In this document: positions 1 through 55,679 of the stretch, piece after piece | Numbering within the stretch: the stretch's first letter is position 1 | How the letters are laid out: every line of letters begins with the position of its first letter | Origin: an uncultured Gammaproteobacteria bacterium | GTDB lineage: Bacteria > Pseudomonadota > Gammaproteobacteria > GCA-001735895 | Length of the DNA: 55,679 nt | Assembly (NCBI GenBank): GCA_937984095.1 | Contig: CALJYH010000121.1 | Location: 1 to 55,679, forward strand | Reading direction: 5' to 3' | Made by a program: the position numbers and the translations under genes | Notes under the pieces: model-generated | Told to the model about the DNA's origin: nothing | The model's database searches: none | What the model saw: only the letters and a program-made list of their open reading frames with translations

Positions 1-59
1 GGCCAGTCTGCTAAGATTCTACTTTGTAACCATTCTGCTGCCACGCCAAAGAACCGAAT

Positions 60-737
60 ATGATTGATAGCAATGCCAGGAACCTGGCCGTGGAAGTACG
101 AAACCTGCCACCCTCGATGCTGGACGCGAGCTTGTTGGCCGAGTACGTCAAAACCGGTGAAGCCTACGATCTGTCGGAATTGTGCAAAAAGGGCGATGTC
201 TCGCTGAAACAGGTCGCACAGATAATTGTCGCGAGCGGGCTTGACGAAATAGACAAGCTACCCGGATACGCCATGACATATGAAACATTTGAGTTGGCTG
301 AAAACCTCTACTCGATTGGTGAGTCAAGACTGAAATGGCAGCAAACCCGGAACCGGCACAAACCCGATTACCTGGAAGGTCGTTTATCGAGAGAAGCATT
401 GAAAAGCCTTGAACTGGACGAGAAAAAGAGTAAACGCCACTATGCAGATATTTACTTTCGATCGTGGGCAGTTTTCTGGGGTGAGAAGTTTCTCAAACGC
501 ATGATTCACAAGATTGATAGCCGCATTATTTCCAGCATACCGGAAGAACTAATCACCGAAAAAGTTTGTTTTGCCGCCGTTTTAAAATCGGGTTTGGCAC
601 TGCGTTACGTGCCAGAGTCAATGCGTAGCCTCGCTGTCTGTACTCAGGCAGTGCAGGAAAATCCAGCCGCAATCGCTTTTACGCCTGGCCGTCTGCGCGA
701 TCAAATCAGGGAATTGCAGGTTCAGGAGTTCAATTAA
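60..737 (+). CDS. DUF4116-repeat hypothetical protein
   Basis: 225-aa ORF with ATG at 60. The C-terminal third has two ~30-aa repeats of the DUF4116 kind (KVCFAAVLKSGLALRYVPESM / AVCTQAVQENPAAIAFTPGRL). No catalytic motif recognised. Confidence 0.5.
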   Translation: MIDSNARNLAVEVRNLPPSMLDASLLAEYVKTGEAYDLSELCKKGDVSLKQVAQIIVASGLDEIDKLPGYAMTYETFELAENLYSIGESRLKWQQTRNRHKPDYLEGRLSREALKSLELDEKKSKRHYADIYFRSWAVFWGEKFLKRMIHKIDSRIISSIPEELITEKVCFAAVLKSGLALRYVPESMRSLAVCTQAVQENPAAIAFTPGRLRDQIRELQVQEFN

Positions 738-938
738 ATCAGCCACTTCCGGGGTTTCGATGCTGCTACAAGTGCAGTGCGATGCTTATATTCTCCGTGT
801 TTCATTCTTCTCATAACGCTTTTGTTAACGATTGATTGATTATTTTTAACAAAATGTGCCGGTAATTAGCTATATAGATACTTGCGATAGGTTCAAGCAA
901 GCAGTCACTAACCGTAACTTGATCAATGGTATTGAGAA

Positions 939-1172
939 ATGAATATTTCAAAATCAGAAGCTGATTCTCAAAAAAGAACCGCTAAACTGAGAAACTTTGA
1001 CTTGACGGTCGAAGAAATCAGGATATTGAAGGCCATCGAAGATCTAACCCAGGCCCTTGAAAATATTGAACACAAGAATAATCGACCCGAACGACTGGAA
1101 TATTTTCGTTGCGCAATAAGGCAGCTCGAAGACAAGTTAGAAGAGGTCAGGGAAAATACGCTGATTAGATAG
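939..1172 (+). CDS. small charged coiled-coil protein, unknown function
   Basis: 77-aa ORF with an ATG start in an AT-rich segment. It aligns by eye with the 86-aa ORF at 2918-3178 on the other strand: both begin MNIS and share the block ERLEYFRCAIRQLEDKLEEVR / HRLLFLKRELSNLEARLIKIR. Confidence 0.45.
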   Translation: MNISKSEADSQKRTAKLRNFDLTVEEIRILKAIEDLTQALENIEHKNNRPERLEYFRCAIRQLEDKLEEVRENTLIR

Positions 1173-1253
1173 CAGTTTTAAATGCGCAGTATCTATTGGC
1201 GGGAATGAGTTACCGACATACTTACAAGGAAAGAAAAGACAACCTGCTCTTTT

Positions 1254-2024
1254 TTATTTCCCCAACTGATTATCAATCCAGGCTTTAGCATCGCCCATCA
1301 CCGCTTTTCCCGCCAGATAATCATCGATGATTTCAAGCATACGCCGTCGCCCAAATGATCCATAGTGACCACCATGGACAGTTTCAACATCGAGTTCGCG
1401 TAATCGCTGTAAACTCTCTCGATAGATCATTTTATCCGAGTGATAGACGGTATCGAATAACTCGCCATTATAAATCGCATCACCACTGAACAGCGTCTTG
1501 CTTTTTAACTCGTAGAGTGCGATCGAACCGGGCGAATGCCCGGGTAAATGCAACACCTGGAATGCCCGATCACCCAGGTCAACGACATCACCTTCATCGA
1601 GGTAGCCCGTCAATGGTGCGGGTATAACCCGGTAGCTTTCATAATGGAAATCATTGTCGGGCAATGCCAAAAAAGTTTCCGCGCGCACAAATTCGGCCGC
1701 CCCGGAATTTTCATGGTTCGGTTCACGATGCAGCGCTTCCTCAAGCCGATGACCAAGGCGACATTCGAACTCATGTGCTCCGCCGATATGATCGAAATGG
1801 CAATGGGTCGATATCACGGTAATCTGTTTTTCGCTAAGAGTTGCTATTTCCTGTTTCAAAGGTCTTAAGCCCATCCCGGAGTCGATCAGCAGGTCAAAAT
1901 TTTTGCCACTCAAGTGCCAGATATTGCAGCGTAGCCAATGGGCAATGTATTTTTCTCGTATCAGGCTAAGGTCGTCTGATATGGGGATAACTTCGTACCA
2001 GTCATCGATGGCCATTTTATTCAT
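1254..2024 (-). CDS. MBL-fold metallo-hydrolase
   Basis: HxHxDH motif (THCHFDHIGG), followed by HLPGHSPGS and GDAIY. The track ORF opens with TTG at 2036; the first ATG (2024) is used here, so the start is uncertain. Confidence 0.8.
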   Translation of the reverse strand: MNKMAIDDWYEVIPISDDLSLIREKYIAHWLRCNIWHLSGKNFDLLIDSGMGLRPLKQEIATLSEKQITVISTHCHFDHIGGAHEFECRLGHRLEEALHREPNHENSGAAEFVRAETFLALPDNDFHYESYRVIPAPLTGYLDEGDVVDLGDRAFQVLHLPGHSPGSIALYELKSKTLFSGDAIYNGELFDTVYHSDKMIYRESLQRLRELDVETVHGGHYGSFGRRRMLEIIDDYLAGKAVMGDAKAWIDNQLGK

Positions 2025-2203
2025 CGCAATTCGCAATAGACCTCTTGTTGGTTATGTCTGTTATGGGGTGCACGAATAATTATTTTTCATTCTATCGAAA
2101 GCCTGTAAATTTCTCCAAAATGAGACACTCAAAAACACATGTTCGGGGAATTTTATCTGCTATCTACTGTCCTAGGAACTACATACTTTCTGGAGACTTC
2201 CTT

Positions 2204-2725
2204 ATGGAAAGACGACTATTTATCGCCGGCGCGATCACTTCTGCCCTGGCAATTGCTGCAAATAGAGGTGTTATTGCTTCCACGGATTCTTCCGCAATGA
2301 AAGGGGATTTTCCACCCATCGACAAGACCAGGGAAGATTGGCAAAAGCTGTTGGACGCACAGCAGTACAAGGTGTTGTTCGAGGAAGCGACAGAACGCCC
2401 CTGGACCAGTCCTTTGAATGATGAAAAGCGCGAAGGTATCTATATCTGCGCCGCTTGCTATTTGCCGTTGTTTCTCTCGGAAACCAAGTTTGACAGTGGA
2501 ACGGGTTGGCCCAGCTTCTACCAGGCAATTGAAGGAAATGCCGGGACCAAACGGGACTGGAAGCTTCTATTTCCTCGCACTGAATACCATTGCGCCCGTT
2601 GTAGTGGTCATCAGGGGCATGTGTTCAATGATGGCCCAGAACCTACTGGACAACGCTGGTGTAACAACGGCGTGGCACTGCGTTTTGTTCCTTCTTCAGA
2701 ATCGTTGCCCCCATTAAGGATATAA
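2204..2725 (+). CDS. msrB: peptide-methionine (R)-S-oxide reductase MsrB with twin-arginine-like signal
   Basis: Two CxxC zinc pairs (CAAC, CARC), GTGWPSF, and the catalytic RWCNNG. ATG 2204 is preceded by GGAG at 2192. The N-terminus is MERRLFIAGAITSALAIAA. The first 53 codons of the track ORF are treated as non-coding. Confidence 0.85.
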   Translation: MERRLFIAGAITSALAIAANRGVIASTDSSAMKGDFPPIDKTREDWQKLLDAQQYKVLFEEATERPWTSPLNDEKREGIYICAACYLPLFLSETKFDSGTGWPSFYQAIEGNAGTKRDWKLLFPRTEYHCARCSGHQGHVFNDGPEPTGQRWCNNGVALRFVPSSESLPPLRI

Positions 2726-2811
2726 AGTTTACCAATAAGACAGTATTAGTGTAGTTCGTCGAGTTATCACAAAGACTCAATCGTTCTCAGACCCTAATCT
2801 TGATTTTAGGA

Positions 2812-2900
2812 GATTTCTTTCCTGCAGAAAGACACTACGAAGTGCCGGGGCAGATTAGGAGAGCGGCCAGCAGTGGACACTGTCGAGGAAACAGACACTC
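2812..2900 (+). repeat. unclassified intergenic repeat, copy 1
   Basis: GATTTCTTTCCT...GGAGAGCGGCCAGCAG...AAACAGACACTC. It aligns by eye with the copies at 4212, 5686 and 7208, all on the same strand. Confidence 0.5.
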
Positions 2901-2917
2901 AAATTTCAAAGCTCAAG

Positions 2918-3178
2918 TTACTTAAATTTTGATAAATGGATAACGGTTTTCATTCTGCTGGCTTTGTACCGAATTTTTATCAATCTCGCTTCAAGATTCG
3001 AGAGTTCTCTTTTGAGGAAAAGTAATCTATGCGAGCAAGGGTCTTCCGATTCCAGTTGCTTAATCACTTCTCTAGAATTATTTATCGATCTGACAAGTTT
3101 AGTCTCATCGATAGCGAGCCCCAGGCAGATTAAAAGGCGAGCTGTTGATGTTGGTGTAATTTGAGGAGAGATATTCAA
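2918..3178 (-). CDS. small coiled-coil protein, paralogue of 939-1172
   Basis: 86-aa ORF with a TTG start, preceded by GAGG and with a stop just upstream in frame. Shares the MNIS start and the C-terminal heptad block with the 77-aa ORF. Confidence 0.4.
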   Translation of the reverse strand: MNISPQITPTSTARLLICLGLAIDETKLVRSINNSREVIKQLESEDPCSHRLLFLKRELSNLEARLIKIRYKASRMKTVIHLSKFK

Positions 3179-3625
3179 AGCGCCTCGTCCTTGGTCCTAA
3201 TTACTTCCGATACTACACAGGCAATTAAAACATCCACATCACCCATATGGGCTAAATTGACATGAACAATGCGCGCCCTAGCTAACTTCATTAGCGAATA
3301 AATATCACTTGCTACTCGGCTATCATCCCTTTAACGGATACTTAATTTTCGTGATTCCAGGGACCGGGAGTGGCTATTTGCAGAAATCTATCCCCTTAAT
3401 TTAATCAATCTTTGGCTTTCGCATCAATTCATGCTTTGAAGGTTTCACAATTCAATTTAGCATCTGATCGGAACCGAATTATAATGCTTTTTTGGTCAAC
3501 GTATCAGATATCTGATCCTTTGGTGTCGCCAAATAGAACTTTTTTAATATTAGTTGCTAGATGCAACTATTGCCCTATGCTCTGCGAATCTTTTCAAATA
3601 ACAACTTAGTTTGGGGGATCAGGCA

Positions 3626-4072
3626 ATGAACGTGATTTCAAAAGGGCTACTGGTGATATTCGGGCTAACAAACTCAATTGCCAGTGCTGATTTTTTAGGA
3701 GAAGCCGATGATAACTACCTCGGGGTTCAAATGACGATGCCGCTCGATTCTAAATCCGTGGGCATATTTTCAGGTCACAATCAATATAATTACCTGTTGA
3801 TCGAGCAGAATGATGGCATCAAAAAAGGAATAGCACTGACTCAAGATAGCAACGGCAATAAAATCCTGAACTACCTGAGGCCGTCTGCCACATTCGATAT
3901 TATCGATAGCAGGCTTTCGAACTATGCAGTGCCTATCTTGAGGCTCGATGCGGAAGCTAGTAGCGATACTAATAATTCGACAGATTATGCCGCAGCGGGA
4001 TTAGTGGCACTCGTGGTCGTCGGAGTAATTGTGAAACGCGATCTTGAAAAAGACTGGAAGGTAGCAGATTGA
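3626..4072 (+). CDS. hypothetical exported protein with C-terminal membrane anchor
   Basis: ATG 3626 follows GGGGGA. N-terminal signal-like MNVISKGLLVIFGLTNSIASA and a C-terminal hydrophobic stretch GLVALVVVGVIV followed by KRD. No family recognised; AT-rich. Confidence 0.45.
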   Translation: MNVISKGLLVIFGLTNSIASADFLGEADDNYLGVQMTMPLDSKSVGIFSGHNQYNYLLIEQNDGIKKGIALTQDSNGNKILNYLRPSATFDIIDSRLSNYAVPILRLDAEASSDTNNSTDYAAAGLVALVVVGVIVKRDLEKDWKVAD

Positions 4073-4211
4073 GTTTAGATTTTTCTCAAGAGTAGGCTCC
4101 CGTGAACAGCAATAGCTTGCTGCGAATTCGGATTACGCCAGTCAACTGAGGGACGGTATTCGTGTTTATTTTATAGGTCGTCCGCTGCCGGTAATTAAAA
4201 AGTTAGAAAGT

Positions 4212-4290
4212 ATTTCTTCTCCTAAGAAGGTGCTGAAATGCATTACCTGGGCTTCTGAGAGCGGCCAGGAGCTGCCTCTCAGGAAATAAG
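4212..4290 (+). repeat. unclassified intergenic repeat, copy 2
   Basis: ATTTCTTCTCCT...GAGAGCGGCCAGGAG...CAGGAAATAAG. Contains a 7-bp hairpin, CTGAGAG (4255-4261) / CTCTCAG (4276-4282). Confidence 0.45.
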
Positions 4291-4450
4291 CTACTATGGA
4301 ATTTTCAAGAACACTATGTTGGGATGTGAAATACTCCCGGCCCGATCGATCTTCCAGACTGGTTGTTCGTAAAATCTCAACCCTTCATGTACATATCCGT
4401 GTGAGCAAGGGCTTGCCCATCTGCTGAGTAATGCGGGATAGTCCGTGAAG

Positions 4451-5521
4451 TTAGACTTTGCCCTTTGAGCGGGAAAATTCAAGCATACGCTCGATCGGTT
4501 TCAGCGCTTTCTTGCGTATCGATTCGTCGATATGGATCTCATGGCTAACGTCATGCTCATCTTCCAGAACCGCGGCAAGGTTATCCAGGCTGTTCATTGC
4601 CATCCATGGACAATGGGCGCAACTGACACAGGATGCGCTGTCGCCACCTGTGGGCACGGCAATCAGCTTTTTGTCGGGAGCCGCTTCGTGCATCTTGTGA
4701 AAAAGTCCAAAATCGGTTGCAACGATCAGGGTCTTCGCTGTAGATGCTTTAGCAGCATTGATCAGCTGCGTCGTGGAACCAACTGCACTCGCCATATCAA
4801 GCACCTCGGTAGGCGACTCCGGATGCGCAATTACCTCGGCATCAGGATGCTCCTGCATTAGCTGCCTCAGTGAGTTTGCCTTGAACTCATCATGTACGAC
4901 ACAGAAACCTTGCCAGTTGAGAATGTCAGCACCGGTCTGCTTCTGCACATAATTGCCGAGATGACGATCAGGTGCAAAGATGATCTTCTCGCCTCTGGCG
5001 TGCAGGTGGGCTACGATATCGACGGCATTTGAGGAAGTGACTACCCAGTCAGAACGGGCCTTGACATCGGCACTGGTGTTAGCATAGACCATCACGGTCC
5101 TATCGAGGTGCTGATCGCAGAAGGCACTGAAGCTTTCGATCGGACAACTCAGATCGAGTGAGCATTCCGCAGCCAAATCCGGCATGATCACACGTTTTTC
5201 CGGGTTGAGAATCTTTGCTGATTCGCCCATGAAACGCACCCCTACTACAACCAGCGTAGTTGCCGGATGACGGTTACCGTAATCAGCCATACCCAGCGAA
5301 TCACCGACGTAGCCGCCAGTGGCATCCGTCAGGATCTGCAGCTGCTCATCGACATAATAATGCGTGATGAGTACCGCATTCCTCTGTTTGAGCAAGATCT
5401 TGATCTTCTCGAACAACGAGTCGCGTTGCTTGGGCGTCAAACTGCGCGGCTCGGCCGCGTGCAACGCCTTGCTGCGAATCTCATCGACAAGCTCAAGCGG
5501 AATTGCGGATGCTTTACCCAT
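4451..5521 (-). CDS. nadA: quinolinate synthase
   Basis: Full-length NadA-like sequence ([23 protein letters not shown], three-domain Cys pattern including [10 protein letters not shown]). The first ATG is at 5521; the track ORF starts four codons earlier at a TTG. Confidence 0.9.
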
Positions 5522-5685
5522 AAACGACTTCAAACGAAATAAGAATCTCGACAGAATAAACGAGTGTTTTTAATTAAGCCATGGATTTCGATTAACGGCA
5601 ATCCCGAAAAAACTACTCACCGCACGAATCCTTAGCACCCATTTTTGGGTGACTTCGAAAGCATGTAATCGTTTAATGGGAGACT

Positions 5686-5752
5686 GATTTCTCCAAAGGG
5701 GACACTCATAAAGCCAGGACGGGAGGCGACCTTCGGCCAGAAACGAACGCTC
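5686..5752 (+). repeat. unclassified intergenic repeat, copy 3
   Basis: GATTTCTCCAAAGGGGACACTC...GGAGGCGACCTTCGGCCAGAAACGAACGCTC. 48 of 67 positions are identical to copy 4 in an ungapped hand alignment. Confidence 0.55.
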
Positions 5753-5853
5753 AACAATGAATCGATAATATGTTATCGAGTCAATTACCTTATAATTCAG
5801 CTGTTAGAAGGCAAGGTTCAGTTTCATAAACATCGGGGCGGAGATAATAAGCA

Positions 5854-6243
5854 ATGACAGAGCAATCAGGTGAAGTCACCGTTGAGTTCCTAGAGGCGTT
5901 TGCAGATGCCTGGAATCGTCACGATGTAGATGGCCTCATGTCGTTTATGACTGATGATTGCATCTTTGAATCCTCAGGAGGAGAAAACGCTTGTGGTACT
6001 CGTTATGAGGGTGCGGAAGCAGTTCGGAAGGGATATTTAAAATCTTGGAAAGATTTCCCAGATGCACAGTGGAACAATGCTCGCCATTTTGTGCAAGGTG
6101 ACCGAGGTGTCTCTGAATGGATATTCACGGGTACGAATGCAGATGGCAAACGATCTGAAGTTGCGGGCTGCGATATATTTACATTCCGAGATGGAAAGAT
6201 TCTGGTCAAAAATTCCTATCGAAAAAATCGCCCACTAATATAA
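5854..6243 (+). CDS. SnoaL-like / NTF2-fold protein
   Basis: 129 aa. The N-terminal FLEAFADAWNRHDVDGLMSFMTDDCIFE pattern is typical of SnoaL-like polyketide-cyclase-fold proteins. Confidence 0.7.
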   Translation: MTEQSGEVTVEFLEAFADAWNRHDVDGLMSFMTDDCIFESSGGENACGTRYEGAEAVRKGYLKSWKDFPDAQWNNARHFVQGDRGVSEWIFTGTNADGKRSEVAGCDIFTFRDGKILVKNSYRKNRPLI

Positions 6244-6270
6244 ATGTCATTATTTGGAACCAACTTGCCT

Positions 6271-6331
6271 GCTAACAAACGCATGCAGTCGGACGCAGCA
6301 GAGCAGCGCCGCTGATGAGAAGCGTTATGTT
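6271..6331 (+). repeat. attC-like imperfect palindrome (candidate cassette recombination site)
   Basis: The outer stem pairs AACAAACG (6274-6281) with CGTT-A-TGTT (6323-6331). The inner stem pairs CATGCAGTCGG (6282-6292) with CCGCTGATG (6309-6317), leaving G6285 and T6289 bulged. The ends are CTAAC...GTTATGT, which resemble R''/R' boxes. Confidence 0.45.
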
Positions 6332-6351
6332 TGTATAAATTTGGAAATACC

Positions 6352-6990
6352 ATGACACTAAACGAAGAACTAGCTGATGTTGAAGCTGACATAGTGAATC
6401 GCAATGGAAGTGGAATCACCTCTTTGTTCGAGCAGCAGATAGATGCGGCTGAGCTTCATTTGCAAAGCACTTCAGTCGCTGAGGTTGGAAATTTGGCTAA
6501 GGATTTTTCCCTCAAAGATACCAAAGGAACAGTAGTAACCCTAAGTGAAATTGTGTTGGATGGCCCCATCATCCTCACTTTTTACCGAGGTAGTTGGTGC
6601 AACTTTTGTAACGCTGCTTTGAAATTCTGGGACAACCACGTGCCAGAAATAGAAGCCTGTGGATCAAAGCTTTTTGCGATAGCACCAGAAAAGATTGAAA
6701 TCTGCCGAGAATTCAAGGCTGCCTCTGGTATAAGATTTGAACTCCTCAGTGATTCGAATAACAAGGTAGCGGCAATGTACGGTCTGGTTTACGAACTACC
6801 TAAGGCAGCAAGGGAGAAATTGTCTAGTTTTGGAACCGATGTAGGAATGATAAATGGAAGCGGATCATGGGAAGTACCGATTACAGCCACCTATGTTATT
6901 GGAAAAGACCAAAGAGTACGACTTGCCGATTGCGGCCCCGATTACCGTAGAAGGTTAGAGCCAGAAGCTGTCCTTGCAGCGCTGTCATGA
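6352..6990 (+). CDS. peroxiredoxin-like (AhpC/TSA-redoxin family) protein
   Basis: Thioredoxin-fold motif FYRGSWCNFCN. Start taken at ATG 6352, because the track start at 6331 is a TTG lying inside the attC-like element. Confidence 0.7.
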   Translation: MTLNEELADVEADIVNRNGSGITSLFEQQIDAAELHLQSTSVAEVGNLAKDFSLKDTKGTVVTLSEIVLDGPIILTFYRGSWCNFCNAALKFWDNHVPEIEACGSKLFAIAPEKIEICREFKAASGIRFELLSDSNNKVAAMYGLVYELPKAAREKLSSFGTDVGMINGSGSWEVPITATYVIGKDQRVRLADCGPDYRRRLEPEAVLAALS

Positions 6991-6993
6991 AAA

Positions 6994-7086
6994 ACATAAC
7001 AAGCGCATGCAGACGGATCAACAACCCTCTACACCGCCGCTGACTGCTGAAGACAGGTATTAACGAGTGTCTCTTATGGGTTGTGA
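6994..7086 (+). repeat. degenerate attC-like element
   Basis: The 5' arm at 6996-7017 matches 6272-6293 at 19 of 22 positions. CCGCCGCTGA at 7034-7043 matches 6306-6315 at 9 of 10. The 3' side carries an insertion and ends GTTGTGA (7080-7086). Confidence 0.3.
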
Positions 7087-7207
7087 TTTCAACCGGTCTC
7101 TGCTTCATTTACAACATCCTCCACTCTATAGTTAGAGATTAGGTGTTGCATCGACCGATTGAAATCACAGTCGGATACCGCCGCTGATACATTGGATTTG
7201 AGCGGCA

Positions 7208-7274
7208 GCTTTCTCCAAAAGAGACGCTCAATTGGCTGGGCTAGGAGGCAATCTTCGGCCAGGAACAGACGCTG
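7208..7274 (+). repeat. unclassified intergenic repeat, copy 4
   Basis: GCTTTCTCCAAAAGAGACGCTC...GGAGGCAATCTTCGGCCAGGAACAGACGCTG. Same strand and register as copy 3. Confidence 0.55.
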
Positions 7275-7464
7275 GAATCTACTAGAAGTCGGTTGTCTAT
7301 TTTCTCGTTACTCGAATGATTGGCTTAGGATGTCCATTATCCGTAAGTTCGACTACACCCATTTCGCGATATACCTATTTGCCGCAATTCACAATATCCT
7401 TAATTTGAGTTGTGGTGGGAATCGCCATAAAAATCAGAATGAAGAAATATTAAAGGGTCTCCAG

Positions 7465-9264
7465 ATGTTTTTGAAATTCCGGCTTTTCATATTTATCGTG
7501 TTCTTGTTCGCTGGCAACCAGGCGATCGCCCAGTCGGATCGCGAGGATAATTCCTGGTGGTGGAAAGATAGCTGGTGGAACGAGGGCTTGATCGAGGCTC
7601 CTGATAATCATGCGATCGAAACTTCCTGGACCAGTTACATGAGCGGCGAAGTCGAGGTCCCGTCGCTGGTGTTGCGACCAGCTGATGATGGCAAATATCC
7701 AGCTGTTTTGTTCGTGCACGGCCGGCGTGGGCTGGATGAGTTGGTTCAACGTCATGCACGGCGGGTTGCGGCACGCGGCTTCGTGGTGCTGGCGCCCGAT
7801 ATTTACGGGGCGCATTTTCTGGACACCCACCCGCTAGAGCACGATTACGAGCTAGAAAAAGATGTCGACCTGGCAGTCGACGTACTGCTTGATCGTAACG
7901 ACATCAGCACGAACAAGGCCTGCCTTTACTCGCATACCCGCGGAGGTTATTACACCCTCAAGGTGGCAACAACATTTAAGCGGCAGGATAAGGACATCGC
8001 CTGTTATGTTTCGTTTTATCCCCATCTACAGGATCCGAATGCGCCGGAGCCAATGCAAGTGTACGGCTACGCACCCGAGATCGAAGAATTGACGTTGCCG
8101 ATGCTGGTGTTTATTGGTGACGAAGAACAGTATCAGCGGCGGCGCGTGATCGAGACCAGTATCAATGTGCTGCGAGACAGGGGCAGAGATGCGCGACTGA
8201 TCATTTACCCCGGTGTCGGTCGTGGCTTTGATTTTCGCCCAGAGAATGTCCGAACCTTTGCCGACGACCTGGCCTCGAAGGACTCAGTACAGCGGGCGGC
8301 GAAATTTATGCGCCTCCACTTGTCAGCCTTGACCAACAGGGCTGCTTCCGAGGAGCCGTTGACGGGCGAGGCGCTCTACAACAGCGACAAGGCACCTGCA
8401 TCGATGCTCTATGATCTACCCAGGGAGGTAGTGCCCGGGGTATGGTCTGCAATCGGAGCCACCGCACCGGGAACCTATGCTAACTCCGGGCACAACAATA
8501 ACCTGTCATTCGTGATTACGAATGCCGGGGTGCTAGTGGTCAATGCTGGTGACAACTATCTTCTGGCAAAAGCCCTGCACGAGGAAATTAAAAAGATTAC
8601 TGACAAGCCCGTACGCTACGTAGTACTGGAAAACGGTCAAGGGCATGCGATGCTGGGCTCGAGTTACTGGCAGGAGCAGGGTGTGCCTGTGATCGCACAC
8701 ATCGAAGCACTGCACGAGATCGAGGAACAGTCGTTTGCCCTGCTGGAGACGATGCAGGCAAGAGTCAAGGAGAAGGCAGAGGGGACGAGGGTGGTGTTAC
8801 CGGATGAGACCTTCGAGGATAAAAAAATAATCCAGCTGGGCGATGAGCGGATCGAATTACTGAATCTGGGTCCTGCGCACAGTCCAGGTGATATTATCGT
8901 ATGGCTGCCTGGCAAGCAGGTTGTAATCTCGGGTGACATGGCCTTCCACCAACGTATGCTACCCCTGTTCGAACATACGGACTCGGGAGCCTGGATTGAA
9001 ACCTGGGACAAGTTCGAAGCACTGGGCGCCGAGGTGGTGATACCCGGCCATGGCGAGCCAACCGACATGACAACGGTTAGAAAATATACCCGCGATTACC
9101 TCGTGTTCCTTCGAGATAAGGTCGGTGACTTGATCGAGAACGGGGGCACACTGCAGGAAGCCTATCAGATTGACCAGTCTGCATACATGCACCTGCCAAC
9201 CGCAGAGTTCCTGGCGAAGCGCAACGCCGGCCAGGTATTCCAGAGCATGGAGTTCGAGTTTTAA
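7465..9264 (+). CDS. secreted dienelactone-hydrolase-like / MBL-fold fusion protein
   Basis: Signal peptide MFLKFRLFIFIVFLFAGNQAIAQ. The N-terminal half is DLH-like (YPAVLFVHGRRG, VVLAPDIYG). The C-terminal half is MBL-like (GPAHSPGD, VIPGHGEP). The 5' 102 codons of the track ORF (TTG at 7159) are rejected. Confidence 0.7.
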   Translation: MFLKFRLFIFIVFLFAGNQAIAQSDREDNSWWWKDSWWNEGLIEAPDNHAIETSWTSYMSGEVEVPSLVLRPADDGKYPAVLFVHGRRGLDELVQRHARRVAARGFVVLAPDIYGAHFLDTHPLEHDYELEKDVDLAVDVLLDRNDISTNKACLYSHTRGGYYTLKVATTFKRQDKDIACYVSFYPHLQDPNAPEPMQVYGYAPEIEELTLPMLVFIGDEEQYQRRRVIETSINVLRDRGRDARLIIYPGVGRGFDFRPENVRTFADDLASKDSVQRAAKFMRLHLSALTNRAASEEPLTGEALYNSDKAPASMLYDLPREVVPGVWSAIGATAPGTYANSGHNNNLSFVITNAGVLVVNAGDNYLLAKALHEEIKKITDKPVRYVVLENGQGHAMLGSSYWQEQGVPVIAHIEALHEIEEQSFALLETMQARVKEKAEGTRVVLPDETFEDKKIIQLGDERIELLNLGPAHSPGDIIVWLPGKQVVISGDMAFHQRMLPLFEHTDSGAWIETWDKFEALGAEVVIPGHGEPTDMTTVRKYTRDYLVFLRDKVGDLIENGGTLQEAYQIDQSAYMHLPTAEFLAKRNAGQVFQSMEFEF

Positions 9265-9425
9265 CGATTAAAGAATAAATGGCCTTTCGTGGTATATGAC
9301 TAAGGTTTTATGGTTTGTTCTTAAACGCAGACTGTATTCGCTGAGTTGACCACACTGATCGAGTTAGTATTTCTTTATAACAGGCGTTTTCGGTAACATC
9401 GGCCAGAGATACCGAGGGCAGGCAG

Positions 9426-11264
9426 ATGAATCCGTTAAAGGCGCCATTAAACGAATCTGAAATTAGACAAGCGGTTAGCGCTGTTAAACGCGATGCCGGA
9501 CTGGATAGTTCGGCCTGGTTCGAAACTATAAGTCTCGATGAATCGGACCAGTTCCCAGAGCAGCGCAGCGTCTACGTATGCTGCTACGAACCCGCCAGCA
9601 ACCGCACGCTGTCCGGACTGGTCGTACTGGAAACCGATACATTACACGACTGGCATCATATCGAGGGTATGCAGGCGCGCATCGTGCCCGACGAATTTGC
9701 GATGGCCTGTGAACTGGCACGACAGGATCAGAACTTTCAAATGGCATTGAAAAAGCGCGGTCTCGACGATGCCTCAAAAGTCCTGATCGAAAGCTGGTCG
9801 GCAGGTAACTTCGGCAACCCCGAAGAGCAGGATCATCGTATCGCTTACGGCCACTGCTGGTTGATGAACGACGCCGGGGATAATCCCTATGCGCGACCGA
9901 TTGCCAACCTGCACCCGGTGTTTGACCTGGCCAAACACGAGATTATTCGTATTAACGACTTTGGCGTGGTGCCGATTCCGCCCGATCCCGGCCCGATTCG
10001 ACGGCCCCAACAGCGCGGTGATTTAACCGAGATCTCGATTACCCAGCCCGACGGTCCTAGCTTCGACGTCGATGGTTACCAGGTTAAGTGGCACGACTGG
10101 GAATTGCAGGTCGGCTTTGCGCAGCGCGATGGCCTGGTGCTTTACGATATCGGCATTAATGACAAGGGCCGGCTGCGTCCACTCATGAAACGTGCCTCGA
10201 TGGCCGAGATGGTAGTACCCTATGGCGACCCGCGCGGCGCAAATTTTCGCCGCAACGCTTTCGATACCGGCGAATACGGAATCGGCGTTTCGCTCGACTC
10301 GCTTGCCCTTGGCTGCGATTGCCTGGGACATATTCATTATTTCGACATCTGGACCCACGACTGGCACGGAAAACCTCGTTTAATCAAGAACGCGGTCTGC
10401 ATGCACGAAGAGGATTACGGAATTCTCTGGAAGTACTCGGTACCGGCTGCCGGGCAAGCCACGGTGGCGCGCTCGCGTCGACTGGTGATTTCATCTATCG
10501 CAACCATCGGTAATTATGTCTACGGATTCTTCTGGTACTTTTACCTGGACGGCACCATCGGCGTTGAGGTCAAGGCAACGGGCATACCCTTCCCCTCGGC
10601 GCTGGAAAATGACAAACCCGCTCCCTACGGCAGACAAATTGGCGACCAGGTCGAATCGCACGTCCATCAGCACGTGTTCAGTTTTCGCTTCGACATGGCA
10701 GTCGATGGCGAACGCAACTCGGCCAGTGAAATAAACTTCTCAGCATTACCCACTGGTGATGACAACCCTTACGGCAATGCCGTCCGCACCGAGGAAACAC
10801 GCTTTAAGACCGAGCAGCAGGCGCAGCGTGAAATTGATGCACACAGCGCGCGCTACTGGCGGGTGCTAAATCCCAACGTTAACAACCGCTACGGTGAACC
10901 GGTCGCTTACAAACTAATCCCGGGCGCAAACAGCTTTCCGTTTCAACTGCCGGATTCATCGATAGGCCAGCGCGCCGCATTCATGTACAAACACCTATGG
11001 GTAACCCGTTACGCCGCCGATGAACTCTACCCGACCGGCTGGTTTCCAAATCAGCATGCGGGCGGCGATGGGTTGCCAAAATGGACCGAGGCCGACCGCA
11101 GCATCGACAACGAGGACATCGTGATCTGGCATACGGTGAACTACCATCACTGGCCGCGGCCTGAAGACTGGCCAGTGCAACCGGTAGTCTATGCCGGCTT
11201 TCACTGGATGCCGGATGGATTTTTCGATGAAAATCCAACCATGGATATGCCGCGCAGCAAGTGA
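9426..11264 (+). CDS. copper-containing primary amine oxidase
   Basis: Topaquinone-site block SSIATIGNYVYGFFWYFYLDGTIGVEVKATG, Cu-ligand His blocks HVHQHVFSFRFD and WHTVNYHHWPRPEDWP, and AFDTGEYGIG. The length (612 aa) is similar to Arthrobacter-type enzymes. Confidence 0.85.
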   Translation: MNPLKAPLNESEIRQAVSAVKRDAGLDSSAWFETISLDESDQFPEQRSVYVCCYEPASNRTLSGLVVLETDTLHDWHHIEGMQARIVPDEFAMACELARQDQNFQMALKKRGLDDASKVLIESWSAGNFGNPEEQDHRIAYGHCWLMNDAGDNPYARPIANLHPVFDLAKHEIIRINDFGVVPIPPDPGPIRRPQQRGDLTEISITQPDGPSFDVDGYQVKWHDWELQVGFAQRDGLVLYDIGINDKGRLRPLMKRASMAEMVVPYGDPRGANFRRNAFDTGEYGIGVSLDSLALGCDCLGHIHYFDIWTHDWHGKPRLIKNAVCMHEEDYGILWKYSVPAAGQATVARSRRLVISSIATIGNYVYGFFWYFYLDGTIGVEVKATGIPFPSALENDKPAPYGRQIGDQVESHVHQHVFSFRFDMAVDGERNSASEINFSALPTGDDNPYGNAVRTEETRFKTEQQAQREIDAHSARYWRVLNPNVNNRYGEPVAYKLIPGANSFPFQLPDSSIGQRAAFMYKHLWVTRYAADELYPTGWFPNQHAGGDGLPKWTEADRSIDNEDIVIWHTVNYHHWPRPEDWPVQPVVYAGFHWMPDGFFDENPTMDMPRSK

Positions 11265-11349
11265 GATGACGATCGATCGCAAACGCTCATTGCAACCGTG
11301 ATATTCTGAGCCGGGATCGCAAACAATCTGAATCCGGGAAGAGGCAACC

Positions 11350-12876
11350 ATGAATAACAGCAGGCCGAATATACTCGTAATCCAGGCAGACCAACTTGCA
11401 GCGAACTATATCGGGGCCTACCAAAACCCCATTGCGAGTACTCCACACATCGATTCACTGGCTTCGAGCGGTGCTATTTTCGATTCCGCCTATACCAATT
11501 TCCCGCTATGCGCACCCTCGCGTTTTTCAATGATGGCGGGACAGTTGGCTTCGACGATAGGTGCCTACGACAACGGGGCCGAGTTTTCATCGTCGATCCC
11601 GACCTTCGCCCACTACCTGCGCAATCTCGACTACCAGACTTGCCTGGTCGGCAAGATGCATTTCGTTGGCGCAGACCAGTTGCACGGATTCGAACAAAGG
11701 CTGACCACCGATATATACCCGGGTGATTTCGGCTGGACCGGTGACTGGAATGAGGTACGACCAAGCTTTGCTAACGATGCGGTCACGTTTACCAATGCCG
11801 GGGTTTGCCTGCGCAACGTGCAGCTGGAATACGACGACGAAGTCTGTCATCGCGCGCGCCGCAAGATATACGACCTGGCACGCGGCAACGATGATCGTCC
11901 GTTTATGCTGTTCACCTCGTTCACGCACCCGCACGATCCGTTTCAATGCCGACCCGAACACTGGGATCGTTACCGGCATGACGATATCGACATGCCGGTG
12001 GTGAACACCACACAGGACGAGATGGATCCCTACAGCCTGCGACTGATGGCGCAGTATGCACTAAAGGACAACCCTCCCAGCGAGGAGCAGGTGCGCGTGG
12101 CGCGGCATGCTTACTATGGCTCGGTCAGTTACGTCGATGATCAAGTCGGACAGTTACTCGAAGTATTGAAAGAAACCGGCCTGTATGAAAATACCGTCAT
12201 CCTGCTAACAACTGATCACGGCGAGATGCTGGGCGAGCATGGGCTCTGGTACAAGAAATCATTCTTCGAGGAAGCCTGCCGAATTCCATTGATTATCAGC
12301 CATCCTCAGATTAACCACCGTCGCGTCAGTGCAAATGCTTCGCTGGTAGACTTGCTGCCCACCCTGCTTGAAATCGCCGGCGACACAACCCAGTCGACCC
12401 TGGTCGAAGCGGTTGCTGGAAACAGCCTGTGGGGACTTGCAACCGATTCCGAAGCGTCATGGGATCACCCGGTATATGCCGAAAACCTGGCCGAGGGCTC
12501 GACCACGCCGCTACTGATGGCCAAACACGGATCGATAAAATACGTCTACAGCGCGGTCGATCCCGAACAGTTGTTTGACCTTGAAACCGATCCGCACGAG
12601 CAAATCAATCAATTTGAGAACCCGGATTACAGGGATTCGCACGAGACCTTATCGAAACTGGTGCAGCAGCGTTGGAATGTCGAAACCCTGGCGCGCGATA
12701 TCTTTGCCAGCCAGCGTCGTCGCCTGTTCCTGCGCGACGCGCTCGCCAAAGGCCAACTCCACGATTGGGATTTCTCACCGGTCGACGAGCTTGAGCAACA
12801 TTGTTTGCGCGCCGACAAGATTTATTCGCAATGGGCCTACCAGGATATCCTGGGTTACCGATTTCCGAAGACATGA
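11350..12876 (+). CDS. betC: choline-sulfatase
   Basis: Sulfatase formylglycine motif PLCAPSRFSMMAGQ, PNILVIQADQL, LHGFEQRLTTDIYPGDFGWT and TTDHGEMLGEHG. About 508 aa, as in BetC. Confidence 0.85.
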   Translation: MNNSRPNILVIQADQLAANYIGAYQNPIASTPHIDSLASSGAIFDSAYTNFPLCAPSRFSMMAGQLASTIGAYDNGAEFSSSIPTFAHYLRNLDYQTCLVGKMHFVGADQLHGFEQRLTTDIYPGDFGWTGDWNEVRPSFANDAVTFTNAGVCLRNVQLEYDDEVCHRARRKIYDLARGNDDRPFMLFTSFTHPHDPFQCRPEHWDRYRHDDIDMPVVNTTQDEMDPYSLRLMAQYALKDNPPSEEQVRVARHAYYGSVSYVDDQVGQLLEVLKETGLYENTVILLTTDHGEMLGEHGLWYKKSFFEEACRIPLIISHPQINHRRVSANASLVDLLPTLLEIAGDTTQSTLVEAVAGNSLWGLATDSEASWDHPVYAENLAEGSTTPLLMAKHGSIKYVYSAVDPEQLFDLETDPHEQINQFENPDYRDSHETLSKLVQQRWNVETLARDIFASQRRRLFLRDALAKGQLHDWDFSPVDELEQHCLRADKIYSQWAYQDILGYRFPKT

Positions 12877-14228
12877 GCATTCCTGGATTACGCGCTCTTG
12901 CTACGGCGCTACGCAGTGGCGAAATAACTTCGACCAGGCTGGTCGAACAGGCACTGGAACTGGCAGATCAGTCGCACGCGGTATTTACCGCGATCAATCC
13001 CGGACTCTTGAGTCTGGCCGCCTCCATCGACCGTGCCCGCCAGAAATCACCTTCCCAGTCACCGCTTGCCGGCATCCCGATTGCACTCAAGGACCTGTTC
13101 AATGTCAGGAATGAATCCACGCTCGCCGGTTCGATCGTGCGCCAGCATTACGCGCAACCCGAAGCGCAAGACGCCGAGGTCGTAGCACCGCTGCGCGCTG
13201 CCGGGTTGCTGTTCCTGGGTCGCACCAACATGAGCGAGTTCGCGTTCTCCGGGATCGGCAAGAATCCACACTACGGCACGCCTTTGTCAATTTGGGACCG
13301 CGAAACCGGACGGCTACCGGGAGGTTCTTCGTCGGGCAGCGCCGTCGCCGTCGCCGAGGGTATCGTGGCCGCCGCGCTCGGCACTGATACGGCCGGGTCC
13401 TGCCGCATCCCGGCTGCCTTTAACGGCGTGGTCGGCGTCAAGCCCAGCCATGGACGCATGTCGCTTAATGGGATATTCCCGCTATCGCCGACTCTGGATG
13501 CACCGGGACCACTCGCGGTAGACGTCGATAGTTGCTTTATTCTCGATCAGTTAATGTACGGCAAACTACCACCTGCCGCTGCCCTGCCCACATTGCAACC
13601 GGCGGAACTGAAAATCATGAAACTGTTAATCCCGCGAGCTCGCGTGATGGAAGACCTTGAAGATGAAGTGCGGATCGCGTTCGAGCGATCGGTCGAGATA
13701 CTCAGAGCGGCTGGCGTGAATATCGAGGAGACGCCCATGCCCGTGCTAGATCATTGCGATGACTTTTTCATCGAACGCCCGATCGTCGTGTACGAAGTCT
13801 GGCAGCATCATCGTGAAATGCTCGAACAACATCTTGATGAATACGACCCCTTTGTCGGCTTGCGCATGTCGGCTGGCGCTGAAATCAGCGCGGAAGAACA
13901 ACAGCGGCGATATCGTGAAAGAGAACAGATCGTCGACTCCTTTAATAAGCAGTTTGAATCACTGCAGGTCGATGCACTGCTTTATCCAAGCGTGGCCTGC
14001 ATCCCACCGGCAATTGCCGAAACGGATGACGAAGATAATGCCCGGCGGGTTAACCTGCGCTGTCTGCGCAATACCGCGACCGCCAATTATTTTGACGGCT
14101 GCTCGATCAGCCTCCCCTGTCATCAGACGGGTGAACCCCCGGTCGGATTAATGCTATCCGCGGCAAACGGCAACGATGAAAGCCTCTACCAGATCGCGGC
14201 CGCAATCGAAGCCGCATTGAAAACCTAA
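12873..14228 (+). CDS. amidase (amidase-signature family)
   Basis: GGSSSGSAVAVA signature and catalytic Lys context PIALKDLF. ATG 12873 overlaps the betC stop as ATGA. Confidence 0.85.
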   Translation: MSIPGLRALATALRSGEITSTRLVEQALELADQSHAVFTAINPGLLSLAASIDRARQKSPSQSPLAGIPIALKDLFNVRNESTLAGSIVRQHYAQPEAQDAEVVAPLRAAGLLFLGRTNMSEFAFSGIGKNPHYGTPLSIWDRETGRLPGGSSSGSAVAVAEGIVAAALGTDTAGSCRIPAAFNGVVGVKPSHGRMSLNGIFPLSPTLDAPGPLAVDVDSCFILDQLMYGKLPPAAALPTLQPAELKIMKLLIPRARVMEDLEDEVRIAFERSVEILRAAGVNIEETPMPVLDHCDDFFIERPIVVYEVWQHHREMLEQHLDEYDPFVGLRMSAGAEISAEEQQRRYREREQIVDSFNKQFESLQVDALLYPSVACIPPAIAETDDEDNARRVNLRCLRNTATANYFDGCSISLPCHQTGEPPVGLMLSAANGNDESLYQIAAAIEAALKT

Positions 14229-14352
14229 AACCGAATCGAGGGAAAGTTATTAATGAAATTGTCGCTGCATTGTTGCCTTACTGCGATCCAATGCTCCAAT
14301 AGCACGCACGATTGACGACCGGGTCATTCGTGATCAATTTGAGTTCCAGGAG

Positions 14353-14366
14353 TTGATCCAGATCAA
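14353..14366 (+). promoter_or_regulatory. FNR/ANR box upstream of hemN
   Basis: TTGATCCAGATCAA is a perfect match to TTGAT-N4-ATCAA. Its centre lies about 42 nt upstream of 14401. Confidence 0.75.
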
Positions 14367-14401
14367 AACAAACTCACCACCAGGAGTTAGTCTATGTATA
14401 A

Positions 14402-15814
14402 ATGATATACACCCCAGTATTGATGGCCCAAGCACCCCTATTTCAAGAAGACCTGATCAACCGTTATGACAAACCAGGGCCGCGTTATACTTCTTACCCC
14501 CCGGCAACAGAATTTCACGACCAGATTTCGGAATCCGACTATCGTGACTGGGCCAGTTCAAGTAATGAAGAACCTATTCCGAAACCGCTATCGCTCTATT
14601 TCCACATCCCGTTTTGCAGCTCGATCTGCTACTACTGCGCCTGCAACAAGGTCATTACCAAGAGAAAGGAACGTGCCGAGCCCTACCTGCAAGACCTGTA
14701 TCGTGAAATAGAAATTCAGGCCAGTCTGTTTGACCCGGATCGGGAAGTGCGCCAGCTGCATTGGGGTGGCGGTACACCGGGATTCCTGTCGCATCAGCAG
14801 TCGCAACAGTTAATGGAGAATATTGCCAAACATTTTCGGCTGCAATCAGACGGTGACACGGACTACTCGATCGAACTCGATCCCCGCGTCATCGCCAGGG
14901 ACGGAATATCCCACCTGCGCGGACTTGGTTTCAACCGCATCAGTATCGGTGTGCAGGATCTCGATGAGAAAGTGCAAAAAGCAGTCAACCGGCTTCAGAG
15001 CCTGGAAATAACCTCGAGGGTAATCGATGACGCTCGTCGCCACGGTATCCGCTCCATCAACATTGACCTGATTTATGGCCTGCCCCATCAAACCCTGGAA
15101 AGCTTTGCCGTTACGCTCGATCGGATTATCGATCTAAATCCAGACCGAATTGCGATGTATAACTATGCCCACCTGCCACATCGGTTTCCGCCACAGCGTC
15201 GTATCCAGGTGGAAGATTTACCGGATGCAGCCGAGAAACTGGCGATTCTGCATAGCGCGATCGACAAACTATGCACCGCGGGTTACGAATATATCGGTAT
15301 GGACCATTTCGCCCGACCAGAGGACGAGCTTGCGGTGGCGCAGCGCGGCGGCAGTCTGCATCGAAATTTCCAGGGATATTCTGCCCACGCGCAGTGTGAT
15401 TCGATCGGTTTCGGTGTGTCTGCCATCAGTCACGTCAGTGACAACTTCAGTCAGAACACCACCAGCCTCGACTCCTATCATGACAGCCTTGATCAACAGC
15501 AGCTTCCGGTGGTGCGGGGATACCAAAGCGACGAAGATGACCTGCTGCGCCGCGAGATTATCCAGAGCCTGGTCTGCCATTTTTATCTCGATATGCAGCG
15601 TATTTCGTCGCGCTGGGGAATCGACTTTAGCGACCACTTCGCAGATGAACTGAAACAACTGCGCGACATGGAGCAGGACGGACTGGTCAATGTGACTGAC
15701 AATCAGGTTATGGTGCGTGAAGCGGGCCGTTTGCTGGTGCGCAACATCTGCATGATATTTGACCGTTACCAGCGGGATGGCAAAAGCGGCGGATCATTCT
15801 CGCGAACTGTTTAA
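14402..15814 (+). CDS. hemN: oxygen-independent coproporphyrinogen III oxidase
   Basis: GPRYTSYP, radical-SAM CSSICYYCAC and a HemN C-terminal domain. The start is either ATG 14402 or ATG 14423. Confidence 0.9.
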   Translation: MIYTPVLMAQAPLFQEDLINRYDKPGPRYTSYPPATEFHDQISESDYRDWASSSNEEPIPKPLSLYFHIPFCSSICYYCACNKVITKRKERAEPYLQDLYREIEIQASLFDPDREVRQLHWGGGTPGFLSHQQSQQLMENIAKHFRLQSDGDTDYSIELDPRVIARDGISHLRGLGFNRISIGVQDLDEKVQKAVNRLQSLEITSRVIDDARRHGIRSINIDLIYGLPHQTLESFAVTLDRIIDLNPDRIAMYNYAHLPHRFPPQRRIQVEDLPDAAEKLAILHSAIDKLCTAGYEYIGMDHFARPEDELAVAQRGGSLHRNFQGYSAHAQCDSIGFGVSAISHVSDNFSQNTTSLDSYHDSLDQQQLPVVRGYQSDEDDLLRREIIQSLVCHFYLDMQRISSRWGIDFSDHFADELKQLRDMEQDGLVNVTDNQVMVREAGRLLVRNICMIFDRYQRDGKSGGSFSRTV

Positions 15815-15909
15815 ATGACAGCTGCTTTAGTTGACATGGATCAATAAGCCGGACCCGCATCGTCTTATAATTCCTTTCGACTCCTACTCTTAACTACATC
15901 TTAGAGTAT

Positions 15910-16095
15910 TTAGCCGGCATCTCCCCGCCGGCTATTTTTTTGCGTATCGACAATCCGGTCCTCGTCCATCAGGATACGATGCGCAGGACCTTCGAGGTCG
16001 TCGTACTGCCCGTCTCGAACCGCCCACAGTAAAATCCACACGATCACTCCCAGCAATATCAGCGAGATTGGAATCAACAGGTAGATTATTTCCAT
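15910..16095 (-). CDS. ccoS: cbb3 oxidase maturation protein CcoS
   Basis: 61 aa with a single TM helix, MEIIYLLIPISLILLGVIVWILLWAVRDGQYDDLEGPAHRIL, typical of CcoS/FixS. TAATG junction with ccoI. Confidence 0.85.
   Translation of the reverse strand: MEIIYLLIPISLILLGVIVWILLWAVRDGQYDDLEGPAHRILMDEDRIVDTQKNSRRGDAG
15912..15941 (+). terminator. rho-independent terminator for hemN
   Basis: AGCCGGC (15912-15918) pairs with GCCGGCT (15927-15933), followed by A plus T7. It lies inside the 3' coding end of ccoS on the other strand. Confidence 0.6.
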
Positions 16096-18593
16096 TAGCG
16101 GGTCAGCCTCAATGCGTTTAAAACCACCAGTAACGAGCTTACCGACATTCCGAGCGCGGCAAGCCAGGGCGCGATCAGACCCATCGCCGCGGCCGGGATC
16201 GCGCCGAAATTATACATTAAAGCCCAACCCATATTCTGGTAAACGATGCGTTGGGTTTCAGCCGCAAAAATCATCGATTGCGCAATCGCCGGCAGATGAT
16301 TCGCGGTTAACACGATATCGGCGCTCGTCTTGGCGAGCGAACTGGCGCCACCCATAGCGATCGATACGTCCGCACTCGACAACACCGGGGCATCATTCAC
16401 GCCATCGCCGATCATGAGTACTGCCGAAGATTCCCGTTGCAGCGCCTGCACCGCCTCCATTTTCCCATGTGGTGACATTTGTGCCCGGTAATCCGAAATT
16501 CCGGTCAGATCGGCCACCCGGCGGGCCGCGGCATCCCCATCCCCTGTCATCAAAATCACCGATTTACCCAGGGTTTGTAAATGCGTGATCAGCGTTTTCG
16601 CATCCTCACGCAGATCATCGACAAAGGTAAACATGGCGATTACACGATCGGCACGTGCCAGTACCACCACAGTCACCGCATCGGCCGCAATTTCTTCGAG
16701 CCATTGTGTCGGCATTTCTGCACTGCTGTGACTGGCAATATAGCTAGCGTTGCCAATAAAGTAATCGACGTCATCGATGCTGGCACAGATGCCACCACCC
16801 GCGGTGCTGGCAATCCGAGTAGGCTTGCATTTTTCCAGGACCCCGGCTTCCTGCACCAGCACTCGGGCCAATGGATGCTCGGAGTGCTGTTCGAGCGCGG
16901 CTGCAATTTGCAGGCACTGACCCCGGTCGTATTCCGGGCTGCAAATGACCCGTTCCAGTCTGGGCCGGCCCCGGGTCAGGGTGCCCGTCTTGTCGAATAC
17001 CACGTGGGTGACCCGGTTTAAATTCTCGAGTGCCGAACCGCGCTTAACCAGTAGCCCAGCGGACTGCAACTTACCCAGGCTGGCGCTGATGGCGGTCGGT
17101 GTCGCCAGCGATAGCGCACAGGGACAACTTACGATCAACACCGCAAGTGCTATCTCAAACCAGCGTTCAGCATCGTGTAGCCACCAGAATACGGCGACGC
17201 TGATCACGATCAGCAATACGAAGCTGATAAATCGCGCCGCCACGCGATCCGCCAGGCGTGCCAGGGGAGGCTTTTCGGCCTGCGCGCGTTCGATGGTGCG
17301 CTGGATCTCCGCCATCACGGTATCCGCTCCGACTGACTTCACTTCCATCTGCAACGGATTGGTCACGTTGATGCTACCGCCGAGCAAACGATCACCGACA
17401 TTTTTATCGACAGGAATACTTTCGCCATTCAATAACGATTCGTCGAGCGCAGAAAATCCCGAAATGATTTCGCCATCCGCAGGGATGGTCTCACCGGGAC
17501 GCACCAGCACTCGGTCGCCGATAGCAAGCGTCGCCGCCGCGACGGATTCTTCGGCTCCCCCATCAGGCGCCAGTCGAGTCGTAACCACCGGCATTGACTG
17601 GGCGAGTTGTTCCACAGAAGCCGCGCAGCGCTGACGGGCCATATTTTCGAAGTATCGACTGGCCGATAAAAAGAAAACGAACATTACGACGGAGTCGAAA
17701 TAGATTTCTCCCTGGCCGTTGATCGTCGCCAAAGCGCTGCTGGCAAAGGCGATTCCAATCGCGAGCGATACCGGGACATCCATGCCGACCTGGCGGCGAG
17801 CCAGGTCTCGCCCTGCCGAGATGAAAAAAGGCGTTGCCGAGTAAAGCATTACCGGAAGTGTCAGGCCGAGACTTAGCCAGCGAAAAAACTGTTCGAAAGA
17901 TGCTTCCATGCCGGACCAGGCACCTGCATAGAGGCTGATCGATATCATCATGACCTGCATACCGAACAATCCGGCAACGGCGAGACGGCGCAGTTGCAGG
18001 CGCCGCTGTTGCCGATTCGACTCCTGTTGCTGATCGGGATTGTACGGCAGCGCACGATAGCCAATTTTCTGGATCGACTGCAGTATCTCGCTGAGTTTTA
18101 TTCGAGTCTCGTCCCATCGCACCAGGGCGCGTTGCGTTGCGTAGTTGACGCGGACATCGGTAACCCCCGGTAACCCGGCGATGTATTGTTCATTGAGCCA
18201 GATACAGGCCGCACAGGTAATACCCTCCAGGATCAGGCTGGCCTCGCGCATGTCTGCACCCAGCGAGTGCACAAACTGGTCCTGGATTTCGGGGACGTCG
18301 TAGACTGCGGTGGCACGCAGGAACTCCGGCACCAGTCCCTGACCGGTCGGAGAAACCTCGGTCCTGACACGGTAAAAGTTTGCGTGACCAGATGCGATGA
18401 TAGAATCTGCAACGGCCTGGCAACCATGGCAGCACATCGGTTGGTTGACACCATCGATGTTGACATACAGGTCCAGGTCCGGGGGTACCGGCAGACCACA
18501 ATGAAAGCAGTCGCCGACACCGGCGACAGCAGATACTGCAGCGGTTTCGACGGAATTCTGAGGATCATCTCGTTTGGCTATGGCCGACTTCAA
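16095..18593 (-). CDS. ccoI: copper-translocating P1B-type ATPase CcoI/FixI
   Basis: GITCAAC metal-binding motif, SCPCALSLATP, DKTGTLT and GDGVNDAP. TTG start at 18593. Confidence 0.9.
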   Translation of the reverse strand: MKSAIAKRDDPQNSVETAAVSAVAGVGDCFHCGLPVPPDLDLYVNIDGVNQPMCCHGCQAVADSIIASGHANFYRVRTEVSPTGQGLVPEFLRATAVYDVPEIQDQFVHSLGADMREASLILEGITCAACIWLNEQYIAGLPGVTDVRVNYATQRALVRWDETRIKLSEILQSIQKIGYRALPYNPDQQQESNRQQRRLQLRRLAVAGLFGMQVMMISISLYAGAWSGMEASFEQFFRWLSLGLTLPVMLYSATPFFISAGRDLARRQVGMDVPVSLAIGIAFASSALATINGQGEIYFDSVVMFVFFLSASRYFENMARQRCAASVEQLAQSMPVVTTRLAPDGGAEESVAAATLAIGDRVLVRPGETIPADGEIISGFSALDESLLNGESIPVDKNVGDRLLGGSINVTNPLQMEVKSVGADTVMAEIQRTIERAQAEKPPLARLADRVAARFISFVLLIVISVAVFWWLHDAERWFEIALAVLIVSCPCALSLATPTAISASLGKLQSAGLLVKRGSALENLNRVTHVVFDKTGTLTRGRPRLERVICSPEYDRGQCLQIAAALEQHSEHPLARVLVQEAGVLEKCKPTRIASTAGGGICASIDDVDYFIGNASYIASHSSAEMPTQWLEEIAADAVTVVVLARADRVIAMFTFVDDLREDAKTLITHLQTLGKSVILMTGDGDAAARRVADLTGISDYRAQMSPHGKMEAVQALQRESSAVLMIGDGVNDAPVLSSADVSIAMGGASSLAKTSADIVLTANHLPAIAQSMIFAAETQRIVYQNMGWALMYNFGAIPAAAMGLIAPWLAALGMSVSSLLVVLNALRLTR

Positions 18594-18667
18594 CTAAATA
18601 TCTCGATTTTTGACTGACGCTGGTTCAGGTGGTTGTAGTCATGATGCAACTTGAATATTATCGAAGT

Positions 18668-18681
18668 TTGATCTGGGTCAA
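18668..18681. promoter_or_regulatory. FNR-type box in the divergent ccoI / yip1-ccoN intergenic region
   Basis: TTGATCTGGGTCAA, one mismatch to consensus. The centre is about 41.5 nt from plausible start sites in both directions, near 18716 and 18633. Confidence 0.6.
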
Positions 18682-18738
18682 TACCAAAGCGCAAGCTTAT
18701 TGAATAATCCACGTTAATTAATAACAAGATACACCGCC

Positions 18739-19341
18739 ATGTTTATACAGCACATAATAGGTCTGTTCACAGATCCCACGCGCGAGTGGGAAAAAATTCG
18801 CGAGCAGCAGAAAAACGGTGAAAAGTCCTCCGCCGGGCACGTTTTCATCCTCGCACTGATTCCGGCCATATCGGGATATATCGGTACCACGCAGGTCGGC
18901 TGGCGTATCGGCGTTGGTGATCCCATCCGCATCACCGGGGATTCTGCATTCGCAATTGCCGTTATTTACTACCTTGCCCTGCTAGTAGGTGTCTTTTCTA
19001 TCGGCTGGGTAATCCACTTGCTCGGTAAAGCCTATGAAGTCGTCAAGCCCATACCGCTTTGCATTGCACTCGCAGCCTATACCGCAACCCCGTTATTTTT
19101 GATCGGTATCATGCAGGTTTACCCGGTATTATGGCTCAACATGCTGCTGGGGCTGCCGGCCCTTGCCTACACCGTTTACCTGTTGTATTCAGGGCTGCCC
19201 ATTATGATGGAAATACCGACCGAACGCGGATTTCTCTACTCCTCCGCGGTGCTCGCCGTTGGGCTGGTGGCGCTGGTTTCATTACTCGCGATGACCGCGC
19301 TGCTCTGGGGCATGGGCCTGCAGCCGGTATTTACCTACTGA
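18739..19341 (+). CDS. Yip1-family integral membrane protein
   Basis: 200 aa with about five TM helices and a Yip1/DUF1282-like layout. It sits directly upstream of ccoN on the same strand. Confidence 0.6.
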   Translation: MFIQHIIGLFTDPTREWEKIREQQKNGEKSSAGHVFILALIPAISGYIGTTQVGWRIGVGDPIRITGDSAFAIAVIYYLALLVGVFSIGWVIHLLGKAYEVVKPIPLCIALAAYTATPLFLIGIMQVYPVLWLNMLLGLPALAYTVYLLYSGLPIMMEIPTERGFLYSSAVLAVGLVALVSLLAMTALLWGMGLQPVFTY

Positions 19342-19364
19342 TTACCAATCATAGATTCACCTGT

Positions 19365-19378
19365 TTGATACGAATCAA
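19365..19378 (+). promoter_or_regulatory. FNR/ANR box immediately upstream of ccoN
   Basis: TTGATACGAATCAA is a perfect consensus match. It ends 18 nt before the ccoN ATG. Confidence 0.65.
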
Positions 19379-19396
19379 ACATCGAGGAAGCGCTAG

Positions 19397-20818
19397 ATGA
19401 CAAACACTGAAACCTATAACTACAAAGTAGTTCGGCAATTTTCGATTATGACGATCGTATGGGGTCTGGTCGGCATGTCGGTCGGCGTTCTGATCGCCGC
19501 ACAACTGGCCTGGCCGGTACTCAATTTCGATGTTCCGTGGCTGACTTTCAGCCGACTGCGGCCCCTGCATACTAACGCGGTCATCTTTGCCTTCGGCGGC
19601 AGCGCCCTGTTTGCCTGTTCCTATTACGTGGTGCAGCACACCTGTCATGTCCGCCTGGTCTTCCCGGCACTGGCTGCTTTTACCTTCTGGGGCTGGCAGG
19701 TGGTGATTCTGCTGGCTGCCATTACGCTGCCGCTTGGAATTACCTCCAGCAAGGAATATGCCGAGCTGGAATGGCCGATCGATATTTTAATTACACTGGT
19801 GTGGGTTAGTTACGCGGTTGTTTTTTTCGGCACCATCATGAAACGTCGCGTCAAACATATCTATGTCGCCAACTGGTTTTTCGGCGCATTCATCATCACC
19901 GTAGCAGTGTTGCATCTTTTCAATAGCGCCGCGCTGCCGGTCAGTCTGTGGAAGTCCTACTCAGCCTATGCCGGAGTACAGGATGCGATGGTGCAATGGT
20001 GGTACGGGCATAATGCAGTCGGTTTTTTCCTGACCGCGGGTTTTCTCGGCATCATGTACTACTTCGTACCCAAACAGGCCGGACGACCGGTTTATTCCTA
20101 TCGCCTGTCGGTGGTACATTTCTGGGCGCTGGTGTTTACTTATATCTGGGCCGGGCCGCACCATTTACACTACACCGCGCTGCCAGACTGGGCACAATCG
20201 CTCGGCATGATCATGTCCCTGATCCTGCTGGCCCCTTCCTGGGGTGGCATGATCAACGGCATCATGACGTTGTCGGGTGCCTGGCACAAACTGCGGACCG
20301 ATCCAGTGTTGCGTTTATTGATTGTGTCTATTTCATTTTACGGTATGTCGACCTTCGAAGGCCCGATGATGGCGATCAAGACGGTCAACGCGCTGTCGCA
20401 CTACACTGACTGGACCGTTGGTCACGTACATTCCGGGGCACTGGGATGGGTCGCACTGGTATCCATGGGTGCGATGTATTACCTGATTCCACGTCTTTTC
20501 GGGCGCGAACTCTACAGTCTGCGCCTGGTGGAGGTCCACTTCTGGGCTGCGACTATCGGTATCGTGCTCTATATAGCCTCAATGTGGGTTGCCGGGATCA
20601 TGCAAGGCCTGATGTGGCGCGCGGTAAACGCGGACGGCACTTTAACCTACAGTTTTGTCGAGTCGGTACAGGCGATGCACCCCTACTACATCGTGCGTAC
20701 CCTCGGCGGCGCATTCTTCCTGCTCGGCGCGGTAATCATGGCATATAACCTGTGGCGCACCATCGCCGACGCGAAACCCGTCGAAGTAGAAATTCCCGAA
20801 CCGGCAAGCGCCCATTAA
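19397..20818 (+). CDS. ccoN: cytochrome c oxidase cbb3-type subunit I
   Basis: N-terminal [17 protein letters not shown], 12-TM haem-copper oxidase core and conserved His residues ([27 protein letters not shown]). Confidence 0.95.
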
Positions 20819-20840
20819 GTAAAAGTAACGAGATACGAAT

Positions 20841-21455
20841 ATGGCCACAGCACACGATAAAGTCGAAAAGAACATTGGTCTGATGATTATTCTGATCATC
20901 GGCGTCATTTCGGTTGGCGGACTGGTACAGATTGTTCCGCTGTTTTTTCAGGATTCTCTGACTGAGCCGGTGGCGGGACTGAAACCCTACTCCGCGTTGC
21001 GCCTGGAAGGGCGTGATATTTATGTGCGCGAAGGTTGCTATGTCTGTCATTCGCAAATGATCCGTCCCTTCCGTGCGGAAACCGAGCGCTACGGTCACTA
21101 CTCGGTTGCCGGAGAATTTGTCTATGACCGCCCCTTCCAATGGGGTTCGAAGCGTACCGGGCCCGATCTGCATCGGGTCGGTGGTCGCTATAGCGACGAC
21201 TGGCATCGAGTCCACATGATAAACCCACGTGACGTAGTGCCCGAATCGATCATGCCTGGATACCCCTGGCTGAACGAAAATGCGCTCGATGGCAGCAATA
21301 TAGAAACCAAGATGAAAGCACTGCGCACCCTGGGCGCACCTTATACCGATGCCGAAATTGAAGCGGCGCCGCAGACGCTCGAGGGCAAGACTGAGCTCGA
21401 TGCACTAATTGCCTACCTGCAAGGCCTCGGCATAGAACTTAAATCGAGGAAATAA
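20841..21455 (+). CDS. ccoO: cytochrome c oxidase cbb3-type subunit II
   Basis: Single TM helix plus the monohaem motif CYVCHSQ. FixO-like throughout. Confidence 0.95.
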
Positions 21456-21457
21456 TC

Positions 21458-21625
21458 ATGACGTTCACCCTGTTTCAATCGATCTGGTCCATCGTCGTAT
21501 TGATTACATTTCTCGGCATCGTAGTGTGGGCTTACAGCGGCAAACGAAAATCCGCCTTCGACGAAGCGGCACAGCTGCCGTTTGAGGATGAACCTGTAAC
21601 CAACAAAAAAACTTCTTCGGAGTAG
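21458..21625 (+). CDS. ccoQ: cbb3 oxidase small subunit CcoQ
   Basis: 55-aa ORF absent from the track, MTFTLFQSIWSIVVLITFLGIVVWAYSGKRKSAFDEAAQLPFEDEPVTNKKTSSE. ATG 21458 follows GAGGAA. It fills the ccoO-ccoP gap exactly. Confidence 0.75.
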   Translation: MTFTLFQSIWSIVVLITFLGIVVWAYSGKRKSAFDEAAQLPFEDEPVTNKKTSSE

Positions 21626-21629
21626 ATTC

Positions 21630-22535
21630 ATGGCCGATTTTACAAGCGATTTCTGGCATTGGTATATCGCAATCATTTCCGTCCTCAGTATTCTTGCCTG
21701 CGTTTGGCTATTGCGCTGGATGACCTCGGGTTTCATAAAGAAGGATGAGGTGGAAGACACCGGCCATGTCTGGGACGGCGATTTGACCGAGCTCAATAAT
21801 CCGTTACCACGCTGGTGGCTCGGACTGTTTTACATCACCATCGTATTCAGCGGTTTCTACCTGTTGCTCTATCCAGGCCTCGGCAATTTCGCCGGTATTC
21901 TGAATTGGACTTCGCAGGGTCAATACGAAGAGGAAGTGGCGAAAACAGAAGCCGCGGTCGGACCGTTGTTCGAACGCTACCAGCAAACAGCGATTCTCGA
22001 TCTAACCAAGGATGAAGAAGCGCTCAAAATTGGTGAACGTCTGTTTATCAATTATTGCGCAACCTGCCACGGCTCAGATGCGCGAGGTGCACGTGGTTAT
22101 CCGAATCTGCGCGATAGCGACTGGCTCTGGGGTGGCGATCCACAAAATATCAAGACCTCGATTCTGCAGGGCCGCCAGGCCGCAATGCCAGCCTGGGAAG
22201 GACCGCTTGGCGGAGAGCGTGGCGTCGACGAAGTTGCCCAGTACCTATTGAGCCTGTCAGGCCGGGCAACCATCTCCGAACTAGCCGAAAAAGGTAAGGC
22301 AAAGTATGAAATGTTCTGCATTGCCTGTCATGGGCCCACCGGAACCGGTAATACCGCACTCGGAGCACCCAACCTGACCGATGATGTCTGGCTTTACGGC
22401 GGTTCGCTCACGCGCATTAGCCAGTCCATCGCCAAGGGGCGCAATGGGCAAATGCCGGCGCATGGTGATTTCCTCGGTGAAGCCAAGGTTCACCTGCTCG
22501 CGGCTTACGTCTATGGACTGTCGCAAGAAAAGTAA
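21630..22535 (+). CDS. ccoP: cytochrome c oxidase cbb3-type subunit III
   Basis: N-terminal TM helix and two haem c motifs, CATCHG and CIACHG. Confidence 0.95.
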   Translation: MADFTSDFWHWYIAIISVLSILACVWLLRWMTSGFIKKDEVEDTGHVWDGDLTELNNPLPRWWLGLFYITIVFSGFYLLLYPGLGNFAGILNWTSQGQYEEEVAKTEAAVGPLFERYQQTAILDLTKDEEALKIGERLFINYCATCHGSDARGARGYPNLRDSDWLWGGDPQNIKTSILQGRQAAMPAWEGPLGGERGVDEVAQYLLSLSGRATISELAEKGKAKYEMFCIACHGPTGTGNTALGAPNLTDDVWLYGGSLTRISQSIAKGRNGQMPAHGDFLGEAKVHLLAAYVYGLSQEK

Positions 22536-22810
22536 TGGATGTACCGATACCAGACAAAATCCCGCGCATACAACAGGTCATTTCTGTACTCTGGCCTTCG
22601 TTTTTAACTGCAATTGTTGCTACCGGGATTTTCTTTTCGGCATTTAATCCGAGAGATTTGATTCCATTTAATCTTGATATCGATATTAGTCCACTGGCCG
22701 CTTACAGCATCGGATTTTTTTTGTTCTGGATACTGGCGGCCATTTCCAGCTACGGGACGCTCTACTTCACCATTTCGAACAGTCGTTTCCTGAACAAGCA
22801 AGACCAATGA
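22535..22810 (+). CDS. small membrane protein coupled to ccoP
   Basis: 91 aa with two or three hydrophobic helices. Its ATG shares one base with the ccoP TAA (TAATG). No family recognised. Confidence 0.5.
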   Translation: MDVPIPDKIPRIQQVISVLWPSFLTAIVATGIFFSAFNPRDLIPFNLDIDISPLAAYSIGFFLFWILAAISSYGTLYFTISNSRFLNKQDQ

Positions 22811-22836
22811 CCACTTAACGGTGGGCATAATCCGAC

Positions 22837-24228
22837 ATGAGCAGCTCTCAAGCAAACTCAACTGACAAAGCACTTTACGCCGCGCACAAGAAAATATACC
22901 CGCGTGAAGTCAGCGGTCGCTTTACCCGCCTACGCATGCTCTCGGTTGTCGTTCTGCTCGGCATCTACTACGTGACACCACTGCTGCAGTGGGATGGACG
23001 CCAGGCCCTGCTGTTCGACCTGCCGGCACGCAAGTTTTATATCTTCGGGCTGACGTTGTGGCCGCAGGATTTTATTTACCTCGCGGCATTACTGATTCTC
23101 GCCGGCCTGTCTCTGTTCTTTTTTACCGCGCTGGTTGGTCGAGTATGGTGTGGTTATGCCTGCCCGCAAACCGTGTGGACCGAGGCTTACCTGTGGATGG
23201 AGCGCAAGATCGAGGGCAAGCGTACCAGCCGCATGAAACTCGACAAGGCATCTACCTCTGCCGCAAAGATTCGTACCAAGACACTCAAGCACACGGTCTG
23301 GATTGCATTTTCATTATGGACCGGTTTTACCTTCGTCGGCTACTTCACGCCGATCGATCAACTCGCCGCCAAACTGTTTAGCGCAAGCCTCGGACCCTGG
23401 GAAACTTTCTGGATCCTGTTTTACAGCTTTGCGACCTATGGTAATGCAGGTTTCATGCGCGAGCAGGTGTGTAAATACATGTGCCCATATGCCCGCTTCC
23501 AGAGCGCAATGTTCGATTCAGACACGCTGATAGTCGCCTACCATCCGGAGCGTGGCGACCCCCGGGGTTCACGCCGACGGGGCACCGATCCTAAAACAGT
23601 GGGCCTCGGTGATTGTATCGACTGTAACGTCTGCGTGCAGGTTTGCCCCACCGGCATCGATATTCGCGACGGTCTGCAGTACGAATGCATCGCCTGTTCC
23701 GCCTGCATTGATGCCTGCGATGAAATCATGGACAAGATGTCTTACCCGCGTGGCTTGATCCGCTATACCACGGAAAATGCCGCCCAGGGTAAACAACAAC
23801 ATATTTTGCGACCGCGCGTAATGGTTTACGCAGCGATCCTGCTAATCTTGTGCGGTGCCCTACTGACTAATATAGTTCAGCGCATTCCTCTGGAGCTTGA
23901 CGTGATACGAGACCGCAACACCCTCTACCGCGAGACCCGGGAGGGTTTGATTGAGAATGTCTATACCCTCAAGATTCTCAACATGGATTCGCAGACACAT
24001 CAATATACCCTGCGGGCTGACGGTATCGATGGCATGAAACTGGTCACCGACGAGGCCGAGATCGTGGTGCCAGCGGGCGCGGTGCAGCAACTAATCGTCA
24101 GACTCCAGGCGGATGAATTCAATATGGAAAGCCGCAGTGTAGCAGTTAAATTTTACCTGCAGGCTAACGAAGCAAACCATTTGAACACGGTTGAAGAGGC
24201 ACGCTTTGTCGGCCCTGGGAAAACATGA
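22837..24228 (+). CDS. ccoG: cbb3 oxidase accessory protein CcoG/FixG
   Basis: TM helices, Cys motifs CGYACP and CKYMCP, and two 4Fe-4S ferredoxin motifs, CIDCNVCVQVCP and CIACSACIDAC. Confidence 0.9.
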   Translation: MSSSQANSTDKALYAAHKKIYPREVSGRFTRLRMLSVVVLLGIYYVTPLLQWDGRQALLFDLPARKFYIFGLTLWPQDFIYLAALLILAGLSLFFFTALVGRVWCGYACPQTVWTEAYLWMERKIEGKRTSRMKLDKASTSAAKIRTKTLKHTVWIAFSLWTGFTFVGYFTPIDQLAAKLFSASLGPWETFWILFYSFATYGNAGFMREQVCKYMCPYARFQSAMFDSDTLIVAYHPERGDPRGSRRRGTDPKTVGLGDCIDCNVCVQVCPTGIDIRDGLQYECIACSACIDACDEIMDKMSYPRGLIRYTTENAAQGKQQHILRPRVMVYAAILLILCGALLTNIVQRIPLELDVIRDRNTLYRETREGLIENVYTLKILNMDSQTHQYTLRADGIDGMKLVTDEAEIVVPAGAVQQLIVRLQADEFNMESRSVAVKFYLQANEANHLNTVEEARFVGPGKT

Positions 24229-24740
24229 TGAATTCGACCGAGGCAACACCGAGGAACTGGAAACGCGAGCCGATGGTGTGGCTGCTGATCGGGATTCCGC
24301 TTTCTGCAGTAATCATGGGCGTGGTTATGATAACGCTTGCGATCCAGTCTTTTTCCGGGCTCGTGGTTGACGACTACTATAAAAAGGGCAAGGAAATCAA
24401 TCGCGTTCTGGCGCGCGATCAATTTGCCTATGAACTCGGTCTCGCCGCTGGATTTAGCCTCGAAACCGAGGGCAAGGTCGAGATCCGTTTCGATCCCAGG
24501 GTGCAGGTTATTCCGGGTGATACGATTGAACTCAAGTTAATCCATGCAACCGTGCCGGGACTCGATCAGCAACTGGATCTCCGCAAGACCGATACCCACC
24601 TGCTTCGCGGCGAACTCAATCTCCCGGGTGAAGGTCGCTGGAACCTCTTTCTGCAAACCGAAGATTGGCGTCTGACCGGATCATTACAATATCCCGAGCA
24701 AGCATCGGCAAAACTGTTGCCCAACTATTTTCCGGATTAG
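24225..24740 (+). CDS. ccoH: FixH/CcoH family protein
   Basis: Single N-terminal TM helix (MVWLLIGIPLSAVIMGVVMITLAI) followed by a soluble domain. ATGA overlap with ccoG, in the canonical position. Confidence 0.8.
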   Translation: MMNSTEATPRNWKREPMVWLLIGIPLSAVIMGVVMITLAIQSFSGLVVDDYYKKGKEINRVLARDQFAYELGLAAGFSLETEGKVEIRFDPRVQVIPGDTIELKLIHATVPGLDQQLDLRKTDTHLLRGELNLPGEGRWNLFLQTEDWRLTGSLQYPEQASAKLLPNYFPD

Positions 24741-24743
24741 TCG

Positions 24744-25514
24744 ATGCCGGTTGATCTCACATTCGGCGCTGCAATCATCGTAGGTCTGCTCGGCTCTAGC
24801 CACTGCCTCGGTATGTGCGGTGGCATCGTCTCGGCCCTGAACATGGGGGTCACCGACAAAGTCTCCGCGAAACCTCGTTCCCTGTTCATCTATCAACTAA
24901 GCTACAACGGCGGGCGCATCACCAGCTACGTGCTGGTCGGATTGCTGGCCGGTTCGCTGGGCGCCGGGCTGGCACAACTCGGAGTCAGCCCCATCGCTGG
25001 CAAACTGTTTGCGGCCGCTTTCATGGTCGCATTGGGCCTTTACCTCGCCAACTGGTGGCGCGGATTGGTGCTACTGGAAAAACTGGGCATGAAACTATGG
25101 CGACATATCCAGCCCATCGGTAAACGCCTTTTTCCGATAGAAAGTCCGGTGCAGGCTTACCTGCTCGGAACGCTCTGGGGATGGTTGCCCTGTGGACTGG
25201 TATACGCGGTCGTCGCGTGGTCACTGACGACCGGCAACGCCTACCAGGGCGCAATGCTGATGCTGGGTTTCGGGCTTGGAACCCTGCCCGCGATGCTGCT
25301 CGCGGGCAACGTATTCAATTACTTCAAGGGCTGGGCGAAATCCCAGTGGGTCAGAACCTCGGCGGGATTAATGATTATTGCATTCGGGCTTTACAGCGGT
25401 TTAAGCGTGTTAAAGCCGCAACACCATCATCATACGGGTTTGAGCTCGACCGTCCTGGTATGTGACTGTGAACCACTGGCACGGGTTCCGGCGATTTTAC
25501 GCAGCTTGTCATGA
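24744..25514 (+). CDS. TauE/SafE (DsbD_2-like) membrane protein
   Basis: Polytopic membrane protein with an N-terminal SSHCLGMCGG motif. This family commonly accompanies cbb3 maturation genes. Confidence 0.7.
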   Translation: MPVDLTFGAAIIVGLLGSSHCLGMCGGIVSALNMGVTDKVSAKPRSLFIYQLSYNGGRITSYVLVGLLAGSLGAGLAQLGVSPIAGKLFAAAFMVALGLYLANWWRGLVLLEKLGMKLWRHIQPIGKRLFPIESPVQAYLLGTLWGWLPCGLVYAVVAWSLTTGNAYQGAMLMLGFGLGTLPAMLLAGNVFNYFKGWAKSQWVRTSAGLMIIAFGLYSGLSVLKPQHHHHTGLSSTVLVCDCEPLARVPAILRSLS

Positions 25515-26182
25515 TCCAGAATTTCGACCTCACGCCGATTCACCTGCAGGATACCTGAGTCCTGGAAACGGGTCAGAGTCCGGCTCACGGTTTCTACCGC
25601 AAGTCCGAGGTAACAACCGATATCCTGTCGCGACATGGTTAACAGGAATGCCGATGCAGAGTAACCGCGAGACCAGTAACGACAGGCCAGGTCATCCAGG
25701 AAACTGGCAATACGACCATCGGCATCCTTGCGTGCCAACATTAATACCAGGTTATGGTCACGCTGCATTTGTTCAGCGGTGATCTTCAACAGGTTTGAAC
25801 CCTGTGCCTTATCGCTCAAATAGGCATGCGGAAAGCGACACAGGGAGGTCGTTTCAAGAGTAGTCGCGGAAGACATGCGAAACTGTTCATCGGAAGTATC
25901 GAGCCCAAAAACATCACCCGGCAGGTAAAATCCCAACACCTGTTCTTCACCATCCTCGGTCACCAGGTAGCTTTTGATTGAACCGCTACGCACCACGTAA
26001 AATGCGTCCGCTTCCTCACCCTCGCGAAATACATGCTCTCCCTTGCGACTGATACGTTTCGTGCTGCAAAGCTGCTGTTGGATTTCTTCGCTATCGAGCA
26101 ACTGTAAACCAAGGCAACCACCACGTGGTTCACAGATATGACACTCCTGTACCATGTGATTATTTTGTGCCTGCATTAACAT
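25430..26182 (-). CDS. fnr: FNR/ANR-family oxygen-sensing transcription factor
   Basis: N-terminal CHICEPRGGC (C-x2-C-x5-C) plus a central Cys (SLCRF), a cNMP-binding fold, and the recognition helix ETVSRTLTRF. Confidence 0.9.
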   Translation of the reverse strand: MLMQAQNNHMVQECHICEPRGGCLGLQLLDSEEIQQQLCSTKRISRKGEHVFREGEEADAFYVVRSGSIKSYLVTEDGEEQVLGFYLPGDVFGLDTSDEQFRMSSATTLETTSLCRFPHAYLSDKAQGSNLLKITAEQMQRDHNLVLMLARKDADGRIASFLDDLACRYWSRGYSASAFLLTMSRQDIGCYLGLAVETVSRTLTRFQDSGILQVNRREVEILDHDKLRKIAGTRASGSQSHTRTVELKPV

Positions 26183-26326
26183 GATGACCCCCTATCTATA
26201 TTAAATTTCTTAGAATGAAGTTTGCGTTAAACCATTATTTTCCGCCATCGGGGTTTTCCTGATGGGCATATCGGGGCGTTCCAGATACCATAAGCCTGAA
26301 TTGTTAACCAGGTAAGCACTTTCCGA

Positions 26327-27976
26327 GTGATTCAGCGTCAACCATTTAACCAGCTGTTCCTGATCATGGCCACTGCGACCCTGCTGGTCAGCGCGGTTTC
26401 GATCATCAGCCTCTATAACACCGCTATTCAACAACAACGATTTAGCCTGATAGAAACCGTGCAAAGCCGGGCCCGCCTGATCGAATCAAGCGCGCAGTTT
26501 GATCTACGCCATCTCGACCGGGATATTTCGGAAGATGATCGATTCGCATTATTGGAGGAAATCAGCGCAATACAACGCGAGCACGCGCACTTTGGAAAAA
26601 CCGGAGAATTCGTGCTCGCCCGGCGTGACGGCGATCGGGTAGTATTTCTCCAAAAACTAAGGCATGCACAACCTGAAACCCTGGAATCAATCCCCTTAAA
26701 CGGAAATTTGGGCGAACCCATGCGGAGGGCACTGGCGGGTGAATCGGGCGTTCAAACCGCGTTTGATTACCGGGGCGAGAAAGTTTTGGCGGCATTCGAA
26801 CCCCTGCCAGCACTGGGGCTCGGCCTGGTCGCAAAGATCGACACCGCCGAAATTCGTACCCCTTTTGTGCGCGCCGGGTTTCTCGCGGGAGCGATTGCAC
26901 TATTCATTATCTTTGTCGCGAGCCGGTTCTTCCTGCGCATCTCGAGACCTCTCGAGGAAACCATCGACCAGCAGGCAGAAACCTTCCAGATCCTGGCGCA
27001 GACTTCGCGCGAGGGCATCGTCCTGGCCGGTACCGATGGCGTGATCCAGTTCGTCAATCCGGCCATCGAAAGCCTGTTTGGTTATCGCAAACGGGAACTA
27101 ATCGGAGAAAAGGTAAATGTATTAATGCCAAGGGAGCACAGCATAGCGCATGATGGTTACATACAAAAATATCTGCATACGGGGATTCCGACCATTGTTG
27201 GCACCGGGCGTCAGTTGAGCGCGATTCGCAAGGATGGTTCGCGCTTTCCAATTTACCTGTCGATCGGTGACATAAAAACCAGCCACACGCGTCTGTTTGC
27301 AGGAGTGATCATGGATATCAGCGAGCAGCAACAGTTGCAAAAAGAAATTCTGGAAATTCCGGTGAATGAACAACGCCGCATCGGGCAGGAGCTGCATGAT
27401 GGCCTTGGACAGCAATTAACCGGCCTTGGATTATTGGCGACCAGCCTGTTGAACAAGGCGAGCAAACCCGAGCATGAGCTGGCGTCTAAGCTGGCTAGCG
27501 GATTGCAGGACGCCATATCACAGGTGCGTGCGCTATCACGTGGCTTGATGCCGGTCGATATCGATACTGAAGGTTTTATGAATTCGCTCGAAAAACTGAT
27601 CGAAGATATTCGCCTGCAAACCAACCTCGATATTCATCTGAAGATACTGGATCGAATTCACATCGCGGATAACACGACCGCGATGCACCTTTATCGCATC
27701 GTCCAGGAAGCTCTGAACAATGCGGTAAAACATGCCGAAGCCAGCCAGATAAACGTCGGGTTGGGTGTCGAAGGCCTGCGTGGATGCTTTCTGATCAGCG
27801 ACAATGGCAAGGGATTGCATACTTCGCCCAAAGAATCTTCGGGGCTTGGTTTGCGAATCATGAGGCATCGCTGTGGCCTGATCGATGCTGACCTGGAGGT
27901 CGAATCCTCGCCTGAAGACGGCACCCGGATAAAATGTTACTTTCCTATCGAGAACAACGATAATTTAAGTCAATGA
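26327..27976 (+). CDS. sensor histidine kinase with periplasmic domain, FixL-type PAS and HisKA_3 transmitter
   Basis: Starts at GTG 26327 or ATG 26366. The order is TM, a ~160-aa periplasmic segment, then TM. The PAS block is VNVLMPREHSIAHDGYIQKYLHTGIPTIVGTGRQLSAIRKDGSRFPIYLSIGD, the H-box is ELHDGLGQQLTGL, and the ATPase motifs are EALNNAVKHA, DNGKG and GLGLRIM. Confidence 0.85.
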   Translation: MIQRQPFNQLFLIMATATLLVSAVSIISLYNTAIQQQRFSLIETVQSRARLIESSAQFDLRHLDRDISEDDRFALLEEISAIQREHAHFGKTGEFVLARRDGDRVVFLQKLRHAQPETLESIPLNGNLGEPMRRALAGESGVQTAFDYRGEKVLAAFEPLPALGLGLVAKIDTAEIRTPFVRAGFLAGAIALFIIFVASRFFLRISRPLEETIDQQAETFQILAQTSREGIVLAGTDGVIQFVNPAIESLFGYRKRELIGEKVNVLMPREHSIAHDGYIQKYLHTGIPTIVGTGRQLSAIRKDGSRFPIYLSIGDIKTSHTRLFAGVIMDISEQQQLQKEILEIPVNEQRRIGQELHDGLGQQLTGLGLLATSLLNKASKPEHELASKLASGLQDAISQVRALSRGLMPVDIDTEGFMNSLEKLIEDIRLQTNLDIHLKILDRIHIADNTTAMHLYRIVQEALNNAVKHAEASQINVGLGVEGLRGCFLISDNGKGLHTSPKESSGLGLRIMRHRCGLIDADLEVESSPEDGTRIKCYFPIENNDNLSQ

Positions 27977-28614
27977 CCAGAATCCTGATAGTTGATGATC
28001 ACCCGTTGGTGCGCACCGGATTTGCACAATTGATTGGTGATTGCCCCGACCTCGAGGTCTGCGGGGAGGCGGGTGATATGGCGGAAGCCCTTAAGCAGAT
28101 CGATGCAACCAGCCCGGACCTGGCGATTATCGATCTATCGCTGGCCGGCGGTAGCGGCCTGGATTTGATCGAGCGCATCAGATCTCGTAACAAGGATATC
28201 CTGATGCTGGTCGCCTCGATGCACGATGAAACGCTCTATGCGGAGCGCGTGCTGGCGGCAGGCGCACGCGGGTACATCAACAAGCAGGAAGCACAGGAGA
28301 GAATCATTCACGCGATTCGGCAGGTGCTGAGTGGAAAGGTTTACCTAAGTCAGCAGATGACGGACCGCCTGCTCAGCGGCATGGTTGATGCCAATGGCGG
28401 AAAACGCGACATAGACAGCCTCTCCAATCGTGAACTTCAGGTGTTTGAGTTAATCGGCGAAGGCGTTTCCAGTAGCCAGATTGCCGAACAACTTAACCTC
28501 AGCATCAAGACCATCGAAACCCACCAGGCGCACATCAAGAAAAAACTGGGCCTTGGATCAGCGCACGAATTAAACCAGCGCGCAATACGCTGGGCAATGG
28601 ATCAGCAGAGTTAA
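27973..28614 (+). CDS. NarL/FixJ-family response regulator
   Basis: Receiver domain (ILIVDDHPLV, IIDLSL) plus a LuxR-type HTH (LSNRELQVFELIGEGVSSSQIAEQLNLSIKTIETHQAHIKKKL). ATGA overlap with the kinase. Confidence 0.9.
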   Translation: MTRILIVDDHPLVRTGFAQLIGDCPDLEVCGEAGDMAEALKQIDATSPDLAIIDLSLAGGSGLDLIERIRSRNKDILMLVASMHDETLYAERVLAAGARGYINKQEAQERIIHAIRQVLSGKVYLSQQMTDRLLSGMVDANGGKRDIDSLSNRELQVFELIGEGVSSSQIAEQLNLSIKTIETHQAHIKKKLGLGSAHELNQRAIRWAMDQQS

Positions 28615-28637
28615 ATAAGCCTAAATTTACAAGGCAG

Positions 28638-28651
28638 TTGATCCGCGTCAA
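28638..28651 (+). promoter_or_regulatory. FNR-type box upstream of hsp20
   Basis: TTGATCCGCGTCAA, one mismatch. TATACT at 28674-28679 is a plausible -10, and the ATG follows at 28712. Confidence 0.5.
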
Positions 28652-28711
28652 TACCCCTTGTTCCGGGAATATATATACTGGTTTTATTATCCATTTAGTA
28701 AGGAGTGAGTC

Positions 28712-29155
28712 ATGAATATGCAAGTTTGGAATCCTTTTCAGGAATTCGAGAATCTGCTATCCCGTTACAATAAGGGAACGAGTGGTTCGGGTACTCAATT
28801 GAGTAACGACTTGAGTTTTGCTGATTGGGCGCCGTCCTGTGACATCGAGGAACAGGAAGACAGGTATGTTATCAAGGCGGATTTACCCGGTGTCGACAAG
28901 AAAGATATCGACGTCAAACTGGAAAACGGCGTAATCAGTATCCGCGGAGAAAAGCAGACCGAGAAGGAAACCGGTAAAGGCACCAAGCGCCATCGTACAG
29001 AGCGCTTTCACGGATCTTTCGCGCGCAGTTTTACCCTGCCAGACGCGGTTAAAGATGAAAGGGTAGAAGCGAATTACAAGGATGGAGTGTTGTCACTGGT
29101 GATTCCAAAGGCGGAAGAGGCCAAGCCGAAATCGATCGATATCAAGGTCAGTTAA
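28712..29155 (+). CDS. Hsp20/alpha-crystallin small heat-shock protein
   Basis: Alpha-crystallin domain (PSCDIEEQEDRYVIKADLPGV...GVLSLVIPK). Strong AGGAG upstream. Confidence 0.9.
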   Translation: MNMQVWNPFQEFENLLSRYNKGTSGSGTQLSNDLSFADWAPSCDIEEQEDRYVIKADLPGVDKKDIDVKLENGVISIRGEKQTEKETGKGTKRHRTERFHGSFARSFTLPDAVKDERVEANYKDGVLSLVIPKAEEAKPKSIDIKVS

Positions 29156-29173
29156 TTACCCTGACTTCAGCTG

Positions 29174-29202
29174 GCGGCATACACTGTATGCCGCTTTTTT
29201 TT
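29174..29202 (+). terminator. rho-independent terminator after hsp20
   Basis: GCGGCAT...ATGCCGC hairpin followed by T8. Confidence 0.75.
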
Positions 29203-29269
29203 GTCCTTTCACTCAGGCGCAAGCCGGCTAACCCAACCCTGCAAGCCAAGAAATAAACCCGATCATGCA

Positions 29270-29283
29270 TTGATTCAAATCAA
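29270..29283 (+). promoter_or_regulatory. FNR/ANR box upstream of usp
   Basis: TTGATTCAAATCAA is a perfect consensus match. CATTAT at 29306-29311 is a candidate -10, and the ATG follows at 29342. Confidence 0.7.
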
Positions 29284-29341
29284 TACCCCGGTAAACTTTG
29301 TCACCCATTATCGTCTTATCTTCCGATTGGAGTAAAAAACC

Positions 29342-30181
29342 ATGGAATTCAAGAATATACTCATTCACCTGGATCACAGCAGCGGCTGTGATAACCGGCT
29401 GGACATCGCTTTTAAGCTGGCACAGAAATTCGATGCGAAACTCGCCGGGTTATTTATCGTCCCTGATTACGTCGTGCCATCCTATGTCGAAGCCCAGATC
29501 AGTGTCGACTTGATTACCGACGTAACCGAAAAGGCAGTCGCACGGGCAAAGGAGACGCTGGCCGGATATCAAAAACTCGCTGATGATGCAGGGATCAAGA
29601 TGGAAGCTCATGTAGTGGAAGGACAGGTCATACCGATCCTGCGTGAGCATACGAAGTATTCAGACCTGTTGTTGCTGGGACAGGACCAACCCGATGACCC
29701 TGATAATTCAAGCTACGGGCTCGCCGATGCGCTGCTGTTTGAGGGCGCCTGCGCCTGCATGGTGGTGCCACATAGTGGGAAACTCGCAGTTCCGGGAAAA
29801 CGAGTGTTACTCACCTGGAATGCCAGCCGTGAATCCGCACGCGCGCTGCGCGAGGCTATGCCTTTTCTAAGCCGTGCGGAAACGGTCGTGGTACTGTCGT
29901 CGGAACCGAACGATGGCGATAGCGATACGGCGCGGGGTCATCCACACGCACAGGAACTCGACAGGCTACTAAAGTCGCATGGGATCGAGGCGGTTTCCAG
30001 CGGCATCAGCGATCCGGATATCAGTGCCACCGACGCGATCATCGGTCAGGCAGCCGATATGAATGCCGATATGATTATCATGGGTGCTTACGGTCACGCA
30101 CGCCTGCGCGAAATTATCCTGGGCGGGGTAACTCGTGATTTACTCAAGCAGTCACCCGTCCCTCTATTTCTCGCACACTAA
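29342..30181 (+). CDS. tandem universal stress protein (UspA family)
   Basis: 279 aa made of two Usp domains. The C-terminal domain has GAYGHARLREIILGGVT. GGAG lies upstream. Confidence 0.85.
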   Translation: MEFKNILIHLDHSSGCDNRLDIAFKLAQKFDAKLAGLFIVPDYVVPSYVEAQISVDLITDVTEKAVARAKETLAGYQKLADDAGIKMEAHVVEGQVIPILREHTKYSDLLLLGQDQPDDPDNSSYGLADALLFEGACACMVVPHSGKLAVPGKRVLLTWNASRESARALREAMPFLSRAETVVVLSSEPNDGDSDTARGHPHAQELDRLLKSHGIEAVSSGISDPDISATDAIIGQAADMNADMIIMGAYGHARLREIILGGVTRDLLKQSPVPLFLAH

Positions 30182-31032
30182 CCGCCGGCCTGCTGATTAA
30201 AAAAGGAAGCCCCCGCAGGAATTTCCGGGTTTTCCATATCGAAAGCCACGGAACGTATGCGACCGGGGTCTTCGCCATGCACCACTTGGCCTGAGTAAAC
30301 GCTCGGTACCGCACAAGGTACCAGGGGTATAGCATCCGCGGCGGTCAGGGTTGCGATATAAAGCGTACGCGGTCGCTGCGTCAGGTTTTCCGACGAAGCG
30401 TGCAGTGCGCGCGTATGCATCAGGCACAAACTACCGGCAGGACCCAGACACTCGATTGCCTTGGTTTCACACTCCGCGGCTATCCCATCATCGACTGCCC
30501 CGGTAAATTTTCCATGCTGCCACAGTGAGTGCAGCGGCCCACGATGCGAACCCTGAACAACCCGCGCCGGACCAATGGCGCTATCGATATCGTCGAAAAA
30601 AAGCATGGCTGTGATGCAGTCATCGTTGCTGTGGGGATCAAAGGTGAAATCCTGGTGCCATTTCACGGTAGTGCCGCTGCCTGGTAACTTGCTATTGAGC
30701 TTGGCATGATGAAAACGCAGGTTTTCGCCCAGCAGATCAGCTACCGCTTCGAGCATGGGCCCCTCCTCGATCAGCTTTAAAAACGCTTCCGAAATTTCCT
30801 CGGGAGACGCAACGCGGCGCAGGGCGGGAGCATCGGCACAATGACCTGGCTCCACGTCAAAACGTGGTCGACCATCCAGCATTTCACCGAAGGGCCCGTC
30901 ATGTTGGCGGGACTCCTCGATCCAGCGTTCGTGTTGCTGGCGGGCCGGCTCCAGGTCTGCAGCCGAATAAGCCGACACCACCACGACCACCCCGCTTTCC
31001 CAAAATTCCGCTATTTGCGCTTCACTTAACAT
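30178..31032 (-). CDS. phytanoyl-CoA dioxygenase (PhyH) family Fe(II)/2-oxoglutarate oxygenase
   Basis: HxD in VKWHQDF, distal His in HTRALHASSEN, and an RPRTL Arg. Clear paralogue of 50324-51181. Confidence 0.8.
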   Translation of the reverse strand: MLSEAQIAEFWESGVVVVVSAYSAADLEPARQQHERWIEESRQHDGPFGEMLDGRPRFDVEPGHCADAPALRRVASPEEISEAFLKLIEEGPMLEAVADLLGENLRFHHAKLNSKLPGSGTTVKWHQDFTFDPHSNDDCITAMLFFDDIDSAIGPARVVQGSHRGPLHSLWQHGKFTGAVDDGIAAECETKAIECLGPAGSLCLMHTRALHASSENLTQRPRTLYIATLTAADAIPLVPCAVPSVYSGQVVHGEDPGRIRSVAFDMENPEIPAGASFFNQQAGG

Positions 31033-31128
31033 AGTCTCACCATTCTACCGCCAATACCCTGTGGCGCTTAAATATTTTATGCTACCAATATTCCGCCCAC
31101 ATTGGTGAATGGCCTGAAAAAGTCGCTC

Positions 31129-31152
31129 CCAACCGGCGCATGCGCCGGTTGG
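31129..31152 (-). terminator. 24-bp perfect palindrome downstream of the ureohydrolase gene (possible terminator or operator)
   Basis: CCAACCGGCGCA/TGCGCCGGTTGG. It lies 39 nt after the ureohydrolase stop, with no immediate U-tract on the minus strand (GAGCGACTTTTT follows). Confidence 0.35.
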
Positions 31153-31190
31153 TCCATCCATGGAATCGCTTGGAGCGCGGCATCGAACTC

Positions 31191-32189
31191 CTAGACCGAT
31201 TGGTTTGTGTCGGCGATCAGGCTCAGGATTTCAAACATTACGGCGGTGGCGAAATGCGAGGTTTGCCGATTGGGGTGATCCTTGGTTGGCATCAGGCATA
31301 CCACGTCACCGCCGATGATGTTTTTCCCGCGCACGCAACGTAATAATTCCATCACTTCATCGACCTGGAAACCCTGGATACCACATTCGAGATTAGCCAC
31401 GCCGGGACATATGGTGGTATCCATGCAGTCCAGGTCAAAGGTGATATACAGCGGCGCATCGCCAATGCGATCGTTAATCAACTCCATGGTTTTCTCAGGC
31501 CCCAGTTCACGATAACGTTTGATCGGCACCACTTCGTAACCGAGATCAGAACTGGTTTTCCACCAGTCGAGCGTTCGTGGGTTGCCGCGCATGCCGATCT
31601 GCACGCTATGCGCGGTATCGATGTAACCGTCACGCACCAGGTAAGCCGCCCAGTGCGCCGCGGACTTGACCGCACCGAGGAAATGAGGAACCTGCTCGTA
31701 AGCATCGGTATGGGCATCGAAATGCAGAAATGCAGCCTTGCGCCCATCAGTCAAGCGAGCCTTGTCACCGGAAATGGCCTGCATGATGCCGCCCGTAATG
31801 GCATGGTCACCACCGATCGACACCGGGCGAGTGCCGGCGGCGTCTAGAGTGCGGTAAAAGTCGGTAATACGCTCGATGCAGCGCTCATTGTCATTCGCTT
31901 CCGGCAAGGGTACGTCACCCATGTCCCCAATGCGGCAGCTCTGCCAGGGATCGACCTGGAACTCTGAATGCACCCGGCGCGACATAGCGGAGACATCGCG
32001 CACCGCGCGCGGCCCGAGGTGCTGATCGCGTTCTGTAGTTCCGTTGCCGGTCGAATGCGGAACGCCGACCAGCGCAATATCAAGTTTTGCCGGATCACGC
32101 TCGATCGGGCATCTGAACAAGGTCGGAATATCCCACCAGTAAAGACCTTCCAGCATCATCCTGTCTTCGGCAGATAAGTTATCGCTCAT
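31191..32189 (-). CDS. arginase/agmatinase-family ureohydrolase (guanidino-compound hydrolase)
   Basis: Metal-site motifs SIGGDHAIT, FDAHTD and FDLDCMD. GAGGAA RBS. Confidence 0.85.
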   Translation of the reverse strand: MSDNLSAEDRMMLEGLYWWDIPTLFRCPIERDPAKLDIALVGVPHSTGNGTTERDQHLGPRAVRDVSAMSRRVHSEFQVDPWQSCRIGDMGDVPLPEANDNERCIERITDFYRTLDAAGTRPVSIGGDHAITGGIMQAISGDKARLTDGRKAAFLHFDAHTDAYEQVPHFLGAVKSAAHWAAYLVRDGYIDTAHSVQIGMRGNPRTLDWWKTSSDLGYEVVPIKRYRELGPEKTMELINDRIGDAPLYITFDLDCMDTTICPGVANLECGIQGFQVDEVMELLRCVRGKNIIGGDVVCLMPTKDHPNRQTSHFATAVMFEILSLIADTNQSV

Positions 32190-32207
32190 TTTAATTTCCT
32201 CGGTTTT

Positions 32208-33038
32208 TTAGTAGGCACGCTTTTGGGATGCGCCCTGGTATAAAATATCTGCCCAGTTGCGGTTTGCCTTTTCGCGCTCGTTAACTCCTTCGGGATCCAT
32301 ATCGTGGCTGGGCCGCTTGAGATAAACAAAATCCGGCTGTGCACAATTACCTCGCATCGGCAGCCAGTAGTTTTCACCCAGGGTCTGACGTGCACCGGCG
32401 GGCATGTAAGCCTGCATTGCGAATCCGATCCGCCGTTGTTGACTCCGGTTCGGCTGCGACCCATGGATTACCTTTGCGTGGTGCAATGACATTTGTCCGG
32501 GTTTTAGAATCAAATCGACTGCAGTTGATTCGTCGATGTTCTGTATTTCCTGGCCACGGGTCAGAATATTGTCTTGGTGGAAGGTTTCCTGGTGCGGTTG
32601 TATCGAATTCTGATGACTTCCCGGAATCATGCTCATACAACCGGTTTCACGATTACTTGCAGTTAACGCGACCCAGGAGGTGACATAGTTGTGCGGCGTA
32701 ATACCCATATAGGTCGCATCCTGGTGCCAGCTTACGAAGTGACTGGTTTGTGGTTCCTTGATAAACAATACGCTACCCCACAGCGCGAAGTCGCGTCCAA
32801 TCAAATCCTCGACCGCATCCAGAATTACGGGGTGATGTGCCAGTTCATCGAGAAATTTAAAGGCCAGGTGTGGATTGTTGCGATTCTCGGCATTTAGCTG
32901 ATCGGGATACTTCGCTTCCGCCGATCTCAGGCGCTGTTCGTATTCCGCGGCCTCGTCTTCGGAAATCACATGGATGGGCGCTATGAATCCCTGCTCGCGA
33001 TACTGCTCTACCTGTTGCTGCGAAAGTACTTTACCCAC
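32208..33038 (-). CDS. PhyH-family Fe(II)/2-oxoglutarate oxygenase
   Basis: FVSWHQDATY (HxD) and HHAKVIHGSQPNRS. GTG start. It lies 18 nt upstream of the ureohydrolase. Confidence 0.8.
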   Translation of the reverse strand: MGKVLSQQQVEQYREQGFIAPIHVISEDEAAEYEQRLRSAEAKYPDQLNAENRNNPHLAFKFLDELAHHPVILDAVEDLIGRDFALWGSVLFIKEPQTSHFVSWHQDATYMGITPHNYVTSWVALTASNRETGCMSMIPGSHQNSIQPHQETFHQDNILTRGQEIQNIDESTAVDLILKPGQMSLHHAKVIHGSQPNRSQQRRIGFAMQAYMPAGARQTLGENYWLPMRGNCAQPDFVYLKRPSHDMDPEGVNEREKANRNWADILYQGASQKRAY

Positions 33039-33125
33039 GACTCGTTAACTCGTGAATTGGGAATCCTGCGATAGTAGCGTAAACTCGCGCCGAACCAATA
33101 GCAGAAAGTTGCAATCTTTCCGGCC

Positions 33126-33329
33126 ATGAAAAAACTCGACAAACAAACGCTGATGGGTATCCGCGACCAGTTCGGCAGTTACGCCTGGGACGATGCGGAA
33201 ATTTCGGAGTTGGTGGACCCGCAGCTGGGTATCATCACCGGCTTCCAGGAACTTCTCGACCAGCTCGAGGTATTACGTAAAATCGACCTCGAAGCAATGC
33301 CCCCCGCCGGCGATATAATCACCAAATGA
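33126..33329 (+). CDS. GatC/AtzG-like small amidase partner
   Basis: 67 aa, acidic, ending ...LEVLRKIDLEAMPPAGDIITK as GatC-type subunits do. Its stop overlaps the amidase ATG as ATGA. Confidence 0.5.
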   Translation: MKKLDKQTLMGIRDQFGSYAWDDAEISELVDPQLGIITGFQELLDQLEVLRKIDLEAMPPAGDIITK

Positions 33330-34687
33330 GCGCCTCGCCGGCGTTTGCGCCGATCACCGAAATCAACCTGCGGTTGCGCAATGGCGATCTCAGCGCCATT
33401 GAATTGGTCAATTTGTATACGGACCGAATCGAGCGCTTTGGTGAGATCAGCAAGGCCTTTATCAGTCTCGATACCAAAAGCGCACTCTCAAAAGCAGAAA
33501 TAATTGATGAAAGTTTTAAAGATGATCTGCCTCTCAATGGAATTCCCTACGCCTGCAAGGACTTGTTTGATGTTAAAGGTCTGCCGACCACGGCAGGGTC
33601 GCAGGTGCTGCAGGATAACGTGGCGCAACAGGATGCGGCAGCGATCAAATGCATGAACCAGGCCGGCGCAATATGCATCGGCAAAAACAACCTGCACGAG
33701 TTTGCCTACGGCGCGACGGGTGAAAATACGCTTTACGGTACGGTGCCCAATCCCTATGACCAGTCACGTCTTGCAGGCGGTTCGAGCAGCGGTTCGGCTG
33801 CTGCGGTGGGCTTCGGCCTTTGCGCCGCGGCGCTCGGTACCGATACCGGTGGATCGGTTCGTGCACCCGCTGCCCTTTGCGGGCTGGTGGGTTTCAAACC
33901 AACCTACGGGCGCATCAGTACCGAGGGCGTCATACCTTATTCATGGACACTTGACCATGTCGGCACACTTACCCGTAGCGTGGCCGATGTTGGGCTTTTA
34001 TTTGATTCACTGGCGCTAGAGTCGCAACCTCCAGTGCAGAAAGGTCTGGATAATCTGACTATTGGAATCCCGGAGTCTTTCTTTTTTAATCGATGCGACA
34101 GCGAAATTCTAGACAGCATCGACGCGCTAATGAATTTTTTACGCCAGGCCGGTGCGAATCTCAAACCGGTATCCATGCCATCGATGGAATATACCCGCAC
34201 GGTATCACTGACAGTACAAATGCCGGAGGCACTGTCCTATCACAATCGCTACCTGGAACAGCGAGGGCATTTGTACAGCCAGGATTTCCGCGCGGGGCTG
34301 GCGCTGGGCCAATGCCTGCTTGCCGAGCAATATATCCGCGCCAAGCGTTTCATCGAAACCTACCGCAACGATATGGGCAAGGTATTTGCAGAGGTCGATG
34401 TGCTACTGACGCCCGCAACGCCGGTGATAGCGCCGAAAATCGGCGTGGTCGAGGTGACCGTAGATGGATATTCCGAGCCCGCCGGAAACGCAATAACCCG
34501 GTACACCTCTTTCTTTAACATGACCGGGCATCCGGCAATTACACTGCCTTGCGGCTTACACGGCGAGGGCTTGCCGATCGGAGCGCAGCTAGTCGGCAGG
34601 CATTTTGGCGACGAGCAATTAATCGACATTGCAGAACAGATTGAATCTTGCTACGACTTCGAACTGCCTCTGCCGAACCTGGATTAA
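33326..34687 (+). CDS. amidase-signature amidase (GatA/AtzE-like)
   Basis: GGSSSGSAAAV and catalytic Lys in PYACKDLFD. 453 aa. Confidence 0.85.
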   Translation: MSASPAFAPITEINLRLRNGDLSAIELVNLYTDRIERFGEISKAFISLDTKSALSKAEIIDESFKDDLPLNGIPYACKDLFDVKGLPTTAGSQVLQDNVAQQDAAAIKCMNQAGAICIGKNNLHEFAYGATGENTLYGTVPNPYDQSRLAGGSSSGSAAAVGFGLCAAALGTDTGGSVRAPAALCGLVGFKPTYGRISTEGVIPYSWTLDHVGTLTRSVADVGLLFDSLALESQPPVQKGLDNLTIGIPESFFFNRCDSEILDSIDALMNFLRQAGANLKPVSMPSMEYTRTVSLTVQMPEALSYHNRYLEQRGHLYSQDFRAGLALGQCLLAEQYIRAKRFIETYRNDMGKVFAEVDVLLTPATPVIAPKIGVVEVTVDGYSEPAGNAITRYTSFFNMTGHPAITLPCGLHGEGLPIGAQLVGRHFGDEQLIDIAEQIESCYDFELPLPNLD

Positions 34688-34770
34688 ATATCATTCTGGC
34701 CTTGAGCAGATACGTCCGGAAGCCGCCTACGCCCGAATGACGGGTAAATTCTGTTTTTCGGGGTAACGGA

Positions 34771-35517
34771 TTATCTAATACCTTTCACCATAAGCTGCTT
34801 TATCAGCTTTTCCATCTCAGCGTCGGAAAATCCTTCACGTTCAGTTAGCGAACTGCCAAGGTTGGCGCCGGCGAGTGCTGACGGGGATTCTTTACGAAAT
34901 AAACTCAGGGCCGCACCCTGCCCTTCGATCAAGTCACGCATCACCAGGGGGCTCAACATGCCGGCCATCTCCATCACCGGACACTGGATGATATTGTGCA
35001 AAGCCGTCAATAACTTGGGGCCGATAAACTGCGGCACCATTCTGCCCTGGTTCAGCCGTAACAGGCGTTCTGCGGCATCACAGTAAAAGTCGAGAAAGTG
35101 ATTACCGCGCCGAAACATTAATAATGCATTGTGCACCTTGTTATAGGTCCGCAGCTTTTCGGACTTGTCCTGCTGCACCCATATCTCTCTACCCACTGCG
35201 AAATCGGAATCAGGCAGTAAAAACTGACCTGAGTCAAAGATCAAAAAATCGGCATCGCACCAGATTACTCGGTCGTAACCTTCGGCCAGTCCCTGTTGCA
35301 AAATTTTGAGCCGCGCGAGATCACTTGCGATCACGGTTTGGGCACCAATTTTTTCAAACAACTCCGGCTCGATCAGGTCGAAGAGTTCGTCACCGATAAA
35401 ACACATTTCGAATTGATTATCCTGCGCCCAGCTAGTGACAGAATCCATGCAGAGCCGCAGCCACTCGAAAGGCAACGGATCACGATGGGACTGGATTACC
35501 AGGGTAGCGGACATCAA
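34771..35517 (-). CDS. hypothetical protein, glycosyltransferase-like DxD context
   Basis: ASDLARLKILQQGLAEGYDRVIWCDADFLIF resembles GT32-type sugar-binding regions. This is a weak call made by eye only. Confidence 0.35.
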   Translation of the reverse strand: MMSATLVIQSHRDPLPFEWLRLCMDSVTSWAQDNQFEMCFIGDELFDLIEPELFEKIGAQTVIASDLARLKILQQGLAEGYDRVIWCDADFLIFDSGQFLLPDSDFAVGREIWVQQDKSEKLRTYNKVHNALLMFRRGNHFLDFYCDAAERLLRLNQGRMVPQFIGPKLLTALHNIIQCPVMEMAGMLSPLVMRDLIEGQGAALSLFRKESPSALAGANLGSSLTEREGFSDAEMEKLIKQLMVKGIR

Positions 35518-35597
35518 AAAACCAGTGTCATTGTTCGTGCGCGACAGCTTATCATGCTATTTTTACCGCGTTCGTTAACAGCCATAGAGAAAAATTA

Positions 35598-35867
35598 ATG
35601 ACTGATCCAACAATCGCAGACAACAAGCCGGCCAGGGTAGCGCTCGAGAAAGACAGGAAATACTATTTCTGCATGTGCGGACGAAGCAACAATCAACCTT
35701 TTTGCGATGGCTCACACAAGGGCAGCGAGTTTTCACCAATGGCCTTTGTTTGCGATGCCAGCAAGGACTATTACCTGTGCCGATGCAAGCATAGCGGCAA
35801 CAAACCCTATTGCGATGGCACCCACAAACAGTTCGACGATGACCAGGTCGGAAAGCCCCTCAGCTAG
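35598..35867 (+). CDS. CDGSH iron-sulfur domain protein (two motifs)
   Basis: CMCGRSNNQPFCDGSH and CRCKHSGNKPYCDGTH. Confidence 0.85.
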   Translation: MTDPTIADNKPARVALEKDRKYYFCMCGRSNNQPFCDGSHKGSEFSPMAFVCDASKDYYLCRCKHSGNKPYCDGTHKQFDDDQVGKPLS

Positions 35868-35880
35868 TTTAAGTTGAGAT

Positions 35881-36363
35881 TTATCCGCAAAGTTGCGGAC
35901 TTCCCCCCTCACTGGCGTCTTTGCCATATACCATGCGTTCTATTCCGGCCCAGTAGGCTGCCGCCTCGCACATCGGGCAGGCCGGTGACGACGAATACAG
36001 AATGCAGCGACTGAGATCGCGCGAATTGAGTCGACGCGCCGCATCCCGAATGGCTTCCATCTCGGCGTGAGCAGTTGGATCCTGATTGATTATTACATGA
36101 CTCGGGGATTGACCAACGATTTTACCATCGCGAACTACGACCGCCCCATAGCCCTGATCACCGCTTTCGATTGCCCGTTTTTGCATGGCAAAGGCGCGTA
36201 CTATGAATGACGTATCATCGCTTCGATCAGGCTGCTCGATTGATTCCGATTCCGCACTGCTCGCCAGGCTATCACGCGCTGCGAGCACCGGGAACATTCC
36301 CGCCACAGCAAGCACTAGTGCTCGCCTTTTTACGTTTGGTTGTTTAACCATGATTATTCCCAT
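35881..36363 (-). CDS. CDA-fold nucleoside/nucleobase deaminase with N-terminal export signal
   Basis: Zinc motifs HAEMEAI and PCPMCEAA. The N-terminus is VKRRALVLAVAGMFPVLAARDSLA. An alternative start lies at 36351. Confidence 0.8.
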   Translation of the reverse strand: MGIIMVKQPNVKRRALVLAVAGMFPVLAARDSLASSAESESIEQPDRSDDTSFIVRAFAMQKRAIESGDQGYGAVVVRDGKIVGQSPSHVIINQDPTAHAEMEAIRDAARRLNSRDLSRCILYSSSPACPMCEAAAYWAGIERMVYGKDASEGGSPQLCG

Positions 36364-36469
36364 CCAGACAATTCGTTCAGTTTAACATTTCCCGCACAAA
36401 ACCCACTTGTGCAGCAAGCAGGCAAACGCATAAAATACCCGGCCTTCTAACTGATACCTGGGGACTAAC

Positions 36470-36634
36470 ATGGGCGAATGTCCGGTATGTGCGGCCGAAG
36501 TCGAAGTGGCCAACGATGCAATATCTGGCGAGTTGCTGGTCTGCGAAGACTGCGGTGCCGAACTCGAACTAATCAAAACTGATCCGGTTGAACTGGCTGA
36601 AGCGCCTTCGGCCGAAGAGGACTGGGGTCAGTGA
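36470..36634 (+). CDS. lysW: LysW-type amino-group carrier protein
   Basis: 54-aa ORF absent from the track, [54 protein letters not shown]. It has a zinc ribbon (CPVC/CEDC) and an acidic tail. Its stop overlaps the lysX GTG as GTGA. Confidence 0.8.
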
Positions 36635-37467
36635 AAATCGGCCTGCTACATTCGCTGATCCGAAAAGAAGAGAAACTTCTGATCGAAGCATTTCAAAAAG
36701 CGGGTGTGGAACCGATCATGATCGACGATCGCAAGTTGATCATGGACTTTCACAGCGCCCCCGATATCGACATCCTGGTCGAACGTTCAATCAATCACTC
36801 ACGCGCACTGCATGCGCTGCGGCTGTTCGAAAGCGCCGGAGTATGCTGCGTCAACTCACACAGGGTCGCACAGATCTGCGGTGACAAGTTGCTGACCACC
36901 GCCGCGCTGAAGGATCATGGTATCGCGCAGCCCGAAAGCAGGGTCGCTTTTACCGAGGAGTCGGCGCTTGCCGCGATCGAGGAACTGGGCTACCCGGTAG
37001 TTTTGAAACCAGCCGTTGGCTCCTGGGGTAGATTGCTTTCCAAGATCAACGATCGCGATGCCGCCGAGACGGTACTCGAGCACAAGACCGTGCTCGGCAG
37101 CTACCACCACTCAATTTTTTATATTCAGCAATATATCGACAAGCAAGGTCGCGATATCCGCAGTTTCGTGGTCGGCGATGATTGCATTGCTGCCATTTAC
37201 CGTAGCTCCGATCACTGGATCACCAACACCGCCCGCGGCGCCCAGGCGAGTAAGTGCGAGGTGACTGCCGAGGTCGCTGAAATTTCGCTGGCAGCGGCGA
37301 AAGCAGTGGGCGGCGGGATTGTCGCGGTCGACTTGTTCGAAAGCGACAACGGCTTGCTGGTCAACGAGGTCAACTACACGATGGAATTTCGCAACAGTAT
37401 CGATACCACGGGGGTCGATATTCCCCAGGTCGTCGCAAACTACGTCATCGGCCTTGTGAAACAATGA
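36631..37467 (+). CDS. lysX: LysX-type ATP-grasp carrier-protein ligase (RimK family)
   Basis: [55 protein letters not shown] and [26 protein letters not shown] closely match Thermus LysX as I recall it. Confidence 0.9.
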
Positions 37468-38486
37468 TCAAGGTCTCGATTGTCGGAGCCTCGGGTTACA
37501 CCGGTGGCGATTTACTGCGCATCCTGTTATTCCACCCGCAGGTCGAAATTCAACAGGTTACCTCGGAGCGGCACGCGGGCCGACTGGTTTCCAGTGTGCA
37601 CCCCAACCTGCGTAAAATCTGCAGACACAAATTTGTCTCCGTTGCCGAACTCGAGCCTTGTGACGTGATGTTCCTGGGGTTACCGCACGGACAAATGATG
37701 AATCGCCTGGCTGAATTTGAAGGCCTGGCCGACACCTTGATCGATTTATCTGCCGATTTTCGACTGCGCGACAGCGACGCTTTCGAAACCTGGTATGGAA
37801 AACCACACAGCTGCCCGCAAAAACTCGCCGAGTTTGTCTACGGCATTCCAGAGCTTCACCGTGCGGAAATGAAAGCTGCGAAAAGAATCTCGGGTGCTGG
37901 CTGTAACGCTACCGCGACCATTCTCGCGCTGCATCCGCTTTACCAGGCCGGCGTAGTCGAATCGGCCGTGGTTGAGGTAAAAGCCGGCTCCAGCCAGGGT
38001 GGCAATGTAGTCAGTGAAGGCAGCCATCATCCGGAACGCAGCGGTGCAGTGCGCTCCTACAAACCAACCGCCCATCGTCACCTCGGGGAAATCCAGCAGG
38101 AACTGGGCGCAGAAAATATTCATTTCTCGGCGACCTCGATCGAGATGGTGCGCGGAATCCTGGCAACCTGTCATGTTTTTCTGAACCAGGACCTGGAAGA
38201 AAAAGATATCTGGAAGCTCTACCGCGGCGCCTACGGAAACGAACCTTTTATCCGCATCGTCAAGGAGCGCAGCGGTATCCATCGTTATCCGGAACCGAAA
38301 ATTCTGGCTGGCAGTAATTACTGTGATATCGGCTTCGAGCGCGACCCGCACAGTAATCGACTGGTCGTGATCAGCGCACTGGATAACCTCATGAAAGGCG
38401 CGGCGGGCCAGGCAGTGCAGGCCTTCAATATTGCGCAGGGATTCGACGAAACCACGGGACTCGAATTTCCTGGACTGCACCCCTGA
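37464..38486 (+). CDS. lysY: LysY/ArgC-type carrier-linked acyl-phosphate reductase
   Basis: [21 protein letters not shown] fold and catalytic Cys in [13 protein letters not shown] overlap with lysX. Confidence 0.85.
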
Positions 38487-38498
38487 TTCTGCACCGAC

Positions 38499-39134
38499 AT
38501 GTGTCGCATTCTCTATGCTCGAGCCGAGACGCAATTTTCGATTGCGGAGTTACTCGCACCCTTCGCCGAGGTCTCACGCGATAGCCGCGAGTTCCAGGGT
38601 CACGGTTGGGGCTGTGCCTGGCGCGAAGACGACGGTTGGCATCAATACCACGATATCCGCCCGATCTGGGAGGATGATCTGGAGCAATTTGGGCACACTC
38701 AGCTGTTACTGGTGCATGCGCGCAGCGCGTTTCGCGATGAGGGTATCGTCATCGAAAACAATATGCCCTTCTCCGACGGTGAGTCGATTTTCATCTTCAA
38801 TGGTGAGTTGCGCGGAGTACGAATTAAATCGGAAGGTCGTATCGGTGCAGAAAAAATCTACAACTATATTCGCCGCTTCGACAAGGGCGATAAATGCCAG
38901 GCCACCAATAAGGCTGTCGACATAATCAAAAAACGCAGTGCCTACGTGCGCGCGATGAATATTATTCTCTCCGACGGAAAACAATCGTGCCTGTCCACCA
39001 GTTACGGCGAAGACCCAGAATACTTTCAAATGCATCAGAAACATCACCAGGACCTGCATCTGGTATGCTCGCAACCGTTCGCTGGAGACAGCGACTGGTC
39101 CACAATCGCTAACAACACGACGATCGAATTATGA
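38499..39134 (+). CDS. class II (Ntn) glutamine amidotransferase-like protein
   Basis: N-terminal Met-Cys (MCRILYA), HGWGCAW, LLLVHARSAFRDEG, NNMPF and FIFNGEL follow the layout of YafJ/EgtC-type Ntn amidohydrolases. Its stop overlaps the lysZ ATG. Confidence 0.7.
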   Translation: MCRILYARAETQFSIAELLAPFAEVSRDSREFQGHGWGCAWREDDGWHQYHDIRPIWEDDLEQFGHTQLLLVHARSAFRDEGIVIENNMPFSDGESIFIFNGELRGVRIKSEGRIGAEKIYNYIRRFDKGDKCQATNKAVDIIKKRSAYVRAMNIILSDGKQSCLSTSYGEDPEYFQMHQKHHQDLHLVCSQPFAGDSDWSTIANNTTIEL

Positions 39135-39922
39135 TGCTGATAAAAATCGGCGGCGGCGAACGAATTAATCTCGAAGCCGCAATCGAAGATCTGGCGACAC
39201 TCGAGCAGCCATTTGTCATCGTGCATGGGGCCAACGTACTACGCGATCAACTGGCGCAACAACTGGGTAAGGAAAAGACGGTACTCACTTCTGTCTCAGG
39301 ATACAGCAGCGTTTTTTCCGATCAGGATGCAATCGATATCATCATGATGAGTTACTCGGGCCTGCGTAATAAGCAGATCGTTGAACTGTGCCAACGTAAT
39401 GAAATCAACGCAGTCGGTCTGACCGGCCTCGATGGTCGCCTGGTCCAGGGGGAACGTAACAAGGGCATCCGTGTGCGTGAAAACGGTAAGACCCTGATCA
39501 AGAGGGATCTTTCGGGTAAACCGCGCTCCATTAACAGCCAGTTATTGACGCTATTGCTGGAAAGCGGTTACTGCCCGGTGCTGACGATCCCCATCGCCGA
39601 CGAAAAAGGCTTTGCAATAAACTCGGAGAACGACGATATCGTTGCCCGGATTGCGAGCGCACTCGAAATCGATACGGTGATTCAATTGATCGAAGCGCCC
39701 GGGTTTCTCGATGATCCCGCTGACGAAACCTCGCTGGTAACCAGCATGAGTCTCGGTGAGCTAGAGCGTCGTGAAGCGAACGTCGAAGGACGTATCAAAC
39801 GCAAGCTGCTCGCGCTGACACGACTTTGCCAGGACGGCAAAACCCGGGTCATCATCGCCGATGGCCGCCGCGAGCAACCCATTATCAGCGCACTCGAAGG
39901 TGCCGGGACACATATCTCATGA
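39131..39922 (+). CDS. lysZ: LysZ/ArgB-type carrier-linked amino acid kinase
   Basis: Amino-acid-kinase fold: LIKIGGG, VIVHGAN, GLTGLDG. Confidence 0.85.
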   Translation: MMLIKIGGGERINLEAAIEDLATLEQPFVIVHGANVLRDQLAQQLGKEKTVLTSVSGYSSVFSDQDAIDIIMMSYSGLRNKQIVELCQRNEINAVGLTGLDGRLVQGERNKGIRVRENGKTLIKRDLSGKPRSINSQLLTLLLESGYCPVLTIPIADEKGFAINSENDDIVARIASALEIDTVIQLIEAPGFLDDPADETSLVTSMSLGELERREANVEGRIKRKLLALTRLCQDGKTRVIIADGRREQPIISALEGAGTHIS

Positions 39923-41073
39923 CTGATTACAAAGCACTCGAACACGAATATGGCATACCGTTACAGGCAAAACGCGACCTGGTTGCGGTCCGTGGAAACG
40001 GGGCCTTGCTTTACGACGAGCAGGATCGGGAGTATATCGATTGCGCCGCCGGAATCGCCGTCGCCTCACTCGGGCACTGCCATCCAAAGCTGATCGTAGC
40101 GATCAAGCAACAGGCCGAAACCCTGATTACCTGCCCTAACATCATGTACAACGACGTGCGCTCGAAACTGCTCAAAAAACTGGTAGAGGTAACCCCCGAG
40201 AGCCTGACTCGCGCCTATTTATGCAACTCGGGTGCCGAGTCGATCGAGGCCGCACTCAAGTTTGCGCGCCTGCACACCGGGCGGACCAACTTTGTCACCG
40301 CGATGCGCGGTTTCCACGGTCGCACCATGGGTGCGGTCAGCGCCACTTACACACCAAAATATCGCGAAGCATTTCAGCCGCTGATTCCCGGCTTCGACTA
40401 CGTACCCTTCAATAAGATCGAAAAGCTCGATGCCGCGGTGAACGACAATACCGCGGCCGTTATGTTCGAGCTGGTGCAGGGTGAAGGCGGCGTCAATCCG
40501 ATCCAGGCCGACTATCTCGCGGCCGTGCGCAAGCTCTGTTCCGAGCGTGGAGTATTGCTGATTATCGATGAAATCCAGACTGGATTCTGTCGAACCGGGA
40601 GATTCTTTGCCTGTAATCATTTCGACCTGCAACCCGACCTCATGTGCGTGGCCAAGGCGATGGGTGGCGGTGTACCCATTGGCGCCACCCTGCTTAATGC
40701 CGACATTAATATCGAGCCCGGGCTGCATGGTACGACCTTCGGCGGTAACCCGTTGGCCTGTGCCGCGGCGTTAGCGGCGATCGATGTCTATCAGACCGAT
40801 AACCTGGCACAACGGGCTGCGGAGCTGGGTGATTATTTCGAACAACAGCTAAACGTTGCCGACCTTTCCCAGGTGCGTGCATTGCGCCGACTCGGCTTGA
40901 TGATCGGTATCGAGCTCAAGCAAAAGGTGCAGGGCAAGCTGGCAGAGTTACTAGAGCATCGCATCATCGCGTTGCCGGCAGGGCCTAACGTGATCCGAAT
41001 GTTGCCGCCGTTAGTCATCGAGAAAGAACAGATTGACCGGGTCGTCAAGACCTTACGCCAGTTGCTGGCTTGA
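39919..41073 (+). CDS. lysJ: LysJ/ArgD-type class III aminotransferase
   Basis: [29 protein letters not shown], and PLP Lys context [11 protein letters not shown] 39919 overlaps the lysZ stop. The track extension back to 39826 is rejected. Confidence 0.85.
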
Positions 41074-41256
41074 CCTGCTTTTAGCAGATACGGATATCCA
41101 CGTCGACAATACCGGGGAAAGTTGACGAGGATCACATTTTGTATGTTTATTACTATCTGCTGGTTTTTGTCCATTCGATACTCTTATATAATCCCCTTTT
41201 TTATATGATGGAACATTCGAAACGTGTCCAGTCCCGCTAATCAAGTTGAATTAAAT

Positions 41257-42861
41257 ATGACCTCTACTCCGGATCTCACTCCCTACGGTATCAGCGACAC
41301 CATTGAAGTCCTGTATAACCCCAGTTACGAGACGCTGTTCGCCGAAGAAACAGCCGCTAATCTGAATGGTTTTGAAGTGGGTCATTTGACCGAGTCGGGT
41401 GCAATCGCCGTCGACACCGGTGACTTTACCGGCCGTTCTCCCAAGGACAAGTACCTGGTGCGTGACGACACGACCCGGGACCAGATCTGGTGGTCGGACC
41501 AGGGTGAAAACGACAACAAGCCGATCAACATCGAGACCTGGAACACCCTGCGTCAACTGGTTACCGACCAGCTATCGGGTAAAAAACTGTTCGTGGTCGA
41601 TACCTTTTGTGGCGCCAGCCCCGAAAGCCGTCTCAAGGTAAGGTTCATTACCGAGGTTGCGTGGCAGGCCCATTTCGTCACCAATATGTTCATCCGGCCC
41701 AACGTCGAAGAACTAACCGATTACGTGCCGGATTTCGTCGTGCTTAACGGGTCCAAAACGTCAAACCAGAATTATGCGGCGATGGGACTGAACTCTGAGA
41801 ATTTTGTAGCGTTCAACATGACGCAAGGAATGCAGATCATCGGTGGTACCTGGTATGGCGGTGAGATGAAAAAGGGCATGTTCTCGATGATGAACTACCT
41901 GCTACCGCTCAAGGGAATGCCTTCGATGCACTGTTCGGCTAACGTCGGAAAAGAAGGTGACGTCGCGATTTTCTTCGGGCTTTCCGGAACCGGCAAAACC
42001 ACCCTGTCTACCGATCCCAAGCGCCGCCTGATCGGCGATGATGAGCATGGTTGGGACGATGAAGGAATTTTCAATTTTGAAGGCGGCTGTTATGCCAAGG
42101 TTATCGATTTAAGCGCAGAAGACGAACCCGATATCTATCGCGCGATCCGCCGCGATGCATTGCTGGAAAACGTGGTGGTCAACAATGAAGGCAAAATCGA
42201 TTACACCGATAGCTCGAAAACCGAGAACACGCGGGTGTCTTACCCGATTTATCACATTGATAATATCGTCAAACCCGTGTCCAGGGCCGGTCACGCCGGT
42301 CGTGTCATATTTCTGACCGCCGATGCCTTTGGCGTACTGCCCCCGGTTTCAAAATTAACACCTGAACAGGCACAGTATTACTTTCTTTCCGGTTTTACCG
42401 CCAAGCTGGCCGGCACCGAACGCGGCATCACCGAGCCCACCCCGACTTTTTCCGCCTGCTTTGGCAAAGCCTTCCTGTCGCTGCACCCAACCCGGTATGC
42501 CGAGGTACTAAATAAGAAAATGGATCAGTTTGGCAGCCAGGCGTACCTCGTGAATACCGGCTGGGACGGCAGTGGTAATCGTATTTCGATCAAGGCAACA
42601 CGCGCGATAATTGATGCAATTCTCGATGGATCTATCGACAGCGCGGAAACCGTAACGCTACCAACCTTCAACCTGAGTGTACCTACCAGCCTGCCCGCGG
42701 TGGACGTAAAAATTCTGGATCCGCGTAACAGTTATGACGATGGTTCCGAGTGGGAATCAAAAGCAGCCAGGCTGGCTTCCCTGTTCATCGATAATTTCGG
42801 GCAATACACCGATACCGATGGTGGCAAGCAGCTGGTATCAGCAGGTCCATTACTCAATTAA
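41257..42861 (+). CDS. pckA: phosphoenolpyruvate carboxykinase (ATP)
   Basis: [27 protein letters not shown] and [12 protein letters not shown]. The first ATG, at 41257, is used as the start. Confidence 0.95.
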
Positions 42862-42886
42862 CCCGGCGATGTATATTGTCGCCGGG
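42862..42886 (+). terminator. hairpin after pckA
   Basis: CCCGGCGA (42862-42869) pairs with TCGCCGGG (42879-42886) across a 9-nt loop. There is no U-tract. A second hairpin lies at 42925-42945. Confidence 0.35.
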
Positions 42887-42982
42887 TCAATAGAACCCCT
42901 GCTACAATTCACCACTGCAGCGCTTGCCTGAGCCTGGCTTAGGCAGGCAGAATGTCGTTCTTCAATGCGGTGAGCAAAATAA

Positions 42983-44980
42983 ATGAAAAAGGCTGGTTTC
43001 AAGGTTCTGGAAAACGAGTGGATTACGCTGTCCGACGGGCGTAAATTATCGGCCCGGATCTGGATGCCTGAAACTGCCGCGAAAACGCCATTACCCGCAA
43101 TCCTCGAATATATTCCCTACCGCAAACGCGATGGCACTGCACAGCGCGATGAAAGTACCTACCCAGCATTTGCCGAGGCGGGTTATATAGGGGTTCGTGT
43201 CGATATCTCGGGTACCGGTGAATCTGATGGTGACTGGGACGACGAATATTCAGCCCGCGAACTGGCCGATGGCTGTGAGGTCATCGAATGGATCGCAAGC
43301 CAGGACTGGTGCGATGGCAATCTTGGGATGATGGGGATTTCCTGGGGTGGTTTCAACAGCCTGCAGATTGCCGCTTTAAAACCGTCAGCGCTAAAGGCCG
43401 TAATCTCGATCGGCACTACGGTCGATCGTTATAACGACGATATTCATTACAAGAATGGTTGCCTGCTCTACTCCAATTTCTTCTGGTCGAGCACGATGCT
43501 TTGCTACGCATCCCGCCCGCCCGATCCCGACCTGGTTGGAGATAGCTGGCGCGAAACCTGGTTACAGCGTTTGAACACACAGCCGTTTCCGCTGCAGGCC
43601 TGGCTGGCCCATCAACGCAAAGACGATTACTGGAAACATGGATCGATCAACGAAAATTACAATGATATCGAGATACCCGCACTGGTAATCTCGGGTTGGG
43701 CCGATGGTTATATCAATGCGCCACCTGCGGCGGCAACCCATTTAAAGAACGCCAAGGCAATTAATGGCCCCTGGATTCACAAGTATCCACATTTTGCACT
43801 CCCGAGACCGCGCCTGGATTTCCTCAAAGAAGCAATCAACTGGTGGGACAAGTGGCTCAAGCGTATCGATAACGGTGTCGAGGGTTTACCTGCCTACCGG
43901 GCCTACATCCTCGAAGACGCCAGGCCGCTATTGCATCACGAAACCGAACCCGGCCGTTGGGTCTCGGAAGCAGAACTCCCCTCACCCGATACCCGGGAGC
44001 GCAACTACTACCTGGCTCCGAATCGGCAACTGCTCGATATTCCCGGCAGAACCAGCGAAAAGAAATTGACCTCACCCCAGGATTGCGGCACCAGCTGTGG
44101 CGAGTTTTTTACACTGAAACCCGATGGCGAAATGCCTTCCGACCAACGCCGGGATGACTCCGGATCGCTCGTATTCGACAGCGGCAAGCTGCATCAACCC
44201 ATCGAAATCCTGGGACGTCCCAGGATTCGATTAAAAGTTTCTATCGATAAACCGCTCGGAAATATCGCGGTACGCTTGAATGATATTCATCCCAATGGTG
44301 AAGTTTCGAGGGTTAGCTGGGGCGTTCTGAATCTCGCGCATCGTAACGATAACGAAAATCCCGAGCCGATGACCCCGGGTCAACTGGAATCGATTGAGAT
44401 CGAACTGAATGAATGCGGTTATCGCTTCATGCGCGGTCACAAGATGCGCATTGCGGTCTCCAATAACTACTGGCCAATGATCATGCCACCACCCGAAATC
44501 GTCACCGTCACCATTAAACTCGGGCCCGACGCGTTTGTGACATTGCCGGTACGGGCAGGCGTTGATGTCTACGAAGAGCCCGAGCCCGAGGATCAAATTC
44601 CGCTGCCAGCCTACGAAATCAAGGAGCCCGGGCTGAGTCGACGCTGGATCGAGCGAAATTTTCAGACCGGGGAATCGCACTACCGGATTATCGATGACAC
44701 CGGCGAGATCGAAGTGCCCGGTAACGGTATGTGCATGCGACACAGTCATGATGAACGCTGGACCATAGCCGCGGATGACCCACTCAGCCATCGTTCACTG
44801 AGTCGTTATATTAGCTGGATGCGTCGCGGTGACTGGTCGATCAGAACCGAATCGGAAAGCGAGTTTCGATGCGACGCGGATAATTTTTATATCAAGGCCA
44901 AGGTGCGTGCCTACGAGGGTGAAGAACTGCTAAACGAACGTGACTGGGAGGAAATCACTATTCCTCGAGACCACATTTAA
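42983..44980 (+). CDS. CocE/NonD-family (S15) hydrolase
   Basis: LPAILEYIPYRKRDG, nucleophile elbow GISWGG, and a large C-terminal beta domain. 665 aa. Confidence 0.8.
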   Translation: MKKAGFKVLENEWITLSDGRKLSARIWMPETAAKTPLPAILEYIPYRKRDGTAQRDESTYPAFAEAGYIGVRVDISGTGESDGDWDDEYSARELADGCEVIEWIASQDWCDGNLGMMGISWGGFNSLQIAALKPSALKAVISIGTTVDRYNDDIHYKNGCLLYSNFFWSSTMLCYASRPPDPDLVGDSWRETWLQRLNTQPFPLQAWLAHQRKDDYWKHGSINENYNDIEIPALVISGWADGYINAPPAAATHLKNAKAINGPWIHKYPHFALPRPRLDFLKEAINWWDKWLKRIDNGVEGLPAYRAYILEDARPLLHHETEPGRWVSEAELPSPDTRERNYYLAPNRQLLDIPGRTSEKKLTSPQDCGTSCGEFFTLKPDGEMPSDQRRDDSGSLVFDSGKLHQPIEILGRPRIRLKVSIDKPLGNIAVRLNDIHPNGEVSRVSWGVLNLAHRNDNENPEPMTPGQLESIEIELNECGYRFMRGHKMRIAVSNNYWPMIMPPPEIVTVTIKLGPDAFVTLPVRAGVDVYEEPEPEDQIPLPAYEIKEPGLSRRWIERNFQTGESHYRIIDDTGEIEVPGNGMCMRHSHDERWTIAADDPLSHRSLSRYISWMRRGDWSIRTESESEFRCDADNFYIKAKVRAYEGEELLNERDWEEITIPRDHI

Positions 44981-45099
44981 GCCAGGCGTCAAATTTTTGT
45001 CATTAATATAAACTATTGGTAAATAAGGATAAATTATACCGGAACAAGATGCATTAGTGTTAATATGCAACTCTTTTTGGCAGATAACGAGCATTTTTC

Positions 45100-45786
45100 A
45101 TGGCCAGATTACCGCGGTACGCGATTAAAAATCAGCCGCAGCATATAATTCAACAGGGACGAAACGGGCAACAAATCTTCTTTGAAGAACAAGATTACCA
45201 GTATTTCCACGATTGCCTCGAGGCTGCAGCATACAATTATCATCTCAAAATACATGCCTATGTGTTGATGCCTAATCACGTGCATCTGCTGGCAACACCG
45301 GGTAACACCGACAGTATCTCACGAACCATCCAGTCCATTGGTCGAAACTACGTCCAATACTTCAATGAGTGCATAGGTGGCAGTGGCACGATCTGGGAAG
45401 GGCGTTACCGGGCGACCGTCGTTGACAGCAAGAGCTATTTGCTGACCTGCAGTCGCTACATCGAGTCAAACCCGGTTCGAGGTGGACTGGTTAAAAAACC
45501 GGCGGATTATCGCTGGAGCAGCTACGCGCATAACGCGCTTGGGAAGGCCGAAGAGATGATCAGCGCGCACCAGGAGTACCTGAAACTGGGTAACAATGAT
45601 AAGGAACGGGTAAATGCCTACCGCGCCCTGTTCAAACAAAGCCTGTCCAGCCAAACCGTGCAGCTAATCACCGAAACCGCGCTTAAAGGTTGGGTACTGG
45701 GTGATAGCAAGTTTGCACGCAAAATCGAAAAGCTCAGCGGTCGACGCGCCTTCCAGCTGCCCAAGGGCCGTCCCCGGGGTACTTGA
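45100..45786 (+). CDS. REP-associated tyrosine transposase (RayT, IS200/IS605-like Y1)
   Basis: HUH motif in MPNHVHLLATP and catalytic Tyr context SRYIESNPVRGGLV. 228 aa. Confidence 0.8.
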   Translation: MARLPRYAIKNQPQHIIQQGRNGQQIFFEEQDYQYFHDCLEAAAYNYHLKIHAYVLMPNHVHLLATPGNTDSISRTIQSIGRNYVQYFNECIGGSGTIWEGRYRATVVDSKSYLLTCSRYIESNPVRGGLVKKPADYRWSSYAHNALGKAEEMISAHQEYLKLGNNDKERVNAYRALFKQSLSSQTVQLITETALKGWVLGDSKFARKIEKLSGRRAFQLPKGRPRGT

Positions 45787-45798
45787 CCGGCAGGCCCC

Positions 45799-46272
45799 AT
45801 GAACGACGCTGAGGACAAACGTGGACCCGGCCTGAAGTTTCCACCTCCTTTATTGGTGATTGCGATCATTGGTTTGGGCTATCTCGCAGACTGGATCAAA
45901 CCTCTGCCAATAACAAACGGGGATCTCCTGTGGTTGAGTGGCGTCGCGCTAATCGTGTTATCTGTGACGCTAGCTCTAATTGCTCTATTCCAATTCCTCG
46001 AAGCTAAAACCCACGTCGAACCCTGGCACCCCACCACAACAGTCATCGACAAAGGCGTTTTCCGCTATAGCCGCAATCCTATCTATGTTACTTTTTGTCT
46101 GGCGACGGTTGGCGGCGGCCTCGCCTTGAACAGCTGGTGGATAGTCATGGGTGTTCCCGCCCTGGGATACCTGTTGCAAAAGCTGGTGATTGAACGCGAA
46201 GAGGCTTATCTCGAAAATAAGTTCGGCAAGGTATATCTTGACTACAAACAGCGGGTCAGACGCTGGCTTTAA
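45799..46272 (+). CDS. isoprenylcysteine carboxyl methyltransferase (ICMT/PEMT) family membrane protein
   Basis: TM helices, GVFRYSRNPIYV and EREEAYLENKFG. Confidence 0.7.
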   Translation: MNDAEDKRGPGLKFPPPLLVIAIIGLGYLADWIKPLPITNGDLLWLSGVALIVLSVTLALIALFQFLEAKTHVEPWHPTTTVIDKGVFRYSRNPIYVTFCLATVGGGLALNSWWIVMGVPALGYLLQKLVIEREEAYLENKFGKVYLDYKQRVRRWL

Positions 46273-46706
46273 CGGCCGACAGCAATAAAGGTTGCCTGCA
46301 GAATAGCATGTGGACGATCCCCAACCTCAACTTCCAGTAATAGCTTCCCCTTACCAGAATCAAGCAAGCCTCGAGCGAAAGAATCGCGCTGTTGAGCACT
46401 GACGTGACACCTGCATTCCAGCGCTGCAGTGACCGGCGCACGATAGGAAATCTCGGCCTTTGCGACCACCAGGTCTCCATCCAGCTCGAGCTCATCCATC
46501 ACATGGGTACACAAAGCCCAGCCTGTCAGGATCGCAGCGGAGTAAATACTACCGGCAAAGCCGGTGCCGTGGACGTTGATATTGGGTTCAAGCGGCGCAC
46601 TGACCTGAATTTCGTCCTGGTTCAGAACCTTGATCGAAAATTGCATCGCTGCCGAGAGCGGTATCGCAGTGCGTATTTTTTGCTCCAATGCCTGTGCTGC
46701 TGTCAT
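46269..46706 (-). CDS. hotdog-fold thioesterase (YiiD C-terminal-like)
   Basis: HGTGFAGSIYSAAILTGWAL block. ATG 46706 is chosen, which gives a TAACATG junction with the upstream gene. Confidence 0.6.
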   Translation of the reverse strand: MTAAQALEQKIRTAIPLSAAMQFSIKVLNQDEIQVSAPLEPNINVHGTGFAGSIYSAAILTGWALCTHVMDELELDGDLVVAKAEISYRAPVTAALECRCHVSAQQRDSFARGLLDSGKGKLLLEVEVGDRPHAILQATFIAVGR

Positions 46707-46707
46707 G

Positions 46708-47643
46708 TTAATAACCCTGCCCACGATCAACCAGGTTTAACAACGACTCACCGTTTTGCAGGCGCCGATAGTTCTCGGCAATATCAATAATCGCATCGCC
46801 AAGATGGTAGCCCGAAACATGCGGGGTGAGCTGAACCTTTGGATGCAACCACAGCGGGTTATCAGCAGGCAGAGGTTCGACTGACATGACATCCAGCACT
46901 GCGCCCGTGAGTAATCCCGCGTCTAGGGACTCAATCAACTCGGTTTCGTTGACCAGGTCACCGCGCCCGACATTGATAAAGTATGCGCGCGGGTTAAATT
47001 GTTCGAAAAGTCGACGCCTGAACATGCCGAGCGTCTCCGGTGTTGACGGTAATACCGAGACCACGTAATCGGAAAATTCCAACGCCCGGTGTAAGCCATC
47101 AACATCAGCATAACAGGCGACTCCGGGGATTTCCTTTAGCCTGCGACTCCAGCCGAGCACCTTGAATCCATTCTGTACAAAACGTTCGGCAACCAGTAAA
47201 CCGATACGACCCAGACCAAGCACTGCCACCGTCGTATCGCCAGCCCGTCGCGGCGGGTAGGATATCCACTCCGAACTCGCTTGCTGCTGGTGATATTCAC
47301 GCATGTGGCGTTGCTGCTGTAACACGTAGGCCAGTGCGTATTCGGCCATCTCGGTACCCGAGGTATCGGTTCGCAGACGAGCAACCTGGATCGATTCAGG
47401 CAGGTCCGGATCGGCGAGAATATTATTTACCCCGGCGCCGGTTTTTTGAATCACTTTCAAATTCGGGTATTGCAGTGCTTCACGCGGAGAATAACTGCTC
47501 ACCGTCAGCATCTCGATTTCATCGAGGTTACCCGGATTATCACCGGTTCGAATATCTGCTTCCGGGGTGTAGCTCAACAATTCTGTGCGCAGGTCATCGT
47601 CCTCCAGCCAGTCCGGGTGCTTGATGTCAATCAACAGTGCCAT
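46708..47643 (-). CDS. D-isomer-specific 2-hydroxyacid dehydrogenase (GhrA-like)
   Basis: NAD fold VAVLGLGRIGLLVAERF, NVGRGDLV and TPHVSG. Confidence 0.85.
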   Translation of the reverse strand: MALLIDIKHPDWLEDDDLRTELLSYTPEADIRTGDNPGNLDEIEMLTVSSYSPREALQYPNLKVIQKTGAGVNNILADPDLPESIQVARLRTDTSGTEMAEYALAYVLQQQRHMREYHQQQASSEWISYPPRRAGDTTVAVLGLGRIGLLVAERFVQNGFKVLGWSRRLKEIPGVACYADVDGLHRALEFSDYVVSVLPSTPETLGMFRRRLFEQFNPRAYFINVGRGDLVNETELIESLDAGLLTGAVLDVMSVEPLPADNPLWLHPKVQLTPHVSGYHLGDAIIDIAENYRRLQNGESLLNLVDRGQGY

Positions 47644-47776
47644 TAATCCCTCGATATTAGTTCACGAACCTGCCGTGGCCAGGCCGGTAACCTGCACCGA
47701 TTATGCCATCTAATTAGCCCCGAAAGACATGCGGGACCTTAATTTTTCGGTTAATCTCCAGCTCGAGATAATCGAC

Positions 47777-48004
47777 ATGCTGCATTTCATCATTATCGCG
47801 CTGTTTGTCCTGCTATTGCTGAGCGTGGTTTGCTGGCTGCTTGTTTACCGGCAATTCGACCCAAAGAGTATGAAAGCGCACCCATGGTACAAACTTCATC
47901 AGGTATTGGTTGCCCTGATCGCTTTTATGATCATATTGCTCACAATGCTGATTGTGTTGTCGAGCGATCCGGGTGATCCCGAGAACTATCTATTCTGGCC
48001 CTGA
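47777..48004 (+). CDS. small hypothetical membrane protein
   Basis: Two hydrophobic helices (MLHFIIIALFVLLLLSVVCWLLV; VLVALIAFMIILLTMLIVL). No family recognised. Confidence 0.35.
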   Translation: MLHFIIIALFVLLLLSVVCWLLVYRQFDPKSMKAHPWYKLHQVLVALIAFMIILLTMLIVLSSDPGDPENYLFWP

Positions 48005-48019
48005 TATCAGTCGGATCGA

Positions 48020-48637
48020 TTAAATTACGATATCCAGACTGGCCTGCGGCAGCTGCCCCATGGCACTGAAATTCATGGTCACCAGTTCGCGCTTATTTTT
48101 TGGAACACGTTGGTAGAGCCAGTCGCTTTCATTGCCAGGGTGATCAGGTAGATAAAATTGAGTGGTCAGGCGTTCCTGGTTGGCTACCAAAACCTTGACG
48201 TGAATGTGCGGCGTGCGCCCCGAATAAGGAACGGGCTTAATCGTACGAAACCAGTAGCGACCATCAGCGCCGGTCGTGTCATGACCAAAACCCTGAAACG
48301 CCTTGTCGCGTGAACTTCCGCCAGAATCGCCGCGATGCAGGTATCGCCCTTTAACATCGCATTGCCAGATTTCGACACGTGCCCCCGTGACGGGATTGCC
48401 ATTACGATCCAGTACCCGCCCGCTGAGTTCAACGACTTCTCCCCCAGCCTGCTCGACTACACCCGCAATTCTAACGAGATCATTATCAACATCGGCAAAA
48501 CGCATTCCCTTGGTCGGATAAAACGGACCTTCGCTTCCAGGTGGGGTCGGCATCGCGGTTGCAGTCCATCCCGAAACCGGCAGCGCAAGCAGGCCAAAAA
48601 ACAGTTCACGGCGTCTTCGATTGACTGGATCATTCAT
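48020..48637 (-). CDS. intradiol ring-cleavage dioxygenase family protein with Tat signal
   Basis: NRRRRELFFGLLALPVSG signal, and a dioxygenase core with RVEIWQCD, GRYWFRTIKP and RTPHIHVKV. Confidence 0.75.
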   Translation of the reverse strand: MNDPVNRRRRELFFGLLALPVSGWTATAMPTPPGSEGPFYPTKGMRFADVDNDLVRIAGVVEQAGGEVVELSGRVLDRNGNPVTGARVEIWQCDVKGRYLHRGDSGGSSRDKAFQGFGHDTTGADGRYWFRTIKPVPYSGRTPHIHVKVLVANQERLTTQFYLPDHPGNESDWLYQRVPKNKRELVTMNFSAMGQLPQASLDIVI

Positions 48638-48827
48638 TTCACTGCCCCTGGAATTAGCGGATCGGCTTAGTGTATCGCAAATTTAAAAATGATCGAAGAC
48701 TAAGGCTCACTTGCGACTTTGTCGATGGTTGTGAATTACTGGACAGATCCCGATTCAGGCGACATCAGGGTGTTGCCAAGCGATAGGATTATGCGACAAT
48801 AGTTCTTTTGTCTTACAAATTAATGTT

Positions 48828-50282
48828 ATGAGCAATACTGATCTTTTGGCTAGTCTGCAGGCCAGCTTTATCGGGCGTGACACCGAGTATCCCACCGTCG
48901 ATGGCAAGCGCGGGCCGCGGATTTACCTGGATTCAGCGGCATCCACGTTAATGATGGCACCCGCTTACGAGGTCGGCCATGAATTCCTGGTGCATTATGC
49001 CAGTACCCACTCGGATCTGCATTACGCGGCACGCGGCGCCTCGCACGCCTTCGAATGGGCGCATGAATGCGTACTCGAATTTGTCGATGCCGATCCCGAC
49101 CAGTACTGCGCCTTCTTCGCCGGCAGCGGTGCGACTGCAGGCTTCAACCGCATGGCAGCCAGCCTTTCCTGCGCACGTCCTGAACGTGAGATCGTACTGG
49201 TATCGGAGATGGAGCATCATTCCAACGATCTGCCGCACCGGCACCATTGTTCGCATGTGGTCCACGTTCCCTGCCTCGGAGAATTTGAACGCTATGGCGG
49301 TCTCGACATGGATCGGTTGCGCGAGATTTTTGACGAACATGGTGAAAAGATTAACTACATTGCAGTCACCGGCGCGAGTAATGTTTCGGGCGCTATTACC
49401 CCGCTTGCTGAAGTGGCCAAACTCGCCCATGCCGTAGGCGCTTACCTGCTGGTTGATGCCTCACAAATGATCGCGCATGCACCGGTCAGCATGAATGACG
49501 CTGATATTGACGTGTTGGTGTTTTCCGGGCACAAGATTTACGCCCCCGGTTCACCCGGAGCGGTGATTGCGAAGAAAAGTGTGCTTAATGAGATTAAGCC
49601 CGCCGAACTTGGTGGTGGCATGGTCGACGATGTCTATATCGCGGAATACATGCCAACGGCAACCCTGCCCGACCGGGAAGAGGCCGGCACACCGAATATC
49701 GTCGGTGCAATTACTCTCGGTGCAGTCCTCGACCTGTTGACCAAAGTCGGCATGGACAAGGTACGCGAAAAAGAAATCGGCCTGATCGATTTCGCCTGGA
49801 ACGGCTTAAAGGAGATTGAAGGCGTTTCGGTTTACGGTCCGAATCCTGAGGACGTCCCAAGGACCGGCACGATCGCCTTCAATATCAAGGGTTTCGATCA
49901 TGGCCTGACCGCTGCTGCCTTGAACGATTATTACAATATCCAGGTGCGCAACGGCTGTTTCTGCGCACATCCTTACGTGCGCGAGTTGTTAAAAAAGGAA
50001 ATGTGGGACATGGATATCGACCCCGATGCACCCAATGCCGAGGCCGATGTCGAACGCAAACGCGGCATGGCCCGTGCCAGCCTGGGACTTTACACCACCC
50101 ACGCCGATCTGGAAGCCCTGCTGGTCGCGGTGCGTGATCTCGCCAGTCGACGCGATGAAATCCTGTCGCTATACGAGCCGATGGGATCGAACGGTTACCG
50201 CCATACGCAATTCGAACCCGCGGCGCTCGATATATTCGACCCCGAACGCTCGCTACAGAGTTACCTGGCGCAACCCGCTTAA
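48828..50282 (+). CDS. class V aminotransferase-fold PLP enzyme (desulfurase/lyase-like)
   Basis: LDSAAST and PLP Lys in FSGHKIYAP. 484 aa. Confidence 0.8.
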   Translation: MSNTDLLASLQASFIGRDTEYPTVDGKRGPRIYLDSAASTLMMAPAYEVGHEFLVHYASTHSDLHYAARGASHAFEWAHECVLEFVDADPDQYCAFFAGSGATAGFNRMAASLSCARPEREIVLVSEMEHHSNDLPHRHHCSHVVHVPCLGEFERYGGLDMDRLREIFDEHGEKINYIAVTGASNVSGAITPLAEVAKLAHAVGAYLLVDASQMIAHAPVSMNDADIDVLVFSGHKIYAPGSPGAVIAKKSVLNEIKPAELGGGMVDDVYIAEYMPTATLPDREEAGTPNIVGAITLGAVLDLLTKVGMDKVREKEIGLIDFAWNGLKEIEGVSVYGPNPEDVPRTGTIAFNIKGFDHGLTAAALNDYYNIQVRNGCFCAHPYVRELLKKEMWDMDIDPDAPNAEADVERKRGMARASLGLYTTHADLEALLVAVRDLASRRDEILSLYEPMGSNGYRHTQFEPAALDIFDPERSLQSYLAQPA

Positions 50283-50323
50283 TATACGGCCGGATAAACG
50301 ATTTCGATACGTCGGAACGCTGT

Positions 50324-51181
50324 TTACTGGGCCTGCTGGTCGAAAAACGATGCCGTCCTTGGCAATTGAGGTGACGGTATATTGAATGCACAACTGCGGA
50401 TATGGTTGGTCTTCACGCCACGCACGATCTCGCCCTGGTGTTGGCTCGGAACCGGATTGGGAGTACAGGGCACCGCATCCTCAGCCGAGTAGACCGCGAT
50501 GAAAAGGGTTCGTGGCCTGGTCGACAGGTTCGGAGACGAGCCGTGTAACAGGCGGGTGTGCATAAGGCATACCGATCCGGCCTTGCCGGTGCAGGTCACC
50601 GCGTTGTCGAGACACTGACGGGTCACTGCATCATCGACCGCACCGGTAAAAATCCCGTCATGCCATAGATCGTAGATTTCGCCGCGATGCGATTCCGGCA
50701 ACACCTGCAACGGACCATTCTCTTCGGTCACTTCATCCACCATGAGTAGCGCGGTTACCAGGTCATCGTTGCTATGCGGCGTAAACGGAAAATCCTGATG
50801 CCATTTGACTGCCGTCGCCGCTCCCGGCAGCTTGGAATTGATCTTGCTATGGTGGAATTTCAGGTTGGGTCCGATCAGGTCGGCAACACAGTCGGTCATC
50901 AGGCTGTCACGCATCACCTGGTAGTAATCATTCGATATCTCGGTAGGCGCATTGACACGACGCAGCATGGGTCTGTCGGCGCTATGGCCGGACTCGAGAT
51001 CGAAACGGGCACGACCATCGAGAGTTTCACCATAGGCCACCTGGTGCGATTTGCTTTCCTCGACCCAGGCGGCGAATTGCTCGCGCAGTGCTGCAAGTTG
51101 TTCAACGCTAACCGCATCTTCAACCAGCAGATAGCCCTGTTCGTCAAAAAACTGTCTCTGCTCGTAATTTAGAGTTGCCAT
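50324..51181 (-). CDS. PhyH-family Fe(II)/2-oxoglutarate oxygenase (paralogue of 30178-31032)
   Basis: VKWHQDF, PHSNDD, FTGAVDD, CLMHTRLLHGSSPN, RPRTL. Start taken at ATG 51181 (MATLNYEQRQFFDEQGY), matching the paralogue's N-terminus. Confidence 0.8.
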   Translation of the reverse strand: MATLNYEQRQFFDEQGYLLVEDAVSVEQLAALREQFAAWVEESKSHQVAYGETLDGRARFDLESGHSADRPMLRRVNAPTEISNDYYQVMRDSLMTDCVADLIGPNLKFHHSKINSKLPGAATAVKWHQDFPFTPHSNDDLVTALLMVDEVTEENGPLQVLPESHRGEIYDLWHDGIFTGAVDDAVTRQCLDNAVTCTGKAGSVCLMHTRLLHGSSPNLSTRPRTLFIAVYSAEDAVPCTPNPVPSQHQGEIVRGVKTNHIRSCAFNIPSPQLPRTASFFDQQAQ

Positions 51182-51332
51182 CACCAGCACCTTAAAATCA
51201 GGAATATAACGGAAACCCGTGGTTGAAACCAATTCGCTCTTCAGGCTACCGATATTGAAATCTTGAAGTAAAGCCTGATTGACATCACATCGCATCCACC
51301 TTACTAATGTCGTTTCGACGGGGGACAATGAG

Positions 51333-52535
51333 ATGACATTAAAATCGACAAAAGACAAAGGCATTCAGACGCTTTCGATTCACGCTGGCGAAAAACCTGA
51401 TCCGACCACCGGGGCTTCAGCGCCGAGCCTGGTGATGTCGAGCACCTTCGTGGTCGACGAGGAAATCAGCTTTTCAGCCAACAACCTGACTGCGGAAACC
51501 CCGTTTGTTTACACGCGTTGGGATAACCCTACCACGCAGCAACTCGAGCAAAAACTCGCGGTACTGGAACAGGCAGAGGCGTGTATCGCATTTGCGTCGG
51601 GCATGGCCGCCAGCACCTCGGTTATGCTTGCGCACCTAAGCCAGGGTGATCACCTCATCATTAGCAACACCAACTACCCCGGCACCGCCGAATTTGCACG
51701 CGACACGCTGACGCGTCTCGGGATCGAGGTCACCCCGGTAGACACTTCGGAGCTCGCGAATGTCAGTGCCGCGATGCGCGACAATACGCGCATGATCTGG
51801 CTTGAAACGCCATCCAACCCGCTGCTGCGTATTTCGGATATCAAGGGCGCTGCCGACATCGCGCAAGCGCAAAACGCACTGCTGGTGGTCGATTCCACTT
51901 TTGCGTCACCGATAGCGACACGCCCGCTTTCCCTCGGTGCTGACCTGGTGATCCATTCGCTGACCAAGTACATCGGCGGGCATGGTGATGCCATGGGCGG
52001 ATCGGTTTGCGGCAGCCAGGCCTTGATCGGGCCATTACGCGGTGAGGCACTGGTACATTACGGGGGCGTCATCAGCCCGTTCAACGCCTGGTTGATCATG
52101 CGCGGCATGGCGACCCTGCCGCTACGCATGCGCTGCCACGAAGAAAACGCGCTTGCGATAGCCCGATTTCTAGAAACCCATGAGCAAGTTGAAAAAGTGT
52201 TATATCCCGGCCTCGAATCGCACCCGCAACATGCGCTTGCCAAATCTCAAATGGATAACTTCTCTGGCATGATCAGCTTTCGCACCGCGAATGCCACCGG
52301 GATTGCCGAGCGCATGATGCAAAAACTCGAAGTCATTCATTACGCGGTCTCGCTCGGTCACCATCGAAGCCTGGTTTACCTGATGCAAACCGCGGACCTG
52401 ATCGGTTCATCTTATCGCCTCGAAAACGAGGAGCTCGAAAAGTATCGCGACGTGGCGGGCGAAGGCGTGTTTCGTCTTTCGGTAGGCCTCGAAGATGCCA
52501 GTGATTTGATCAGGGACCTCGAGATGGTTCTGTGA
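51333..52535 (+). CDS. Cys/Met-metabolism PLP enzyme (cystathionine gamma-synthase / methionine gamma-lyase family)
   Basis: IHAGEKPDPTTGA, YTRWDNPT and PLP Lys in SLTKYIGGHGD. Start at ATG 51333. Confidence 0.85.
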   Translation: MTLKSTKDKGIQTLSIHAGEKPDPTTGASAPSLVMSSTFVVDEEISFSANNLTAETPFVYTRWDNPTTQQLEQKLAVLEQAEACIAFASGMAASTSVMLAHLSQGDHLIISNTNYPGTAEFARDTLTRLGIEVTPVDTSELANVSAAMRDNTRMIWLETPSNPLLRISDIKGAADIAQAQNALLVVDSTFASPIATRPLSLGADLVIHSLTKYIGGHGDAMGGSVCGSQALIGPLRGEALVHYGGVISPFNAWLIMRGMATLPLRMRCHEENALAIARFLETHEQVEKVLYPGLESHPQHALAKSQMDNFSGMISFRTANATGIAERMMQKLEVIHYAVSLGHHRSLVYLMQTADLIGSSYRLENEELEKYRDVAGEGVFRLSVGLEDASDLIRDLEMVL

Positions 52536-52608
52536 TCACGGAGGGTAACGCGGATATCAGCTCCAAAGCCGAGCAGTCAATCGGCGAAGTCGCCGAATTT
52601 ATCAATAC

Positions 52609-53499
52609 TCATTGTTGAGCCGCGATATCCCGATTGACTCGGTAGTAGCCGGCACCCTTGTGTTTGACATGCTGACCGGTATAGGCGTGCAATGCCGGCA
52701 AGGCGTGAAACGGCACTGACGCGAGGTAATGATGCTCGGCGTGATACGGCATGTTCCAGGCAAGGAAATTGAGCCACGGCGTGGTATAAGTAGTGCGTGA
52801 ATTTTCGAGCATGTTGTCGCTGAAGTCGCAACCGCTGTGCTCGGCCAGCAGGTAGAGTCGCAGCATGGGCTGACCTACCAGCGCCGGTAAAATCCAGTAC
52901 CACCACAATGCACCGCTGGACCAGAGCACGCTGAATAACAGCAATAGCGCGTAACCGGCGAGGTGTATGCGGGCTTCTTTAATAATCGTTTTGTGATGGC
53001 GCTGTTCGATGTAGCTTTCATCGACTGTACCCGCTGCATGTCGCCAGATCGAGACCAGGCTTTGCCACCAGGTCGGTAAGCCGGTGAGATAAAGCCAGTA
53101 GTGCCTGTGCAGCAGCGGTTTCATGTCAAGCAACTCTGGATCCAGTTCGGGGTTTTGCGTATGTCGATGGTGCGCATAGTGGAAAGCGCGAAAATTCTGG
53201 AACGGCAGCAACAACAGGAATCCGGTGACAGCGGCGACCAGGTTATTGAGCCAGCGGGTTTTAAACACGGTGAAGTGCAGCGTTTCGTGCAAAGGCGCGA
53301 ACAGGAAGATCAGCAACGCGCTGTAAAATGGCAACGTGAAGATTAACCAGACGCTATCGCGGGTCAGGTGCAATCCTATCCCGGCGAACAATAGCGTTGC
53401 CAGGTGCGCAGCTAGCTGCAGTAGACCCCTGGCATCCGAACGCTGTGTCAGGCGCTGCAATACCTCGGGTGGCAGTTTATAAGTCTCGCTTTTACTCAT
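52609..53499 (-). CDS. membrane fatty-acid desaturase family protein
   Basis: Three His boxes (HETLH, HYAHHRH, HAEHH) with TM helices between them. Confidence 0.8.
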   Translation of the reverse strand: MSKSETYKLPPEVLQRLTQRSDARGLLQLAAHLATLLFAGIGLHLTRDSVWLIFTLPFYSALLIFLFAPLHETLHFTVFKTRWLNNLVAAVTGFLLLLPFQNFRAFHYAHHRHTQNPELDPELLDMKPLLHRHYWLYLTGLPTWWQSLVSIWRHAAGTVDESYIEQRHHKTIIKEARIHLAGYALLLLFSVLWSSGALWWYWILPALVGQPMLRLYLLAEHSGCDFSDNMLENSRTTYTTPWLNFLAWNMPYHAEHHYLASVPFHALPALHAYTGQHVKHKGAGYYRVNRDIAAQQ

Positions 53500-54026
53500 G
53501 CCAGTGGGTAAGTTTCGATGACACGGTATTGTACGCCATCGTCGATTTGACGAACCTCGATAAGCGCAAAATTCTCGACTGCCCAGGGTATAGACTCGAA
53601 GCTTTCAGGCTCGGGTACTCGATCAATCTTGCGCGCCATCGTAACATGCGGATTGTAACGCCGTGCCTCGGGCCGGTAGTCGCACAGTTGCAAGCGCTGT
53701 CCCAGTTGCTGGTGCAGTTCTCGTAAGGCTGTCGGCATTTCACTGCACCCCAGCCACGCAACCCGGGGCTTTTTAAAATATCCCTGGCAGTCAATATTGA
53801 ATTCGAACGCTGCGGCCTTTACCAGCCTGGCCTGCTGCTGCAGACACTCCATTTGATCGAAATATACGTTGCCGATGAAGTGCAGGGTAAGGTGCAGATT
53901 GTATTGTGGTACCCGCCTCGCTGGGCGCTCGACGGGGATCGCTTTACTGGCGCGATGCAAACTGTTGCGTAAGGCATCGTTCGGCCACAGCGCAAAGAAA
54001 ATTCGAATATCTTTCTTTTCTCGCAC
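53496..54026 (-). CDS. thpR: RNA 2',3'-cyclic phosphodiesterase (2H phosphoesterase, ThpR/LigT)
   Basis: Two HxT motifs, HLTLHF and HVTMAR. GTG start sharing one base with the upstream stop. Confidence 0.8.
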   Translation of the reverse strand: MREKKDIRIFFALWPNDALRNSLHRASKAIPVERPARRVPQYNLHLTLHFIGNVYFDQMECLQQQARLVKAAAFEFNIDCQGYFKKPRVAWLGCSEMPTALRELHQQLGQRLQLCDYRPEARRYNPHVTMARKIDRVPEPESFESIPWAVENFALIEVRQIDDGVQYRVIETYPLA

Positions 54027-54466
54027 TATTTCGAAACGGGCACGTCCGGTACCCAGATATAGCCATCGTCATCGATGATATGCGCTTCGCGCAGGCCATG
54101 ATCGGCTTGATCACGCGGACCATCGAGCACCCTGAATCCATGCTCCAGTGCACGCGCTGCCGCCGCATCGGGGTCACAGTCGTGCAATCGTAACTCCACG
54201 CCGGCGCCACGCCGGGTCTCATTTTGGGTATCGGTCAGCAGAGGATGTTTATCGTAGGTATGATCGGCATGCACCATCCAGTTGCTACCGTAGCCGCGCA
54301 GGATCAATAAATCCTCGTCCTGGTGCAAAATTTCCGCCTGCAGAACCTCACGCTGAAAAACCAGCGCACGCGGCAAATTGTCAGACAGGACATTGATGGT
54401 AAAGCCAGACAAGGACTGGCCGTAATCGGGGGCCGCCATAAACGGCGTGGTGCTGCTTTTTTTCAT
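54026..54466 (-). CDS. VOC (glyoxalase/bleomycin-resistance fold) family protein
   Basis: 146 aa with a paired beta-alpha-beta-beta-beta-like pattern and a C-terminal HIIDDDGYIW. Family call is by eye. Confidence 0.55.
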   Translation of the reverse strand: MKKSSTTPFMAAPDYGQSLSGFTINVLSDNLPRALVFQREVLQAEILHQDEDLLILRGYGSNWMVHADHTYDKHPLLTDTQNETRRGAGVELRLHDCDPDAAAARALEHGFRVLDGPRDQADHGLREAHIIDDDGYIWVPDVPVSK

Positions 54467-54840
54467 TGGTAGTTGAGTGTTCCCGCGGGATCTTTAAAGT
54501 AAAAATCGAGGGCGATATCGTCAATTTTTACGGTGATTTGCAGCGCATCGGATATATGCAGGTGATAGTACCGTTTCACCAGGTCCAGGCATTCACGCCC
54601 AATCGCCTGCTTAACCTCGGCACTACGCCCCTTGACGAACTCGATATCGAGATGAATAAATGCATTGTCCGGATCACCAGCACCGATGTAGCAATGTTGA
54701 GCCGCGCGCGTCCGGCTCTTGCAGTTATCGAGCTTGATACCGCCGATCCGATTCAGCGCCTGGTGAATGTCGTCAAACAGTGCCCGGAAATCCGGCAGTT
54801 CGGGCAGGTTGTCAGAATATTCGAGTACGATATGCGGCAT
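54463..54840 (-). CDS. 5-carboxymethyl-2-hydroxymuconate isomerase family protein
   Basis: N-terminal MPHIVLEYSDNL and a 125-aa length typical of CHMI-type tautomerases. Confidence 0.8.
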   Translation of the reverse strand: MPHIVLEYSDNLPELPDFRALFDDIHQALNRIGGIKLDNCKSRTRAAQHCYIGAGDPDNAFIHLDIEFVKGRSAEVKQAIGRECLDLVKRYYHLHISDALQITVKIDDIALDFYFKDPAGTLNYQ

Positions 54841-54917
54841 GACTTATAAACTCTTTGAACTGACGGATATATTAAGCGCTGCCCTGTCGCAGATCACCTA
54901 TTTTTTCACGTGTATTT

Positions 54918-55679
54918 CTAGCCAGACGGCAGTCTCAACTGGCTGATACTCCAGGCGCAGAAACCGAGAATCAGCATGAACACGATAATCATGCCATTCC
55001 ATCCCAGTCCTTCGAATAAATATCCCGGTAACCAGGAACCCAATGCACCGCTGAAGTAATAAATCGACACATAGAGCCCATTGACAACCCCTTTGTGTTC
55101 CTGCGCCAGGTGATTCGTCAGTCCCGATAGCAAGGCATGAATAAGGAAAAAACCTGCCGCCAGAAAGAACATCATCAAGACGAGTCCTTTAAACGCAACG
55201 AAAAGCAGCATTACCAGGCCAAAGCCATGAATCAAGAGCCCTAACCACAATCCTTTACGCTCATCATTCAACAGCTTGCTGATCGAATCACTGAAAAACG
55301 ATACCGGCGCTCCGACAAGATACCCAAGGTAAAGCAACGATATTATAAAGGGCGTGGCAGTGGCATCGATATTCTGCAGATGAAACGGAACAATGTTTAA
55401 TATCCCGGAAAACACGAAGAATACCGAGGCCAGGCTCAGAAACATGAAACGAAAGTTTCGATCGAGGAGTACCCGCGAAATGCTTTTCGGATCGAGCCGG
55501 GCAAAATTGATATCGGCGTCGGACTTTACCCAGGTTAACAGTAGCAACGGTATCAGCTGCATCAGGCCCATCACGACAAAAGCGCTGCGCCAGTCGAAGG
55601 AACTCGCGAATACACCCCCCATCAGGCGGCCGCTGAAGCCACCCAGGATCGTCGCGCCAATATAAAATCCCATCGCGCG
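54918..55679 (-). CDS. MFS transporter, 5' end beyond the window
   Basis: About eight hydrophobic helices. The reading frame stays open to the window edge. Confidence 0.75.
   Translation of the reverse strand, partial: RAMGFYIGATILGGFSGRLMGGVFASSFDWRSAFVVMGLMQLIPLLLLTWVKSDADINFARLDPKSISRVLLDRNFRFMFLSLASVFFVFSGILNIVPFHLQNIDATATPFIISLLYLGYLVGAPVSFFSDSISKLLNDERKGLWLGLLIHGFGLVMLLFVAFKGLVLMMFFLAAGFFLIHALLSGLTNHLAQEHKGVVNGLYVSIYYFSGALGSWLPGYLFEGLGWNGMIIVFMLILGFCAWSISQLRLPSG

Follow-up and report, generated by a model that had tools for sequence, protein, structure and literature searches.

An Ntn-type LysW operon in an uncultured gammaproteobacterium: an EgtC-like cysteine amidohydrolase as the probable replacement for LysK

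Operon layout and gene neighborhood

Six co-directional ORFs were identified on the plus strand at positions 36470-41073 of the window (the whole stretch of DNA analyzed, 55.7 kb), encoding a LysW-like carrier, LysX, LysY, an Ntn protein of 211 aa, LysZ and LysJ (Table 1). A preliminary description of this DNA had reported the same genes and families and interpreted them as a LysW amino-group-carrier operon; the ORFs are present, the profile (HMM) matches agree, and LysW, LysX and LysZ all scored above the cutoffs of the curated LysW-pathway models. It had also described the genes as joined by start/stop overlaps, and the four 4-nt overlaps are indeed consistent with the ORF coordinates, but the LysY and Ntn genes are separated by a gap of 12 nt. 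For LysJ, the top-scoring NCBIfam model was LysJ_Th_th (NF042418; 450 bits, below its cutoff of 700), and gene context suggests its specificity for a carrier-bound substrate. The longest ORF of this gene begins with a TTG at 39826; gene callers on identical contigs start it at the ATG at 39919.

Table 1 Genes of the LysW-type operon, with families and profile matches
Gene product	Position	Strand	Profile matches
LysW-type carrier, 54 aa	36470..36634	+	PF21344 Zn_ribbon_LysW 64 bits; TIGR01206 59.7 bits (cutoff 53.2)
LysX ATP-grasp ligase	36631..37467	+	TIGR02144 342 bits (cutoff 275.6)
LysY, ArgC family, [LysW]-aminoadipate-6-phosphate reductase	37464..38486	+	TIGR01850 391 bits; PF01118, PF22698
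Cys-Ntn amidohydrolase, class II glutamine-amidotransferase fold, stand-alone, 211 aa	38499..39134	+	Weak family matches only: EgtC TIGR03442 45 bits (cutoff 218.65), GATase_6
LysZ [LysW]-aminoadipate kinase	39131..39922	+	NF010659 248.5 bits (cutoff 223)
LysJ [LysW]-aminoadipate semialdehyde aminotransferase, class III, ArgD family	39919..41073	+	PF00202 388 bits; TIGR00707 446 bits (cutoff 410)

Gene context was compared over the 55.7-kb window and the +/-10 kb flanks of its relatives. The cbb3 oxidase, Crp/FNR regulator, HemN-like gene, sulfatase and PckA noted previously were all recovered in the neighborhood, and the cluster is preceded, 4 kb upstream, by a gene with an arginase fold. The upstream neighbors are kept among close relatives only.

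An EgtC-like Ntn protein with conserved catalytic residues

The Ntn protein starts with Met-Cys, and its AF2 model (pLDDT 97.1) has an Ntn fold in which a Cys directly follows the Met, together with the Asn-Gly pair of the oxyanion hole and the Arg expected to contact the alpha-carboxylate. Residues C2, R75, N101-G102 and G116 were invariant across 64 diverse homologs. The structures nearest to the model were all EgtC (Foldseek; E-value 5e-14, TM 0.84, rmsd 2.5 A, ∼20% identity), followed in the ranking by YafJ-like proteins and then by true amidotransferase domains, with 1te5 and 3mdn among the matches. EgtC of ergothioneine biosynthesis (PDB 4zfj, 4zfk and 4zfl) is likewise a stand-alone protein of ∼210-230 aa with an N-terminal Cys nucleophile, and it hydrolyzes a gamma-glutamyl amide, the same type of bond as proposed for the window protein. 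The latter differs from EgtC in its proposed substrate, the C-terminus of a protein instead of a small dipeptide, and in Gly116, which stands in place of the Asp that contacts a free alpha-amino group (3mdn, G-S-T-D-S-E-V; GlmS, s-e-t-D-t-e-v), an assignment based on weak sequence alignments and not on superposition (hhalign probability of 5% for GlmS, HMM E-value of 9e-10 for 3mdn). A Gly at this position would be expected if the glutamyl residue were the last one of a peptide chain. EgtC proper was rejected as an identity for this protein on the basis of its TIGR03442 score, the LysW-pathway genes that surround it in every locus and the lack of egt genes nearby. The family is small, with 318 clusters (50% identity) in a set of 1.8 billion representatives.

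The X-Y-Ntn-Z-J order was observed in over 70 loci, which span about ten phyla of bacteria and archaea; the cultured Caldithrix abyssi is among the hosts. In all 49 species-level genome loci in which the Ntn protein was found, its gene adjoined LysZ, and it was placed between LysY and LysZ wherever LysY was present. Relatives at only 27% identity were found behind LysJ, which is the canonical LysK slot (L148), and between LysJ and carA (L149). In the LysZ tree, the Ntn-type proteins, including that of the window, formed one exclusive clade of 69 tips without intruders. The arrangement, described earlier in a proteobacterial setting, is not peculiar to it but represents a monophyletic cluster type that extends across many bacterial and archaeal phyla. 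The Ntn protein had been called amidotransferase-like; the family was confirmed, but its gene proved to be no incidental extra: it is the most diagnostic one of the cluster and is likely a replacement for LysK. No published description of an Ntn-type LysW cluster was found in the literature.

Gln-terminated carriers and the missing LysK

The carrier contains a zinc ribbon (Cys4, Cys7, Cys25 and Cys28) and an acidic tail, with a pI of 4.05. EDWG is present in this tail, but the classic EDWGE ending, with the terminal Glu as attachment site, is not: the tail reads EEDWGQ, and its last residue is Gln (CAG), a point absent from the preliminary description. Glu at the carrier C-terminus has been described as essential (PMC10433800). 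Among 113 homologous genes, the last lysW codon was GAG/GAA in 85 and CAG/CAA in 27, with almost no others. About one-third of the Ntn-type carriers end in EDWGQ; Glu is already terminal in 41 of 60 Ntn-type clusters, about two-thirds, and the Ntn gene is kept in all of them. Every Gln-terminated carrier with a readable context (22 out of 22) belonged to an Ntn-type cluster, whereas all 11 LysK-type carriers ended in Glu and none in EDWGQ (p = 0.027, kinship ignored). Because the ATP-grasp ligase needs a carboxylate, a Gln terminus calls for a glutaminase-type step. One would not expect a metallopeptidase to turn carriers with a terminal Gln into usable ones.

With E. coli ArgE and the M20 protein of locus L028 as phmmer queries, no M20 gene was found in the 55.7-kb window, and the earlier statement that no LysK-type M20 gene lies nearby therefore holds for its full length. 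The same queries gave one match in 49 related loci. In L028, an Ntn-type locus with an Ntn-Z-J cluster, an M20 gene follows 3.4 kb downstream. Within 1.5 kb, an M20 gene was present in none of 43 Ntn-type loci versus seven out of eight loci without the Ntn gene, in samples that were picked by similarity to the window Ntn and LysX proteins (Fisher p = 7e-8, kinship ignored). Three more LysK-type contexts were identified, all of which lacked the Ntn gene.

LysK/ArgE-type M20 enzymes (Thermus, Sulfolobus, Thermococcus and haloarchaea) resemble the proposed Ntn function in that a gamma-glutamyl-lysine isopeptide would be hydrolyzed and the carrier recycled, and in the slot behind lysJ, which the Ntn gene holds in distant clusters. 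On the other hand, fold and mechanism are unrelated, with a cysteine thioester proposed for the Ntn protein as opposed to a dinuclear-metal peptidase, and the Ntn gene and an adjacent M20 gene are mutually exclusive in these clusters.

Substrate and product of the operon

The window LysX was 52% identical to Thermus LysX (3vpd; E-value 4e-87) and, when aligned to the Thermus, Thermococcus and Sulfurisphaera structures, displayed the carrier-recognition motif GSWGR and the specificity signature F-I-T-NS, that is, the five residues of the strictly alpha-aminoadipate (AAA)-specific Thermus LysX (motif defined in PMC12998189). The same signature was found in 33 out of 37 LysX proteins of Ntn-type loci. 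Neither the ArgX signature (I-Y-V-GF) nor the bifunctional one (Y-I-T-NA) occurred in any of these 37 proteins or in the window LysX. In this respect, the operon does not match the ArgW/ArgX ornithine pathway of Sulfolobales and haloarchaea.

AAA-forming genes (HCS, homoaconitase and HICDH) were found neither in the 55.7-kb window nor in the flanks of gammaproteobacterial relatives, and the previous remark on the lack of genes for homocitrate or aminoadipate formation nearby is valid across the whole window. Further afield, a homocitrate-synthase-like gene is located right behind lysW in nine GTDB species-genome loci as well as in further metagenome loci, and the complete order W-HCS-HacA-HacB-HICDH-X-Y-Ntn-Z-J was identified in two loci. 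Orthologous clusters from Calditrichota, Ignavibacteria-Melioribacteraceae and Bacteroidota, as well as from archaeal MAGs, contain HCS, HacA, HacB and HICDH, and the window proteins are 51-73% identical to their counterparts in clusters that embed HCS, HacAB and HICDH. Substrate and product had both been considered open, which appears too cautious in view of the LysX signature, the match of LysZ to the aminoadipate-kinase model and the AAA genes in orthologous clusters. The best reading of these gene-based data is a conversion of alpha-aminoadipate to lysine, and the operon most likely makes lysine. Gammaproteobacteria are expected to make meso-DAP for peptidoglycan, in which case a further route to lysine would be redundant in part.

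The LysW lysine pathway of Thermus thermophilus is similar in its carrier fold, the acidic EDWG tail, a LysX with F-I-T-NS and GSWGR, and the LysZ kinase, LysY reductase and LysJ aminotransferase families. The window operon differs in that it has no LysK (M20) and carries an EgtC-like Cys-Ntn gene between lysY and lysZ, its carrier has a terminal Gln where a Glu has been described as essential (PMC10433800), its LysZ falls into a separate clade, and its host is a mesophilic uncultured gammaproteobacterium. DADH-type AmCP clusters, known from Streptomyces (vazabitide, ficellomycin and azinomycin) and from the ser cluster of Serratia sp. ATCC 39006, a gammaproteobacterium, also combine a LysW-like carrier with LysX-, LysZ- and LysY-like enzymes (PMC11726168). 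However, they start from glutamate and add transketolase-type and sugar-aminotransferase-type genes, whereas the window LysX is of the AAA type. Since the Pfam domains encoded in the +/-10 kb flanks revealed no DADH-type tailoring genes, a secondary-metabolite cluster of the Streptomyces type, which the preliminary description had mentioned, or of the Serratia type is a poor fit (PMC11726168).

Proposed cycle and alternative explanations

We consider the operon to be the LysW branch of the AAA lysine route in which LysK has given way to an EgtC-like cysteine Ntn amidohydrolase that is unrelated to it, with a probability of about 0.6. The cycle proposed below is built on gene identities, synteny, fold, residue patterns and co-occurrence statistics, from which every catalytic step and the identity of the substrate were inferred. 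We infer that the Ntn enzyme hydrolyzes LysW-gamma-lysine and also deamidates Gln-terminated carriers. The carrier would be made with a C-terminal Gln, whose gamma-carboxamide would be attacked by Cys2 of the Ntn protein after removal of the Met; ammonia would depart and hydrolysis of the thioester would leave an active, Glu-terminated carrier. LysX would then use ATP to couple alpha-aminoadipate, through its alpha-amino group, to the gamma-carboxyl of this terminal Glu, LysZ would phosphorylate the distal carboxyl, LysY would reduce it to the semialdehyde and LysJ would transaminate the latter to LysW-gamma-lysine. Finally, the same Ntn enzyme may attack the same gamma-glutamyl carbonyl, releasing free lysine and regenerating LysW-Glu.

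An alternative would limit the Ntn protein to maturation or repair of the carrier (Gln to Glu), with release by a LysK/M20 enzyme encoded elsewhere in the genome. The restriction of Gln-terminated carriers to clusters with the Ntn gene agrees with this, an unlinked LysK/M20 could exist beyond the window and flanks that were read, and the M20 gene of L028 lies 3.4 kb from its Ntn-Z-J cluster. Nevertheless, we regard it as unlikely: the 41 of 60 Ntn-type carriers that already end in Glu all retain the Ntn gene, seven out of eight clusters without it have an adjacent LysK as against none of 43 with it, and distant members of the Ntn family occupy the usual lysK slot behind lysJ. A more conventional role, in which the protein is a true glutamine amidotransferase subunit that supplies ammonia from free glutamine to a pathway enzyme, for example for amidation of the LysZ acyl phosphate, would match both the source annotation (class II glutamine amidotransferase) and the retention of the catalytic Cys, Arg and Asn-Gly of the superfamily. 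However, the protein has no synthase domain, its sole conserved partners are the LysW enzymes, and it is structurally closer to the stand-alone hydrolase EgtC and to YafJ-like proteins than to amidotransferase domains. Moreover, an invariant Gly (in weak alignments) stands where an Asp would anchor free glutamine by its alpha-amino group, the nitrogen is already explained by the reductase and aminotransferase, and both the exclusion of LysK and the Gln termini would be left unexplained, which makes this role highly improbable.

The product could also be different, either ornithine as a precursor of arginine or an amino acid of the non-proteinogenic kind; the carrier would then be loaded with glutamate or some other acidic amino acid. 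AAA-forming genes are absent near the cluster both here and in other Gammaproteobacteria, one distant Ntn gene adjoins carA, an arginase-fold gene is found 4 kb upstream, and Thermus LysZ and LysY take LysW-Glu at reduced rates (PMC12998189). Against this, LysX carries F-I-T-NS and is neither of the ArgX nor of the bifunctional type, LysZ passes the aminoadipate-kinase model, the identity of the window proteins to those of clusters embedding HCS, HacAB and HICDH is 51-73%, DADH-type tailoring genes (transketolase and sugar aminotransferases) are lacking, and the upstream neighbors are conserved in close relatives only; we regard such a product as unlikely. In the favored reading, a lysine route with an Ntn-type release step, an EgtC-related cysteine hydrolase appears to take the place of the metal-dependent enzyme that frees the product.

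Composition of the operon

The operon is a known LysW system in a new form. In our best-supported reading (probability about 0.6), it represents a distinct and widespread lineage of LysW aminoadipate-to-lysine operons in which an EgtC-like Ntn amidohydrolase replaces LysK, the M20 metallohydrolase that frees lysine from the carrier in the canonical pathway, and permits Gln-terminated carriers. Five of the six components are common to the Thermus LysW route, whereas two of its defining features, a terminal Glu on the carrier and LysK, are lacking here.

All six ORFs of the preliminary description were borne out on the forward strand (see table). Five of the proteins were named by curated models in HMM searches, and the sixth, a cysteine Ntn protein of the class II glutamine-amidotransferase fold, had weak matches only. 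The genes had been described as joined by start/stop overlaps; four such 4-nt junctions exist, but lysY and the Ntn gene are spaced 12 nt apart. The neighbourhood was as described, with cbb3 oxidase genes, a Crp/FNR regulator, a HemN-like gene, a sulfatase and PckA. The reported absence of an M20 peptidase and of homocitrate synthase (HCS), homoaconitase (HacA/HacB) and homoisocitrate dehydrogenase (HICDH) held across the whole window, and no arg, dap or lys genes were found in it outside the operon. An Rfam scan of the whole window gave nothing above gathering score, and with the threshold relaxed to E <= 1 no lysine riboswitch turned up in front of lysW either. In several lineages of Gammaproteobacteria (the window, L017, L040, L043 and L053), PckA (ATP-dependent PEP carboxykinase) adjoins the LysW cluster, on either side and either strand; this adjacency may reflect conserved synteny alone and not a functional link.

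Features of the window and of related loci (L handles; from genomes and metagenomes)
Locus	Feature	Position	Strand	Remarks
Window	PhyH dioxygenase/arginase-fold protein/PhyH dioxygenase trio	30178-33038	-	3.4 kb upstream of lysW; kept in closest relatives only
Window	67-aa ORF plus AtzE-family amidase	33126-34687	+	ORF overlaps amidase start by 4 nt; NF006631 335 bits, below cutoff 461
Window	AtzE-like amidase alone	33326-34687
Window	248-aa ORF without Pfam match	34771-35517	-	Between amidase and CDGSH iron-sulfur protein; kept in six related loci
Window	LysW operon, six genes	36470-41073	+
Window	LysW carrier			PF21344 64 bits; TIGR01206 59.7 bits (cutoff 53.2)
Window	LysX			TIGR02144 342 bits (cutoff 275.6)
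Window	ArgC/LysY reductase			TIGR01850 391 bits
Window	Ntn gene	38499-39134	+	211 aa, Met-Cys start; EgtC TIGR03442 45 bits (cutoff 218); Pfam GATase_6 E 0.006
Window	LysZ			NF010659 [LysW]-aminoadipate kinase 248.5 bits (cutoff 223)
Window	ArgD/LysJ-family class III aminotransferase			TIGR00707 446 bits (cutoff 410)
Window	PckA	41224-42861	+
Window	S15 peptidase	42983-44980
Window	Y1 (IS200/REP-associated tyrosine) transposase family (PF01797)	45100-45786	+	4 kb downstream of operon; kept in close relatives' contigs
Window	Third PhyH gene	50324-51364
L028	Ntn-Z-J trio	10001-17063		Desulfobacterales chromosome CP070746; positions are those of the locus holding the trio
L046	Second LysX paralogue	7296-8126		Archaeal
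L049	Second LysX paralogue	7287-8117		Archaeal
L056	Second LysX paralogue	6424-7257		Archaeal
L057	LysZ + LysJ, single ORF	~10680-12633		Archaeal MAG; 687 aa
L059	LysZ + LysJ, single ORF	~1168-3168		Archaeal MAG; 679 aa
L062	Two tandem lysW genes	3169-3324, 3529-3690		Metagenome contig
L148	Ntn gene	1769-2437		Order Z-J-Ntn
L149	Ntn gene	1015-1683		Between lysJ and carA

Distribution of the Ntn gene and its link to the LysW cluster

The operon of the window was found, identical, on ∼40 metagenome contigs. A large protein collection contained 3068 homologues of the Ntn protein, the closest of which belong to uncultured Gammaproteobacteria and are labelled merely 'hypothetical protein' or 'glutamine amidotransferase'. 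The family is small and compact, matching 318 clusters (50% identity) among 1.8 billion representatives, nearly all of 200-250 aa. Scanning one genome per species with the Ntn protein gave 49 loci, which occur in Gammaproteobacteria (including Granulosicoccaceae, Acidiferrobacteraceae and the sponge-associated Poriferihabitaceae), in Calditrichota, Desulfobacterales and other Thermodesulfobacteriota, Ignavibacteria and Melioribacteraceae, Bacteroidota, Planctomycetota, Dehalococcoidia and KSB1, and in archaeal MAGs labelled Woesearchaeota, Methanosarcinales and Heimdallarchaeota. The operon order recurs across these species-level genome loci: the Ntn gene adjoins lysZ in every such locus with enough flank and, wherever lysY is present, always lies between lysY and lysZ, in the order (W ...) X-Y-Ntn-Z-J, where each letter denotes the corresponding lys gene. 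Some variation was also observed. L062, a metagenome contig and close relative of the window, carries two tandem lysW genes ahead of lysX, and the single lysZ-lysJ ORF of two archaeal MAG loci is an apparent kinase-aminotransferase fusion.

Proposed displacement of LysK

Scanning metagenomes with a LysX alignment added 80 loci of two types: W-(HCS)-X-Y-Ntn-Z-J, which lacks an M20 gene (Ntn-type), and W-X-Y-Z-J-M20, which lacks an Ntn gene (LysK-type). Among the loci reaching at least 1.3 kb past lysJ, an M20 gene lay within 1.5 kb in none of 43 Ntn-type loci versus seven of eight without the Ntn gene (Fisher p = 7e-8, uncorrected for phylogeny). It should be noted that the locus samples were picked for their similarity to proteins of the window and that the statistics ignore shared ancestry. 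Three more LysK-type contexts, reached through carrier sequences (a Chloroflexi-like MAG, Candidatus Uabimicrobium amorphum and one other), likewise had an M20 gene and lacked the Ntn gene. Of the 49 species-level loci, L028 alone had any M20 gene, 3.4 kb downstream with opposite-strand genes intervening. This sole locus with Ntn and M20 genes near each other consists of an Ntn-Z-J trio, and no lysW, lysX or lysY was found within 10 kb upstream.

When a neighbour-joining tree of LysZ was rooted with E. coli ArgB, the 69 Ntn-type sequences all fell into one clade with no intruders; therefore, the swap between LysK and the Ntn protein probably occurred once, and the cluster then spread over phyla and domains. 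Two distant family members, each sharing 27% identity with the Ntn protein of the window, are located 3' of lysJ, in L148 at the canonical lysK position, which indicates that the association of the Ntn gene with the pathway survives rearrangement. The carA neighbour in L149 suggests that a carrier-based ornithine/arginine route may also make use of the same putative release enzyme.

Two neighbouring genes were considered for the release step in place of the Ntn gene and set aside. The AtzE-like amidase upstream stands beside the cluster in 10 of the 49 loci, from two gammaproteobacterial lineages, whereas the Ntn gene is universal; the S15 peptidase downstream is conserved in the closest relatives only. 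As for the product, ornithine or arginine was discarded because of the LysX signature described below, and a DADH-type secondary-metabolite cluster because of gene content, which differs from that of the AmCP secondary-metabolite clusters of Streptomyces and Serratia.

The amidase and the 67-aa ORF overlapping its start resemble in layout the small and large subunits of AtzG-AtzE or GatC-GatA. An amidase homologue is found upstream of the LysW cluster in the window's clade and directly 3' of lysJ in Poriferihabitaceae (L040, L043, L053 and L055), and a functional link with the cluster is possible.

Fold and active site of the Ntn protein

An AlphaFold2 model of the Ntn protein, built from an alignment with 64 diverse homologues, reached a pLDDT of 97.1 and a pTM of 0.93. 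Foldseek against the PDB placed thirteen EgtC chains first (E 5e-14, TM 0.84, rmsd 2.5 Å, ∼20% identity), followed by the uncharacterised stand-alone proteins 1te5 and 3mdn and, only then, the glutaminase domains of GlmS, PurF and GFAT. The sequence profile agreed (3mdn, E 9e-10; EgtC, E 4e-8); a shallow profile gave noise-level matches only, and a deeper profile and the structure model were needed.

Cys2, Arg75, Asn101-Gly102 and Gly116 were invariant across the 64 homologues. In weak alignments with 3mdn and E. coli GlmS, Arg75 matches the Arg holding the substrate alpha-carboxylate, Asn-Gly the oxyanion hole, and Gly116 the Asp of the S/T-D-S/T-E motif, which in class II amidotransferases binds the free alpha-amino group of glutamine. 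Loss of this Asp with retention of the Arg is what would be expected if the glutamyl were the C-terminal residue of a polypeptide. EgtC cleaves the gamma-glutamyl amide bond of gamma-glutamyl-hercynylcysteine sulfoxide, a bond of the same type as the link from LysW-Glu54-gamma to N-alpha of lysine. The Ntn protein would work like EgtC, yet it is not EgtC by score, context and Asp position.

Glutamine-terminated carriers

The carrier of the window ends in ...EEDWGQ, its last sense codon being CAG, a feature overlooked in the preliminary description. All characterised LysW and ArgW proteins end in EDWGE, and the E54A change abolishes function in Natrinema (PMC10433800). The 34 carriers from species-level loci comprised 14 with EDWGQ and 20 with EDWGE, both forms occurring within the same phyla, and the best 120 matches to the LysW profile were divided into 22 Q-terminated and 98 E-terminated sequences. 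The last codon of 113 lysW genes was GAG (43), GAA (42), CAG (17) or CAA (10), with one outlier. Judging from these sequences, Glu and Gln alone are tolerated as the last residue, and both Gln codons are used. All Gln-terminated carriers with readable context (19 in the locus sets, Caldithrix abyssi and two others) belong to Ntn-type clusters, whereas Glu is the last residue of 11 of 11 LysK-type carriers (p = 0.027, shared ancestry ignored).

ATP-grasp ligases such as LysX act by activating a carboxylate, which means that a Gln terminus has to be deamidated first. In the proposed mechanism, the Ntn cysteine would attack the gamma-carbonyl of the carrier's last residue, and the same thioester would arise from LysW-Gln, with ammonia leaving, and from LysW-gamma-lysine, with lysine leaving. 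Given this shared intermediate, a change from E to Q would be almost neutral, in the Ntn lineage only. Carrier maturation alone cannot be the function of the Ntn protein, because two thirds of the Ntn-type clusters have Glu-terminated carriers and retain the Ntn gene.

Product of the pathway

Nishiyama's group defined a five-residue specificity signature of LysX-type ligases, in which F-I-T-NS marks the strictly aminoadipate-specific Thermus LysX, I-Y-V-GF ArgX and Y-I-T-NA the bifunctional Thermococcus enzyme (PMC12998189). The window LysX was aligned to three solved structures, reproducing the published motifs of the references; F-I-T-NS was found in it and in 33 of 37 LysX proteins of Ntn-type loci. 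The window LysX carries the GSWGR carrier-recognition motif as well. In nine non-proteobacterial loci an HCS-like gene lies directly 3' of lysW, two of them showing the full order W-HCS-HacA-HacB-HICDH-X-Y-Ntn-Z-J; three Melioribacteraceae loci additionally have a class I aminotransferase gene 3' of lysJ. The layout W-HCS-X-Y-Ntn-Z-J also occurs in metagenome loci and in Caldithrix abyssi. Proteins of the window are 51-73% identical to those of HCS-bearing clusters; HCS, homoaconitase and HICDH genes were near none of the gammaproteobacterial loci. Because of the LysX signature and the HCS-type genes inside orthologous clusters, the module is predicted to be the aminoadipate-to-lysine branch, for the window by orthology. 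The preliminary description was right in kind; it had left the substrate too open, and it missed the main point.

In archaeal Ntn-type loci a second LysX paralogue lies directly upstream of the F-I-T-NS LysX. The signatures of these paralogues (F-V-I-QY, F-I-I-VY and L-V-E-DY) fit no known type, and they may charge the shared carrier with another amino acid, perhaps glutamate for ornithine synthesis.

Implications

The Caldithrix abyssi genome paper reported 'LysWXZYJ and Hcs' at Cabys_3146-3153 without naming the Ntn gene, and suggested that the lysine pathway might involve 'non-orthologous gene displacements' (PMC5317091). Neither of the two GapMind papers mentions a lysK substitute, and our literature search, outside which most subscription journals lie, found no paper linking LysW/AmCP to a glutamine amidotransferase, an amidotransferase-fold/Ntn hydrolase or a Gln terminus. 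We would give even odds to a broader view, that this is a second, unrecognised LysW lineage in which a cysteine Ntn gamma-glutamyl amidohydrolase displaced LysK and the carrier, because the enzyme works through a gamma-glutamyl thioester, could be made as a Gln-terminated 'pro-carrier' activated by the release enzyme itself; many uncultured marine Gammaproteobacteria, Desulfobacterota, Calditrichota, Ignavibacteria and several archaeal groups may make their lysine in this way.

Lysine synthesis on a carrier protein is usually treated as a thermophile or archaeal trait; here it appears to have a wide distribution among mesophilic bacteria of marine and sediment habitats and to move between domains as a unit. 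If the displacement is true, a recurrent 'missing lysK' gap in lysine biosynthesis predictions would be filled for many phyla, in which current annotation would score the pathway as incomplete, and the working rule of an obligatory C-terminal Glu on amino-group carrier proteins would be overturned. To our knowledge, most members of the EgtC/YafJ family have no known function, and the family would thereby gain a protein-directed member.

Follow-up and report, generated by a model that had tools for sequence, protein, structure and literature searches.

A LysW amino-group carrier whose gene specifies glutamine at the C terminus, and a candidate Cys-Ntn replacement for LysK in its operon

We report a lysW gene whose 54-aa product has glutamine as its last encoded residue, in an operon that contains no M20-type LysK gene and instead carries a gene for a 211-aa protein (here called Ntn) predicted to be an amidohydrolase. 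The gene lies in a 55,679-nucleotide stretch of DNA from an uncultured gammaproteobacterium (the window). In a reading that we consider moderately probable, the Ntn enzyme takes the place of LysK and hydrolyses whatever gamma-amide residue 54 of LysW carries, so that one protein would both deamidate Gln54 and release the product of the pathway. The C-terminal Glu of the EDWGE motif is treated in the field as invariant and as defining for amino-group carrier proteins, and recent papers still do so.

The gene and the codon in question are located as follows.

36470–36634, + strand: lysW, 54-aa zinc-ribbon amino-group carrier protein with the tail EEDWGQ; ATG at 36470, TGA at 36632–36634
36629–36631, + strand: CAG codon of Gln54, the position where the canonical attachment Glu54 stands

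A preliminary description of this DNA had identified the ORF as a LysW with a Gln end, and this identification held. The protein scored 59.7 bits with the NCBIfam model TIGR01206 (lysW; cut-off 53.2) and 64.2 bits with the Pfam model PF21344 (Zn_ribbon_LysW; cut-off 27), codon 54 is CAG, and lysX follows directly 3'. With the archaeal domain model NF041070 it scored 62.5, under the cut-off of 75. The four zinc-ribbon cysteines are C4, C7, C25, and C28, and both NCBI and JGI name homologues of this protein 'LysW'. The DNA pattern APxxxEDWGQ-stop has a single match in the window, and 100 shuffles gave none. The closest genome locus among the matches listed (L063, from an uncultured marine gammaproteobacterium MAG) encodes a LysW that is 100% identical. 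In characterised LysW and ArgW proteins the substrate is carried on the gamma-carboxyl of the C-terminal Glu, within the motif EDWGE (PMC10433800), in agreement with the preliminary description. The encoded tail of the window LysW, EDWGQ, departs from this motif; the EDWGE feature could be acquired post-translationally if Gln54 is deamidated, and the protein is read here as a pro-carrier.

The lysW gene is the first of a tightly packed operon with the order lysW-lysX-lysY-Ntn-lysZ-lysJ, spanning 36470–41073. The adjoining lysX and the ArgB-, ArgC-, and ArgD-like lysZ, lysY, and lysJ give it the genomic context of the carrier pathway. The genes that follow lysW are listed below.

36631–37467, + strand: lysX, RimK-family ATP-grasp ligase; its GTG start overlaps the lysW stop; TIGR02144, 342 bits
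37464–38486, + strand: lysY, ArgC-type reductase; TIGR01850, 391 bits
38499–39134, + strand: Ntn ORF, 211-aa stand-alone class-II glutamine-amidotransferase-like putative amidohydrolase that starts Met-Cys-Arg
39131–39922, + strand: lysZ, [LysW]-aminoadipate kinase type; NF010659, 248.5 bits (cut-off 223)
39919–41073, + strand: lysJ, ArgD/LysJ-type aminotransferase; its ATG at 39919 overlaps the lysZ stop; TIGR00707, 446 bits, and LysJ_Th_th, 450 bits
41224–42861: pckA, downstream of lysJ, after the operon

The window LysX keeps the GSWGR motif (in the sequence AVGSWGRLL), by which LysX recognises the LysW tail (PMC10433800). No M20 LysK gene is present in the operon, and an HMM built from the genes of LysK-type clusters matched nothing in the 55.7-kb window. 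An Rfam search of positions 1–55679 gave no family at gathering score, with no lysine riboswitch ahead of lysW, and a promoter and terminator scan of 35800–41400 yielded nothing useful 5' of lysW.

Several other genes surround the operon. Upstream lie an arginase-family gene (31191–32189, − strand), a gene for a PhyH-type dioxygenase (32208–33038, − strand), a gene for an amidase-signature enzyme (33326–34687, + strand) 1.8 kb from lysW, and a 160-aa TadA/CMP-deaminase-like ORF (35881–36363, − strand) that is divergent from lysW. Synteny of the amidase gene was confined to close relatives (8 loci among the matches listed, all of them Q-type gammaproteobacterial MAGs, including L063 and L010), and the same TadA/CMP-deaminase-like neighbour was found in L002 next to a close LysW relative. 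An IS200/Y1-transposase-like ORF (45100–45786, + strand; Pfam Y1_Tnp, E 2e-12) is followed downstream by a PEMT/ICMT-like methyltransferase gene (45799–46272).

The terminal Gln turned out to be widely shared. Among the LysW relatives with at least 70% identity, 106 of 111 end in Gln and 3 in Glu, and the remaining 2 have a frameshifted tail. An exhaustive phmmer query of 1.84 billion 50%-identity representatives returned 150 matches, whose intact DWG-x tails comprised 102 DWGE and 12 DWGQ; the sole DWG-x tail with another residue (P0258) is a C-terminally extended DWGD plus 13 aa (…DWGDSEH…). Thus, the Gln end is a recurrent minority state that occurs in about 10% of divergent LysW families and in many phyla, and the tabulation of terminal residues that the preliminary description had proposed shows that it is no rare oddity. 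Since intact tails end only in Glu or Gln, bar the extended P0258, the gamma position evidently matters. The LysW-like ribbon also occurs in giant tandem arrays: P0232 has 4696 aa with about 70 separate LysW zinc-ribbon matches (E 2e-36), and P0239 and P0263 are smaller arrays (9 matches in 1052 aa, 5 matches in 2409 aa).

The short contigs of P0235, P0233, P0088, and P0099 were uninformative for gene context, and pattern scans of genome and metagenome collections were therefore used instead. A Q-tail pattern scan with one genome per GTDB species gave at least 119 loci, 116 of these with a recognisable LysW (the Q sample), and an E-tail pattern scan of JGI metagenome contigs gave, as a control, at least 120 loci with 114 E-type LysW loci (the E sample). 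Among the matches listed, the Q-tail loci belonged to Gammaproteobacteria (many of them Arenicellales), Acidobacteriota, Ignavibacteria/Melioribacteraceae, Gemmatimonadota, Calditrichia, Phycisphaerae, candidate-phyla-radiation bacteria, and Methanosarcinales MAGs. At least one cultured organism has the Q-type system, Stygiobacter electus 09-Me (locus L014).

The Gln codon in the Q-type loci (at least 116) is CAG in 72 and CAA in 44; TAA, TAG, and TGA stops are all used, and the overlap with lysX is present in some loci and absent from others. The preliminary description had argued that this overlap constrains the CAG codon. The overlap is real, but the GTGA formed by the lysW stop and the lysX GTG start at 36631 takes in no more of the Gln codon than its third base; it touches the wobble position and has no bearing on the choice between CAR and GAR. 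Since both Gln codons and all three stops are used, selection acts on the amino acid, and the overlap can be discarded as the cause of a fixed Gln. An artefact (a sequencing error, a decaying gene, a pseudogene, or a chance ORF) is refuted to near certainty, because the residue recurs in close relatives and across many phyla with both codons and in intact operons; the HMM scores also speak against it.

For the comparison of tail type with gene content, loci were annotated with the window proteins and with HMMs built from the loci. A cluster was called complete when W, X, Y, Z, and J were all present, and the M20 family of the clusters was confirmed as Peptidase_M20 by Pfam. Among the matches listed, the 39 complete Q clusters all contained Ntn and no M20 gene, with none that had M20 without Ntn and none that had neither, while the complete E clusters fell into 9 that had Ntn but lacked M20, 20 that had M20 but lacked Ntn, and 9 that lacked both. 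The association between tail and Ntn in complete clusters (39/39 Q with Ntn; 9 E with and 29 without) gave a Fisher p of 1.2e-13, a value computed on phylogenetically non-independent loci and on a Q sample from species-representative genomes set against an E sample from JGI metagenomes. The E sample by itself showed the same exclusion, with M20 in 0/9 Ntn clusters versus 20/29 non-Ntn clusters (p = 3e-4), and the M20 gene was found in 0 of the at least 116 Q-type loci. The gene orders were W-X-Y-N-Z-J (the commonest, and that of the window), W-X-Y-Z-J-N in a second lineage, and W-X-Y-Z-J-K in the M20 clusters; by its position after lysJ, Ntn therefore occupies the usual LysK slot in one lineage.

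Many Ntn-type clusters contain a homocitrate synthase gene, which indicates lysine synthesis via the aminoadipate route. Directly 5' of lysW, ORFs that resemble argininosuccinate synthase or lyase in sequence were seen in L029 and L036 (Q-type) and in many E-type loci. Because such ORFs adjoin some clusters and homocitrate synthase and homoaconitase genes lie inside others, the carrier clusters of some lineages appear to serve arginine synthesis and those of other lineages lysine synthesis. Since 9 complete E clusters lack both Ntn and M20, LysK probably occurs off-cluster in some genomes.

An Ntn homologue was not found in 50 of the 116 Q-type loci among the matches listed; in most of these the locus (8 kb) ends before the Ntn position, an early end that was individually confirmed for L008, L013, L029, L036, L046, L112, and L121 only. 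Apparent exceptions were inspected and set aside. In L008 and L013, homocitrate synthase and homoaconitase genes interrupt the cluster and the locus stops short of the Ntn position. In L044, the Ntn gene was missed by BLAST and picked up by the HMM. The M20-like ORFs of L203 are weak matches 3.4 kb past an Ntn-type cluster, one of them on the opposite strand, and were not counted as LysK. In L112 (a Chloroflexota MAG), a Q-terminated lysW-lysX pair stands alone at 827–1883, further lys genes being absent within 7 kb; downstream of this pair lie genes that are glycosyltransferase-like or code for membrane proteins. Four Q-type loci (L022, L028, L037, and L109, two of them from Methanosarcinales MAGs) encode two LysX paralogues in the order W-X-Y-X-Z or W-X-X-Y and end before the expected Ntn position; the paired LysX recalls LysX/ArgX of Sulfolobus.

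Within Ntn-type clusters, Glu and Gln ends interchange between close relatives. A close relative of the window LysW ends in E (P0040, locus L001), and its locus retains the Ntn gene, with 72% identity between the Ntn proteins. Among the matches listed, 12 E-terminated metagenome clusters are also of the Ntn type, and the nearest LysX neighbour was in every case from a Q-terminated cluster: L188 and L014 share 91% LysX identity, and the pairs L218/L039, L233/L077, L175/L019, and L181/L016 share 75–81%, whereas the nearest M20-type LysX reached only 47–64%. The LysW proteins of L188 (E end) and L014 (Q end) are about 90% identical. By parsimony on a rough neighbour-joining LysX tree, the tail switched between E and Q about 17 times and the cluster type between Ntn and M20 about 5 times. 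That Ntn is kept beside Glu-ending LysW in L001 and the 12 metagenome loci argues for a role of Ntn beyond deamidation.

We then consider the Ntn protein itself. Pfam returned no match to it at E 1e-3, and no Peptidase_M20 domain. The NCBIfam EgtC model TIGR03442 gave 45.1 bits (E 7e-12), far under its cut-off of 218.65, and the gene stands in a lysW operon instead of an egtABCDE context; the protein is thus no EgtC equivalog. A phmmer search of the PDB found EgtC alone (E 9.5e-4). An AlphaFold2 model (pLDDT 80.9, pTM 0.82) had EgtC as its best Foldseek match (E 4e-12, TM 0.76), followed by the class-II glutaminase domains of GlmS, GFAT, and PurF. Across 75 cluster-encoded homologues with 30–94% identity, the residues Cys2, Arg3, Gln33, Gly36, Gly38, Trp57, His73, Arg75, Ser76, Pro90, Phe100, Asn101, Gly102, and Tyr175 are invariant. 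The protein starts MCR, with Cys2, the presumptive nucleophile, directly after the initiator Met, and Cys2 and Arg3 are conserved in 75/75. The features of the four-layer Ntn fold are likewise present, with the Asn-Gly oxyanion motif at N101-G102 and a carboxylate-binding Arg at R75, both invariant and assigned these roles by alignment. Judged from alignment and model, the 211-aa protein is consistent with a Cys-Ntn amidohydrolase in which Asn-Gly forms the oxyanion hole.

Position 118, which aligns with an Asp of EgtC ('...VDSA...'), is never Asp in the 75 homologues (65 Glu, 6 Gln, 2 Ala, 1 His), a difference that may relate to the binding of a peptide-linked C-terminal residue instead of a free one. 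The family counts over 3000 proteins in databases, which label them 'hypothetical' or 'glutamine amidotransferase'. EgtC cleaves an amide between a gamma-glutamyl and an alpha-amino group and thereby removes the gamma-glutamyl part (PMC9103826). That bond is of the same kind as the one between LysW-gamma-Glu54 and N-alpha-lysine, and its carbonyl is the same as that of the Gln54 carboxamide.

As the simplest account of these findings, a mechanism can be proposed in which Cys2 of Ntn would attack residue 54 of LysW at its gamma-carbonyl, irrespective of the amine bound there. On nascent LysW-Gln54, ammonia would leave to give LysW-Glu54, which LysX could load with 2-aminoadipate or glutamate; LysZ, LysY, and LysJ would next act on the loaded carrier; and Ntn would finally cleave the amide between LysW-gamma-Glu54 and N-alpha-lysine (or ornithine), letting the product out and regenerating LysW-Glu54. 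With a release enzyme that deamidates as well, codon 54 could be GAR or CAR almost interchangeably, in Ntn-type operons only. Replacement of LysK by Ntn would explain why the two are mutually exclusive, why they have an operon slot in common, and why Ntn persists beside E-tails, and deamidation of Gln54 by Ntn would explain that Gln is found only with Ntn, that only Glu and Gln are seen, and that the two flip freely. The Gln state could additionally gate the use of the carrier on the presence of the release enzyme.

Some points stand against this explanation. LysK could be encoded elsewhere in Q-type genomes. The pocket of a class-II amidotransferase usually accommodates an alpha-amino group that is free, and the nitrogen of residue 54, unlike that of the usual pocket ligand, sits in a peptide bond. 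In addition, the 106:3 dominance of Gln in the clade of the window would need drift or a mild advantage if Gln and Glu are neutral.

The preliminary description had put forward, among its options, that the carrier must first be deamidated or that loading occurs on the alpha-carboxylate in the manner of RimK. Deamidation first, probably by Ntn, is the option that best fits the comparative data, with Gln found only in the Ntn clusters of the sample. The Ntn enzyme might, on the other hand, be a maturation deamidase only, which turns Gln54 into Glu54 while an M20 LysK or ArgE elsewhere in the genome releases the product. The sighting of Gln only together with Ntn accords with such a role, as do the E clusters without a local M20 gene, where an off-cluster LysK is possible. 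We nevertheless consider it unlikely, because Ntn is kept with Glu-ending LysW (in the 12 E-terminated metagenome clusters and L001), where deamidation is unneeded, and is mutually exclusive with LysK: M20 never lies within Ntn clusters, yet it lies within 20/29 non-Ntn clusters, and in one lineage Ntn sits in the LysK slot after lysJ. A division of labour in the opposite sense is rather less probable. Here, Ntn would be the release enzyme and Gln54 would be deamidated otherwise, either spontaneously or by a general amidase such as that encoded at 33326–34687, whose gene lies only 1.8 kb 5' of lysW. However, the amidase is syntenic in only the 8 loci of close relatives, whereas Gln together with Ntn extends across many phyla, and spontaneous deamidation of Gln is slow as a matter of general chemistry. 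In a variant of the same idea, Ntn would use LysW-Gln54 as an acyl donor in one ATP-free transamidation onto the substrate. Cys-Ntn enzymes do form gamma-glutamyl thioesters that are in principle open to attack by an amine, but lysX is retained in all clusters, so that ATP-dependent loading is evidently still used.

Alpha-carboxylate loading of residue 54 by LysX, with an irrelevant side chain and an Ntn enzyme that cuts that bond or is unrelated to it, is the least probable of these readings in our view. It draws on the membership of LysX in the RimK family, whose namesake extends alpha-carboxylates, and on the lack of a gamma-carboxylate on Gln. Yet other end residues would then be expected, and the DWG-x tails comprise 102 DWGE, 12 DWGQ, and a lone extended DWGD (P0258); in the clade of the window, 106 proteins end in Q, 3 in E, and none in a different residue. 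LysX also keeps the GSWGR tail-recognition motif, its identity reaches 91% when an E-type cluster is compared with a Q-type one, and the closest solved relative of the partner enzyme, EgtC, cleaves gamma-glutamyl amides. We therefore disfavour this option and return to the reading in which Ntn both deamidates LysW and releases the product.

Overall, the presence of Gln in about one-tenth of divergent LysW families, abundant marine Gammaproteobacteria (Arenicellales and relatives) included, challenges EDWGE as a textbook feature of the carrier. The strict link with Ntn and the exclusivity towards LysK suggest a function for an unnamed family, as a non-orthologous replacement of the last step combined with a maturation step. 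This also matters for annotation, as metabolic reconstructions would otherwise score such lysine or arginine pathways as incomplete, with LysK missing. Full-text searches of the freely readable literature for LysW in connection with LysK, amidotransferase, Ntn, EgtC, deamidase, or glutamine found nothing relevant, and a Gln-encoded LysW pro-carrier with a non-homologous hydrolase in the place of LysK thus seems to be a variant of the LysW pathway for which we found no prior description.

Compared with the LysW/ArgW pathway of Thermus thermophilus, Sulfolobus, Thermococcus kodakarensis, and Natrinema gari (LysW-LysX-LysZ-LysY-LysJ-LysK), the window operon has in common the zinc-ribbon carrier with its acidic tail and ...EDWG- ending, the RimK-family LysX with GSWGR, and the ArgB-, ArgC-, and ArgD-like LysZ, LysY, and LysJ; homocitrate synthase in many sister clusters, pointing to the aminoadipate route to lysine, is a further likeness. 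It differs in encoding a terminal Gln instead of the attachment Glu, in having no M20 LysK, and in the presence of the putative Ntn amidohydrolase between lysY and lysZ, or after lysJ in the second lineage. LysK is an ArgE-like M20 metallopeptidase that releases lysine or ornithine from LysW, and the role proposed for Ntn would be equal to it, namely hydrolysis of the LysW-gamma-Glu to N-alpha amide. The two share an operon slot in one lineage and exclude each other in clusters, but their fold and chemistry are unrelated, Ntn having an N-terminal Cys as its predicted nucleophile and no metal site. Lacking a Peptidase_M20 domain, the Ntn protein can at most be analogous to LysK and stands outside its family.

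EgtC of the ergothioneine pathway (PDB 4zfj, 4zfk, and 4zfl), the best structural match, has the Cys2 nucleophile and the Asn-Gly oxyanion motif in common with Ntn. Identity is only about 20%, Ntn occurs outside ergothioneine clusters, and its acyl part is presumably the C-terminal residue of a protein, in contrast to the free gamma-glutamyl group of EgtC. CheB and CheD deamidate chemoreceptor Gln residues to methyl-accepting Glu, which is a likeness in that the gene specifies Gln where a functional Glu is needed and an enzyme of the same pathway unmasks it; there, however, the residues are internal, the context is signalling, and the enzymes are unrelated.

A parallel in logic only is the Pup/Dop system of Actinobacteria, in which a small tag is encoded with a C-terminal Gln or Glu depending on the lineage, the Gln is deamidated before an ATP-dependent gamma-glutamyl ligase acts, and the same enzyme afterwards cuts the gamma-glutamyl isopeptide: Dop acts as the deamidase of PupQ and also takes Pup off its targets (PMC8599861). 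The systems are not homologous. The one described here consists of a zinc ribbon (LysW), an ATP-grasp enzyme (LysX), and a predicted hydrolase of the Cys-Ntn type, whereas Dop is glutamine-synthetase-like and nucleotide-dependent; furthermore, the carrier studied here protects an amino group in biosynthesis, whereas Pup tags proteins for degradation. By this analogy, we would put at even chances the broader proposal that the 'deamidate, ligate, de-conjugate' logic evolved a second time, independently, in bacteria and some archaea and within primary biosynthesis, with one Cys-Ntn amidohydrolase that would license the carrier and also release its product.

What the first reader, a model, noticed from the sequence alone, without database searches (positions are those of the whole stretch)
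38499..39134. Ntn (class II) amidotransferase-like gene wedged between lysY and lysZ
The protein starts Met-Cys. It carries HGWG, HARSA, NNMPF and FNGEL blocks, in the arrangement seen in YafJ/EgtC-type Ntn amidohydrolases. EgtC is known to cleave a gamma-glutamyl amide. The gene is translationally coupled to lysZ.

Two non-exclusive hypotheses follow. It may deamidate the carrier's C-terminal Gln to create the loading site. Alternatively it may replace the missing LysK by hydrolysing the gamma-glutamyl-product bond. I do not know of such a component in described LysW pathways.
Basis: inference. Interest (0 to 1): 0.7.

Follow-up and report, generated by a model that had tools for sequence, protein, structure and literature searches.

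The report
Cysteine hydrolase replacing LysK in lysine pathway
A small, uncharacterised cysteine hydrolase is built into carrier-protein (LysW) lysine-biosynthesis operons of many bacteria and archaea exactly where the usual last enzyme (LysK) is missing, and only these operons tolerate a carrier that ends in glutamine instead of glutamate, so it most likely both frees the finished lysine from the carrier and activates the glutamine-ended carrier.

Summary
ORF 38499-39134 (+, 211 aa) starts Met-Cys, carries the four motifs, lies between lysY and lysZ, and overlaps the lysZ start by ATGA. The operon's LysW ends EDWGQ, not the canonical EDWGE.

- **Fold.** Class II (Ntn) glutaminase. The AF2 model has pLDDT 92 and its best PDB match is EgtC (TM about 0.8). 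The sequence fails the Pfam and NCBIfam cut-offs, so this is an uncurated family of about 150 clusters at 50% identity.
- **Synteny.** All 49 genome loci, from at least 10 phyla, carry the gene in a lysW-X-Y-Z-J operon. A second subfamily (30-35% identity; candidate-phyla-radiation bacteria) sits after lysJ, where canonical operons have lysK.
- **LysK absence.** No M20 peptidase is adjacent in any operon carrying this gene. Five of six canonical control operons have one.
- **Carrier terminus.** 36 of 37 informative Gln-ended LysW loci carry the gene. It also accompanies Glu-ended carriers (19 of 34), with at least 6 E/Q switches.

Best explanation (confidence about 0.65, inference only): a LysW gamma-glutamyl amidohydrolase that releases lysine and also deamidates Gln-ended LysW, like Dop acting on Pup. 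I found no description in the searchable literature. No biochemistry exists.

The parts
36470..36634 (+). lysW: amino-group carrier protein (54 aa, zinc ribbon plus acidic tail) ending EDWGQ instead of EDWGE
   Evidence: Pfam PF21344 (E 8.6e-18) and TIGR01206 above its cut-off. Sequence read directly. The three LysW proteins with PDB structures all end EDWGE.
36631..37467 (+). lysX: ATP-grasp ligase that loads alpha-aminoadipate on the carrier's terminal gamma-carboxylate
   Evidence: TIGR02144 at 342 bits. Its five-residue specificity signature F-I-T-N-S is identical to that of T. thermophilus LysX. The GTG start overlaps the lysW stop.
37464..38486 (+). lysY: carrier-bound aminoadipyl-phosphate reductase (ArgC-like)
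   Evidence: TIGR01850 at 391 bits, plus the semialdehyde dehydrogenase Pfam domains.
38499..39134 (+). The finding: a stand-alone Ntn (class II glutaminase-fold) cysteine amidohydrolase. Proposed function: LysW gamma-glutamyl-lysine hydrolase and LysW-Gln deamidase.
   Evidence: The N-terminus is Met-Cys-Arg. R75, N101-G102 and K119 are invariant. The AF2 model has pLDDT 92, and its best fold match is EgtC.
39131..39922 (+). lysZ: [LysW]-aminoadipate kinase; its start overlaps the stop of the hydrolase gene (ATGA)
   Evidence: NF010659 at 248.5 bits against a cut-off of 223. Overlap read directly.
39919..41073 (+). lysJ: class-III aminotransferase, the last canonical enzyme present; no lysK follows it
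   Evidence: PF00202 (E 5.6e-116) and TIGR00707 above its cut-off. The next gene is PEP carboxykinase. There is no M20 peptidase in the window.

Best explanation
The gene encodes a stand-alone N-terminal-nucleophile cysteine amidohydrolase. It acts on the gamma-carboxamide of the C-terminal residue of the carrier protein LysW.

Proposed cycle:
1. LysX loads alpha-aminoadipate on the gamma-carboxylate of the terminal Glu.
2. LysZ, LysY and LysJ convert the tethered aminoadipate to lysine.
3. Cys1 of this enzyme (Cys2 of the ORF, exposed once the initiator Met is removed) attacks the gamma-glutamyl-N(alpha)-lysine isopeptide bond.
4. Lysine leaves, a LysW-gamma-glutamyl thioester forms, and water regenerates Glu-ended LysW.

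In this role it is a non-homologous replacement for the M20 metallohydrolase LysK. A C-terminal glutamine is the same gamma-glutamyl amide with NH3 as the leaving group. The same enzyme would therefore convert a genetically encoded Gln-ended LysW, as in this window, into the loadable Glu form. That would make E-to-Q changes of the carrier terminus neutral.

Shown here: the fold, conservation of the catalytic residues, the obligatory operon membership, the mutual exclusion with lysK in operons, and the link between Gln-ended carriers and this gene.

Inferred: the substrate and both reactions.
For: 1. **Synteny.** All 49 loci found in species-representative genomes have the gene in a lysW/X/Y/Z/J operon. 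They come from Gammaproteobacteria, Calditrichota, Desulfobacterota, Ignavibacteria, Dehalococcoidia, Planctomycetota, KSB1, Woesearchaeota, Methanosarcinales and Heimdallarchaeota.
2. **Second subfamily in the lysK position.** Subfamily B (30-35% identity, same catalytic motifs) sits directly after lysJ. In candidate-phyla-radiation bacteria it is followed by class I lysyl-tRNA synthetase. Canonical operons have an M20 lysK directly after lysJ (after lysZ in L185, where no lysJ is adjacent): P. furiosus, two Anaerolineae-type loci, L185 and L187.
3. **Mutual exclusion with M20.** A profile that includes those LysK-like proteins finds no M20 peptidase in the window or in the 120 metagenome loci. 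In the 49 genome loci it finds one, 5 kb downstream in L018. Five of six canonical control operons have one adjacent, and none of the seven control loci has the hydrolase.
4. **Complete pathways.** Some loci encode the whole aminoadipate route next to the gene: homocitrate synthase, homoaconitase large and small subunits, and homoisocitrate dehydrogenase, then lysX-lysY-hydrolase-lysZ-lysJ, with no lysK.
5. **Carrier terminus, Gln-baited sample.** An unbiased metagenome scan for AP-x3-EDWGQ-stop gave 116 true Gln-ended LysW genes. Of 37 with informative downstream sequence, 36 carry the gene.
6. **Carrier terminus, hydrolase-baited sample.** 15 of 34 carriers end in Q, against 2 of 115 in a sample baited with Thermus and Thermococcus LysW (Fisher p = 1.3e-9). 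At least 6 independent E/Q switches map on the hydrolase tree.
7. **Not only a deamidase.** The gene is equally conserved beside Glu-ended carriers, so its role cannot be deamidation alone.
8. **Chemistry.** The closest solved structure, EgtC, is itself a partner-less gamma-glutamyl amide hydrolase. Cys2, R75 (by motif alignment to the class II glutaminase Arg73, the alpha-carboxylate binder) and N101-G102 (oxyanion hole) are invariant.
9. **Substrate hint.** The Asp that binds the free alpha-amino group in GlmS and PurF has no conserved acidic counterpart here (G116, or E/Q118). That is expected if the alpha-amino group is in peptide linkage to the carrier (inference).
10. **Product.** The LysX signature F-I-T-N-S equals that of the aminoadipate-specific T. 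thermophilus enzyme in the window and in 35 of 39 LysX copies. The product is therefore lysine.
11. **Precedent.** Dop both removes Pup from lysine isopeptides and deamidates Gln-ended Pup to the ligation-competent Glu form (PMC8599861).
Against: - There is no biochemical or genetic evidence of any kind.
- I could not scan whole genomes, so a lysK or argE homologue elsewhere in these genomes is not excluded. L018 has an M20 peptidase 5 kb downstream. T. thermophilus lysK is also not next to lysW (my recollection), and control L181 has no adjacent M20.
- One Gln-ended operon (L167) lacks the gene and has an alpha/beta-hydrolase between lysY and lysZ.
- Six Gln-ended LysW-like genes are orphans with uninformative context.
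- The residue mapping to GlmS and PurF rests on motif alignment and the helix start in the model. hhalign gave no usable alignment, and the model coordinates could not be inspected.
- The enzyme is not notably basic (window pI 5.6; family median 7.6). A simple electrostatic docking argument with the acidic LysW is therefore not supported.
- The control set of canonical operons is small (7 loci).
Confidence: 0.65

Rival explanations
1. Carrier-maturation deamidase only. The enzyme converts the encoded C-terminal Gln of LysW to Glu once, and product release is done by a LysK or ArgE homologue encoded elsewhere in the genome.
For: 36 of 37 informative Gln-ended LysW loci carry the gene. Class II glutaminase chemistry is exactly Gln side-chain deamidation. 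Whole genomes could not be checked for a distant lysK, and L018 has an M20 peptidase 5 kb away.
Against: 19 of 34 operons carrying this gene have a Glu-ended carrier that needs no maturation, yet the gene and its catalytic residues are fully conserved there. Operons that encode the complete pathway still lack lysK. Subfamily B occupies the lysK slot.
Confidence: 0.12
2. Proofreading or recycling hydrolase. It clears mis-loaded or dead-end carrier adducts (for example LysW-Glu in a lysine-only pathway, or a cyclised or damaged intermediate), while normal release uses another enzyme.
For: The chemistry is the same as in the main hypothesis. T. thermophilus LysX shows measurable mis-loading of glutamate (PMC12998189).
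Against: An accessory editing function would not be expected to be a universal, translationally coupled operon member. It would also not be expected to exclude lysK from the operon.
Confidence: 0.08
3. Transamidase or ATP-independent loader. The gamma-glutamyl thioester formed from LysW-Gln or LysW-Lys is resolved by the alpha-amino group of aminoadipate instead of water. The carrier is thereby re-loaded directly.
For: Ntn enzymes such as gamma-glutamyltranspeptidase perform such transfers (general knowledge). A Gln end would be a pre-activated donor.
Against: The ATP-grasp ligase LysX is retained in every operon where the upstream region is visible, including the Gln-ended ones. No acceptor-binding feature is known.
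Confidence: 0.05
4. Genuine glutamine amidotransferase subunit, or an unrelated glutaminase. It supplies ammonia to a partner enzyme, or another neighbour does the LysK job: the amidase-signature protein at 33326-34687 or the S15 peptidase at 42983-44980.
For: Databases annotate the protein as 'class II glutamine amidotransferase'. An amidase (PF01425) and an S15 hydrolase lie within 2 kb of the operon. The amidase family recurs near the operon in 10 loci.
Against: No step of the pathway needs ammonia, and there is no synthase domain or conserved partner. The amidase and the S15 protein occur only in a few gammaproteobacterial lineages (10 and 3 of 49 loci), whereas the Ntn gene is universal.
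Confidence: 0.05

Closest known systems
EgtC (ergothioneine-biosynthesis amidohydrolase; PDB 4zfj, 4zfk, 4zfl; TIGR03442)
   Same: It is the best structural match (TM 0.78-0.81, E about 5e-13) and the only PDB sequence hit. Both are stand-alone Ntn cysteine hydrolases of about 210-230 aa with an N-terminal Met-Cys-Arg and no synthase domain. EgtC hydrolyses a gamma-glutamyl amide and releases the amine partner.
   Different: Identity is only 18-20%, and the TIGR03442 score is 45 bits against a cut-off of 218. The genomic context is a lysW operon, not an egt cluster. The proposed glutamyl moiety is the C-terminus of a protein, not free gamma-glutamyl. The Asp that EgtC aligns at the alpha-amino-binding position is E or Q, or Gly one turn earlier, in this family.
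LysK ([LysW]-lysine hydrolase, an ArgE/DapE-type M20 metallopeptidase) of the canonical carrier-protein lysine pathway
   Same: The proposed reaction is the same: release of lysine from LysW-gamma-Lys. Subfamily B sits in the same operon slot, directly after lysJ. The two genes are mutually exclusive in operons.
   Different: The fold and mechanism are unrelated: a Cys N-terminal nucleophile with a thioester intermediate, against a dinuclear metal hydrolase. Only the Ntn enzyme would be expected to act also on a Gln terminus.
Dop (deamidase of Pup / depupylase) with Pup(Q/E) and the ligase PafA
   Same: The logic is the same. A small acidic carrier or tag ends in Gln or Glu depending on lineage. 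An ATP-dependent ligase uses the terminal gamma-carboxylate. One hydrolase both deamidates the Gln form and cleaves the gamma-glutamyl isopeptide (PMC8599861).
   Different: Dop has a glutamine-synthetase-like fold and uses ATP-derived phosphate, and it is homologous to its ligase. Here the hydrolase is an Ntn cysteine enzyme unrelated to the ATP-grasp ligase LysX. The bond is to an alpha-amino group of a metabolite, not to a protein lysine.
YafJ-like stand-alone class II glutaminase-domain proteins (PDB 1te5, 3mdn) and the glutaminase domains of GlmS and PurF
   Same: They share the alpha-beta-beta-alpha Ntn fold, the N-terminal Cys, the Arg of the H-x-R motif and the Asn-Gly oxyanion hole.
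   Different: TM scores are lower (0.6-0.75). Pfam GATase_6 and GATase_4 are not reached at their gathering scores. There is no synthase partner, and the alpha-amino-binding Asp is not conserved.

Membership tests
Class II (Ntn) glutamine amidotransferase / glutaminase fold | Cys directly after the initiator Met, serving as N-terminal nucleophile | tested here: met
   The window protein starts Met-Cys-Arg. All 47 orthologues with an intact N-terminus start (M/V/L)-C-R. So do about 104 of 107 full-length cluster representatives with an aligned N-terminus.
Class II (Ntn) glutamine amidotransferase / glutaminase fold | Four-layer alpha-beta-beta-alpha Ntn fold | tested here: met
   The AF2 model has pLDDT 92.1 and pTM 0.90. 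Foldseek matches with probability 1.00 include EgtC, 1te5, 3mdn, GlmS, PurF and GFAT-1 glutaminase domains.
Class II (Ntn) glutamine amidotransferase / glutaminase fold | Arg of the H-x-R motif (alpha-carboxylate binder; Arg73 in PurF and GlmS) and the Asn-Gly oxyanion hole | tested here: met
   H73, R75, N101 and G102 are invariant or nearly so. Their equivalence to PurF and GlmS residues rests on motif alignment, not on a superposition.
Class II (Ntn) glutamine amidotransferase / glutaminase fold | Asp binding the free alpha-amino group of glutamine (GlmS D123, PurF D127) | tested here: not met
   The candidate positions are G116 (invariant Gly, at the helix start in the model) or residue 118 (E in 41 and Q in 51 of 117 sequences). 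The mapping is approximate, because hhalign to GlmS and PurF failed.
Class II (Ntn) glutamine amidotransferase / glutaminase fold | Pfam GATase_4/6/7 gathering score; a fused or partner synthase domain | tested here: not met
   GATase_6 scores 17.1 bits against a cut-off of 27, and no other Pfam hit was found. The protein is a 211-aa single domain with no conserved synthase neighbour.
EgtC (TIGR03442) | Score above the curated equivalog cut-off | tested here: not met
   45.1 bits against a cut-off of 218.65. Identity to 4zfj is 18-20%.
EgtC (TIGR03442) | Context of ergothioneine genes (egtA, egtB, egtD, egtE) | tested here: not met
   In all 49 genome loci the neighbours are lysX, lysY, lysZ and lysJ. 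No egt-type genes appeared in the neighbour families examined.
LysK / ArgE (M20) [LysW]-lysine hydrolase | Peptidase_M20 fold with dimerisation domain | tested here: not met
   No M20 hit was found, and the fold is Ntn. It can only be a functional analogue of LysK.
LysK / ArgE (M20) [LysW]-lysine hydrolase | Hydrolysis of LysW-gamma-Lys | not testable with these tools
   This needs an enzyme assay. It is supported only by operon position and by mutual exclusion with M20 genes.
LysW/AmCP-dependent lysine biosynthesis operon | LysW zinc-ribbon carrier together with LysX, LysY, LysZ and LysJ | tested here: met
   Pfam and NCBIfam hits, three of them above equivalog cut-offs. The LysX signature FITNS equals that of the aminoadipate-specific T. 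thermophilus LysX.
LysW/AmCP-dependent lysine biosynthesis operon | Carrier ends in Glu, whose gamma-carboxylate is the attachment site (EDWGE) | tested here: not met
   The window LysW ends EDWGQ. The three LysW proteins with PDB structures end EDWGE, as do 113 of 120 Thermus/Thermococcus-like LysW proteins.
Dop-type dual deamidase / de-conjugase (analogy only) | Glutamine-synthetase-like fold, ATP/phosphate-dependent | tested here: not met
   The fold is Ntn. The resemblance is one of pathway logic only (PMC8599861).

The most novel reading that the evidence does not exclude
A widespread, undescribed variant of carrier-protein (LysW) lysine biosynthesis exists. In it, an Ntn cysteine amidohydrolase has displaced the metallohydrolase LysK, and the carrier can be encoded as an inactive Gln-ended pro-form. 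One enzyme would then both prime the carrier (Gln to Glu) and release the product. That would be a metabolic counterpart of the Pup/Dop system, arisen by convergence. It occurs from marine Gammaproteobacteria to candidate-phyla-radiation bacteria and DPANN, Methanosarcinales and Heimdall-group archaea.
Probability: 0.55. Interest if true: 0.8.

Novelty: new variant of a known kind. Interest (0 to 1): 0.75.

Why it matters
- **Annotation.** Pathway pipelines call the aminoadipate/LysW lysine route incomplete when lysK is missing. A validated non-homologous replacement would close that gap for lineages spread across at least 10 phyla in this sample, including reduced-genome candidate-phyla-radiation bacteria and abundant marine Gammaproteobacteria. 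It would also give a name to an uncurated family of about 150 clusters at 50% identity.
- **Carrier biochemistry.** It would show that amino-group carrier proteins can be made as Gln-ended pro-forms. That affects anyone expressing these carriers for biochemistry, or using carrier-dependent clusters for natural-product work.
- **Evolution.** It would be a clean case of convergence with Pup/Dop: one hydrolase serving both as activator and as de-conjugase of a gamma-glutamyl-linked carrier.
- **Testability.** The prediction can be tested directly with two mass-spectrometry assays and a C2A control.

Tried and rejected
- **Pfam and NCBIfam membership.** Only sub-threshold hits were found, so I did not file the protein as GATase_6 or EgtC.
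- **Profile alignment to E. coli GlmS and PurF.** hhalign of the family profile against their glutaminase domains gave no meaningful alignment. The residue equivalences therefore rest on motifs and on the helix start in the model.
- **Structure prediction with locus-derived orthologues.** I used database hits from the two subfamilies instead.
- **The two Gln-ended LysW in the Thermus/Thermococcus-baited sample.** Context look-up for P0349 returned contigs that are too short. Their PEPCK neighbour suggests the gammaproteobacterial lineage that carries the hydrolase.
- **Electrostatic complementarity with acidic LysW.** The enzyme's pI is 5.6 (family median 7.6), so no argument can be made from it.
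- **Regulatory RNA and internal signals.** No Rfam hit was found in the window, and promoter or terminator matches are at or below chance.
- **A weak M20 hit in L143.** This is a Gly-rich spurious ORF.
- **Window amidase and S15 peptidase as alternative LysK substitutes.** I rejected these as the general solution because they occur in few lineages.
- **Literature.** Six full-text searches found no paper linking LysW or amino-group carrier proteins to a class II glutaminase, EgtC-like or Ntn enzyme, or to a Gln-ended carrier. Subscription-only papers were not searchable.
Full report
**1. The observation**

The ORF at 38499-39134 (+) is real. It encodes 211 aa and begins Met-Cys-Arg. It contains HGWG (35-38), HARSA (73-77), NNMPF (87-91) and FNGEL (100-104).

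It is the fourth gene of a tightly packed operon:

| Gene | Coordinates |
|---|---|
| lysW | 36470-36634 |
| lysX | 36631-37467 |
| lysY | 37464-38486 |
| this gene | 38499-39134 |
| lysZ | 39131-39922 |
| lysJ | 39919-41073 |

Four of the five junctions are 4-nt overlaps, including ATGA between this gene and lysZ. The fifth, between lysY and this gene, is a 12-nt gap. Pfam and NCBIfam confirm the neighbours, three of them above NCBI's equivalog cut-offs. LysW ends ...EEDWGQ-stop. The next gene after lysJ is PEP carboxykinase. No M20 (LysK/ArgE-type) peptidase is encoded anywhere in the window. I found no riboswitch, and internal promoter or terminator matches do not exceed chance.

**2. What the protein is**

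By sequence it belongs to no curated family. Pfam GATase_6 scores 17 bits against a cut-off of 27. NCBIfam EgtC scores 45 bits against 218. The only PDB sequence hit is EgtC at E about 1e-3.

An AF2 model built on 67 sequences is confident (pLDDT 92, pTM 0.90). Its best PDB matches are the EgtC entries (TM 0.78-0.81). Next come the stand-alone YafJ-like proteins 1te5 and 3mdn, then the glutaminase domains of GlmS, PurF and GFAT-1. It is therefore a stand-alone Ntn (class II glutaminase-fold) cysteine hydrolase.

A profile search of 1.84 billion cluster representatives finds 152 clusters at E <= 1e-30 and 452 at E <= 1e-10. This is a compact, distinct family.

Across 116 full-length representatives these positions are essentially invariant:
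- the start-Cys-Arg N-terminus
- G36-W37-G38, W57, H73, R75 and P90
- N101-G102
- G113 and G116, [A/S]117, [K/R]119
- N154, Y175 and S191

By motif alignment, R75 is the alpha-carboxylate-binding Arg of class II glutaminases, and N101-G102 is the oxyanion hole. The Asp that binds the free alpha-amino group of glutamine (GlmS D123, PurF D127) has no conserved acidic counterpart. The helix that it caps starts at the invariant G116 in the model, and residue 118 is E or Q. I take this as a hint that the alpha-amino group of the substrate's glutamyl residue is not free. This mapping is approximate, because hhalign to GlmS and PurF failed.

**3. Genomic association**

*Genome loci.* Scanning one genome per GTDB species with the protein returned 49 loci. 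They come from Gammaproteobacteria, Calditrichota, Desulfobacterota, Ignavibacteria/Melioribacteraceae, Dehalococcoidia, Planctomycetota, KSB1, Woesearchaeota, Methanosarcinales and Heimdallarchaeota. In every locus the gene is embedded in a lysW/X/Y/Z/J operon, between lysY and lysZ wherever both flanks are visible.

*Upper pathway.* Nine loci also carry homocitrate synthase next to the operon. L020 and L036 carry the full upper pathway: homocitrate synthase, homoaconitase large and small subunits, and homoisocitrate dehydrogenase. These are complete aminoadipate-to-lysine operons without lysK.

*Product.* The five-residue LysX specificity signature is F-I-T-N-S. It is identical to that of the aminoadipate-specific T. 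thermophilus enzyme, both in the window and in 35 of 39 LysX copies. The product is therefore lysine (PMC12998189).

**4. A second subfamily in the lysK position**

The metagenome scan described in section 6 revealed a divergent subfamily B. Its motifs are MCRFL..., DGWG, HARSASF, YNQPF, FNG and G-x-I-G-[AS]-Q-K, and it shares 30-35% identity with the window protein. It lies directly after lysJ.

A protein search shows that it is typical of candidate-phyla-radiation bacteria such as Roizmanbacteria and Shapirobacteria. There the order is lysW-X-Y-Z-J-hydrolase, followed by class I lysyl-tRNA synthetase.

**5. Controls**

The three LysW proteins with solved structures (T. thermophilus, T. kodakarensis, S. 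tokodaii) all end EDWGE. Of the 120 database proteins closest to a Thermus/Thermococcus LysW profile, 113 end EDWGE and 2 end EDWGQ. The rest look like frameshift or read-through artefacts.

Seven such Glu-ended genes with long contigs were inspected:

| Locus | Source | Operon content |
|---|---|---|
| L179 | P. furiosus | full operon, M20 directly after lysJ |
| L180 | Anaerolineae | full operon, M20 directly after lysJ |
| L186 | not determined | full operon, M20 directly after lysJ |
| L187 | not determined | full operon, M20 directly after lysJ |
| L185 | not determined | M20 directly after lysZ |
| L181 | not determined | full operon, no adjacent M20 |
| L182 | not determined | only lysW-lysX |

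None of the seven has the Ntn gene.

Conversely, I built an M20 profile that includes those LysK-like proteins. It finds no M20 in the window or in the 120 metagenome loci. It finds one in the 49 genome loci: L018, 5 kb downstream, in a locus where lysW/X/Y are not adjacent. At operon level, the hydrolase and lysK are therefore mutually exclusive.

**6. The glutamine-ended carrier**

Of these, 116 are true LysW genes ending in Gln. In 37 of them, enough downstream sequence is present to judge. Of those 37, 36 carry the hydrolase: 30 between lysY (or lysX) and lysZ, and 6 after lysJ. The exception, L167, has an alpha/beta-hydrolase with a carboxypeptidase-regulatory-like domain between lysY and lysZ. 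Six Gln-ended LysW-like genes are orphans with uninformative surroundings.

*Hydrolase-baited sample.* This set was not selected on the carrier terminus. In it, 15 of 34 carriers end in Gln and 19 in Glu. At least six independent E/Q switches map on the hydrolase tree. Both states occur within Melioribacteraceae, Calditrichota, the archaeal group and the candidate-phyla-radiation subfamily. The Gln frequency differs sharply from the Thermus/Thermococcus-baited sample: 15 of 34 against 2 of 115, Fisher p = 1.3e-9.

In short, a Gln end implies the hydrolase, but the hydrolase does not imply a Gln end.

**7. Interpretation**

LysX is an ATP-grasp ligase and needs the terminal gamma-carboxylate, so a Gln-ended carrier must be deamidated before it can be loaded. 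The gene is just as conserved beside Glu-ended carriers, which rules out a pure maturation role.

The simplest model that explains all observations is a LysW gamma-glutamyl amidohydrolase. It cleaves the gamma-glutamyl-N(alpha)-lysine bond, which is the LysK reaction, through a Cys1 thioester. For the same chemical reason it accepts the terminal Gln, where the leaving group is NH3. With such an enzyme in the pathway, a G-to-C change in the first base of the last codon (GAR to CAR) is neutral. That explains the repeated E/Q flips seen only in these operons.

The nearest structural relative, EgtC, performs the analogous reaction on a free gamma-glutamyl compound. The same dual logic is experimentally established for Dop, which both depupylates and converts PupQ to PupE (PMC8599861).

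*Shown:* the fold, the conserved catalytic residues, the synteny, the exclusion with lysK, and the Q-terminus association.
*Inferred:* the substrates and both reactions.
My confidence is about 0.65.

**8. Rivals**

- A deamidase-only role, with lysK elsewhere in the genome.
- A proofreading hydrolase.
- A transamidase that re-loads the carrier without ATP.
- A true amidotransferase, or a neighbouring amidase or S15 peptidase doing the LysK job.

The main weakness of the preferred model is that I could not scan whole genomes for a distant lysK. The canonical control set is also small.

**9. Novelty**

Databases label the protein 'hypothetical' or 'class II glutamine amidotransferase', and no curated model covers it. 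Six full-text literature searches found nothing linking LysW or amino-group carrier proteins with such an enzyme or with a Gln-ended carrier. Recent reviews of the pathway list only LysK/ArgE as the hydrolase (PMC12998189, PMC10433800). Subscription-only literature could not be searched.

I rate it a new variant of a known kind: the LysW pathway with a non-homologous last enzyme and a pro-form carrier.

Noticed in passing
window 33126-33329 and 33326-34687 (+): A 67-aa ORF with no Pfam hit overlaps the start of an amidase-signature protein (PF01425, 453 aa) 1.8 kb upstream of lysW. The arrangement recalls GatC/GatA or AtzG/AtzE pairs (my recollection). Proteins of the same BLAST family lie near the lys operon in 10 of 49 loci. 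In L030, L033, L043 and L045 the family member is the next same-strand gene called after lysJ.
   Followed up: partly
L167:6313-7994 (metagenome locus): This is the only informative Gln-ended LysW operon without the Ntn gene. Between lysY and lysZ it has a 133-aa ORF and a 409-aa ORF with CarboxypepD_reg and alpha/beta-hydrolase (DLH/S9-like) hits. It may be a third, unrelated solution for the same step.
   Followed up: partly
L047:8681-10744 and L049:1168-3207: In an uncultured archaeon and a Heimdallarchaeota MAG, the gene after the hydrolase is a fusion of about 680 aa. It matches both the amino-acid kinase (LysZ) and class-III aminotransferase (LysJ) families.
   Followed up: partly
L171-L175 (Roizmanbacteria and related candidate-phyla-radiation contigs): These reduced-genome bacteria carry lysW-X-Y-Z-J plus the subfamily B hydrolase, immediately followed by class I lysyl-tRNA synthetase (PF01921). 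No homocitrate synthase or aconitase is nearby, which suggests they may make lysine from scavenged aminoadipate.
   Followed up: no
L068, L077, L085, L138, L143, L147: These are orphan LysW-like genes ending EDWGQ that are not followed by lysX/Y/Z. Examples are the ALAPEV[DN]EDWGQ type and a copy from a very high-GC genome. Whether their genomes carry the hydrolase is unknown.
   Followed up: partly
L018:6914-15063 (Desulfobacterales chromosome CP070746.1): Here the hydrolase-lysZ-lysJ block stands without adjacent lysW/X/Y, preceded by a 318-aa ORF with no Pfam hit. An M20 peptidase (377 aa) lies 5 kb downstream. This is the only M20 peptidase found near any copy of the hydrolase.
   Followed up: partly
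L036, L039, L046 (Woesearchaeota, Methanosarcinales): Two tandem LysX paralogues precede lysY. One has the FITNS signature and the other an ArgX-like signature (FVIQY or FIIVY). This suggests a bifunctional lysine/arginine carrier system, as in Sulfolobus, but with the Ntn hydrolase instead of LysK.
   Followed up: partly
window 35598-35867 (+), 35881-36363 (-), 42983-44980 (+), 32208-33038 (-): Neighbours of the operon are a two-motif CDGSH iron-sulfur protein, a cytidine/deoxycytidylate-deaminase-family protein with an N-terminal hydrophobic stretch, an S15 (X-Pro dipeptidyl-peptidase/CocE-type) hydrolase and a PhyH-family dioxygenase. They are conserved only in the closest gammaproteobacterial relatives.
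   Followed up: partly
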